A stretch of DNA of 64,000 nt from positions 42,532,001-42,596,000 of the forward strand of contig OZ231126.1 of the NCBI GenBank assembly GCA_965153355.1, written 5' to 3'. The position numbers were made by a program, and so were the translations under genes. This stretch comes from Flaccisagitta enflata (lineage: Eukaryota). Below are positions 1 to 64,000 of the stretch, in pieces. The first letter of the stretch is position 1. Every line of letters starts with the position of its first letter. A model generated the notes under the pieces. The model made no database searches. It was not told the DNA's origin and saw nothing but the letters and a program-made list of their open reading frames with translations.

Positions 1-917
1 CCGAGAGCTTGCGTGGAATATTGATGCGGTAAACATAATTTGCAACCGATAGGCAGCTCAAGATATTGCTATATGCTGTATATGCTATACGCTGTATGCC
101 GTCTCTACTGAATGACACTATGATAAAATGATATTTTCTTGAAACAATCATGTAAACGCAAACTATCAAACAGATTTTCAGATATTCTAGATGAGGGAAG
201 AATGTATTTCTGATGGATTTCAAGATTCTGCTTGAGGACTGATTGAAACTTTTCCTGTCTTATCTTGTCATTGTGATACAGTCCATCTTTGAATTTCGAT
301 TAAGATTCTCCCCCCCCCCCCTTGCATTTTTCCCAAAAATCACATGAAAAAATAAGTCATCCGAGGATCGCACATGGTCAGTGCAGAGAAAGCGGGCCCG
401 GAGCCGGAATGGAGCCGGAAGCGGTGGACGCGGTCATTTTGCAGGGACGCGGGCGCGGAGCCGATCAGATTTTTGTGTCATAGGGAAGACGCGGACGCGG
501 AGCCGTTGACAATCTCAAAACCAAGACGCGGACGCGGACGCGGTTTTTTTTCAACCGCGTCACCGCGGTTTTTTTACAAACGAGTCACCGCATTTTTTTT
601 TTCCGAGATGTCACCGCGTTTTTTCTTTCTTTTTTTTTCTTTTTTTTTTCTTTCTGTTTATTTGATTGTTTGTTTGTTTGTTTGTTTGTTTATTTGTTCG
701 TTTGTTCATTCTTCCCAGTTTATTTCCAATTTCTTTCTTTGTTTCATGTTTCATTTCTTCTTTTCCCTTCTTCTCCCTTCTTTGTTTCTTAGATGGCTTC
801 TTCGTTGGTTTCTTTGTTTCTTTGTTTTTCTGTTTATTTCTTTGTTCCTTTGTTAATTACTTTCTTGTTTCTTTGTTTTTTGTTTCTTTGTATCCAGCTT
901 TCTCTCTTTGTTTTTTC

Positions 918-1007
<90 letters not shown>

Positions 1008-1420
1008 CTTTTTTCTTTTTATACTTTCTTCTTTCATAACACTTGCTTTTCCTCAAAAACGATCATTTGTCGAGAAGTTCGCACACCTCACTATTAAAAG
1101 TAACAAGGCCGGATACACGGCAATCCAGTTGCGGACGGTTAGGCAGGAGCAGTTATGCAAAAACCGGAAAAACAAATTTTCGAGCTTGATAGAGAGCCCA
1201 CTAAGGTAAAGAACCCAACAAATGATATAAACAAGGCTGGATACACGGCAAGACAGTCACGGATGGTTGGACAGGAGCAGTAATGCAAAAACGGCCTGAA
1301 ATTCAAAAATGTGATTGACCGATGGACTGACGGACCACTGACTTACCGACCGACACAGGTGTAGTCGCGTGTCCGCAACTAATAAGAACACTTCATAAAT
1401 GAACAGCAAAAAGTGCAAAA

Positions 1421-1531
<111 letters not shown>

Positions 1532-1670
1532 CCATCACAAGAGTTCGTTTAAGATATCAACTTAGAAAACCTACAAACTAACAAGACAATTTTTTCTTGC
1601 TTTGTTTTTTTTTCTTCTCTTTGGTCGAGTCTTGTTCGTTTCTTCTTTAATACGTTTTCTTTCTATTTTC

Positions 1671-1882
1671 TTTTTAAGTCGCGTGCACGCGACTCTACAC
1701 CCCGCTTTGTCCGTCCGTCGGTCGGTCAGTCTGTCGGTCCATCACACTTTTACTTTTCTTATCAATTTTATATCTTTATGTCACTTAAAGTCATTTAAGA
1801 GTATACTGAGTCATTCTAAGTCATTCTAAGGCATTCTAAGTCAATATGTAAGTCTCGCACACGACTTATAGGTTTTGGCTTC
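1671..1882 (+). mobile_element. HINE/DINE-1-like non-autonomous Helentron (family 1)
   Basis: T-run, then the AGTCGCGTGCACGCGACT palindrome, a (GTCY)n tract, AAGTCATTYT tandem repeats and a 3' GCACACGACTT subterminal inverted repeat. Confidence 0.7.
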
Positions 1883-2049
1883 TTTTTTTTCTCTTTTTCT
1901 CTCTTTTCTTTCTTATTCCTTTTTTTTTTCTTTTTCGGTCTTTCTTCCGTCTTTTTCTCTCACTTTTTTTTTTTCTTCTTATTTCTGTCATCTGGTTTTA
2001 TTTTGAGTCAATTTTTTGTTGTTTTTGGGAATTATTGGTTGCTTTTAAT

Positions 2050-3780
2050 CATTTTTGGTCATTTTTGGTCATTTTTGGTCATTTGGTCATTTTGGTCATT
2101 TTGGTTATTTTTGGTCATTTTTGGTCAATTTTGCTCATTTTTGATCAATTTTGATCAATTTTGATCAATTTTGATCATTTTTAATCATTTTTGGTCATTT
2201 TTGGTCATTTTTTGTCATTTTTGTCATTTTGGTCATTTTGGTCGTTTTGGTCATTTTTGGTCATTTTTGATCACTTTTGATTATTTTTGGTCATTTTTGG
2301 TCATTTTTGGTCATTTTTGGTCATTTTGGTCATTTTGGTCATTTTTGGTCATTTTTGGTCATTTTTGGTCATTTTTGGTCATTTTTGGTCATTTTGGTCA
2401 TTCTCGGTCATTTTGGTCATTTTTGGTCATTTTTGGTCATTTTTGGTCATTTTTGGTCATTTTTGGTCATTTTTGGTCATTTTTGGTCATTTTGGTCATT
2501 TTGGTCATCTTTGGTCATTTTTGGTCATTTTGGTCATTTTGGTCATTTTGGTCATTTTGGTCATTTTGGTCATTTTGGTCATTTGGTCATTTTTTGGTCA
2601 TTTTGGTCATTTTGGTCATTTTGATCATTTTTGGTCGTTTTTGGTCATTTTTGATCATTTTTGATCATTTTTGATCATTTTTGGTCATTTTTGGTCATTT
2701 TGGTCATTTTGGTCATTTTGGCCATTTTTGGTCATTTTGGTCATTTTGGTCATCTTTGGTCATTTAGGTCATTTTTAGTCATTTTTGGTCATTTTGGTCA
2801 TTTTGGTCATATTTGGTCATTTTTGATCATTTTTGGTCATTTTTGGTCATTTTTGGTCATTTTGGACATTTTTGGTTAAAGTCTGCTGGTTAAAGTCTGC
2901 TGGTTGAAGTCTGCTGGTTAAAGTCTGATGGTTAAAGTCTGCAAGAGTCTGCTGGTTAAAGTCTGCTGGGTAAAGTCTGATGGTTAAAGTCTGATGGTTT
3001 AAATCTGCTGGTTTAAATCTGCTGGTTTAAGTCTGCTGGTTGAAATCTTATGGGTTAAGTCTGCTGGTTTAAGTCTGCTGGTTTGAATCTGCTGGTTTAA
3101 GTCTGCTGGTTTAAGTCTGCTGGTTTAAATTTAATGGTTTAAGTCTGCTGGTCTAATGGTTTAAGTCTGCTGGTTTTAGTCTGCTGGTTAAAATGATATT
3201 AAAGATGAGTATGGTTTAATTCTGGTTTAAGTCTGGTTTAAGTCTGGTTTAAGTCTGGTTTAAGTCTGGTTTAAGAATGGTTTAAGTCTGGTTAAAGTCT
3301 GGTTTACGTCTGGTTTACATCTGGTTTACGTCTGGATTAAGTCTGGATTAAGTCTGGTTTAAGACTGGTTCATGTCTGATTTATGTCTGGTTTAGGTCTG
3401 GGTTAGGTCTGGTTTAGGTGTGGTCTATGTCTGGTTTTTGTCTGGTTTACGTTTGATTTAGGTCTGGTTTAGGTCTGGTTTTGGTCTGGTTTTGGTCTGG
3501 TTTTGGTCTGGTTTGATTCTGGTTTGAGTCTGGTTTGATTCTGGTTTGAGCCTGGTTTGAGCCTGATTTGAGCCTGGTTTTGGTCTTGTTTAAGTCTGGT
3601 TTGAGTCTGGTTTGAGTCTGGTTTGAGTCTGGTTTGAGTCTGGTTTGAGTCTGGCTTAAATCTGGTTTATGTCTGGTTTATGTCTGATTTAGGTCTGGTT
3701 TTGGTCTGGTTTAATTCTGGTTTGAGTCTCGTTTGAGTCTGGTTTGAGTCTGGTTTGAGTCTAGTTTGAGTCTTTTTGGG
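2050..3780 (+). repeat. Compound minisatellite: (TTTTTGGTCA/TTTTGGTCA)n, then (GGTTWAAGTCTGCT)n, then (GGTTTRAGTCT)n
   Basis: Directly visible arrays of 9-10-bp units (2050-2875), 14-bp units (~2875-3190) and 11-bp units (~3215-3780). Confidence 0.9.
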
Positions 3781-4206
3781 TTGCGTTTAAGTCTGATTTT
3801 CGATAAAAAGATACAATAAGGAATCAGGTCAGTTCAGTTATTTTTGTCCTGCACGCGACTTATAGGTGTTGGCCTTGTTTCTCTTTTTCTCTCTTTTCTT
3901 TCTTATTCCTTTTTTTTTCTTTTTCTTTCTTTCTTATGTTTCTTTTTCTCTCTTTTTCTTTTTTTTTTCCTTCTTCGGATTTCTGTTCTTTTTGTTTTTC
4001 AGTCTTTCTGTCTGCCTTTCTTTCCTTTGTTCGGTCTGCCCTTCTTGCTGTCTGGTTTTCTTTTGTTTTTTGTTTCTTTTATATTTTCTTTCTTCATTCT
4101 TCTGTTCCTTGTTTCTTATTTTCTTTATTTCCCTTCTTCTTTCTTTAGGTATTTTTTGTTTTGTGCTTGATTTTCTATGCTTTCTTTTTTACTTTCTTTC
4201 TTTCTC

Positions 4207-4250
<44 letters not shown>

Positions 4251-4314
4251 TTTTCTGTCTTTCTTCTGTCGTTCTTTCTGTCTCTTTCTGTCTTTCTTTC
4301 TTTCCTTCTGCCTT

Positions 4315-4349
<35 letters not shown>

Positions 4350-4352
4350 TTT

Positions 4353-4408
<56 letters not shown>

Positions 4409-5058
4409 TCCTTCTTTCTTTCTTTCTTTCTTACTTTTTTCCATGTTTATAGTTACGGACACTCAACTCTATAGGAGACTTTGTCCGTCCGTCCATCCGT
4501 CCGTCCATCCGTTTGTCCGTTCGTTATGATCATGTTGAAAATTGGGAAAACGCGCATTTCCGCCCCTGCCTACCCGTCCGCAACTGCTGGGCGTGTATCC
4601 GACCTTGTTATCCTTTCCTTCTTTACATATTCTTTTTGTATGCATTCCTTCAAGCTTTTTTTTTCTTCCTTTCTTTTCCTCTTTCTTTGTTTGTATATTT
4701 TTCTCTTTTTTTCTCTATTTCCTTCACTCGTCACCCATTTTTAAGTGCGTCATGTCCGCCGGTTGGTTGGTTGGTCTGTGGGTTGGTTGGTTGGTCACGC
4801 AAACGTTTGACGTTCGTTCTGACGTATCTTTTTATTTCTATCACCTTTCATGCCTTACCACATTCATTTTCATTTGTTCATTCATTCATTCATACATTCA
4901 TCAAAAACTTTCATTCACATATTCTTAATCCAGCGAGGCCCACTTATTAGCCTTCACTTGGCCTTGTTTTCTCTCTTTTTCTTTGTTTGTTTGTTCGTTC
5001 TGTGTTTGTTTGTATGTTTCTTTGTTTCCTTGTTCCCTTTTATCCTTGTTTGTTTGTT

Positions 5059-5102
<44 letters not shown>

Positions 5103-6024
5103 TCGTTCTTTCTTTCTTTCTTTTCTTTCAGGGAGTGAAATGGCCAGTTTGGGTATCAAGTAATCATTAATAAGTAATATCAAGTAAAGTAATATGAAAT
5201 ATTGACGCGGAGCCGGAAATGACGCGGACGCGGCAAAGAATTGTGGTGGCGGAGCCGGAGCCGGAGCTGAAATTTAAGGCAGCTAGGACGCGGAGCCAGA
5301 ACTGGTGGGCTGGGGGAATGGTGAGACGCGGAATGGAACGGAACCGGCACTGGAATTGGTGGATAAGGAGTGGTCGCGGCGTGATTTTTACCGCGCCCGC
5401 CTTCTCTGTGTCAGTGGTACCTGATGTCCTGCTTGGAGTGATCAGCTGAAGAAGTGGAGTGAGAGCAGGGCAGCGACCCCAATAGGCCTAGGTCCTGTAG
5501 GACACAGGGGTGAATTGTTGTTTTTCAATGGGAAGTTTGCATTATATCATTTTCCCATGTTATTCAATGGGAATTTGAGAATTGAGAAGCTTCAGGGGGG
5601 GTGGATGTATGGATGTAAGGACGGACAGACGGATTGACGGATGGACATAAGGAAATTCACCCCTGTGTCCTACAGGACATTGGCCCTTTAGCGCAGCTAC
5701 CCAAAAAGCATGGTTTCCGTTTTCTTTTGAATTTTGATTTCTTTTTAATATTTTAGGACGTATTATTGTCTATTATTGGCCTATATGTCGTGTCACTGTG
5801 TCCATTCTTGCCCCCCCCCCTCCTTTATGCCATCTCCTCTAACGATGCTTTATCTTTTTTTTTTCATTCATTTGATCGTAAATTCTATACCATGTAAACT
5901 CCATAGATCATGATTTTGTTCTGGTCGGCTTTCGCCAACCAGAAGTCCATCATCAGTTCCAACTACGTGATTCATTACAAACAGAGTCAGCATCTGGTTG
6001 GGGCCAGTGGATGAGGTGTGAAGT

Positions 6025-6316
<292 letters not shown>

Positions 6317-6990
6317 ATGGATTCGTGTGTGTGTGTGCGTGTGCGTGTATGGATTCGTGTGTGTGAATTTTGTCTGCACCTATCATCCAAGCGCGAATTC
6401 TTACTCTTAATTCTAAACAACGTCGCCTGGCACGTCCGACAGTTGAATTCTTACTAATGTAGTGTAGTCCACCTTCGGCAAAAACAATAAAAAACACCAC
6501 CTCAGCAGCAATTCATGTCTTTTTCAACTTTTGTCATCGTTAATTCTTTCTTTTTTTCAACTCATTATGTGTGTCACTTCTTGTTTCCATCACCCTTCAA
6601 GGTCTGAACTACTTAAACTATTTTGTTTTTTTCTTTTTTCTTTGAAAGTTTTTTAATCAAATATTAATGACAATTTCTTCTAATCGCTTTTCTTTCCTTT
6701 GTCCGCAACTCTTTCTAAATTGGATTCAAGGCAACGAACCAAGGATCAGATTATGATGGAAATGGAAGGAGATGGGGAAGGTGGATGATGGAGAAAAGGA
6801 GGAAGGGGGAAGTGAAAGGATCAGATGATGGCGGGAATGGAAGGAGATGGTGAAGGTGGATGATGGGGAAAAGGAGGAAGGGGGAAGGGAAAGGATCAGA
6901 TGATGGTGGAAATGGAAGGAGATGGTGAAGGTGGATGATGGAGAAAAGGAGGAAGGGGGAAGTGAAAGGATCAGATGATGGTGGAATTGG

Positions 6991-8160
6991 AAGACCATAC
7001 ACAAGCAATAGTAGATTTAAATAAAGTTCATTTGCAAATTGTTGTTTATTGATACTGTTGTGCACCTGCTATTAAGGCTTGCCCGCCTACAAGGTATATT
7101 AGTTGCTGTTCTTTAAAATTCTTTTTTAATTCTACATATTATTTTCTGCTTGGATATATGAAGAGACAAAAAATATCATCTGGGCTAGTGAGATTGTAGC
7201 AACTTTGACGCAAGTCAAAATATTTTACGATTTAATGAACTTAAAACTTTTTTATTTTGTATAGTGAATCTTTTACCTTTCAGTGAACTGTAATCAGGGC
7301 TTTTAAACCTACTGGTCAGTTGGTTGGCTGGTCTGTTGGTTGATTGGTCGGTCCATTTGCATTAATTTTTTTTTGCGTTCATGGGTGGTTTTTGCACCTG
7401 CCAAATTGCTTAAATTGCCTTTTTATCACTGCCCCTGCCAACCTGCATGCGACTTTGGTAGCCGTGTATACGGCCTTGTAAGGGCAGCTTAACTAAAAAG
7501 CATGAATTTGCATAGTCCTGTAGTGAAGTCCAACTGTACTGTATATTTGGAGTATAATATCAGCAAATAAAACATGTGTAAAAGGATGAGAATTGATTTG
7601 TGTATTGTTTTAAATGTGGCTTTAGACCTTATTTGTTCCCTTTCATCTTCATCCAGGGGTGTATATCATTGAGTCGCTTTTGATTTTTTGCCCCCTGGCA
7701 TTAATTTTCTTCCCTGCGACGCGTCGTGTCGCATTTTTATATCTATGATTTTCTTCCCCATATAGCAAAAAAACAATGTAGTTAAGGTTTAAATAGTGTT
7801 AAATTGTGTTTTATGATTTGGTACTGTTATATTTTCCCCAAAATTCCTTTTTTTCTTTTTTTTCCCCCTTTGATTCCCTTCCCCATCTCCAGACCCTTTG
7901 ATTTTTCCCCCTTCCCATGAGGGGAGGGGGAGGAACTCAATAATATACAGGCCTTTCTTTCTCTTCCCTCTTTTTTTTTAGAACTTAGGCCAATCACTGA
8001 TAAAAATTTTAGAAGTTAGACCACTTTTTCTGACAATATCTTAAGAAATAAAATCTTTCAAAATTGGCTGCAAAGCTAAAAAAATATTTTAGCTCTGGGG
8101 CCAATCTGTAAGGACAAAATTTTAGCTATTGGGCGCTTTAGCTGTGGGGAGATACACCCG
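6991..8160 (+). repeat. ~1.17-kb segment directly repeated at ~9773-10955 and partially at 13021-13145
   Basis: aagaccatacacaagcaatagtag starts all three copies; the two full copies end ...gatacacccg; absent from copy B. Confidence 0.92.
7654..7955. mobile_element. Degenerate hAT-like MITE (second copy ~10447-10748)
   Basis: Imperfect TIRs CAGGGGTGTATATCATTGAGT and ACTCAATAATATACAGGCCT; imperfect 8-bp flanks tcttcatc/tctttctc. Confidence 0.5.
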
Positions 8161-11100
8161 TGAAAGGATCAGATGATGGCCGGAATGGAAGGAGATAGTG
8201 GAGGTGGATGATGGAGAAAAGGAGGAAGGGGAAAGTGAAAGGATCAGATGATGGTGGAAATGGAAGGAGATGGTGAAGGTGGATGATTGAGAAAAGAAGG
8301 AAGGGGGAAGTGAAAGGATCAGATGATGGTGGAAATGGAAGGAGATGGTGAAGGTGGATGATGGAGAAAAGGAGGAAGGGGAAAGTGAAAGGATCAGATG
8401 ATGGTGGAAATGGAAGGAGATGGTGAAGGTGGATGATGGAGAAAAAGAGGAAGGGGGAAGTGAAAGGATCAGATGATGTTGGGAATGGAAGGAGATGGTG
8501 AAGGTGGATGTTGGAGAAAAAGAGGAAGGGGGAAGTGGAAGGATCAGATGATGGTGGAAATGGAAGGACATGGTGAAGGTGGATGACAGAGAAAAAGAGG
8601 AAGGGGGAAGTGGAAGGATCAGATGATTGTGGAAATGGTAGGAGAGGATGAAGGTGGATGTTGGAGAAAAAGAGGAAGGGGGAAGTGGAAGGATCAAATG
8701 ATGATGGGAATGGAAAGAGATGGTGAGGGTGGATGATGGAGAAAAGGAGGAAGGGGAAAGTGAAAGGATCAGATGATGGTGGAAATGGAAGGAGAGGGTG
8801 AAGGTGGATGTTGGAGAAAAAGAGGAAGGGGGAAGTGGAAGGATCAGATGATGTTGGAAATGGAAGGAGATGGTGAAGGTGGATGATGGAGAAAAGGAGG
8901 AAGGGGAAAGTGAAAGGATCAGATGATGGTGGAAATGGAAGGAGAGGGTGAAGGTGGATGTTGGAGAAAAAGAGGAAGGGGGAAGTGGAAGGATCAGATG
9001 ATGTTGGAAATGGAAGGAGATGGTGAAGGTGGATGATGGAGAAAAGGAGGAAGGGGAATGTGAAAGGATCAGATGATGATGATGGAAATGGAACGAGATA
9101 GTGAAAGTGGAAGATGGAGAGCAGGAGGAAGGGGAAAGTGAAAACTGAAAAGATGAGATGATGTTGGAAATGGAAGGAGATGGTGAAGGTGGATGATGGA
9201 GAAAAGGAGGAAGGGGAATGTGAAAGGATCAGATGATGGTGGAAATGGAAAGAGATGGTGAAGGTGGATGATGGAGAAAAAGAAAGAGGGGGAAGTGGAA
9301 GGATCAGATGATGGTGGAAATGGAAGGAGATGGTGAAGGTGGATGATGGAGAAAAGGAGGAAGGGGGGAGTGGAAGGATTGGATGATGGTGGAAATGGAA
9401 GGAGATGGTGAAGGTGGATGATGGAGAAAAGGAGGAAGGGGGGAGTGGAAGGATTGGATGATGGTGGAAATGGAAGGAGATGGTGGAAGTGGAAGATGGA
9501 GAAAAGGAGGAAGGGGGGAGTGGAAGGATCAGATGATAGTGAAAATGGAAGGAGATGGTGAAGGTGGATGATGGAGAAAAGGAGGAAGGGGGAAGTGAAA
9601 GGATCAGATGATGGCTGGAATGGAAGGAGATGGTGAAGGTGGATGATGGGGAAAAGGAGGAAGGGGGAAGTGAAAGGATCAGATGAAGGTGGAAATGGAA
9701 GGAGATGGTGAAGGTGGATGATGGAGAAAAAGAGGAAGGGGGAAGTGAAAGGATCAGATGATGGTGGAATTGGAAGACCATACACAAGCAATAGTAGATT
9801 TAAATAGAGTTCGTTTGCAAATTATTGTTTATTGATACATATGTGAACTGTTGTGCACCTGCTATTAAGGCTTGCCCGCCTACAAGGTATATTAGTTGCT
9901 GTTCTTTAAAATTCTTTTTTAATTCTACATATTATTTTCTGCTTGGATATATGAAGAGACAAAAAATATCATCTGGGCTAGTGAGATTGTAGCAACTTTG
10001 ACGCACGTCAAAATATTTTACGATTTAATGAACTTAAAACTTTTTTATTTTTTATAGTGAATCTTTTACCTTTCAGTGAACTGTAATCAGGGCTTTTAAA
10101 CCTATTGGTCAGTTGGTTGGCTGGTCTGTTGGTTGATTGGTCGGTCCATTTGCATTAATTTTTTTTTGCGTTTATGGGTGGTTTTTGCACCTGCCAAATT
10201 GCTTAAATTGCCTTTTTATCACTGCCCCTGCCAACCTGCATGCGACTTTGGCAGCCGTGTATACGGCCTTGTAAGGGCAGCTTAACTAAAAAGCATGAAT
10301 TTGCATAGTCCTGTGGTGAAGTCCAACTGTACTGTATATTTGGAGTATAATATCAGCAAATAAAACATGTGTAAAAGGATGAGAATTGATTTGTGTATTG
10401 TTTTAAATCTGGCTTTAAACCTTATTTGTTCCCTTTTATCTTTATCCAGGGGTGTATATCATTGAGTCGCTTTTGATTTTTTGCCCCCTGGCAATAATTT
10501 TCTTCCCTGCGACGCGTCGTGTCGCATTTTTATATCTATGATTTTCTTCCCCATATAGCAAAAAAACAATGTAGTTAAGGTTTAAATAGTGTTAAATTGT
10601 GTTTTATGATTTGGTGTGCTGTTATATTTTCCCCAAAATTCCTTTTTTTCTTTTTTTTCCCCTTTGATTCCCTTTCCCATCTCCAGACCCTTTGATTTTT
10701 CCCCCTTCCCATGAGGGGAGGGGGGGTACTCAATAATATACAGGCCTTTCTTTCTCTTCCCTCTTTTTTTTTTTAGAACTTAGGCCAATCACTGATAAAA
10801 ATTTTAGAAGTTAGACCACTTTTTCTGACAATATCTTTAGACATAAAATCTTTCAAAATTGGCTGCAAAGCTAAAGAAATATTTTAGCTCTGGGGCCAAT
10901 CTGTAAGGAAAAAATTTTAGCTATTGGGCGCTTTAGCTGTGGGTAGATACACCCGTGAAAGGATCAGATGATGGCCGGAATGGAAGGAGATAGTGGAGGT
11001 GGATGATGGAGAAAAGGAGGAAGGGGAAAGTGAAAGGATCAGATGATGGTGGAAATGGAAGGAGATGGGGAAGGTGGATGATTGAGAAAAGAAGGAAGGG

Positions 11101-14100
11101 GGAAGTGAAAGGATCAGATGATGGTGGAAATGGAAGGAGATGGTGAAGGTGGATGATGGAGAAAAGGAGGAAGGGGGAAGTGAAAGGATCGGATGATGTT
11201 GGAAATGGAAGGAGATGGTGAAGGTAGATGATGGAGAAAAGGAGGAAGGGGAAAGAGGAAGGGGAAAGTGAAAGGATCAGATGATGGTGGAAATGGAAGG
11301 AGATGGTGAAGGTGGATGATGGAGAAAAAGAGGAAGGGGGAAGTGAAAGGATCAGATGATGTTGGAAATGGAAGGAGATGGTGAAGGTGGATGTTGGAGA
11401 AAAAGAGGAAGGGGCAAGTGGAAGGATCAGATGATTGTGGAAATGGAAGGAGAGGATGAAGGTGGATGTTGGAGAAAAAGAGGAAGAGGGAAGTGAAAGG
11501 ATCAGATGATGTTGGAAATGGAAGGAGATGGTGAAGGTGGATGTTGGAGAAAAAGAGGAAGGGGGAAGTGGAAGGATCAGATGATGGTGGAAATGAAAGG
11601 ACATGGTGAAGGTGGATGACGGAGAAAAAGAGGAAGGGGCAAGTGGAAGGATCAGATGATTGTGGAAATGGAAGGAGAGGATGAAGGTGGATGTTGGAGA
11701 AAAAGAGGAAGAGGGAAGTGAAAGGATCAGATGATGTTGGAAATGGAAGGAGATGGTGAAGGTGGATGTTGGAGAAAAAGAGGAAGGGGGAAGTGGAAGG
11801 ATCAGATGATGGTGGAAATGGAAGGAGAGGGTGAAGGTGGATGTTGGAGAAAAAGAGGAAGGGGGAAGTGAAAGGATCAGATGATGGTGGAAATGGAAGG
11901 AGATGGTGAAGGTGGATGTTGGAGAAAAAGAGGAAGGGGGAAGTGGAAGGATCAGATGATGTTGGACATGGAAGGAGATGGTGAAGGTGGATGATGGAGA
12001 AAAGGAGGAAGGGGAAAGTGAAAGGATCAGATGATGGTGGAAATGGAAGGAGAGGGTGAAGGTGGATGTTGGAGAAAAAGAGGAAGGGGGAAGTGGAAGG
12101 ATCAGATGATGTTGGACATGGAAGGAGATGGTGAAGGTGGATGATGGAGAAAAGGAGGAAGGGATAATGAAAGTTGGATGATAGGTGGAAATGGAAAGAG
12201 ATGGTGAAGGTGGATGATGGAGAAAAAGAAAGAGGGGGAAGTGGAAGGATCAGATGATGGTGGAAATGGAAGGAGATGGTGAAGGTGGATGATGGAGAAA
12301 AGGAGGAAGGGGGGAGTGGAAGGATCAGATGATGTTGGAAATGGAAGGAGATGGTGAAGGTGGATGATGGAGAAAAGGAGGAAGGGGAAAGTGAAAGGAT
12401 CAGATGATGGTGGAAATGGAAGGAGATGGTGAAGGTGGATGTTGGAGAAAAAGAGGAAGGGGGAAGTGGAAGGATCAGATGATGGTGGAAATGGAAGGAG
12501 ATGGTGAAGGTGGATGATGGAGAAAAGGAGGAAGGGGGGAGTGGAAGGATTGGATGATGGTGGAAATGGAAGGAGATGGTGGAAGTGGAAGATGGAGGAA
12601 GGGAGGAAGGGTGAAGTGGAAGGATCGGATGATGTTGGAAATGGAAGGAGATGGTGAAGGTGGAAGTTGGAGAAAAGGAGGAGGGGGGAAGTGGAAGGAT
12701 CAGATGATGGTGAAAATGGAAGGAGATGGTGAAGGTGGATGATGGAGAAAAGGAGGAAGGGGGGAGTGGAAGGATTGGATGATGGTGGAAATGGAAGGAG
12801 ATGGTGGAAGTGGAAGATGGAGAAAGGGAGGAAGGGGGAAGTGGAAGGATCAGATGATAGTGGAAATGGAAGGAGATGGTGAAGGTGGAAGATGGAGAAA
12901 AGGAGGAAGGGGGAAGTGAAAGGATCAGATGATGGCTGGAAATGGAAGGAGATGGTGAAGGTGGATGATGGGGAAAAGGAGGAAGGGGGAAGTGAAAGGA
13001 TCAGATGATGGTGGAATTGGAAGACCATACACAAGCAATAGTAGATTTAAATAAAGTTCATTTGCAAATTGTTGTTTATTGATACTGTTGTGCACCTGCT
13101 ATTAAGGCTTGCCCGCCTACAAGGTATATTAGTTGCTGTTCTTTATGGAGAAAAGGAGGAAGGGAGAAGTTGAAGGATCAGATGATGGTGGAAATGGAAG
13201 GAGATGGTGAAGGTGGATGATGGAGAAAAGGAGGAAGGGGGGAGTGGAAGGATTCGATGATGGTGGAAATGGAAGGAGATGGTGAAGGTGGATGATGGAG
13301 AAAAGGAGGAAGGGGGAAGTTGAAGGATCAGATGATGGTGGAAATGGAAGGAGATGGTGAAGGTGGATGATGGAGAAAAGGAGGACGGGGGGAGTGGAAA
13401 AGGATCAGATGATGGTGGAAATGGAAGGAGATGGTGAAGGTGGATGATGGAGAAAAGGAGGAAGGGGGAAGTTGAAGGATCAGATGATGGTGGAAATGGA
13501 AGGAGATGGTGAAGGTGGATGATGGAGAAAAGGAGGAGGGGGGAAGTGGAAGGATCAGATGATGGTGGAAATGGAAGGAGATGGTGAAGGTGGATGATGG
13601 AGAAAAGGAGGAAGGGGGAAGTTGAAGGATCAGATGATGGTGGAAATGGAAGGAGATGGTGAAGGTGGATGATGGAGAAAAGGAGGAAGGGGGGAGTGGA
13701 AGGATCAGATGATGGTGGAAATGGAAGGAGATGGTGAAGGTGGATGATGGAGAAAAGGAGGAAGGGGGGAGTGGAAGGATCAGATGATGGTGGAAATGGA
13801 AGGAGATGGTGAAGGTGGATGATGGAGAAAAGGAGGAAGGGGGAAGTGGAAGGATCAGATGATGGTGGAAATGGAAGGAGATGGTGAAGGTGGATGATGG
13901 AGAAAAAGAGGAAGGGGAAAGTGAAAGGATCAGATGATGAGGGAAATGGAAGGAGATGGTGAAGGTGGATGATGGAGAAAAGGAGGAAGGGGGAAGTGGA
14001 AGGATCAGATGATGGTGGAAATGGAAGGACATGGTGAAGGTAGATGATGGAGAAAAAGAAGAAGGGGAAAGTGGAAGGATCAGATGATGGTGGAAATGGA

Positions 14101-14266
14101 AGGAGATGGTGAAGGTGGATGATGGAGAAAAGGAGGAAGGGGTAGTGGAAGGATCGGATGATGATGATGGAAATGGAACGAGATAGTGAAAGTGGAAGAT
14201 GGAGAGCAGGAGGAAGGGGAAAGTGAAAACTGAAAAGATGAGATGATGATGGGAATGGAAGGAGAT

Positions 14267-15254
14267 CACGCCCCTTCTTAACTGAGGTAACTTTTTAAAA
14301 ATTCCTCAGCATTGCCATCCATGCAGGGCTGTTATATACATGTTGACAAATGTAACCAGGCAAAAAACAAAAATTTCTGTTGGGATTTTTACGAGAAAAT
14401 GCCGTTAAATGCCGTAAAAAGCCGTAAAATTGCATTTTTAATCATTTTGTTGTGTTAATCTAGCTCGAAAACAACGGCTGTAGCTCAACAGTGTTGATCT
14501 AGCACAGTGACACATATGTGCAGAGACTGAAGTAAAGACGTCACCATTAGACATAATTTCATGCCGTAATTTGCCGTTAAAAATCCATTTTTGACCGTTT
14601 TTTCGGTATTAGCCCCTCACCAAGGTTGATAGTAACTCATGAAGTGCCAGAAAATAGGTATTAGGGCCTAGGACACTCACATTAATAAATTTCAAATTGT
14701 AGATCAGATAATTAGTCTCAATTAAATGCCGTAAAAGGTCGTAAATCACCGTAAAGATAGCATTTTTGGAATTTTTTGTGGCAAATTTGCTTTAAACACC
14801 ACTACACTCATCATATATTGTTTAGACTATGACGAAATAGCCCTAGAATGTATATATGAAAATACTCAGGTTAGCCCGTCCCTACTTGATATCATTTTTT
14901 GCTGAAAAAATGCCGTAAAATCCGCATTTTTCACCATTTTTCAAGATACCACAACATTTCTGTGAAAACCACTAGAAAGTGGATATTTAGGTCTGAGACT
15001 CACTTATGTTATAATTTCAAAGTATAGCATTGTGATTGAGTCTGATTAAAACGCCATTAAGGGCTGTAATATGATATATAATATGATGATCTTGACGATT
15101 TAGTGGGTACTGTTAGTCCAAAGCACTGCTCCTTTTGTCAGAAATTGATAAAACATTGATGAGGCACTGGGAACCATCCATGCAAAAACCTGAGTCAACA
15201 CGCTATCATTCTATACATTCATATGCCGTAAAATGCCATTAAAAAGGCATTTCG

Positions 15255-15341
<87 letters not shown>

Positions 15342-17659
15342 GCATGCGCGCGCATGCATTCTCAAACACGTACACGCAAATGCCAACATGCATACAAACG
15401 CATGTGCGTAGTGACATTTTAATTCTCTTTCAATCTGCCATAGATGAATACGCCATTTATAAGGACCACATTTTGCGGGTGCTTGATTTTTTGTACTTCT
15501 GTTTTCTCTGTTTTTATTATTTTTTTTTACGAATATGATCATTTCATTCATTTCATTTGCTAGTCAGAGAACAAAACTTCTAAAAATCCGTCATGAACTT
15601 GGAGTAAAACAAGGCTGGATACACGGCAATCCAGTCGCTGACAGTTGGGCAGGAGCAGTAATGCGAAAACCGCTTGGAATTTAAAAATGTGACAGACGGA
15701 CCGACCGAGGGACGGACCGACCTACCGACCAACATGGCAAGGTGTAGAGTCGCGTGTCCGCGACTAAAAATTCAAATAGAAAATGGAAAACATTTAAAAA
15801 AGCGCGTTGAGTAAATTGTTAATTAGGTCGATCTCACAAGGGACTGGCCACACAGATGGCGCGACATAAGGATGTGTGTCAGTACCATATTAGCATTATC
15901 ACGCGCATGGGTGTACGGGGAGGGACGTCAGGTTCGGCCGACGTCCCTGTTTGTCGGGCTTACACCCATGATGAAAAAGAAGGCAAAAAATGATAAAAAA
16001 TGTAAAAAAGCATACATGGGGAAGATTTGAAAAGAATGAACAAGTGATAAAGCCTGTTGGGCTTAAAACTCTGTCGGACTTGAAACTGGTTGCTGACAGC
16101 CCTTTGAGATTTCGCGCCATACACTTATGATCAAAGTCGCTGTTTTTGAATCAGTCAAATACGTTAGAACTTAGAACGGTCAAAAATGCCATTTTTATGG
16201 CATTTTACAGCATTTTAAAACCAAAAATGATACCTCATGATGACGGCTTTACTTGAATCTTGGTGTGAATATGTGTCAGTTCCATTTCAGCATTATCAGA
16301 CAAGAGTCGCTGTTTTTGAATCAGTTAAATCTGGTATAATGGTCCAAAACGCCATTTTTATGGCATGTTACAGCATTTCATGACCTACAATGATACCCTA
16401 TGATGACGGCTTTGCTTGATTCTTAGTGTGAATATGTGTTAGTTCCATTTCAGCATTATCAGACAAGAGTCGCTGTTTTTGAATTAGTTCAATTGGATGT
16501 AACGGTCCAAAATGCCATTTTTATGGCATTTTACAATATTTTACGGCATAAAATGATACCCTATGATGACGGCTTTACTTGAATGTTAGTGTGATATGTG
16601 TCAGTGCCATTTTAACATTATCTGACAATAGTATTTGTTTTTGAATCAGTTAAATCTGATATAACGGTCATAAATGCAATTTTTATGGCATTTTGAGGTA
16701 TTTTATGGCATTTTACGGCACAAAATGTTACTCTATGCTGACGTTTTTTCTTGAATCTCTGCGTGAATGTGTGTCAGTGCCATGTCAGCATTAACAGACC
16801 AGAGTCGCTGTTTTTGAATCAGTTAAATCTGATATAATGGTCCAAAACGCCATTTTTACGGCATTTTACAGCATTTTATGACATAAAATGATACCCTATG
16901 ATGACGGCTCTACTTGATTCTTAGTGTGAATATGTGTTAGTTCCATTTCAGCATTATCAGACAAGAGTCGCTGTTTTTTAATCAGTTCAATTGGATATAA
17001 CAGTCCAAAATGCCATTTTTACGGCATTTTACAGCATTTTACGACATAAAATGATACCCCATGATGACGGCTTTACTTGAATCTTTGTGTGAATCTGTGT
17101 CAGTGCTATTTCAGCATTATCTGACAATAGTAGCTGTTTTTGAATTAGTCAAATCTGATATAACGGTCAAAAATGCCATTTTTACGGCATTTTACGGCAT
17201 TTTACGGTATGAAATGATACTCCATGGCGACGGCTTTTTCTTGAATCTCTGCGTGAATGTGTGTCAGTGCCATGCCAGCATTAACAGACAAGAGTCGCTG
17301 TTTTTAAATCAGTTGAATCTGTTATAATGGTCAAAAACGCCATTTTTACGGCATTTTACGGCATAAAACGATACCCTATGGTCACGGCTTCACTTGAATC
17401 TTTGCGTGAATGTGTGTCAGTGCCATGTCAGCATTATCTGACAAGAGTCGCTGTTTCTAAATCAGTTAAATCTGATATAACGGTCAAAAATGCCATTTTT
17501 ACGGCTTTTTACGGCATTTAACGGCATTTTCTCGTAAAAATCCCAACAGAATTTTTTGTTTTTTGCATGGATACATTTGTCTACACATATATAACAGCCC
17601 TGCATGGGTGGCAATGCTGAGGAATTTTTAAAAAGTTACCTCAGTTAAGAAGGGGCGTG
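14267..17659. mobile_element. Non-autonomous Chapaev-like (CMC superfamily) DNA transposon, 3.4 kb
   Basis: Long TIRs (>130 bp) CACGCCCCTTCTTAACTGAGG...CCTCAGTTAAGAAGGGGCGTG; 4-bp TSD AGAT (14263-14266, 17660-17663) inside a 75-mer unit. CAC..GTG ends with a 4-bp TSD fit Chapaev. No transposase ORF. Confidence 0.75.
16135..17530 (+). repeat. ~165-bp subterminal tandem repeats inside the Chapaev-like element
   Basis: The motif agtcgctgtttttgaatcagt recurs at about 16135, 16303, 16466, 16801, 16964, 17291 and 17444, with degenerate units between; diverged inverted relatives lie at ~14400-15250. Confidence 0.85.
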
Positions 17660-18626
17660 AGATGGTGACAGTAGATGATGGAGAAAAGGAGGAAGGGGGA
17701 GGTGGAAGGATCAGATGATGATGGGAATGGAAAGATATGATGAAAGTGGAAGATTTGAGACCTGAGAGGGAAAGTTTGAGGGCAATTATGAGCCCTCAAA
17801 GGATAAGTTTGATTTTGGGCATGACAAGACTAGTTTTAGGCCTTAGAGGACAGAGTTTGGGCCTCAGAGAGCAATTTTTGGCCTGGGAGAGCTAATTTTG
17901 GACCTGAGAGGGCTAATTTGGGGCCTGAGAAAGCTTATTTGGGGTCTGAAAGGGGCTTGCGTAGTGTCGGGGGGGACTGACGTATGGACATATGGACATA
18001 TGGACGTAGGTCTGGAATTTCACCCCTGTGTCACCAGGTTATCGGCCTTCTGGGGATGCTGCCAAAAAGGCTGACCCAAGCATTTGGGCAGAAGTACAGT
18101 GCAAAAACCGCCTGTAAACGCTGAAAAAGCTAACAAACACGGACTGACCGACCAACCGACATACACAGCGGGCTATAGAGTCCCGTGCACGCCACTGTGG
18201 CAATGATCTAACCTTCATAATCCCCAACCCTAAGATCGCAGCCACTGACTAAAGTCCTACAGGAATTCGTTAAAACGGATCCCCTCAAAGAATGATACAA
18301 TGTAAAACGAAGAAGCGTTAGAATTCGCATGTTGAAGCTCTTGAAATTTTGAATCATTTTACAAAGGCGTATTATGCGGTTTGAGCATAAATGCAAGGAA
18401 AAATATAGCAAGGGTTCCCTAGCTTTTTTTATCTCGGTAATACAGGAAACGGAAGTAGCATAATGTTAGATCCAGGTATCCTAATTTTTCTCTCTGGGAC
18501 GTCTTTTCCGGTAAAAACAAAAACTTTATGTAATAAAATGCGGACAACAATATGCAAATGAGATAAAAGAAGATCTGGAAATCACTTCCATGGATTCCTT
18601 TGCAAACAAAAGAACAATGTTTTCTT

Positions 18627-18981
<355 letters not shown>

Positions 18982-19240
18982 GTGAAAGTTGTTTGAGATT
19001 GAATTTTTGCTAGAAATAGAAAAAATGGGGGAGGGGGAAGGAGGAAGAGGCGCTGCTCACGGTCGGCGACCCTTAAGGGGAGTTGAAATATGAATTGGGA
19101 AATCCCGTTGAATTGAGAGTCTGAAAAATCTCGTGGGATTAAGTGAAGGATATGCGGAGAGAGAGAGAGAGAGAGAGAGGAATGAAAGTGGTATAGACCA
19201 GCCATGCGAGAACGAAAATGAAACACTCCCACTCCATTTC

Positions 19241-19353
<113 letters not shown>

Positions 19354-19507
19354 AATTAAAGACTGCAAATGGATCCATTAAGACTTTAAGTTTAATTTTG
19401 TGACAGACTCGATGTGTCACTTGCATTGAGAATCATCATGCAATAGAATTCAGGGATCGGTCACCGACCTCTTTGTATTAGGCATGACATCGCCAGTGAG
19501 TTTAATA

Positions 19508-19765
19508 ATAAGGCCGGATACACGGCTACCCCAGTCGTGTGCGGGTGAGCAGGGGCTGTATTTTAGATAAGTGGAGCATATGTGCAGGAGCAGTAAGGCC
19601 GAAAATTCGAAAACCCCATAAACGCCGAAAAAGTATAGTGTGACGGACGGACTGACTGACTGATGGACTGACAGACCGACGGACGGACTGACAGACCGAC
19701 GGACGGACGGACGGATGGACGGACCGACAAAGCAGGGTGTAGAGTCGCCTAGCACGCGACTAAAA
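19508..19765 (-). mobile_element. HINE-like family 1 copy (homolog ~36990-37245, +)
   Basis: TAGTCGCGTGCTAGGCGACT 5' palindrome, (GTCY)n, 3' GCACACGACT and terminal stem-loop GCCGTGTATCCGGC. Confidence 0.72.
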
Positions 19766-20246
19766 TCATAGAGAATAATTGTCGCAACAGCGTCTTATGT
19801 TCAACGGTATTCGTTGCCCCTCAGTCAGAGTGTGTGGAGACATTGTGATGAGGCAGGCAGCAGCCTATAAGAAGCAAATGATTTATTCTAGACATGGACT
19901 TGTGCCACAAGGCTGAAATTTAAGCCTCGATGCTGGGATTGGAGCCATGAGGATAGGATCTGAACCTTGGGACTGACATTTTAACCTTACTACCTAGCAG
20001 AGGTGTAACGAACTAATCGCCTGGTAGATTAATCGGGTCGATTTTTTGCGTTTCTGAACAATCTTCCTGAGTCACCAAAACAAAAAAAAATCGGGTCGAT
20101 TTTTTGTCCTTTTAAGTTGCATGCTACGCGACTCTATAAGCCACTTTTTGGTCCCTTTCTGTCTGTCTGTCCATCACAACATCATTGTGTTTTTTTATGT
20201 CTCTGAACAGTAGAAGTGGAAGAGCAAACACAGCCATTTCAATTTA

Positions 20247-20610
20247 AACAAGGCCAACACCTATAAGTCGCGTGCGAGACATAAATAATTTAAGATGACT
20301 TTTATTGACTCAAGATGACTTAAAATGACTCAAGACAACTTTAAATGACTTAAAAAGACCTAAAATGACTGAAATGACTACTTTGACCTATTTGACTTAA
20401 GTGACTTAAAATAACTTAAAATAACTTAGAATGACTTAGAATGACTTAGAATGACTTAGAATGACTTAGAATGACTTAAAATGACTTAGAATGACTAGAA
20501 ATAAGTTAAAGTATAATAAAAAAGTAAAGTGTGACGGACCGACGGACGGACCGACGGACCGACGAACGGACAAAGCGGGTTGTAGAGTCGCGTGCACGCG
20601 ACTAAAAAAA
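20247..20610 (-). mobile_element. HINE-like family 1 copy with 10-bp tandem array
   Basis: aacaaggccaacacctataagtcgcgtgc ... (aatgacttag)n ... agagtcgcgtgcacgcgactaaaaa. Confidence 0.72.
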
Positions 20611-21424
20611 AAATTGTTTGTCTCTCAGTCTGTCTGTCTGATTTTTTTTTAAATTGCCATTGCAAGCGACTTAGGTCTAGTGACCTCGTTTTTCTCTGCT
20701 AGCATAGATTCGATTTGACGATGAGACTGATTTAGATATGAGTTAGAAGTAAGAAATGGAAAATTGTTGATGAAATGCATTGCACAACTGCGAAAATGTA
20801 CGTAGATACTTGCAAAACCCACATTCTAAAACAAAATTCAACTTCAAAAGCTTGCTTACAATCTGACGCGAATTGAAAAAAAGACGCAATTTTGAAAGGC
20901 TGATTATGCCATCGAAACTCATGAAAACCATATTTGAATTCTAGGTTGTTAAAAGGCTCCTGGGAAAATACTTTTATTTAGCACCAATCTGGTATTTCTT
21001 TTTTCGTTTGGAAATGGCATTAGTTTGAGTAACTACTTTGCTTATTTCATTTTTGCAGTTGCATAGAAAAATATGCATTTTAGCAAAATGGTCTTTCACT
21101 TTGACTGACTCTAGCTTGTAAACGGTTAAAGATAAAGACCTGCGATTGGTCTAGATTGACAGAGTTTTTTGAAAATCTTCAAAATCACTTTGTCTAATAA
21201 ATATTTGTGGAGCTTATTGAACCGTTATTTTTTTGACAAACACAAAGGAGCGTCTTTTTTTTCAAATTCACGTAGTAAATGAAAAACGCAGTTGTCTCTA
21301 CTGTTAAGTTGGCTCTTACTTCTTTTTTCATATTAATGAATGACTAAACCGTGGATTACTTATCTTGTGACATTGAGTGGCTTCTAGAACATGTTGCTGT
21401 GACTACAAATGATATTTTTACTTA

Positions 21425-21997
21425 CGGATGCAGTCAACCTCTGAAACAATTTTAAGACCCTCTACACTGTTTTTTTTAATTTCTGATAGAAATTTATAAA
21501 AAAACCTTAGCAACCAAGCTTAAGTGTACCTCAATATGTCCTATTTTCAGTGAAACATGAATTTTGAGTCACTTCCCCTCACTAGTGGTATGCCAGCATA
21601 TGATAGTAAATGTTTAAGAAAAGCGCTTTCTCTCATAAATTTGATGGAAAAAGGGTAGGAGTGTCCATCAATGCTTCTTTCTTGATTTTTTTAGTTGTAT
21701 CACACATAAATGATGATCCACAGAAAAAATTTCAAAAATCATTGCAGTTGAAGACCTCAAGTCCTTTAAAAATTGGGGAAACATCGTTTTTTATATGTTT
21801 TTTACATTATCAAAGTCCTTTAAGAATGAGGGCTTGAAACGAGACAAATGCATGAACTCATGAGTCAAATCATAGCTGTGGCGCTGTAGACTTATATCCA
21901 CTTTGATGGGTCGAACAAATCTAGACAAAAGACGCAGAATTTCTCTCTAAATGTTAAGTAGTCAAGGCGCGCAGAAAACGCCTATTTACTGCACTCT
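21425..21997. mobile_element. ~575-bp TTAA-flanked MITE (Kolobok-like), near-identical second copy at 22335-22947
   Basis: Ends TTAA|AGGATGCAGTCAA (intact in the second copy) and TTTACTGCACTCT|TTAA are imperfect inverted repeats; the second copy has a ~39-bp duplicated start. Confidence 0.5.
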
Positions 21998-23361
21998 TTA
22001 AACAGGGGGTCCTCTATCACAAGTTGTTGGAAAATTGATTTTTCTTCATCTAAGTTGTAGGAAATCAAAGTAAAACAAGTTTTTTTCTGCATATTTTGGT
22101 TTGTTTTCTAATATTAGATTGATATTGGGTATTTTTTGTGAGAAAAATCAAAGTTAAAAAATTTTCAAATTGGTCAAAAATAGAATATTTCATGTTTTTT
22201 CATCTTTCTATGATCAAATGTCTGTGTCAGAGGGCCCAACAATTTCATTTTAGTCTTTTTTCAGCTTGACCTATTGTCTAATGTGAAATATTTCATGAAA
22301 AAAACATTTTTGAATAATCGTCTTTTCCCTTTAAAGGATGCAGTCAACCTCTGAAACAATTTTAAGACCCTAAAGGATGCAGTCAACCTCTGAAACAATT
22401 TTAAGACCCTCTACACTGTTTTTTTTTAATTTCTGATAGAAATTTATAAAAAAACCTTAGCAACCAAGCTTAAGTGTACCTCAATATGTCCTATTTTCAG
22501 TGAAACATGAATTTTGAGTCACTTCCCCTCACTAGTGGTATGCCAGCATATGAAAGTAAATGTTTAAGAAAAGCGCTTTCTCTCATAAATTTGATGGAAA
22601 AAGGGTAGGAGTGTCCATCAATGCTTCTTTCTTGATTTTTTTAGTTGTATCACACATAAATGATGATCCACAGAAAAAATTTCAAAAATCATTGCAGTTG
22701 AAGACCTCAAGTCCTTTAAAAATCGGGGAAACATTGTTTTTTATATGTTTTTTACATTATCAAAGTCCTTTAAGAATGAGGGCTTGAAACGAGACAAATG
22801 CATGAACTCATGAGTCAAATCATAGCTGTGGCGCTGTCGACTTATATCCACTTTGATGGGTCGAACAAATCTAGACAAAAGTCGCAGAATTTCTCTCTAA
22901 ATGTTAAGTAGTCAAGGCGCGCAGAAAACGCCTATTTACTGCACTCTTACTTAAAAGGGCTAACTGGCAAAACAAACGACCCATGGTCGATTTTTGGTCG
23001 ATTTTTTAGGGGGGTTTGACCATGATTCATTCGACCTGGTCGATTTTTAAAATCAATAGTTCGTGACACCTATGCTACCTAGGAAATGTTTATAGCACCA
23101 AGTTAAACCTTCCATAACTTGCCTTAGTCTTAATGAATTTAGCTTTTTAAAAAAACCAAAAATGATCTCCAAGAAATTATCTTTCGATCTAGACCAAGCA
23201 GAACCTTCCAGCTCAATTTGTACAAAAGTTACAATAAACAAGGCCGGATACACGGCTACCGAAGTTGCGTGCGGGTTGGCAGGGGCCATATTTGAGGTCA
23301 CCAGACCATTTGAGCAGGAGCAGTGAGGTCAAAGAAATAAAATCATAAAAAAGTCAAAGTG

Positions 23362-23903
23362 TGTTACAGGTAGAATATTGTGTGGAGGCGACAACGGATA
23401 TCGGTAGATGGACGATGGCGCTATTTAATGGATCTATGGACGATTAGAATCATGGATGAAGATTGAAGTTATATATGAGTTATATTTCGATTGCGTTTAA
23501 GTCGTATATGAGTCTTGATCCATATTGTTATTGATATTTATATAAACGATCGATTCTTATACTATTGCTTGTGCGCATAACATTTGTTATATTTCTCTTT
23601 CTCCCTTTAGATATTAGATATATGCCTGAGGCTTTAATGATAGTGTTTTGGGTCGTCTATTGGAATCGTGGTACACTACTTGTTGCTTCTTGATTTCCAG
23701 AGCCATAATACATATACATAGTGCCAGTTGTTGATGAATGCTTACGTGGAACTATCGGAGACACGTTGTGTAAAGACTTGATGAGATACTATCTGACTTT
23801 CATAGTCGTGTGATAACAAGCGTCAGTGGACGGACGCATACTGGCCTTTGCACTCACTCGATATGTCGACGCTCTGAAGGTAAGGGGAAAATATCCTCTT
23901 ACA
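23362..23903 (+). mobile_element. 5' LTR of an LTR retrotransposon (left arm), inserted in a HINE copy
   Basis: Starts TGTTACA where the HINE is interrupted, ends TTACA, and is followed after 2 nt by a TGG-initial PBS; TATATAAA at 23539. Confidence 0.72.
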
Positions 23904-23905
23904 AT

Positions 23906-23918
23906 TGGTGCATCGTCC
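23906..23918 (+). promoter_or_regulatory. Primer-binding site, tRNA-Gly(GCC)-like
   Basis: TGGTGCATCGTCC matches 12/13 to the complement of an invertebrate tRNA-Gly-GCC 3' end (...GGCCGATGCACCA, recalled from memory, not searched). Confidence 0.65.
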
Positions 23919-24570
23919 TATCGAACCATATTACACACTGAGACCACCTCCCGAATGAGAGCCCCCTGGAGGCATTTTGCTACTTCGCTGTATTAGGGCA
24001 TCTGTGGCGTTCAGCCATTAACCGTCGACGACCAGCACTACCGACGCCGTCGGGACCCGCTGGTGTAGGTTCAACGCGCTGTTGTCTGGCGCGCAGATTG
24101 CAACTCCCGGCTTGCAAGTGCCTGGGAGTTCCCGTTCAACAATCCTTCTCTTGGTGCCGCGCGTTGCCTTGCGGTGGCTTGGATACGTGCATCGTGGCAG
24201 GGCACCCAGTCTACGACATTGTCTCTGCCAGTGAACCAAGACTGTCTATCTTTAAACCCAGCTGGTACATTTTCTTCTTACTTGCAAAAAGGCAGACTTT
24301 CAGCACTGAAACAGTCATCTGGATAACGTCTCTAACCTGCAGACGTGAGGTAGTTGGCGAGCGGAGCTGCAGAAGTGCAGAAGAAAGCCTTTTCTTCACA
24401 TTCTTTGGTTGCAGTGTGTTATTGGGGGTGGTTGTTAAAGCCTCAGAAGGGGCGCGTCCAGGCCATTTTGCTTTTCAGTGAAGATTTTAGCTTCCATATC
24501 ATGTACATAGTGTCGATACAACAACAACAGTGTTTTTCATCCTTTTGAAACTTCTCCTTGGAAACGATAA

Positions 24571-25231
24571 ATGGAATATAATCCTTTCGAACGGCGACGC
24601 CATTTTCCATCGCGTGGACGTGCGCCGACACGTGCCACTGCGGACAGCGAACTTACAATTAGCGCCTCGCACACCGAGTCGTGCATAAGGGACACATACA
24701 GGAGCCCCAGCCCTGCTGTGTCCGAAAGTGAACTTGGCGCTGCAGGTGGTGCGCCGGCGAACACATCAAGCCAAACGCCGGTTAACACAAGCACGAGTGG
24801 ATCGGAAGTCCACCATCATCATCATCACCACCACCATCACTATCATCACTACGGCGACTTCGCCGGAAACGACAGACCAAGGAAACGACAGACCAAGGTC
24901 GTGTTCGAGGGAGCGCCCTTACAACAGACCGTACCAGCTGCCAAGCAGGACAAACCGCGGAGTAGACGGTCTGCCCTCCTACGAAGAGGCGGTCTTGGAG
25001 AACAATACTTACGTGAGACACAACCGTCCGCAGCCGCGGGTTGAAAACGAGGACCGCACCTGGGAGTACGCTCCGCGAGCAGCAAGGAGAATCAGCCCAA
25101 TTGCCCGCCCTCCCTACAGAGATAGCGAACGATCAGTAGAAAGAAACGACGGAGGCTTTGGACGCGGCAGAAGAATCAGTTCCCCGCGTGCAGGTTCCCC
25201 GCGTGCAGGTTGGCGCCGTGTCCGTCAGGGG
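24571..25231 (+). pseudogene. Frameshifted copy of the retrotransposon first ORF (putative gag N-terminus)
   Basis: Same protein as the right-arm ORF, but a 16-bp tandem duplication (ggaaacgacagaccaa x2, ~24865-24896) shifts the frame. Confidence 0.55.
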
Positions 25232-26053
25232 CCGTTCAGGCGAGCGGGGCTCCTCGGGTGAATGCTGCGGCGTCCTCCACTGGCGCCTGGGCCTGGGCCT
25301 GGCGTTGGGGTTGAATGTGAAACCCAACCGACTGTCTGGCGACTCTTCCCTCGAACCTGGTCTTGCCTGACTCGCACTTGTTGTTGCCCCCTGACGGACA
25401 CGGCGCCAACCGGTACGCGGGGAACCTGCACGTGGGGAACTGATTCTTCTGCCGCGTCCAAAGCCTCCGTCTCCGTCGTTTCTTTCTACTGATCGTTCGC
25501 TAACTGATCGTTCGCTATCTCTGTAGGGAGGGCGGGCAATTGGGCTGATTCTCCTTGCTGCTCGCGGAGCGTACTCCCAGGTGCGGTCCTCGTTTTCAAC
25601 CCGTGGCTGCGGACGGTTGTGTCTCACGTAAGTATTGTTCTCCAAGACCGCCTCTTCGTAGGAGGGCAGACCGTCTACTCCGCGGTTTGTCCTGCTTGGC
25701 AGCTGGTATGGTCTGTTGTAAGGACGTTCCCTCGAACACGACCTTGGTCTGTCGTTTCCGGCGAAGTCGCCGTAGTGATGATAGTGATGGTGGTGGTGAT
25801 GATGATGATGGTGGACTTCCGATCCACTCGTGCTCGTGTTAACCGGCGTTTGGCTTGATGTGTTCACCGGCGCACCACCTGCAGCGCCAAGTTCACTTTC
25901 GGACACAGCAGGGCTGGGGCTCCTGTATGTGTCCCTTATGCACGACTCGGTGTGCGAGGCGCTAATTGTAAGTTCGCTGTCCGCAGTGGCACGTGTCGGC
26001 GCACGTCCACGCGATGGAAAATGGCGTCGCCGTTCGAAAGGATTATATTCCAT
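25133..26053 (-). CDS. Truncated first ORF of the LTR element (putative gag N-terminus; disordered, poly-His, Arg/Ser/Pro-rich, LPSYEEA motif); last ~30 aa read into the opposite arm
   Basis: 306-aa ORF downstream of the LTR and PBS, open through the spacer. No recognisable capsid or zinc-knuckle domain, so the product is inferred from position only. Confidence 0.45.
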   Translation of the reverse strand: MEYNPFERRRHFPSRGRAPTRATADSELTISASHTESCIRDTYRSPSPAVSESELGAAGGAPVNTSSQTPVNTSTSGSEVHHHHHHHHHHYHHYGDFAGNDRPRSCSRERPYNRPYQLPSRTNRGVDGLPSYEEAVLENNTYVRHNRPQPRVENEDRTWEYAPRAARRISPIARPPYRDSERSVSERSVERNDGDGGFGRGRRISSPRAGSPRTGWRRVRQGATTSASQARPGSREESPDSRLGFTFNPNARPRPRRQWRTPQHSPEEPRSPERPLTDTAPTCTRGTCTRGTDSSAASKASVVSFY

Positions 26054-26720
26054 TTATCGTTTCCAAGGAGAAGTTTCAAAAGGATGAAAAACACTGTTGT
26101 TGTTGTATCGACACTATGTACATGATATGGAAGCTAAAATCTTCACTGAAAAGCAAAATGGCCTGGAGGCGCCCCTTCTGAGGCTTTAACAACCACCCCC
26201 AACAACACACTGCAACCAAAGAATGTGAAGAAAAGGCTTTCTTCTGCACTTCTGCAGCTCCGCTCGCCAACTACCTCACGTCTGCAGGTTAGAGACGTTA
26301 TCCAGATGACTGTTTCAGTGCTGAAAGTCTGCCTTTTTGCAAGTAAGAAGAAAATGTACCAGCTGGGTTTAAAGATAGACAGTCTTGGTTCACTGGCAGA
26401 GACAATGTCGTAGACTGGGTGCCCTGCCACGATGCACGTATCCAAGCCAGCGCAAGGCAACGCGCCGCAAGGCAACGCGCGGCACCAAGAGAAGGATTGT
26501 TGAACGGGAACTCCCAGGCACTTGCAAGCCGGGAGTTGCAATCTGCGCGCCAGACAACAGCGCGTTGAACCTACACCAGCGGGTCCCGACGGCGTCGGTA
26601 GTGCTGGTCGTCGACGGTTAATGGCTGAACGCCACAGATGCCCTAATACAGCGAAGTAGCAAAATGCCTCCAGGGGGCTCTCATTCGGGAGGTGGTCTCA
26701 GTGTGTAATATGGTTCGATA

Positions 26721-26733
26721 GGACGATGCACCA
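26721..26733 (-). promoter_or_regulatory. Primer-binding site (right arm)
   Basis: ggacgatgcacca is the reverse complement of the left PBS. Confidence 0.65.
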
Positions 26734-26735
26734 AT

Positions 26736-27275
26736 TGTAAGAGGATATTTTCCCCTTACCTTCAGAGCGTCGACATATCGAGTGAGTGCAAAGGCCAGTA
26801 TGCGTCCGTCCACTGACGCTTGTTATCACACGACTATGAAAGTCAGATAGTATCTCATCAAGTCTTTACACAACGTGTCTCCGATAGTTCCACGTAAGCA
26901 TTCATCAACAACTGGCACTATGTATATGTATTATGGCTCTGGAAATCAAGAAGCAACAAGTAGTGTACCACGATTCCAATAGACGACCCAAAACACTATC
27001 ATTAAAGCCTCAGGCATATATCTAATATCTAAAGGGAGAAAGAGAAATATAACAAATGTTATGCGCACAAGCAATAGTATAAGAATCGATCGTTTATATA
27101 AATATCAATAACAATATGGATCAAGACTCATATACGACTTAAACGCAATCGAAATATAACTCATATATAACTTCAATCTTCATCCATGATTCTAATCGTC
27201 CATAGATCCATCATAGCGCCATCGTCCATCTACCGATATCCGTTGTCGCCTCCACACAATATTCTACCTGTAACA
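26736..27275 (-). mobile_element. 5' LTR (right arm, inverted)
   Basis: tgtaa...tgtaaca on +, reverse complement of 23362-23903. Confidence 0.72.
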
Positions 27276-27911
27276 CACTTTGACTTTTTTATGATTTTAT
27301 TTCTTTGACCTCACTGCTCCTGCTCAAATGGTCTGGTGACCTCAAATATGGCCCCTGCCAACCCGCACGCAACTTCGGTAGCCGTGTATCCGGCCTTGTT
27401 TATTGTAACTTTTGTACAAATTGAGCTGGAAGGTTCTGCTTGGTCTAGATCGAAAGATAATTTCTTGGAGATCATTTTTGGTTTTTTTAAAAAGCTAAAT
27501 TCATTAAGACTAAGGCAAGTTATGGAAGGTTTAACTTGGTGCTATAAACATTTCCTAGGTAGCATAGGTGTCACGAACTATTGATTTTAAAAATCGACCA
27601 GGTCGAATGAATCATGGTCAAACCCCCCTAAAAAATCTCTTTCCCTACACACAGACCTACAATGACAACTGCAGCATCTTAAATGCTCGTTTTAACACAA
27701 ACTAGATCATCATGGACTGACCAATGGATCAGCAGAATTGATAAAGCCTCCTAGAGTTGTGAGTAGTGAGTGGGTGACTAAAAACGGACCACTGCTCACT
27801 TCTTATTAGTGAAAATAAAAGTCCATGAAAGGCTCTGTCTGTCCTTTGGTACATAGGTCCGTCAGTCATGCTCCATTTGAAAAGTGTGAAAATGCACATT
27901 TGAAATACTGC

Positions 27912-28036
<125 letters not shown>

Positions 28037-28384
28037 TTTCTGTAATTGCTTGTGTGTGTGTGCATCAGAGGGAGGGGTTGCTGTACCACCTGTACGCCAC
28101 TTTGTACGCGGGGAATACACACTGATGCTGTCAAGGTTTTCATCATGATTTGACGTTGAGGTTGAGTTCCTCAGATGACACGAAAAAGACCGAATATGTA
28201 CACTGATAAACCCACAGTCGCGTGGTAGTTTGGGAGGGGTGCCTGTAACATCTCACAGTAACTTAGGGAAACGTGTTTCAAAAAGCGTCAGATCACGTGA
28301 TTGAAGCAAAGAGATTTACGCCATCATTGTTGCCGCTTTGCCCTGGATTGATCGTCTTTTATTCGAAACCTCTTTCCCCTTCCC

Positions 28385-29365
<981 letters not shown>

Positions 29366-30326
29366 TACTCTAAACCATCTCTGTCTGTGTCAGGCAGCAC
29401 TCTTTTTCTGTTGCCCTATTTGCTGTTGCTACTCTGAATTATGGAAGAGAGAGGCCTGCACTGGCTTGTCATCGTTGAGTGTGGAGAGAGAGAGAGAGGG
29501 AGAAGAAGAGAGAGAGAGAGAGAGAGAACTAGAAAGACAGACAGATAGACAGAAAGACAGACAGAAGTATGGTAAGGAGTTGGTCGCAATAGCGTTAGAT
29601 GGTCAGCGCTACCCGATGCCTTTAAGTGCAGGTAAAGATGAGATGGCGAGAGGGGCAGCAACACAGATGGGGTTCAATGACCTATGATCTAGGGGGACTC
29701 ATGGCGGTAAGTTTTAGAGCACGTATTTATTCCATGGCGAATGAGTAATGACATCAATGGAACATCAAAGGAACAAACAAAACCCCATCTACAAGCGCAA
29801 ATACCCCAACAAACAACCTCAACCAACCAGGCCGACAAAAAGCATGCTACTCAGTGTCAGGCCCACACCCACGCGCCCCCGCGCAACTTGAGACTGGAAT
29901 TTGAGCTGTGAGACTGAAATCTAGGCAGTTACTCCCTACTAGTTATTAGGGTGAGATTTAAAACTTTAGGCTGGGGTCTGAGCCTGGAGGATGGTCCTGA
30001 GGCTGGTATTGGCGCCTTGAAGCTGGAATTGAGGCCTTGAAACTGAGACTGAGGCCTCTAAGCTTGGGTTTGAGCCTCAAGGCATGAATGTGGGCTTTGA
30101 CTGAAAAGAGGACGTAATGGGATGAGAAGGAGAAACTTTAATACATATGGAAGCATAGATCATCGACCTTCGGAGCCACTGCCCAAGAAAGGGCAGGAGG
30201 TCCGTGGTTAACATTTGTGTTCTTCATTTGGTTGCTGTGCCCAACTCAGTTCGTAAACCAGTAATTCGTGATCACTTGAGCGCAACCTCGACATGAGCAA
30301 CAGGTTCTAGATGAGAAGAGAGAGAT

Positions 30327-30359
<33 letters not shown>

Positions 30360-30741
30360 CACAGACAGATAGAGAGAGTAGAAAGAGGGGTGGTGGGGTG
30401 GTAATGCCTGCTCCTGCCCACCCGTCCACCCGCCCAACTTTGAGTTACTTTATAGCAGTCTAAATTTATATCTAAGCTGATTTTGTTCCACAACCCATTT
30501 TTGAATTCTGCAGTCCCGGCAATTTTTTCCCATCCTTCCCCCTATTTTCCTTCTCCTCCTCCTTCTCCATCTCCTTCCCTTTGCTCGTGTCTCCATTTTC
30601 TTTGTTCCCATCCTTCCTTTATCCTTCCCTTGCTTTTCCTTATCCATTCTCGCCAGTTGTCACTTTCCTTTTCCCTCGTTTTCTCCTCGTCTCTCAACTT
30701 CTCTCTTCAGCTGTCCCATGAGAATTCCGCAACGATCATTC

Positions 30742-30859
<118 letters not shown>

Positions 30860-31174
30860 CTCTCTATCGCACAAACACACTTTCTAGGAATCTTTTTCTT
30901 TCTGCCCTGTTTCCTTGCCTTCCCCCTGCCCTTTTCCATCTCGTACATGTTACTCATTCATCTTTTTTTTTACCTGCTTTTTTTTCCTCTCTCTTTTTTT
31001 TCATCTTTTTTTTTGCCTTTATACCGCTACTCATTTCCTTCTGTTTCCTTTTCTTTTCTCTGCCTGTTTTCTTCTTTTTTGTAATTTTTATCTTCTCTTT
31101 CTGTTTCACTTTCTTGCTTTCCTTATTTCTTGCTTTCCGTATTTCTCTCCTCCCTTCCTCCTTCTTTCCCCCTC

Positions 31175-31290
<116 letters not shown>

Positions 31291-31855
31291 GTTTCTTTGT
31301 TTCTTTGTTTCTTTGTTTCTTTGTTTCTTTCTTTGTTTCTTTCTGTCTTTCTTTCTTTTTTTCTTTCTGTCTATCTTTCTTTCTGACTTTCTTTCTCTCT
31401 TTTTTTTCTATCTTTTTTTCTTTCTGTCTATCTTTCTTTCTTTCTTATCTAAATTCTTTCTTTTTTTTTTTCGTCTTTCGTTCTTTACATTTTGATTTTT
31501 TGACACTTTTTTCTATTTTTATTTCCACTGTTCCGTTCATTCCTCAACAGCTCCTCATCCTTCTTGATAGCCTCCTACTGTTTTCATCATTGGGCCCTTC
31601 TCAAGTATAATCTTTGTAATTTTTTTATCCTATCCCTAAGCTAATTTTCCCTTTGATAATCACCTGTAACTCAAGATGACCATTCTCATTTCACCTCAGA
31701 AGTACCGTTAAACCATCTAAGGAATAAGTGCATCCACACCTGTAAAAAAGCATCAACTGAGGAAAAGTGTTACTCTTGAAGAAATTGAGCCTTTGACCTT
31801 AATTTGTCGAGGGAGTCTGTCTCATATTAACATATGTTTCATAGCCCACTAAGAA

Positions 31856-32209
31856 ACAAGGCCAACACCTATAAGTCAAGTGCAGGACATAAATAGCTTA
31901 AGATGACTTGAATTGAGTTTAAATGACTCAAGGTGACCTGAAATGACTTAAAATGACTTTAATGACCATATTGACCTTATTGACTTTGGTGTCTTAATGT
32001 AACTCAATATCACTTAAAATGACTTAGAATGACTTAAAATGACTTAAAATGACTTATAAGGGTATTTGAGAAGGAGCTGTGAGCCCAAAAAGCTTTAAAA
32101 CGCCGAAAAAGTAAAAAGGGGACCGACCGACCGACCAACCGACTGACCGACCGACCGACCGACGGACCGACAAAGCGGGGTGTAGAGTCGCGTAGCACGC
32201 GACTAAAAA
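31856..32209 (-). mobile_element. HINE-like family 1 copy
   Basis: aacaaggccaacacctataagtc..., (aatgacttaa)n, (GACC)n, agtcgcgtagcacgcgactaaaaa. Confidence 0.7.
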
Positions 32210-32364
32210 CGTTTGTTTCATTCCCCTACGTACGCAGCTGCATCAGCCCAACCATACGTAACTTATTTTGTCGCGTGTCAGGTTTTTTTTCCAATCCTCA
32301 TGTCCATTGCCTGCTATCGCGATATTGCTTTGATCTCGTCCGCTGTTTTCTCGCCTTCTCTCCT

Positions 32365-32620
<256 letters not shown>

Positions 32621-34616
32621 TGTGTTCTTTTCATTTTGTTCTTTTTAGTCGCGAACATGCGACTCTAGACCCTGCCGTGTCGGTCGGTCGGTCACGTCAC
32701 GTCACGTCACATTTCTGTTTCCTGCTCCTTCCCACCCGTCCACGACTGGGGGGGGGGGAGAGTGTATAGTATACGGCCTTGTTTCTCCTTGTTATCCAGC
32801 GTCCTACCCTCTTTCTTCCCCCTCCTTTCTTCTCCACACCTCTTCTACCATTCTTCCTCCTCCCTCTCCTCCTCCTTCTTCTCCTCCTCCTTTCCCCCTC
32901 CTCCTTCTCCCCCTTGTAATCCCTTCTCATCGCTTCAAAGCTTTCAGTGGGAATATCCAAGGAATCTCTTTTACAAAGAGGCAAATAATAAGCAAAGAAA
33001 GCAGCAGAACCACTACCTCCGGGACTGCCGCGACCGCCACCGCCGCCATCACCATCAACGTCACCGCAACCGCCACCGCCGCCACCATTGCCACTATCGC
33101 CATCACCATCACCACCATCACCAACACCACTGCCACCGTCACCATTGCCGCAGCCACAACCGCTAATAAATTGTCGTTGCCCGGCACTTGCCCCCCTTTC
33201 CCCTTTCCCTTTCCACTTGATACTCATTTCTGCCATTAATATCAACACTTTCGCAAAAGGCGCATTGTGTTGTTGGTATTGTCGCAAATTACGCTGTGAC
33301 CGTTGCTTAGACTTGCAATGATGACGAGGCACCTTCTTTTTAAGGACTTTTCACCACTGGCTCTATCCACTAAGTCTCACAGTCATCTGAGCTCGATATC
33401 GGCCATGTACATATTATACGGGCTTGGACTGTTTTTGTTGCCAGCGCGCGATTCTTTAGCCCGCTATGTCGATCGGTATTTTGGTCTCTCGGTCTGTCGG
33501 TCTGTATATCTGTCTGCCGGTCCATCTGTCGGTACTCAGTAGTATAACATTCACGGTTTTTTGCATCACTGCCCCTGCCCAAATGATTTTTTGACCAATT
33601 CTACTACTTCCCCTGCCTACCCACACGCGACATGTGTGTCCGGCCTTTTCTTCCATTCTTTTGAATTGTGATTTGTCATCTCAGTGAAAAACCTCATTAC
33701 TTTCGATGACTTACTTTACCCGATATCCGGTTGCAGACATGAACAGTATAATCCCACCTTAGCCAATAGAAAAATAACCGTATGTTATGAAAGAGACACC
33801 ATAGACATCGTAAGAAGCTAAATCGATCTGACATTGCACGTGAACTCTATTTTCTGGACGGGCTCTATGGCTCCTCTGTTTTGATGAAACCAAAGCCGGA
33901 TTACACGACCACCAAAGTCGCGGGCGAGTGAGCAGGAGCAGTGATAAAAATGGCTGAGCAGTAATGCAAAAACTACGCATAAAATAAAAAGAAAAAGAAA
34001 AGTGTTACAGACCGACAGGCTGACCAATGGACCAACGGACTTACAGACTGATCATTAGACCAACTGATAGATCGTCCGACAGGCATAGTGACTTTTAGAG
34101 TTGCGTGCACGCGCCTAAAGATATTGATTTGTTTTCTTCTTGCAAATGATATTCATCAACTTGCGTGTTACAAACTATACAAACACATGTAAACAAAAGC
34201 TAGTTTATTTAATTTTGTTTTGTTTCCATATCCATCAACTTTTTAGTGGCGGACCAGTGGCTCTATCAGAGGCTTTATCCATCTCTCTGTCTGTCCATCG
34301 GTCCGCCCGTTGGTCTGTCGGTCCGTTGGTCGATCTGTGGGTCCCAGTTGAGATAAAAAGTGTAAAACCGCACAATTTCCATGCCGCGGTTGTGATTGTT
34401 TTTGTGTCTGTGTGAGTGAAAGTCAGTTAGATGCCCACGCCCGTCCGTCCGTGACCACATAGTCACCCCGCGGTATTTGTTCTATTTCATCCAAGTCAGC
34501 TCCATCTCCCAGCTCTCAGTCCCACTAATTCCGCGCTGTTTATACACTGATTTATCATATTCAGTACCTCTGTACTTGTGTTTCTCTGCGTCTGACCATT
34601 TATATGTCTGTCTGAC

Positions 34617-34663
<47 letters not shown>

Positions 34664-34728
34664 GTCTCTGTCTCTGTCTCTGTCTCTGTCTCTATCTCTG
34701 CCTCTGCCTCTGCCTCTGCCTCTGCCTC

Positions 34729-34905
<177 letters not shown>

Positions 34906-36007
34906 AGAAAGCGCCAAATTGATTACATTTGGCGTTTATAAACCACGCAGCATCGTAGATCGGCTATCGGCATTCCTCCCACGTCCTTCACTTGGGCCGT
35001 CTTATAATCCTCTCGTTCCCACGCAAGCATCGATATAAGATACGTTAGACAGCCTGAGCTGACTCTGCCTGACATTTACAGACTCTGCCTCTGACTATTG
35101 CTTGACTCTGCCTGACCCTGCCTGACACTTGCAGACTTTGCCTAACTTTGCCTTACTCTGCTGAACTCCGTGACTCAGCCTGACTCAGGCTGGCTGCTGT
35201 CCTCTGCCTGTGTATGAATTCCTGACTATGACTTTGCGGTCTCTGCTCAACTCTGCCTGACATGGTTTGACGTAATCTCAAAATGAAATCATTTATCTAC
35301 AAAATCGCCCACGATATCGCCATCTTTGATAAGTTTCTTTTCTCTCACTAACTTACTAACTGAAACAGACAGCGAACAATGTCATTACGCCGCTTTTGCG
35401 ATCCCTTTATACAGCAAGTGACAAAATGAATCCCTGCGAGAGGCGAAATCTAGCGTTGCATATGAAAGTTAGACAACATTACTACTCAATCCCATCTAAG
35501 AAGCGCATGAATATCATGTACACAGCCGGGGCGACATCGAAATGAAGTAGTGCTTTGCAAGCTTTAACGAAAAGACAAAGAAAATAATGAAAGATTTATT
35601 GTGATGAAGTCAGTGAAAAGATTGAGTAAGAGGCTTGGTGAAACCACGAAGCTGCGTTATATAGCCTCGATAGATTGAGGACTTTCGCAAAATCCACCAA
35701 TAATTGCAATATTTGTGAACGGATGATTATGGATGCAAATGAGTATTTAGCTTGAGCTTAGCTTTCCCTTTGAAGCTTTTTCAGCAAATTTTGCCTTTAT
35801 ATCATTCAGTGCACAAGTGGATAAATGTCTTCAATCCGAAGAGCATTCCATTTTCGGGCAACGGCCCCGAAGTGGCTGATGTCCTATGTCTCACATATGT
35901 GGAATTTGTTTTTATTCTTCTTGTCTTTTTTCTCCGCCCATTCCCTATGAAACAAATTCCAGCCTCAAGGCTCATGTCGAGGCCTCAAGGCTAAAATCTC
36001 AGCCTTA

Positions 36008-36765
36008 CTACCTAGGAAATAATTATACCACCAAAATAAGTTTCTGCCCATTACTGGACTTGAAAAGTACAAGAAAAGGTTTTCAGGCGTCTTGATTTTT
36101 TGTGTGTCATCTCTCCTGCCCAGTAACTACTTGCACTCATGGCGGTACCAATCATTTTTAGACTTTTACTGTCAAATGGCCTGACATGTTCTAGCGCATT
36201 CAGCGTGGTTCTCTGAAAAGTCAATCTGAGGAGCGCATTACAGTCCATATTTATGACGTCTTTATGATCTCGTTTTGAGCTAGAAAAAGTCCCTTTGAAG
36301 TAAGTGAATGTAGTTGTATACATCATGTATCAGGAAGAAAAAATTTGCCATGTCTCCTTAAGGTTGGGGCCAAAAACGAATAAAAAAGCTGACCCATTTT
36401 TTTGAAAATTAGCATCTGACATCGATTCACGTTTTCAGTCGCGTGCACGCCACTCTACAACCCGCTTTGTCCGTCGGTCGGTTGGTCGGTCACTTCTTTT
36501 ATGATTTTATTTCTTTGACCTCAATGCTCCTGCACAAATGGTCTGGTGACCTCAAATATGCCCCCTGCCAACCCGCACGCAACTTCGGTAGCCGTGTATC
36601 CGGCCTTGTCTATTGTAACTCAATTGAGCTGGAAGGTTCTGCTTGGTCTAGATCGAAAGATAATTTCTTGGAGATCATTTTTGGTTTTTTTAAAAAGCTA
36701 AATTCATTAAGATTAAGGCAAGTTATGGAAGGTTTAACTTGGTGCTATAAACATTTCCTAAGTAG
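36008..36765. mobile_element. TA-flanked MITE (Tc1/mariner-like) with a nested HINE (~36432-36610)
   Basis: TIRs CTACCTAGGAAAT..TATACCACCA and TGGTGCTATA..ATTTCCTAAGTAG; TA on both sides (36006-36007, 36766-36767); it interrupts a family-2 element. Confidence 0.65.
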
Positions 36766-37279
36766 TAAGGTTAAAATGTCAGTCCCAAGGTTCAGATCAT
36801 ATCCTCATGACTCCAATCCCAGCATCGAGGCTTAAATTTCAGCCTTTTGGCACAAGTCCATGTCTAGAATAAATCATTTGCTTCTTATAGGTTTCTGCCT
36901 CCCTCATCACAATGTCTCCACACACTCTGACTGAGGGGCAACGTATACCGTTGAACATTAGACGCTGTTGCGACAATTATTCTCTATGATTTTAGTCGCG
37001 TGCTAGGCGACTCTACACCCCGCTTTGTCGGTCCGTCCATCCGTCCGTCCGTCCGTCGGTCTGTCAGTCCGACCGTCGGTCTGTCAGTCCATCAGTCAGT
37101 CAGTCCGTCCGTCACACTATACTTTTTCGGCGTTTATGGGGTTTTCGAATTTTCGGCCTTACTGCTCCTGCACATATACTCCACTTACCTCAAATACAGC
37201 CCCTGCTCACCCGCACACGACTGGGGTAGCCGTGTATCCGGCCTTATTATTAAACTCACTGGCGATGTCATGCCTAATA

Positions 37280-38069
37280 CCAGTAATGGCGGCTGTCGCC
37301 GTGAGGAAAAAAGTCGTAAGCGTTGGTCACTTTTCACCAAGTTTTTGCTTTCAGTCACTGCAAATCTTTCTATTTGTTAGATCAAATCAAAAGCAATTGA
37401 TTGCACTGAAAATCAGAAAAAAATAGGACAGGGCCAAGTGAGCTAGATGAGCTGAAATGCTCAAAATCACTCAACCACATAACCAGCTATGCTCACTGAT
37501 ATGCTTTCTTGTATTTGCATTCTCACATCAAAACATTTATTTATGCCCTTAAAAATCAGAAAATGATTGAGCTAACTGAGCTAAATGAGCTAAAATACTC
37601 AAAAACACAGATGAGCAGCTCTGCTCACTGACATGCTTTCTTGTATTTGCATGCTAAAACATGTATCAAAACATCTATTTATTCATCGCATTTCAAATAA
37701 AAAAACAGATTGCGCTAAATGAGCTAAATGAGCAAAAATGCTCAAAAACACCCTCACAGATGAGCAGTTATGCTCATAAACATGTTTTCTTGTATTTGCA
37801 TGCTCAAACAAACTTAATTACACTCCTTTATTGATCCTACTTAAAATCATAAAAAATCGAAAAAAAATCAATTTGAATTTTTTGTAAATAAATCTTTAAA
37901 AATTCATAACACAAAAACTATTTGCCGTAGGGCATTCTACTTGGCGCCAAATGAAAGAGAATTATCAAATCAGCCCTAGGAGATTCCCAACTTCCTCATA
38001 AGAAAATGAAAACCCCGTTTCTCTCGAATATGTCAAAAAGTCGAAGACAGACTTCGACTTTTTTCCCGA
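37280..38069 (-). mobile_element. Non-autonomous Helitron-like element (790 bp)
   Basis: Minus strand reads G|TCGGGAAAAAAGTCG ... hairpin GGCGACAGCCGCC ATTA CTGG|T; no TSD relative to the empty site in copy A (~19475); three ~140-bp internal repeats. Confidence 0.7.
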
Positions 38070-38177
38070 CAAAGAGGTTAGTGACCGATCCCTGAATTCT
38101 ATGATTCTCAATGCAAGTGACACATCGAGTCTGTCACGAAATTAAACTTAATGGATCCATTTGCAGTCTTTAATTAG

Positions 38178-38226
<49 letters not shown>

Positions 38227-38284
38227 GAAATGGAGTGGGAGTGTTTCATTTTCGTTCTCGCATGGCTGGTCTATACCACTTTCA

Positions 38285-38371
<87 letters not shown>

Positions 38372-38500
38372 ATATCCTTCACTTAATCCCACGAGATCTT
38401 TCAGACTCTCAATTCAACGGGATTTCCCAATTCATATTTCAACTCCCCTTAAGGGTCGCCGACCGTGAGCAGCGCCTCTTCCTCCTTCCCCCTCCCCCAT

Positions 38501-38903
38501 TTTTTAGTTGCGTACACGCGACTCTACAGCCCGCTTTGTCGGTCCGTCGGTCTGTCCGGCGGTCCGTCCGTCCGTCGGTCCGTCCATCACACTTTACTTT
38601 TTTAGGATATAACGTCAACTCTTAAGTCATTTTGAGTTATTCAAGGGCATTAATAGTTATTCCAAGTCATTCTGAGTCATTCTAAGTCATTTTAAGTCAT
38701 TCTAAGTCATTCTAAGTCATTTTAAGTCATTTTTGGTCATTAGGGTCATTAGTCATTAAGAGTCTTTTTTGGTCATTTTAAGTCACTCTAAGTCATTCTA
38801 AGTCATTCTAAGTCATTATAAGTCATTCTAAGTCTTTCTAAGTCATTCGAAGTCATTCGAAGACTGTAAGTCTCGCACGCGACTTATGGGTGTTGGCCTT
38901 GTT
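38501..38903 (+). mobile_element. HINE-like family 1 copy, present in copy B only
   Basis: Inserted in a T-run with no recognisable TSD (empty site ~19020); 5' palindrome, GTCY tract, aagtcattct array, gcacgcgactt...ggccttgtt end. Confidence 0.78.
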
Positions 38904-38942
38904 TCTATTTCTAGCAAAAATTCAATCTCAAACAACTTTCAC

Positions 38943-39358
<416 letters not shown>

Positions 39359-40382
39359 ACACAAAGAAAACATTGTTCTTTTGTTTGCAAAGGAATCCAT
39401 GGAAGTGATTTCAAGATCTTCTTTTATCTCATTTGCATATTGTTGTCCGCATTTTATTAGATAAATTTTTAGTTTTTACCGGAAAAGACGTCCCAGAGAA
39501 AAAAATTAGGATACCTGGATCTAACATTATGCTACTTCCGTTTCCTGTATCACCGAGATAAAAAAATTTAGGGAACCCTTGCTATATTTTTCCTTGCATT
39601 CATGCTCAAACCGCATAATACGCCTTTGTAAAATGATTCAAAATTTCAAGCTCTTCAACCTGCGAATTCTAACGCTTCTTCGTTTTACATTGTTTCATTC
39701 TTTGAGGGGATCCGTTTTTACGAATTCCTGTAGGACTTTAATCCGTGGCTACGATCTTAGGGTTGGGGATTATGAAGTTAAAATCATTGCCACAGTCGCG
39801 TGCACGGGACTCTATAGCCCGCTGTGTGTGTCGGTTGGTCGGTCAGTCCGTGTTTGTTAGCTTTTTCAGCGTTTACAGGCGGTTTTTGCACTATACTTCT
39901 GCCAAAATGCTTGGGTCAGCCTTTTTGGGCAGCATCCCCAGAAGGCCGATAACAGGGGTGAAATTCCAGACCTACGTCCGTATGTCCATATGTCCATACG
40001 TCAGTTCCCCCGACACTACACAACCCCCTTTCAGGCCCCAAATAAGCTTTCTCAGGCCCTAAATTAGCCACCTCAGGTCCAAAATTAGCTCTCCCAGGCT
40101 TTTAATTAGCCTTCTTGGACCCAAAAATTGCTCTCTCAGGCCCAAACTCTGTCCTCTCAGGGCTAAAACTAGTCTTGTCATACCCAAAATCAAACTTATC
40201 CTTTGAGGGCTCATGATTGCCCTCAAATTTTCCCTCTTAGGTCTCAAATCTTCCACTTTCATCATCTCTTTCCATTCCCATCATCATCTGATCCTTCCAC
40301 CTCCCCCTTCCTCCTTTTCTCCATCATCTACCTTCACCATCTCCTTCCATTCCCATCATTATCTCATCTTTTCAGTTTTCAC

Positions 40383-40721
40383 TAGCCCACTAAGAAAACA
40401 CACTTTTTCATAGAAAAGTTCTCTATCAAAGAGATATGACTCAAAATCATAAAACTAGATGGTCCATGACAAAAATTTGGCCATGGGTCTTCTATAAAGT
40501 GTGCCCGCCACATACCCCATTTCCCATTATAAAAGATAGGAGGCTCTGCAGACCAAAATCCTCCTGTACATTTCCTATGGGATAGGGGGGTGGTGGCGGG
40601 CACACTTTAGAGAAGCCACAAGGTCAAATTTTTGTGTTGGACCATCTATATACATGATTTCGAGCCAGATTCCTTGGATAGAGAGCCTCGCCATGAAAAA
40701 GCGTTTTTTTATAGTGGGCTA
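40383..40721. mobile_element. hAT-like MITE (339 bp)
   Basis: TIRs TAGCCCACTA.. and ..TAGTGGGCTA; perfect 8-bp TSD GTTTTCAC; empty site in copy A (~14225). Confidence 0.88.
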
Positions 40722-41526
40722 GTTTTCACATCCCCCTTCCTCCTGCTCTCCATCTTCCACTTTCACCATCTCGTTCCATTTCCAACATCATCTGATCCTT
40801 CCACTTCCCCCTTCCTCCTTTTCTCCATCATCCTCCTTCACCATCTCCTTCCATTTACAACATCATCTGATCCTTCCACTTCCCCCTTCCTCCTTTTCTC
40901 CATCATCCACCTTCACCATCTCCTTCCATTTCCACCATCATCTGATCCTTCCACTTCCCCCTTCCTCCTTTTCTCCATCATCCACCTTCACCATCTCCTT
41001 CCATTTCCACCATCATCTGATCCTTCCACTTCCCCCTTCCTCCTTTTCTCTATCATCCGCCTTCACTATCTCCTTCCATTTCCACCATCATCTGATCCTT
41101 GGTTCGTTGCCTTGAATCCAATTAAGAACAAGTTGCGGACGAAGGAAAGAAAAGCGATTAGAAGAAATCGTCATTAATATTTGATTAAAAAACTTTAAAA
41201 GAAAAAAGAAATTAAAAAAAAAAACAAAACAGTTTAAGTAGTTCAGACCTTGAAGGGTGATGGAAACAAGAAGTGACACACATAATGAATTGAAAAAAAA
41301 AAAAAGAATTAACTATGTCAAAAGTTGAAAGAGACATGAATTGCTTCTGAGGTGGTGTTTTTTATTCTTTTTGCCGAAGGTGGACTACACTACATTAGTA
41401 AGAATTTAACTGTCGGACGTGCCAGGCGATGTTGTTTAGAATTAAGAGTAAGAATTCGCGCTTGGATGATAGGTGCAGACAAAATGCACACACACGAATC
41501 CATTCACGCACATGCACACACGAATC

Positions 41527-41620
<94 letters not shown>

Positions 41621-41628
41621 GACAGACA

Positions 41629-41687
<59 letters not shown>

Positions 41688-41781
41688 ACACTACACACAC
41701 ACACACACACACAGACAAACACACACCTCACACAAACACACACAAACACACACCTCACACAAACACACACACACTCACTCA

Positions 41782-41965
<184 letters not shown>

Positions 41966-42003
41966 CACACCTCACACAAACACACACAAACACACACCAC
42001 ACA

Positions 42004-42103
<100 letters not shown>

Positions 42104-42566
42104 GACAAACACACAATTCACACCCCATCCACTGCACTGGCCCCAACCAGATGCTGACTCTGTTTGTAATGAATCACGTAGTTGGAACTGATGATGGACT
42201 TCTGGTTGGCGAAAGCCGACCAGAACAAAATCATGATCTATGGAGTTTACATGGTATAGAATTTACGATCAAATGAATAAAAAAAAGATAAAGCATCGTT
42301 AGAGGAGATGGCATAAAGGAGGGGGGGGGCAAGAATGGACACAGTGACACGACATATACGCCAATAATAGACAATAATACATCCTAAAATATTAAAAAGA
42401 AATCAAAATTCGAAAGAAAACGGAAACCATGCTTTTTGGGTAGCGGCCCTAAAGGGTCGATGTCCTGTAGGACACAGGGGTGAATTTCCTTACCTCCATC
42501 TGTCCATCCGTCTGTCCGTCCTTGCATCCGTACATCCAACCCCCCTGAAGCTTCTCAATTCTCCAA

Positions 42567-44378
42567 TAGCACGGGGGTTCATGGCAAAAAATGGTCAGAG
42601 CCTTTATGTTCAGGAGATCTGCGCACCATTTCATGGTATAATGCACCAAAAAAAATTTGGAGGTTGTCCGATGTCGGGAAGATGGCGCCGCCACCTCCCC
42701 CCCCACCCTGAGTAAAGTGGTGGTTGTGGTGGTACAAATCTTGTTGTTTAAGATCATTTTGCCCTTATAATTGGGCCACTTTGCCTCAGAAAAATGACAA
42801 AAAATCCAGGAGATTATAAAACTAAAGCTCAAGAGCTAACCAGTGGTGCAATCTGCATGTTTCTATCATAACCGGCCAAACCAGCCTACCACCAAACTAG
42901 CTTACCAGCCTAAAAGTGAAAAACATGCATAACTTTGGCATTTTTCAACGGATTTAGTTGAAACTTGGTATGTGGTCTCTGAATGGAAGGACTCAACATA
43001 TGTATTTGATTTGTTAAGATTTTAGCATGCTAACCAACCAAACCAGCCTACTACCCAACCAGCCTACCAGCCTTAAAGTGAAAAACCTGCATAACTTTGA
43101 CATTTTCCAACCAATTTGGATGAAACTTGGTATGTAGTCTCTAGATGCATGCTAACCGGCCTACCACCCAACCAACCTACCACCTTCAAAGTGATAATTG
43201 TGCATATCTTAAACAATATTCAATCAATTGGGCATTGTCAAACGGCGTTGTCAAATGGCGTTGTCGAACGAGTGGTTGAGGGGTAAGCTGCTTTGGTCGC
43301 ATACGTACATCATGTCATTTCATTTTGAGTCTGCATACCAAGTTTTTAGTTTTAACCAAATTGATGGAAAGTTGTTGAAGTTATGCTTACTTATCACTTT
43401 GAAGGCGGTAGGTCGGTTGGGTGGTAGGCCAGTTAGCATGCTAGAATCTTTATAAATAAAATTTATATGTTGAGTCCTTCCATCTGGAGACTACATACCA
43501 AGTTTCAACCAAATTGGTTAAAAAAAAACAAAGTTATGCAGGTTTTTTTTATTTTTAGGCTGGTAGGCTGGTTGGGTGGTAGGCCGGTTTGGTCAGTTAG
43601 CATGCTAAAATCTTAACAAATCAAATACATATGATGAGTCCTTCCATTTTGAGGCTTTATACTAAGTTTTAACCAAATCAATTGAAAAATTACAAAGTTA
43701 TGCACGTTTTTCACTTTTAGGCTGGTAGGCTGGTTGGGTGGTAGTCTGGTTTGGCCGGTTAGCATGTTAAAATCTATATGAATTGAATTCATATGTCGAG
43801 TCCTTCCATTCAGAGACTACATACCAAGTTTCAACCAAATCAATTGAAAAATGCCAAAGTTATGCATGTTTTTCACTTTTAAGCTGGTAGGCTGGTTGGG
43901 TGGTAGGCCGGTTTGGCCGGTTAGCATGCTAAAATCTTTATAAATCGAATTCATATGTGGAGTCCTTCCAGTCAGGGACCACATACTAAATTTCAACGAA
44001 AACAGTTGAAAAATGTCAAAGTTATGCACGTTTTTCACTTTTAGGCTTGTAGGCTTGTTGGGTGGTAGGCTGGTTTGGCTGGTTATGATAGTAACATGTA
44101 GATTGCACCACTGGTTAGCTCTTGAGCGCTAATTTTATAATCTCATGGATTGATTGTCATTTTTCTAAGGCAAAGTGGCCCAATTCTGAAGTCAAAATGA
44201 CCTTAAACAACAAGATTTGTTCCATCACCATCATTTTATTAAGGGGGGGGGTGGCGGCGCCATCTTCCCGACATCGGACGACCTCCAAATTTTTTTTGGT
44301 GCAATATACCATGAAATGGTGCGCACAGCTCCTGAACATAAAGGCTCTGACCATTCTTTGCCATGATCCCCCGTGCTA
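42567..44378. mobile_element. Foldback-shaped hAT-like element (1.8 kb)
   Basis: TAGCACGGGGG... and ...CCCCCGTGCTA begin TIRs of ~300 bp that continue into inverted ~160-bp repeat arrays; perfect 8-bp TSD TTCTCCAA; empty site at ~5575-5585. Confidence 0.88.
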
Positions 44379-44862
44379 TTCTCCAATTCCCATTGAATAA
44401 CAGGGGAAAATGACATAATGCGAACTTCCCATTAAAAAACAACAATTCACCCCTGTGTCCTACAGGACCTAGGCCTTTTGGGGCCGCTGCCCTGCTCTCA
44501 CTCCACTTCTTCAGCTGATCACTCCAAGCAGGACATCGGGTACCGCTGACCATGGGCGATCCTTGGATGACTTGTTTTTTTCATGTGATTGTTGGGAAAA
44601 ATGTAAGGGGGGGGGGGAAATCTGAATCGAAATTCAAAGATGGACTGTATCACAACGACAAGATAAGACAGCAAAACGTTTCAATCAGTCCTCAAGGCTG
44701 AAGCAGAATCTTGAAATGCATCAGAAATACATTCTTCCTTCATCTAGAATATCTGATAATCTGTTTGATAGTTAGCGTTTACATGATTGTTTCAAGAAAA
44801 TATCATTTTATCATAGTGTCATTCAGTAGAGACGGCATACAGCATATAGCATACACAGCATA

Positions 44863-45282
44863 CTTTTTTTCTTATATAAGAGACAGCTTTTTTGAACTCA
44901 GCCTGGGTGTTCTTAAATTTTTGTCTGTTTTCAGCCTGAATTTCTCTTAAAGTGTTCTTAATTTGTTCGATGTTCATAAATGTCTAAATTGTAAAAAAAT
45001 ACCTTCTTTAGAGACCTATATGATAATTGTTATATTTTTTTAAATATAATGCCTGATTTCATAGACAAACTAAGAAAAGTAGTTATTTTTAAAGATAAAC
45101 GACCTATATTTCTGAAAATTTTGAATTAAATTCATTTTTTAGATAAGAAACTTGAATAGAATTGTTTACGGAAAAGGCCGAAGCTGAATCTCAGCCTGGG
45201 CATTCTCTTATTTTGTTCTTAAAATTTCGGCGAATCTCAGGCTCATGTCTCTTATAAACTGGTCTCTTATAAAAAGAAAGGG
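44863..45282. mobile_element. TA-TSD MITE (Tc1/mariner-like, 420 bp)
   Basis: Imperfect TIRs CTTTTTTTCTTATATAAGAGAC and GTCTCTTATAAAAAGAAAGGG; TA duplicated relative to the empty site at ~70. Confidence 0.75.
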
Positions 45283-45376
45283 TATAGCAGTATCTCCCCT
45301 CAAACAATATCTTGAACTGCCTATCGGTTGCAAATTATGTTTACCGCATCAATATTCCACGCAAGCTCTCGGAAGG

Positions 45377-45426
<50 letters not shown>

Positions 45427-45795
45427 CAGAGAGAGACTAAGTTTGTGTTGATCTGAAACAGTTATGCACCACGTCTAAGAGTGCACAAAGAGTGAACACC
45501 TGCGGAAGCCTAATGTAAAAAGCCATTATCCATCCATATTTAACAATCTTCTGTTTTACATTGAAATACTGATTTAATTTGTAAGTGTCGAAGTAAACCG
45601 TTTGTTTCGATAGAAAAAACAACAAAATTTGCCAACTTTGACTTGCCGTTTTAAATTCAGAGTGGTGAAGGTATCTGAGTATGCTGATTTTATATGTGAT
45701 AATTTTCTCTTCCAATTTTTCAAACAAAATCGTGCACTAAAAGAACGATAGGCAGATAGACCGTTAGACAGACAGACAAACAGGCAAACATAAAA

Positions 45796-45852
<57 letters not shown>

Positions 45853-46500
45853 AAGACTGATAGAGAGACTGACAGACCGACAGGTAAGCAGAGACATAGA
45901 AAAGGCGATGGCGCGAAGTTAACTAAGCATCGGCCGCGATTAATCCCCTTCTGATTTTCCCGTCTTCTAGATCTCGATATAATCGCGGCCTCAGAAAACG
46001 GGTAAAAAGGAGGATTTACTCTCTATTTCTCATTCGATCTACGAGCTCTCAATTTTCCTCGCTTTTCCCTTTCATCTCCTTTCCTTCTTTCCTTTTTGCC
46101 CCTTCATATTTGTTTAAATTTTTTTTCCTTCGTCTTTTTCTTTCTTCTCTTCTTTATTGCTTGAGTGGTTTCATTCAAAAATTCACTGTTCACTGGCTAC
46201 GGCTGTGGCTATTTAATTCTAAACAATTCACTCATCAAGCCCTTTGGGTCGCCGCGCTAATACTCAACATTCAACATTCAACACTCAACTTCTAACACTC
46301 AACACTCAGCACTCTGCACTCAGCACTCAGCACTCAACAAACAGCACTAGGCACTCAGCACTCAACATACAGTACTAAGCACTCAGCACTCAGCACTCAA
46401 CATACAGTACCAGTAAAGGCGGCTCTTGCCGACCGGAAAAAAATCGTAAGATTGATTTTGTTTTTTCAGTTTTTTCTCTTTTTTCATTACATTTACGTGT

Positions 46501-46704
<204 letters not shown>

Positions 46705-47097
46705 GTCTGTATTTTTTTTCTCTCTCCCTCCCCCTCCCTCTCCCTTCCTCTCCCTCCCTTTCTCTCCCTCCCTCTCTCGTCCTCTCCCTCTCTCTCCCTC
46801 TCTCACCCTCTCTCTTCCCCTCTCTCCCTCTCCCCCTCCCCTCCTCCCTCTCCCCTCCTCTCTCCCTCCCCCTCCCTCCCTCTTTCCTTCCCCCTTTCTC
46901 CCTCTCTCTCTCCCTCTCTTTCCCTCTCTCACCCTCTTCCCCTCTCTCCCTCCCTCTCTCCCTCCCTCTCTCATTCCCTCTTTCTCTCCCTCCCTCTCTC
47001 CCTCTTTCACTCCATCCCTCCCTTCCTCCCTCTTGCCTTCCCTCCCTCCCTCCTTCCCCCTCTTCCTTTCTCTTTCCCTCCCTCTTTCTCTCCATCC

Positions 47098-47543
47098 TTT
47101 TGGGCAGCGGCTAAAGGGCCGATGTCCTGTGGGACTGAGGGTGAACCATTGTGCGTCTGTCCGTGCGATACGTACGTCCCCGGGCCCCTTTCAGGCCCCA
47201 AATTAGCCCTCTGAAGCCCAAAATCAGCCCACTCAGGCCAAAAATCAGTCCTCTGAGGCCCAAAATTAGCTCCCCCTCGGCCCCTCTCAGGCCCCAAATT
47301 AGCCCTCTCAAGCCCAAAATCAGCGCACTCAGGCCAAAAATCAGTCGTTTGAGGCCTAAAATTAGCTCTTCAAGGCCCTTATTCAGCCTTGTCAGGACAG
47401 ACATACGTAATGATTCACCCCTGTGTCCTACAGGACATCGGCCCTTTGGGGCCGCTGCCCTGCTCTCACACCACTTCTTCAGCTATCACTCCAAGCAGGG
47501 CATCGGGTACCGCTGACCATGTGCAATCCTTGGATGACTTGTT
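47098..47543 (+). mobile_element. Family 2 interspersed element with long asymmetric inverted repeats and 21-bp tandem core (HINE-like); other copies ~47865-48387, 51457-51970 (-), 58974-60012, 42433-44580
   Basis: TTTTGGGCAGCGGC..AAAGGGCCGATGTCCTG ... CAGGACATCGGCCCTTTGGGGCCGCTGCCC, then a ~85-bp tail ending GACTTGTT; T-rich flanks. Confidence 0.65.
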
Positions 47544-48426
47544 CTCTCTTCCTCTCTCCCTCCCTCTCTTCTTCCCTTTTACTCCCCCTCTCCCTCCCTC
47601 CCTTTCCCTCCCACCCCCTCCCTTTCCCTCCCTCTTTCTCCCCCTCCCTCCCTCCCTCCCTCCCTCCCTCCCTACCTCTCTCCCTCCTTCCCCCTGTTTC
47701 CCTCTCTCTCCCTCCTACCCCCCTCTCCCTTTATCATTCCCTTTCCCTCCCCCTCTCCCCCTTTCCCCCCTTCCCTTTCCCTACCCCTATTCCTCCTTCT
47801 CCCTCTCCCTCCCTCCAAGTCTGCCTCATTCCCTCCCTCCCTCCTTCCCTCTCTTCCTCTCCTTTTTGGGCAGCGGCCCCAAAGGGCCGATGTCCTGTAG
47901 AACTCAGGGGGGAATTTCCATACGTCCGTCCGTCAAGTCCCCCCCCTGTTGGCTATCAAGGCCTCAAATTTGCCCTCCCGGCCCTAAATTTAGCCCTCCA
48001 GGCCTCAAATCAGCCTTCTAGGCTTCAAATCAGCCCCCCCCCGCCTCAAATCTGACCTACAGACCTCAGATCTGCCCTCCAGACCTTCAATTAGGCCTCC
48101 AAGCATCAAATCAGCCCTCTGTGGCTCAAATTTGCCCTCCAAACCTCAAATCCACTCTCAAAGCCTCAATTCTGCCCTCCAGCCTTCTGTTATGCCTTCT
48201 TTGGCCTGAATCAGTAATCTATTGCCAGAAATATGCCTCCTCAGGACGTATGGAAATTCCTCCCTGTGTTCTACAGGACATCGGCCCTTTGGGGCCGCTG
48301 CCCTGCTCTCACTCCACTTCTTCACTGGATCACTCCCAGCAGGGCATCGGGTACCGCTGACCATGTGCGATCCTTGGATGACTAGTTTCCATCTCCCTCC
48401 CTCCATCTCCCTCCCTCTCTCCCTAT

Positions 48427-48733
48427 TAGGGTGGTCCCGGATTGGGTCAAATTTCATATATTGATATACTTGAGCCCTTTGCTCAAATGTCCAATAAAAG
48501 AAGGATTTCTCACAAGATGGGGTATGAAATCAAACAAGAAACCTTGTCGGCAAAACCATAGGCTTGCTATGGGGATGTTTTTATTGCCATGGGAAGCCTG
48601 TAGTTTTGCCGCCATGGTTTAATCTTCAAATTCAGACCTCTACTTGTGGGAAAACCTTGTTATCTGATACATTTATGCAAAAAACTAGAGTATATCATTT
48701 TTTGAAATTTGACCCTATTTCGTGACCACCCTA
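48427..48733. mobile_element. hAT-like MITE (307 bp)
   Basis: TIRs TAGGGTGGTC..GGGTCAAATTTC and GAAATTTGACCC..GACCACCCTA; perfect 8-bp TSD CTCCCTAT. Confidence 0.88.
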
Positions 48734-49976
48734 CTCCCTATTCCTCCCTCTCGCTCGCTCCCTCCCTCTCCTCATTCCCTCCCCCTCCCTCCTTCTCCCT
48801 CCCTCCCTCTGCCCTCTGCTGAACTGATTTTTGTTGTTACGTAGTGCCAAAAATTGAGATCAATGAAAAATATCGATCTTTGAGAAATATGCGGAAAATG
48901 TGAGAAAATAAAAAAAGATCATAGCGCCTAAAGTATTGATCCGACAGTGCCCTGCTTTTTTCCAGAAGGTGTAAAAAAGTGCCCTCTTTCACCCTGTACT
49001 AATTTCAACCCCAGCCTCAGGCGAGCCTAGTCGTGACCCAACTTGCCCAAAACGCCCCAAGCGAAAATGGAAAAAATTAATTCCTAAGCGAAACTCAAAA
49101 AATCGAAAAACGTTTTTCGATTTTTTTCCCAACTAAGCACTCAGCACTGAGCACTCAGCACTCAGCACTCAGCACTCAGCACTCAGCACTCAACATACAG
49201 TACTAAGCACTCAGCACTCAGCACTCGGCATTCAGCACTCAGCACTCAACATACAGTACTAAGCACTCATCACTCAGCACTCAGCACTCAGCACTCAGGA
49301 CTCAACATACAGCACTAAACACTCAGCACTCAGCACTCAACAAACAGCACTAAGCACTCAGCACTCAGCACTCAGCACTCAGCACTCAGCACTTGAGAAT
49401 CAGCCCTCATCTGTCAACCCCAAACTAGAGCCTTGCCAAGTTTTATGACGCTGCGTCGCGTCCAATCATCCGTCAACCGTCAACGTTCGAAAACTTTTCT
49501 TTTGTTCCTTTTTTTTTTCAAACAAAATGGTTTGTCACTTTCCGATTTTTCTTTTTTACTTCTTTTCCCAACCCCCAACCCCCACCCCCACCACCCCAAC
49601 TTCTTTCCACTTCAGTTCTCATCCGCCACGCAACTTAAACAGAGGTCCTAGTTCGTATTAAAGTTTGACAACATCAGTGATTCACTACTTGATCTAAGTG
49701 AAGGATGAAAGTTTTTGAAACTGTCAATGGTCATTGATCCCTCGTGAGTATGACGGGTCATCCATCCCATCTTTCCTATAATGTTTAGCCAAACATATCC
49801 ACTAAATCTTAGTTTTGTGTCCTTACCACGAAGGGTTTTTTTTGAAATTGTATAACTTGTTTTTGTTGTTTGTCTTTTTAGTTACGGACACGCAACTTAA
49901 TAAGAGGCTTTGTCCATCAGTCGGTCTGTCGGTCCATCAGTCTGTCCGTCCGTGGTTTTATAACACATGAGTCGAA

Positions 49977-50124
<148 letters not shown>

Positions 50125-50393
50125 AGGGGAGTGTTGAGGGAATGTTGTGGTGTGGATGGGAGTTGGATGCCCTTGCCCACCCGTCCGCAACGATATTGTG
50201 ACCCCGCGTCACTTGTTCCTTTGTTTCTTCCTTCTATCTCTAATCTACGCGTTAAGGAGGTTGCGAGGGGGAGGGGGTCTACTTTTGTCTTTTGTTTTGA
50301 AGGTCATAAAAAGTGTCAGGAGGCTGCGCGACCTGCGGTGTCATAACGATCCAACGATCCAACAACGTGTCAGGACTGAAACCCAGGATTTCT

Positions 50394-50970
50394 TTTATAG
50401 TCGCGTTCACGCGACTTTACAACCCGCTTTGTCCGCAAGTCGGTCGGTCGGTCGGTTGGTCGGTTGGTCACACTTTACTTTTTTTATCACTTTTATTTCT
50501 CTAAGTCATTTTTGTTCATTCTAAGTCATTTTAAGTCAGTTTAAGTCATTTTATGTCATTCTAAGTCATTATCGTAATTTTAGTCCTTTACATCATTTTA
50601 AGTTATTCTAAGTCATTTTAAGTCATTCTAAGTCTTTTTAAGTCATTCTCAGTCATTTCAAGTCATTCTTAGTCATTTTAAGTCAATCTAAGTCATTTTG
50701 AGTCATTCCAAGTCGTTCTAAATCATTTTAAGTAATTTTAAGTCAATATTGTCATTCTAAGTCAATTTAAGTCATTCTAAGACAATTTAAGTCTCCTAAG
50801 TCATTTCTATTCATTCTGAGTCATTCTATGTCATTTGAAATCATTTTAAGTCGTTCTTAATCATTATAAGTCATTTTAAGTCATTACTGTTAGTTTAGTC
50901 ACTATAGTCCTTCACATCTATTTAAGAAAATACTTATGTCCCGCACGTGACTTTTAGGCGTTGGCCTTTT
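50394..50970 (+). mobile_element. HINE-like family 1 copy with expanded AAGTCATTYT array (more copies at ~15608, 32643, 52883, 53129, 54025)
   Basis: tagtcgcgttcacgcgact ... gcacgtgactt...ggcctt. Confidence 0.72.
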
Positions 50971-52187
50971 TTTGTTTTGTTTTTTTTTTGGGGGGGGGGG
51001 GGCGGGACGTTGGCAAAAGACGCAGAGAGGTTGATAAGGTAAAATGTGTTTCAAGGTACGTGTGATCACCCTAAAACAAAACTTCAATATACCCACGAGT
51101 AAACAAATAAACAAATTAAAGTAAAACTTTTAGCGCAGGAGAGGTTGTCAGTTGGCCGTTGCCAATTAAGACGTACTAAGATTACCGAAAAAAAAATATG
51201 TCAACCATGGCCGCGTGAGGCTGGGCTGGGGCAGTTATGTGGAAGGCCCATCAGGCACTTTCGCAGGAGTGTTGACGTGAAAAATGCTCTAGATTTTCAA
51301 ATGTGACTGATATGATGGGCGGGCCAACGGGCAGGCGGGCCAACGTATAAAAAATAGCTCATAGAGTCGTGTGACACGGGACTAAATAGAATTTTTTATG
51401 ACCGGCGTAGACAGGTGAAGCAAAAAAAAAAAAAAAAAAAAACAAACAAACAAAAAAGACCAGGTCGCCCAAGGGCAATATGTGGTCAGCGATACCCGTT
51501 GCCCTGCTTTGCATAGTTGTAAATCGGAATGAGAGGAAGCAGGGCAGCGGCCCCGAAGGGGACAAAGTCCTGTAGAACATAGGGGGACTTTTGTTTGTCC
51601 GTCCATCCATCAGTCCCCCCCCAGGCCCTCTCAGGCCTGAAATCTGCCCTCTCAGGCCTGAAATCTGCCCTCTTAGGCTTGAAATCTGCCTTCTCAGGCC
51701 ATGAATCTGCAAGGGCACATTTAAGGCCTGAGAGGACAGGTTTCAGGCCTGAGAAAGCGGATTTCAGGCCTGAGAGGGCAGATTCAAGGCCTGGGAGGGC
51801 AGATTTTAAGCCTGAGAGGGCAGATTCCAAGCCTGAGAGGGCAGATTTCAGGCCTGAGAGGGCAGATTTCAGGCCTGAGAGGGCCTGGGGGGGACTAAAG
51901 GACGAACGGACGAACAAAAGTCCCCCTGTGTTCTACAGGACTTTGTCCCCTTCGCGGCCGCTGCCCAAAAAGGGAATAGAAAAAAAATGGTTGAACATTT
52001 CGTCAATGACGCACGTGCGAGAGTCGTCAAATGGCCCCGAATCACCAACGCACCACAAGAACACAAAGAAAACAAGGCCAAAGAAGGGCCAATATACGTG
52101 TCCCCCGCTGATAATGAATGTACGAATGAACATTTCTATAAACAAACGCTTTTTATGATGGAACATTTTAAATGAACACTTAGAAAA

Positions 52188-52615
52188 AATGAATGAATAA
52201 ATAAATGAATGAATGAATGAATGAATGAATGAATGAATGAATGAATGAATGAATGAATGAATGAATGAAGGAAGAAAGGAATGAATGAATGAATGAATGA
52301 ATGAATGAATGAATGAAGGAATGAATGAATGAATGAATGAATGAAGGAATGAATGAATGAATGAATGAATGAATGAATGAATGAATGAACAAATGAATGA
52401 ATGAATGAATGAATGAATGAATGAATGAATGAATGAATGAATGAATGAACGAATGAACAAATGAATTAATGAATGAATGAATGAATGAATGAATGAATGA
52501 ATGAATGAATGAATGAATGAATGAATGAATGAATGAATGAATGAATGAATGAATGAATATATGAATGAATGAATGAATGAATGAATAAATGAATGAATGA
52601 ATGAATGATTATATG
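52188..52615. repeat. (GAAT)n microsatellite
   Basis: Direct reading. Confidence 0.95.
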
Positions 52616-54336
52616 AATAAAGTAGTAATACATACTTCTTGTGGAACGGGAAAGTGATTAAGATATCAAGAACTAAATGGTGCTCAACGGTAACAAATGG
52701 TGTTATATTCGTTAGCAATAGTAGCGACAGGAACATACAAAAGCATCACACGATCAATGACAGGAAATTTAGCGAATGATAGTTACAACGAATCATAAAT
52801 ATAGAAAAGAAGTAAGAGAGAAACGAATACAGGCTGCCATTCCCGAATGAAAATCAGAAAGGCATGATCCAACGCTATACTGAACAAGGCCGGATACACG
52901 GCTACCCCAGTCGCATGCGGGTGGGCAGGGGCCATAATTGAGGTCAGTAGAATATTTGGGCAGGAGCAATAAGGCCAAAACCCCCATAAACGCCAAAAAA
53001 GTAAAGTGTGACAGACCAACGGACCGACGGACGGACCAACAAAGCGGGGTGTACAGTCGCGTAGCACGCAACTAAAAATCCATCGATTGAGGCGCTAGAT
53101 TCATACAGGAGTAACTGATGTTATGTAGAACAAGGCCAACACCTTACAGTCGCGTGCGGTTGGTAAGACCATAAAAATAAAAGACTAAAAGACCAAAAGA
53201 CTAAAACACTAAATGTAAAATGACTTAAAACGACTTTAAATAACTTAAAATGACGTAAAATGACGAAAAAAAGCTAAGCGTTACGGACAGACGCACCGAC
53301 GGACAGAGTGGGTCATAGAGTTGCGTGAACGCGACTAAAAAAAAACTCAGGAGGATGGCTTATGAGTAATGAGGGGGAAATGGGGTGAGGGGAGGGGAGT
53401 TGGTAAGAGGAAGGGTTGGTGGAGTGGCATACTCGTGAAGTGGTCATGGTACGTTTGTTAACAACTCTCTTTTGTATCCTGAGACATTTCTCCTTCTGAA
53501 ACCGCACCGGCCAAAATGAAAAAGGAGATTCGTCCCCTCGGCACGAAAAACAGGAGGGACCATCATCGCGATAATCTCAAACAGGACCGCGGGTCAAAGT
53601 TTCATTTCCTTTCCAAACCATCGACCGGCCCTCGGAGACAGTTTACCACTTCATTTCCTCAACACTTCTCCTTTTCGTTGTCCCTTTTCGTCTTTGTTCT
53701 TCTTTTCTTCTTTTTTTTATCTTCTCTTCCTTATATCTCTTTTTTTTTCTTTCTCTTTTTCTCTTTTTTTTCATTTTCATTTTCTTCTTCTTTTTTTCAT
53801 TTTCTTTTCTTTTCTTTTTTCATTTTCTGTTTCCTTCTTTCTTCTTCTTTTTCTTTTTCTTTTTCTTTTTCTTTTTCTTTTTCTTTTTCTTTTTCTGTTT
53901 TTTTTCTTTTTCTTTTTTGTTTTCTTTTTGGTCTCATTCCAGTCGGACATTGAGTCCCTTTTTACGCGTTCCGGTTCATCAGAGAAAGAAAATGGTATTT
54001 CCCACCGGCAGTTTTTCGATGCTGTTTTTTTTAGTCGCGTGCTACAGGGTGTTTCACGCGTATTGACCGATTAAGAATCGACATAACCGTCGGTCCGACC
54101 GCCGTCCATCGGTCAAATCCAACTTGAGGTTTTTGGGGGTTTTGGCCTCACCGCTCCTGCCCAAATGATCTGGTGACCTCAACTATGGCCCTGCCCACCC
54201 GCACAAGACTGGGTAGCCGTGTATCCGGCCTTGTTCTTTTGCGAGACAAAACAAGAGAACAGAATATTGTATAGTAGTAACTCAATTTTCTACAAATTCT
54301 GCTTACAGAAGCTGTTTTTGCTTCTTTTTTTTTCTC

Positions 54337-54445
<109 letters not shown>

Positions 54446-54594
54446 TTTTTTCCCCGAAACTAGCCTTTTTCAAAAACCGTGCCCCCAAGTTATTATTTCA
54501 AACGCGAATTCTTCTTCGACACATTAGACGTTTCTTATTTCATTTTATTCCATACCTGATAAATTTTCGAATTTTCGTTCTCTCTCTGTCTTTC

Positions 54595-54666
<72 letters not shown>

Positions 54667-55477
54667 ATTTTTTTTTCTTGGCTCTGTTATCGTCGCATAT
54701 TCCTGCATTTCTTTTTTCTCCTCCCTTTTTTTTTCTTTCGTTTCGCCAATAACCATTTTTCATCCACTATTTCATCGCTCTTTCTTCTCTTCCTTTTTTC
54801 TTTTCTTTTTTATTCAGCAAGACCCGAATTTCCAATTTTGTTTTCCTTTTCCCCATAATTCATCATTTGTATAACTGAGACAACTGAGATCGACACCGCC
54901 CCCCTCCCCCGCAGGTCGTTATCCATACGGGTTTCTGTGTATATTTTCAAAATCTAGATATCTGAGTCTGTTTGTTTCTTCCTGCCTGTTAGGAACCATC
55001 TTTCTGTCTATGTCTCTCCGACTTTGCACCGCTTCTGTCTCTCTCCGTATCTATTTTTATTTGCTTCTCTCTCGGTTCTGTTGCCATCTGTTGCCATCTG
55101 ATTCTCTCTCTCTCTCTCTCTGGTTCTTTACTTATTGCATGGTTTATGTTAGCTGCGAATGGATGAGGGGAGCTTAGAGCGGAGGCGAGGAAAAACTAAG
55201 TGATAATGAGAACTCAATATTTCTCCGTTCTTCCCGCGTTCGCTAATGGTCGTTGCCAAAAACAACAACAAACAATAATAAAAACAACAACAACAAATAA
55301 CAAAACAAAAAATAAATAAATAACAACAACAAATAACAATAACAATAAAAACAATAAACAACAATAAACAACAACAACAACAATAACATCAACAACAATA
55401 ACAAATAAATAAATAACAACAATAAATAAACAAATAACAACAAACAAACAACAATAACCACAACCACAACCACAACC

Positions 55478-55531
<54 letters not shown>

Positions 55532-56122
55532 GAAACGATTACAACAACAAAGATAACAACATTGATATAAATGCAAAAGAAAACGGAGCTTCGATATAGC
55601 GCACTCGCTTTTAAGGCAAGCCCGCCTGAAATACATACAATTTGATGCCCCTCAAAGATTATGTAGTTACATTTCATCATTGGCAATAAAGCGACGTCAT
55701 AAGGCAAAATTTTGTCCAGTCCCTTGTCAATGTCACTAGACTGCATGACGAATCGTCGTAGTAATACCGAAGATACTGCCAATCCATTTGGTCTGTTGCG
55801 CTTATCAATTGCTTCCTAAATCTTTAAGATAATCGAAAACACTCATGTTCAATCTCCAAACATTACCTAAATCCCGAAATATTTCCTCGATTCAATACCA
55901 GACACTCCCTCAATTCCAATCACCATCCCATCCCACATGCTTCCTGATACCCAAACGCTCCCTGATACCCAAACGCTCCCTGAAACCCAAACGCCCCCTA
56001 AAGCTTTATTTCCGTCATTCACACGCTTCCACAATTCAACTCCCTAAACTGTGGGAGGAAGTTGGTTATTGGCTGGCGATGCTGTGAGTAAAAATGAGTT
56101 GAGTGAAAATAATCATTACATC

Positions 56123-58735
<2,613 letters not shown>

Positions 58736-60365
58736 GAACGCACAGAGATAGACAGACAGAACTAGGAATAGATGTCCATTAGAGTAGCCTCCACCCATGC
58801 AGGTTGTAACACCCATTTACGAGTTAAAAAAGCATCATTGCATTGGTGTCTTGACTGACTGTTTATTGCAAAAAAAGTGCATATTTGTCTCATACCAGGA
58901 AGCTCAAACTCGATTTGTGTCTGGGGTGTTACCCAAATTTTCGTCTTCAATTCGATGGGGACAAGTTTTGGCCTTTTGGGCAGCGGTCCTGGAGGGGCCA
59001 ATGACCTATGATACCATACAGGGAAAATTTTTCTGTTATCGTTCCCCCCCTGAGGCCTAAAATCAAGCCTCAAATCAGCCTTCTCAGGCCTGAGATTAGC
59101 CATTTCAGGCCCTCTCAAGTCTGAAATTGACCCTCCCAGGCCGGATATCAGCCATCACAGGCCTATGACAAGTCCTCTCAGGCCTTATATTAACCCTCCC
59201 GGACCTCAAACTAGCCATCCCCAGTTCTGTCATCCACTCCCCGGCCCCCCCCCCCAGACAAATCAAATCAAGCCTCGAATCAGCCTTCTCAGGCCTAAGA
59301 TTGGCCCTTTCAGGCCCTCTCAGTACTAAAATTGACCCTCTTAGGCCTGAAATCAGCCATCGCAAACCAAAAATAAACCCTCTCAGGACTCAAATTGACC
59401 CTCCCGGGCTTCAAATTTGCCATCCCCAATCTCCAATAAGCTCTTTCAGGCCTCAAAGTGACCCTCACAAGCCTCAAAATTGACGCTCTCAGGCCTCATC
59501 TCAGCCATCCTTGGCCTAAAACAAGCCCTCTTAGGCCTCAATTTGACCCTCCAAAGCCTCAAATTAGATCCTACAGACCTTAAATTGACCCTACCCGGGC
59601 CTCAAATTAGCCATATTAAGTCTCAAATATGCTCGTTCAGGCCTCAAATTGACCCTCCAAAGCCTCAAAATTGACCCTCTTAGGCCTCAACTCAGGCATG
59701 TCAGGCCTCAAATTGACCCTCCCCAGCCTCAAATTAGGCCCTAAATTGAGCCTCCTTAGCCATCCCAAGCCTCATATAAACTCTTTCAGGCCTTAAATTG
59801 ACTCTCCTGGCCCCTCTCTCAGGCCTCAAGCCAGCCCTCACATGCCTCAAGCCAGCCTCCTCAGTTCTCAAATCAGACCCCTAAAACGTTGAATCATAAG
59901 TCATCGGCCCCTCTGGAGCCGCTGCCCCATGTACTTAGACAACCTGAGCTGATGAATAGAATAAATGGGGCATCGGGTACCGCTGACCATATGACGCTTG
60001 AGCGATCTGTTTTGGGTAATAAAGCCACTTAGTGAAGCAGAATCAAAGTCGAGGGGCGAGGGCAAATCTTTGGGCCTCGCAAGGGACTTTTACCATTTAT
60101 TTTGGTATGACGACCAACCATCAGTAAGTTCCCAGAAACAGACATCCGAACTTCTCGAATACCATTGTTCAAAACCAATTCGTTTCTTAATCAATATCAT
60201 ATCAAATATGATTGAATAATAAATTACTACACCATCCGGTCCGCTGTCGTTTCTACCACTTTACGTACCTCGCTGTTATGGTTTGTTCATATCCGCTTGT
60301 TACTGCAACAATCATAACAACATAAACAACAAATAATGATGAACCCCTCCCCCTCAAACAAACAT

Positions 60366-60472
<107 letters not shown>

Positions 60473-60879
60473 CGCGCACAGCTGCTCCCCTTTTCCATCG
60501 CGCAATCCGACATACCCTTCACTACACACTCGCTCGCTGCCAATATCATCACATCATGTGTCAAAAAGTTATTAGAAGACGAGGCCCAAAGGGCCACCGG
60601 CCGGAAGCGTGATTGTGTGGTGGCACAATAAATGGCTTTTGAAGCTTGATTCCCATCGAGATTTCCGCTTAAAGAGCAACTGTTTTTTTGTTTTTTGTTT
60701 TTTGTTTTTTTTTTTTTGAAAGCCGACGGAAGCCAGCGCCCATTTTGACAACGCCACTTCATGGTGGAAAAATATACAGTAGATGTCGCCTAAACTTGAA
60801 AATACGGGGGCCCTCATATCCTAACTACCATTTGTGCCAATGAAATGAAACTGTGTCTGTATAATGCTAATGTCTTATA

Positions 60880-61180
60880 GGGTTGACGATGGGGTATGGC
60901 AGCTCTGTGGATAAAAAATTCTTTTGAATATACTAAAACAAATTTGTTTAATTCAAACAGTTGCCAGAATTGGTCTAGTAGTTAACTCACTTGACTTCAA
61001 ATCCCTCCTGATCAATTCATTTCTTTAAAAGTTCCAGGTTCGAATCCTAGGCTGGTTTTGCAATTAAAGCAAATAGATGAAGCTGAAATTCTGCCATAAA
61101 AGTGATTGATCCTAACATTTTATACTAAAAGTTTTTTTTGTAAGGTAAGCCGTAGGGGGATGCCATACCCAAGTCAACCC
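60880..61180. mobile_element. ~300-bp MITE carrying a tRNA-like sequence
   Basis: TIRs GGGTTGACGATGGGGTATGGCA and TGCCATACCCAAGTCAACCC; flanks ATA/TTA (possibly a decayed Harbinger-type TWA). Confidence 0.55.
60963..61056 (+). pseudogene. Degenerate tRNA-like sequence (tRNA-Arg-like scaffold)
   Basis: GCCAG...CTGGT acceptor-like stem, A-box-like TGGTCTAGTAG, TGACTTCAAATC loop, CCAGGTTCGAATCCTAGG T-arm/B-box, and ~20 extra internal nt. Confidence 0.4.
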
Positions 61181-61885
61181 TTAGGGTCTATATATTAGAC
61201 TAGCAAAATATCAGTCTCACTGTATTATGCTGAGGTTATGAGTTTCCTGTATTTCCCAAGTCTAGATGATATTTACTGTAATTCATAATCTCTATCCTTC
61301 TTTCTTTTCCTATTATAACTTTTCTGTTTTTTGTAGGACATAGGGTGAATTTCAGACGTCTGTCCGTCCGCATGTATGTCTGTCCGTCCTCTCCCGAGGC
61401 TCCTTCAGGCCCAAAATCAGCCCTTCTGCTTCAAAAATTAGCTCCTTCAGGCCTGGGCTATCAGTCCTTTCAGGCCTAACTTCAACCTTTCAAGTTTCAA
61501 CAGCCCCTTCAGGCTCACCCAGTCTCCTTCAGGCCTAAAATCAGCCTGCCCAGCTCCAAAATAAGTTTCTGATACTCCTAAATCAACCTTGTTGTAAGCA
61601 GCACCACATTGTGTTTAAAATCAGCCCTCTTCAAACTCTAAAATAATCACTTGTGTCTCACTTCAGCCCTCAAAATTACTGGCTGATCTCGGTCTAAGCC
61701 TTTAGACTTCTAAATCAGTAGTATGGGCCGGTGCCCATCACTGGCCCATACCATTAAATTCAGCCCTCAGCCTTCATTAGTGTGCTTACTGATCTAATCA
61801 GCTCTTTAATGTGCCTTCTCAGGACGTCTGAAATTATCCCTTTGTAGCAGGACATTGGCCTTGGGGCTGCTGTTCTGTTTCACTT

Positions 61886-61918
61886 NNNNNNNNNNNNNNN
61901 NNNNNNNNNNNNNNNNNN
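61886..61918. other. Assembly gap (33 N)
   Basis: Run of N. Confidence 1.
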
Positions 61919-62028
61919 CAGCACTTCACTCGTTCAATGACTACCCCCCCCCTCCCAACTGTCGCCTCTTTTCTTTTGTCTGCTTGTGTTTCGGATTGTC
62001 GGTCCATCTATCTACCTGTGTAAATGAA

Positions 62029-62077
<49 letters not shown>

Positions 62078-62084
62078 AGTGTGT

Positions 62085-62393
<309 letters not shown>

Positions 62394-63160
62394 TGGCGAT
62401 GATCGGAGATAAGGCGAGAGTGACTAGGAAATCTCTCGACACTTCCGCTCACCTTTTGCAATTAATCTCAGGCGGGAACTCTTCCTTAGACTACTTCGTG
62501 CATCGACTTAACAGTCTGTGGACAAAATGATGATATCACTCTGTTTAGAATTGATAAGGCAGCTTGACGTCTGTCTGTTAGTGAAATCAGGTTCGTCGTT
62601 TTTTTTTTCAGTGGATGCAAAGGAAATTGTTACGTTTTCATCATTGACCTATCATCTTGTCAATGTCTTGTATGCTTAACAGGACAGGGTACATCATTAT
62701 GATTGTCAGATACAATTTGACAAATGATAAATACTGAAAAAGTGTTGGGGTTACATAACCTAAAAGCTAATCTTTGATCAATTAGGTAAAAAGTTCAATA
62801 TAACCTCAATTTGTCCCCAGACTGTCGAGTTTTCCTTTGAAACTCGCGGCAGAAACGCGTTGCAAAAGCAGCAACAATGTTGTTCTCAGCATATCAACAA
62901 TGTTGTTCTCAGCATATCGAACCTTCGTCGTCTTTATCTTTGTCAGACATGTTACCACGGCCGTTTTATCGCAACCATTTTCTCTCTATCTGTTTTGTTT
63001 CTCTTGTTCTTTGTTTCTTTTTTTTTCTTTCCCTCAAGGCTCAATCCATCTTTTGTTTCTTTTTTACTTTAATCATTTTCTGCAGGTTTGAAGTAAATGG
63101 GTTGAAGTGTTTCGTTTTTTATCTTCCATTAATGGATTTCCGTCATGATCACGATAAGGT

Positions 63161-63785
63161 TTATGTTAAAACCATACCGGGTCATCAATCTGGACTGGGA
63201 AAAAGTGTTAAGCTTTTCCTCTCAGCTGCTTCTCCTCACTGATCTGGAATTTGTTTTTGTTTTTTTATAGTACTATGTTTGACGTTTTTTGTTTCAAAAT
63301 TTCATTGGTCTGACTTAAATACTTTGCCCACGACATCTATTTAAAAGAAAAACAAGTATTTTCAGATATAGCTCAATTTAGCCTTAGTTTATCAAAACTT
63401 TTTTTTTTATTTGCTCTTATATCTTACTGGATTGAGCAGCAAATGTCAGATTTGTCTCAGTTAAAGATATCTTTATAAATTTTAAAAACTATCTTTAATT
63501 TGAGACTATTTTAGCATTTGTAGCTCAATCTGATCAAAAATAAGGGAAAATAGTTCTGAGGAAATAGGGATAGATTGAGCTTCAGCCACAATTACTTGTT
63601 TCACTTCAAATTGATGTTGTGGACAACGTAATTAACACAGACCAATGAAATTTTGACACAAAAAACGTCAAACATAGTACTAAATAGGAAAATCAATTCC
63701 AGGTCATTGAGAAGAAGCAACTGAGAGTAAAAGCTTAATACTTTTTCCCAATCGAGATTGATGACCCTGTATTGGTTTGACGTAA
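63161..63785. repeat. Diverged ~150-bp inverted repeat (63161-63312 / 63638-63785)
   Basis: agtactatgtttgacgttttttgt pairs with acaaaaaacgtcaaacatagtact; homologous translations YVKTIPGHQSGLGKSVKL and YVKPIQGHQSRLGKSIKL. Confidence 0.85.
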
Positions 63786-64000
63786 TCGGGATGGTGCGGT
63801 GATAGAACGGTCTGGAGTCGGGCCGTCTTTATTCGGTCGCCATTGAATACCTCCATATCCCTTGCCTCCCTTCTTTTTCTCCTAATCCTACTTTGGAACC
63901 CTGAGGTAAGCGCAATTCCCATCAATACCAACAATTTCCCTTTTGCCTGTTGCTTCTTTCCATCTAATGAGTCATCTGTGACTGTGAGAATATGAATTAT

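What the first reader, a model, noticed from the sequence alone, without database searches (positions are those of the whole stretch)
23000..27637. Palindrome of an LTR-retrotransposon 5' end with two inward-facing LTRs: candidate natural hairpin-RNA 'killer' locus
Seen: ~2.2-kb arms around a 156-bp spacer. Each arm holds an LTR (TG..CA, TATA-like box), a PBS, a leader and the first ORF, all pointing to the centre; pol and the 3' LTR are absent. A transcript from either LTR that crosses the centre would fold into a stem well over 1 kb. The arms differ by substitutions and arm-specific tandem duplications (16 bp left; 15, 15 and 6 bp right), which argues against a simple chimeric read. Known: maize Mu killer is an inverted duplication of a partial MuDR that silences its family in trans through hairpin small RNAs. 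Inference: this may be a self-promoted animal LTR equivalent. Function is untested.
Basis: partly seen in the sequence, partly recalled or inferred. Interest (0 to 1): 0.85.

Follow-up and report, generated by a model that had tools for sequence, protein, structure and literature searches.

The report
Inverted duplicate of a gene's front half
A 4.6-kb near-perfect palindrome is present in the assembly, but it is built from the upstream region and first 60% of an ordinary lineage-restricted gene, not from a retrotransposon; whether it exists in the animal and makes silencing RNA is untested.

Summary
The palindrome is in the assembly as described: arms 23000-25231 and 25388-27637 around a 156-bp spacer.

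The annotation is wrong. The inward-facing ORF is not a gag. It is residues 1-268 of a 450-aa protein with no Pfam domain, known from 12 intact near-identical sequences and a few diverged relatives. The family has 7 representatives among 1.84 billion proteins. The spacer is the continuation of the right-arm coding sequence. The rest of the gene is not in the window. The supposed LTR start is the tail of a very high-copy SINE-like repeat, and the inner arms have single-copy-like depth.

Best reading: a young fold-back inverted duplication of promoter region plus 5' coding sequence, with both copies disabled. About 0.55-0.6 that it is a real genomic structure and about 0.27 that it is an assembly or amplification chimera.

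Public reads could not test the fold-back junction, and the RNA run gave no test. A transcript across the centre would form a long hairpin against the parent gene, as Drosophila hpRNA loci do, but nothing shows transcription.

The parts
23000..25231 (+). Left arm of the palindrome (2232 bp): repeat-derived outer part, gene upstream region, and 5' coding sequence pointing to the centre
   Evidence: arm limits and differences; P0001 aa 1-104 and 99-215 match 24571-25231 in two frames
23237..23365 (+). SINE-like very high-copy repeat in the outer part of the arm (mirror copy about 27272-27401).
   Evidence: depth 651,499-1,154,267 in X1 over 23131-23484, against 198-813 further in; loose ends at 23352-23354 and 27285; seven other partial copies in the window; alignment with 36492-36771
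23366..24570 (+). Low-copy upstream/leader region of the gene fragment. The promoter is presumed here but not shown. Mirror: 26054-27271
   Evidence: depth like the unique flank; no other copy in the window; no Pfam or Rfam hit
24571..25044 (+). Left-arm ORF, 157 aa. It matches the intact protein for 104 residues, then is frameshifted by the 16-bp tandem duplication at 24865-24880
25232..25387 (-). Spacer. It is the continuation of the right-arm coding sequence (about aa 216-267 of P0001), so it is the single-copy fold-back loop, not foreign DNA
   Evidence: P0001 aa 1-268 aligns without interruption to 26053-25229. X4 record 20 spans 25341-25453
25388..27637 (-). Right arm (2250 bp), mirror image of the left arm, carrying three private tandem duplications (26450-26464, 25503-25517, 25472-25477)
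25133..26053 (-). Right-arm ORF, 306 aa. Residues 1 to about 275 match the intact protein's aa 1-268. The ORF then runs through the fold-back junction into antisense left-arm sequence (a 31-aa tail matching no intact sequence) and stops
25229..25234 (.). Fold-back junction 25231/25232. The Pro268 codon of the intact protein is already read from the inner end of the left arm, implying 2-3 nt of junctional microhomology. No GT splice donor follows
   Evidence: the sequence read directly
27637..27647 (.). Outer junction of the right arm with unrelated flank. The partner outer junction is 22999/23000, inside an 11-bp x2.1 tandem repeat at 22984-23006
   Evidence: only 160 of the 966 letters of X3 record 16 lie on 27647-27806 (0 differences); the other 806 do not lie on the right arm

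Best explanation
This is a young fold-back (inverted) partial duplication of a cellular gene. It covers about 1.57 kb of upstream sequence, including a SINE-like repeat, plus the first 215-268 codons of a 450-codon, apparently uninterrupted coding sequence. The gene encodes a disordered, His-rich protein of a small lineage-restricted family.

How it formed (inferred): a replicating or resected DNA end within the coding sequence switched to the complementary strand 156 nt away, at 2-3 nt of microhomology. It then copied back outward for 2.2 kb. A second switch or join ended the copy at 23000 or 27637. The 3' 40% of the gene is missing at this locus.

Present state (shown): neither copy can encode the protein. 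The left copy is frameshifted by a 16-bp duplication. The right copy is truncated at codon 268 and carries private changes.

Consequence (inferred, not shown): if the upstream region in each arm holds the gene's promoter, convergent transcripts would cross the centre. They would fold into a hairpin with a stem of 0.66 kb of coding sequence plus leader and a 156-nt loop. That is a Dicer substrate with 98-99% identity to the parent mRNA.

I think the structure is most likely a neutral or null structural variant with hairpin potential, not a proven silencer.
For: Structure: (arms, spacer, 12 substitutions, 5 indels).

Gene identity:
- 6 proteins with E<=0.01 among 3108 candidates, the best 95% identical over 90% of the ORF.
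- P0001 aa 1-268 maps to 26053-25229. Nothing in the 64 kb matches aa 269-450.
- 12 intact sequences of 443-450 aa.
- only 7 hits at E<=0.001 among 1,835,955,588 representatives.
- no Pfam family above cut-off in the 2 window ORFs or in 6 homologues.

Not a repeat family: the inner-arm word depth is 79-813 in X1, against 503 for the flank 27733-27900 and about 10^6 for the SINE-like part. One search finds no further copy in the window.

Two separately evolving copies, not one molecule read twice:
- Both arms share H11, where 12 of 12 intact sequences have R.
- The right arm alone has V63, a SERSV duplication, a DG insertion and SPRTG (0 of 12 intact sequences).
- The left arm alone has the frameshifting duplication (0 of 12).
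- Of the 6 arm-difference sites readable in listed contigs, 5 show the left-arm letter (25412, 25414, 25709, 25727, 25866) and 1 the right-arm letter (25724).
- 5 of the 12 substitutions are CpG losses in the right arm and 2 are CpG differences the other way. This looks like a mutational signature, not a sequencing-error one.

Position and context:
- The palindrome is internal, with unrelated flanks on both sides.
- The region holds older inverted duplications at 72-98% identity.

Fold-back geometry: a single-copy spacer continuous with one arm and 2-3 nt of microhomology. This matches the human fold-back duplications in PMC3907307 (passages read).

Hairpin potential.
Against: - No independent read support for the fold-back junction. 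None of the 24 listed pieces from 3 DNA runs bridges 25231/25232, 22999/23000 or 27637/27638 (18,335 pieces were not shown, and the tool warns that a hole proves nothing).
- One X3 contig gives the right flank a different left neighbour. At least that haplotype lacks the right-arm junction.
- Divergence is uneven: 1 substitution in the outer 1421 bp and 11 in the inner 811 bp. A single duplication date does not predict this.
- Of the 8 differing codons, 6 are synonymous. This looks more like variation between functional alleles than neutral decay, although 4 of the 6 are third-position CpG changes.
- The outer arm ends lie in repeated DNA, where a false assembly join is easiest.
- No evidence of transcription. 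X22 laid 0 reads and is no test.
- No database protein carries the junction-derived tail.
- No promoter was demonstrated.
Confidence: 0.57

Rival explanations
1. Assembly or library artefact. A fold-back chimeric molecule (for example from whole-genome amplification of a small animal, or a long-read chimera) was built into the contig, and the outer ends were joined to unrelated loci through the repeats at the arm ends. The true locus would be the intact gene.
For: - The geometry (turn onto the opposite strand 156 nt away, short microhomology) is what inverted amplification chimeras look like. PMC6218980, PMC13265396 and PMC9984789 were seen only as abstract starts in the listing.
- No listed contig bridges the fold-back or outer junctions.
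- The X3 contig has another left neighbour at 27647.
- The outer 1.4 kb of the arms is virtually identical, while other individuals differ from the window by about 1.4-1.7% (6 of 349 and 3 of 210 letters in X1 records 1 and 8).
- The arm ends lie in repeats.
- The mostly synonymous differences would fit two functional haplotypes mixed during polishing.
- The window has an N run at 61886-61918, so it comes from a gapped or scaffolded assembly.
Against: - One chimeric molecule gives identical arms. Here there are 12 substitutions and 5 indels, each arm has private states seen in 0 of 12 intact sequences, and one is a frameshift.
- The palindrome is 22 kb and 36 kb from the window ends and has different flanks, so two further false joins would be needed.
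- Reads from a true single locus would polish both arms to the same consensus.
Confidence: 0.27
2. Active self-promoted hairpin-RNA (hpRNA or endo-siRNA) locus. The palindrome is real, is transcribed from the duplicated promoters, and is diced into small RNAs that repress the intact parent gene in trans.
For: - A long inverted repeat made from a protein-coding gene's 5' part, 98-99% identical to the intact sequences.
- About 1.2-1.57 kb of upstream sequence is present in both arms.
- A very stable predicted stem.
Against: - No RNA evidence at all (no test).
- The promoter is not located.
- The structure is young and at least one wild haplotype appears to lack it, so selection for a function is not indicated.
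- Most young inverted duplications are expected to be neutral and short-lived (general knowledge).
Confidence: 0.13
3. One reading: two inward-facing 5' ends (LTR, PBS, leader, gag) of an LTR retrotransposon, acting as a Mu killer-like silencer of its family.
For: - TG..CA-like ends and a TGG-containing stretch can be picked out by eye.
- One X1 contig (record 2, depth 1074) shares only 24059-24289 at 95% identity and diverges on both sides. So a related sequence exists elsewhere.
Against: - No gag, protease, RT or integrase domain in the ORFs or in the 450-aa intact protein.
- No direct repeat of the supposed LTR.
- Single-copy-like depth.
- The family has 7 representatives among 1.84 billion proteins.
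- The 'LTR start' is a SINE tail.
- The only reverse transcriptase in the window is 29 kb away at 56978-58816.
Confidence: 0.03

Closest known systems
Drosophila hairpin-RNA (hpRNA) loci such as Nmy, Tmy and Dsim-hp58 (PMC10292708, PMC10317233; passages read)
   Same: A long inverted repeat derived from a fragment of a protein-coding gene, with extended near-perfect complementarity to that gene. Young and lineage-specific. May arise near or far from the progenitor.
   Different: There, transcription, Dcr-2/AGO2-dependent siRNAs and target derepression are shown. Here none is tested. Each arm here carries the gene's own upstream region, so it would be self-promoted from both sides. The stem is far longer and less diverged. 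The host is an unnamed marine animal, not a fly.
Maize Mu killer (PMC3440606; only the abstract start in the search listing was seen)
   Same: [quoted passage not shown]
   Different: Mu killer duplicates a transposon (mudrA plus TIRA) and is thought to be read through from a flanking gene. Here the duplicated unit is not a transposon, and any target would be a host gene.
Fold-back inverted duplications with a single-copy spacer (human constitutional cases, PMC3907307; passages read)
   Same: Non-inverted and inverted copies separated by a spacer present once and continuous with one copy. Short inverted microhomology at the junction (2-8 bp there, 2-3 nt inferred here). Loss of the sequence distal to the break.
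   Different: The scale differs: Mb-sized duplications with 766-70,466-bp spacers there, 2.2-kb arms with a 156-bp spacer here. Here the inverted copy ends after 2.2 kb at a second junction and does not run to a chromosome end. That fits a two-step template switch better than a dicentric intermediate.
Palindromic chimeric reads from whole-genome amplification or long-read libraries (PMC6218980, PMC13265396, PMC9984789; listing only)
   Same: Inverted join onto the complementary strand close to the turning point.
   Different: Such chimeras have identical arms and normally run to the read end. Here the arms differ at 17 places and the palindrome is embedded between unrelated flanks.

Membership tests
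LTR retrotransposon (5' end) | Two long terminal repeats in direct orientation, or other copies or solo LTRs of the same LTR | tested here: not met
   the only other copy of 23366-24570 in the 64 kb is the mirror arm. No whole genome is held.
LTR retrotransposon (5' end) | First ORF is a gag (capsid or zinc-knuckle), followed in full-length copies by pol | tested here: not met
   no Pfam family above cut-off in 2 window ORFs and 6 homologues; the intact ORF ends at 443-450 aa; 7 relatives among 1.84 billion representatives.
LTR retrotransposon (5' end) | Primer-binding site complementary to a host tRNA 3' end next to the LTR | not testable with these tools
   No tRNA gene in the window and no genome held. 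tRNA sequences from memory were not used.
LTR retrotransposon (5' end) | Repeated (multi-copy) in the genome | tested here: inconclusive
   inner-arm word depth is comparable to the unique flank in X1 and X3 and about 1000-fold below the SINE-like part. The tool warns that this depth is not a copy number.
hpRNA / endo-siRNA hairpin locus | Long inverted repeat with extended complementarity to a protein-coding target | tested here: met
hpRNA / endo-siRNA hairpin locus | One transcript spans both arms | tested here: inconclusive
   the RNA run X22 laid 0 of 12.16 million records, which the tool flags as no test; no database protein carries the junction tail.
hpRNA / endo-siRNA hairpin locus | Dicer-dependent 21-22-nt small RNAs from the arms, and target derepression when they are lost | not testable with these tools
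   No small-RNA data were reachable.
Mu killer-type transposon silencer | The inverted duplication is of a transposon of an active family | tested here: not met
   as for the LTR rows above
Fold-back inverted duplication | Single-copy spacer continuous with one copy, lying between the direct and inverted copies | tested here: met
   the coding sequence runs uninterrupted from the right arm through 25387-25232. X4 record 20 bridges 25387/25388.
Fold-back inverted duplication | Short inverted microhomology at the spacer/inverted-copy junction | tested here: inconclusive
   the Pro268 codon (CCC) of the intact protein overlaps the inner end of the left arm, giving 2-3 nt. The wild-type DNA beyond the junction was not available to confirm.
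Fold-back inverted duplication | The structure exists in genomic DNA (junction seen in independent molecules) | tested here: inconclusive
   no listed contig bridges 25231/25232; nothing in the JGI metagenome contigs.
Amplification or long-read palindromic chimera | Arms are copies of one molecule (identical apart from read error), and the palindrome reaches the end of the molecule | tested here: not met
   12 substitutions and 5 indels; private protein-level states in each arm; unrelated flanks on both sides.

The most novel reading that the evidence does not exclude
A newborn, self-promoted hairpin-RNA gene. A fold-back duplication placed two copies of a fast-evolving orphan gene's promoter and 5' coding sequence face to face. 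Either promoter then drives a >0.7-kb perfect hairpin whose siRNAs silence the intact parent gene in trans. It would be an hpRNA-type suppressor caught at birth, still polymorphic, in a marine animal far from Drosophila.
Probability: 0.12. Interest if true: 0.65.

Novelty: new member of a known kind. Interest (0 to 1): 0.3.

Why it matters
If real, this is a very young inverted duplication (arms 0.54% diverged, below the roughly 1.5% between individuals). It is caught before decay and made from a gene's own promoter region and 5' coding half.

That is the raw material from which hairpin-RNA loci are thought to arise. Such loci are well documented in flies, but I know of few outside them (recall, not searched). 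A polymorphic example would allow carriers and non-carriers to be compared directly.

If it is an artefact, it marks a misassembly that removes the 3' part of a real gene from the assembly.

Either way, the retrotransposon annotation should not be propagated.

Tried and rejected
- Whole-genome search for other copies: no genome is held for this window.
- Earlier notes of this scan: none by place or by sequence.
- Read support: the single read-laying run returned only short contigs. None of the listed ones bridges the fold-back or outer junctions. The poly-A RNA run of organism A laid 0 reads, which the tool calls no test.
- JGI metagenome contigs: the protein-pattern scan found 574 pattern matches but no relative. 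The exact 32-nt fold-back junction had 0 matches. Both are uninformative because the organism seems absent from that collection.
- Short database proteins carrying the junction-derived tail: 1 candidate, none significant.
- ESM Atlas look-up of the intact protein: no usable hit.
- Pfam on 10 further window ORFs: only RVT_1 at 56978-58816, unrelated to the palindrome.
- Rfam over 19000-38000: nothing in the arms.
- tRNA scan: 0 genes, so the PBS claim could not be tested.
- Exon-boundary idea. I considered that the junction coincides with an exon end, because P0003 departs from P0001 just after the same residues. I rejected it for two reasons. P0003 remains weakly alignable beyond that point. 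No GT donor follows the junction in the window.
- Asymmetric-decay idea. I considered that nearly all derived changes lie in the right arm. The tally from readable sites is 5 right and 1 left, too few to build on.
Full report
**1. The observation**

The palindrome is in the sequence as described.
- The repeat finder gives five ungapped inverted blocks that together make arms 23000-25231 and 25388-27637 around a 156-bp spacer. The blocks are 96-100% complementary.
- A gapped alignment of the left arm against the reverse complement of the right arm gives 2214 aligned positions with 12 substitutions (0.54%).
- The indels are: 2 bp at 23424-23425; a 16-bp tandem duplication in the left arm only (24865-24880); and 15-bp (26450-26464), 15-bp (25503-25517) and 6-bp (25472-25477) insertions in the right arm only.
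- Homology stops sharply at 22999/23000 and 27637/27638, and the flanks are unrelated to each other.
- Eleven of the 12 substitutions lie in the inner 811 bp (24421-25207). The outer 1421 bp has one.

**2. What the arms are made of**

Each arm has an ORF pointing to the centre: 24571-25044 (+, 157 aa) and 26053-25133 (-, 306 aa). Neither is a gag.
- Pfam finds nothing above cut-off in either ORF.
- The protein database search found 6 proteins with E<=0.01 among 3108 candidates. The best, P0001 (450 aa), is 95% identical over 90% of the 306-aa ORF. The others are 90, 55, 51, 37 and 44% identical. None has a Pfam domain above cut-off.
- tblastn of these proteins against the window places P0001 residues 1-268 on 26053-25229 without interruption, that is, through the right arm and the whole spacer. 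Residues 1-104 and 99-215 fall on the left arm in two frames, split by the 16-bp duplication.
- Nothing in the 64 kb matches residues 269-450.
- P0001's 90% cluster holds 10 full-length variants of 448-450 aa, from contigs of 1950-10,899 nt, plus one unrelated 46-aa member. P0002's cluster holds two variants of 443-444 aa.
- A profile of eight family members, searched against 1,835,955,588 representative proteins, found 7 hits at E<=0.001. The ESM Atlas gave nothing usable.

The ORF is therefore the 5' 60% of a small, lineage-restricted, apparently intronless gene for a low-complexity protein.
- Its invariant core is PSYEEAV..NTY.RH, preceded by a His run.
- That an L/PPxY-like motif can bind WW domains is my recollection and was not tested.

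**3. Not an LTR element**

- The outer part of each arm is other repeated DNA. 23075-23354 is 94.7% identical to 36765-36492, and 23237-23333 has six further partial copies in the window.
- Word depth over 23131-23484 is 651,499-1,154,267 in run X1. It is 198-813 over 23485-24369 and 503 on the unique flank 27733-27900. X3 and X4 show the same contrast.
- Read loose ends at 23352-23354 and 27285 show the consensus continuation of that repeat. The alignment with 36492-36771 shows the repeat running to about 23365.
- The supposed LTR has no second copy in the window.
- There is no tRNA gene to test a PBS against, and Rfam finds nothing in the arms.
- The only reverse transcriptase is 29 kb away (RVT_1, 56978-58816).

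**4. Geometry and likely origin**

- The spacer, read on the minus strand, is the direct continuation of the right-arm coding sequence. The right copy is simply 156 nt longer than the left.
- At 25231/25232 the sequence therefore jumps from gene position x on one strand to position x+156 on the other strand and runs back.
- The codon for Pro268 of the intact protein (CCC, 25231-25229) is already part of the left arm's inner end. So 2-3 nt are shared at the junction. The wild-type DNA beyond was not available to confirm this.
- No GT follows the junction, so it is not an exon end.
- This matches the fold-back signature in PMC3907307 (passages read). There, all 21 sequenced junctions had a single-copy spacer between the direct and inverted copies, and 13 had 2-8 bp of inverted microhomology.
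- Unlike those cases, the inverted copy here stops after 2.2 kb at a second junction. That fits two template switches during replication or repair better than a dicentric intermediate (inference).
- Which outer junction is native is not settled. The left arm's 23075-23354 is colinear with an older, larger inverted repeat (section 8), which favours the left arm.

**5. Real or artefact?**

*For a real structure*
- The arms are not copies of one molecule.
- Both arms have H11 where 12 of 12 intact sequences have R.
- The right arm alone has V63, a duplicated SERSV, an inserted DG and SPRTG (0 of 12 intact sequences).
- The left arm alone has the frameshifting duplication (0 of 12).
- Contigs from other samples could be read at 6 of the 12 arm-difference sites. 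At 5 they carry the left-arm letter (25412, 25414, 25709, 25727, 25866) and at 1 the right-arm letter (25724). So both arms carry derived states.
- The other six sites were not readable from the listing, which omits 10 rows.
- Five substitutions are CpG losses in the right arm and two are CpG differences the other way.
- The palindrome lies 22 kb and 36 kb from the window ends.
- The window holds several older inverted structures.

*Against*
- None of the 24 listed contig pieces bridges 25231/25232, 22999/23000 or 27637/27638. The tool notes that 18,335 pieces are not shown and that holes prove nothing.
- X4 record 20 does bridge 25387/25388, but that is the gene's natural continuity.
- X3 record 16 has 966 letters, of which only 160 lie on 27647-27806, with no differences. 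By the orientation convention verifiable on X1 record 2, the other 806 letters lie left of 27647 and do not match the right arm. At least one wild haplotype therefore has a different neighbour there.
- The outer arm ends are in repeats, where false joins happen.
- Divergence is uneven along the arms.
- Six of the eight differing codons are synonymous. That resembles variation between functional alleles, although four of the six are third-position CpG changes.
- Palindromic chimeras are a known product of whole-genome amplification with long reads (PMC6218980, PMC13265396, PMC9984789; abstract starts in the listing only).

I put about 0.7 on a real genomic structure, which includes the 0.13 for an active hairpin locus, and about 0.27 on an artefact.

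**6. How it would work**

Shown:
- Neither copy can make the 450-aa protein.
- The central 1341 nt folds into one continuous stem at -1302.5 kcal/mol.
- The arms are 97-99% identical at protein level to the intact sequences.

Inferred:
- Each arm carries 1.2 kb of low-copy upstream sequence. If that holds the promoter, transcription from either side crosses the centre and yields a hairpin. Its stem would be the leader plus 0.66 kb of coding sequence, with a 156-nt loop. In an animal with RNAi it would be diced into siRNAs matching the parent mRNA.
- This is the architecture of Drosophila hpRNAs. These 'typically derive from their targets' and include young inverted fragments of single exons (PMC10317233 and PMC10292708, passages read).

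No evidence bears on transcription.
- The only RNA run laid gave 0 reads out of 12.16 million records read, flagged as no test.
- No database protein carries the junction-derived tail.

My estimate is about 0.13 overall that it is an active small-RNA source.

**7. Comparison and novelty**

- It works like an hpRNA precursor or a Mu killer in geometry. It is not a transposon derivative, so it is not a Mu killer analogue in target.
- Membership in the hpRNA class is open, because transcription and small RNAs are untested.
- As a structural variant it is a small-scale member of the fold-back inverted-duplication kind.
- I rate it a new member of a known kind, of modest interest until the junction and its RNA are checked.

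**8. Context seen along the way**

- The window is repeat-rich. A large old inverted repeat pairs 72-19997 plus 23075-23354 with 44862-36492, at 80-98% identity.
- 75-bp satellite arrays occupy 6741-14266 and 40724-41100.
- 21426-21998 is tandemly repeated at 22375-22948, at 99% identity.
- Further palindromes lie at 42565-44380, 40381-40723, 48427-48733, 51542-51966 and 63161-63785.

Supplementary files of the cited papers were not consulted. None bears on the claims made here.

Noticed in passing
window 72-23354 versus 44862-36492: A much larger, older inverted repeat in colinear blocks of 80-98% identity (for example 17659-18877 with 40343-39113 at 93%, and 19475-19997 with 37280-36758 at 97%). 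Its left arm is expanded by insertions and satellite. Its innermost block, 23075-23354, is the outer part of the young palindrome's left arm.
   Followed up: partly
window 6741-14266 and 40724-41100: Arrays of a 75-bp satellite unit with strong G over C skew (GC skew up to 0.90 at 12001-14000). Three blocks lie on the + strand and a short inverted block lies in the partner arm.
   Followed up: no
window 21426-21998 and 22375-22948: A 99% identical tandem duplication with a period of about 950 bp, immediately left of the palindrome. 300 nt of it are 100% identical. Read depth suggests the unit is also repeated elsewhere.
   Followed up: no
window 23237-23365 and partial copies at 1094-1150, 7431-7479, 10224-10272, 19507-19598, 37157-37248, 52883-53010, 54141-54235: A SINE-like element with extremely high copy number in organism A and in marine metagenomes (word depth about 10^6 in X1). 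ARAGORN and Rfam give no tRNA-like hit.
   Followed up: partly
window 42565-44380; 40381-40723; 48427-48733; 51542-51966; 63161-63785: Further local palindromes at 72-95% arm identity. The first has arms of about 580 bp containing about 160-bp internal repeats. They may be foldback-type elements or older fold-back duplications.
   Followed up: no
window 19136-19318: A hairpin of about 140-180 nt that hits a dozen unrelated miRNA models on both strands, all far below their gathering scores (best 43.5 bits against 80). This is probably a generic hairpin effect, not a known miRNA.
   Followed up: no
window 56978-58816 (-): A 612-codon open frame with a reverse-transcriptase domain (RVT_1, E=1e-13). 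It is presumably a non-LTR or other retroelement fragment, unrelated to the palindrome.
   Followed up: no
window 25179-25211 and the family alignment: The gene is prone to small in-frame tandem duplications. The 15-bp unit GTTCCCCGCGTGCAG is present 2.2 times in both arms and in P0001-type sequences, but once in P0002 and P0017 (SPRAG once). The arm-specific duplications are the same kind of change that separates the P0001-type from the P0002-type sequences.
   Followed up: partly
window 61886-61918: A run of 33 N, either an assembly gap or a masked stretch.
   Followed up: no
window 24059-24289: One X1 contig (427 nt, depth 1074) matches only this 231-bp leader segment, with 11 differences, and diverges on both sides. 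A related sequence therefore exists elsewhere in organism A, perhaps the P0002-type paralogue.
   Followed up: no
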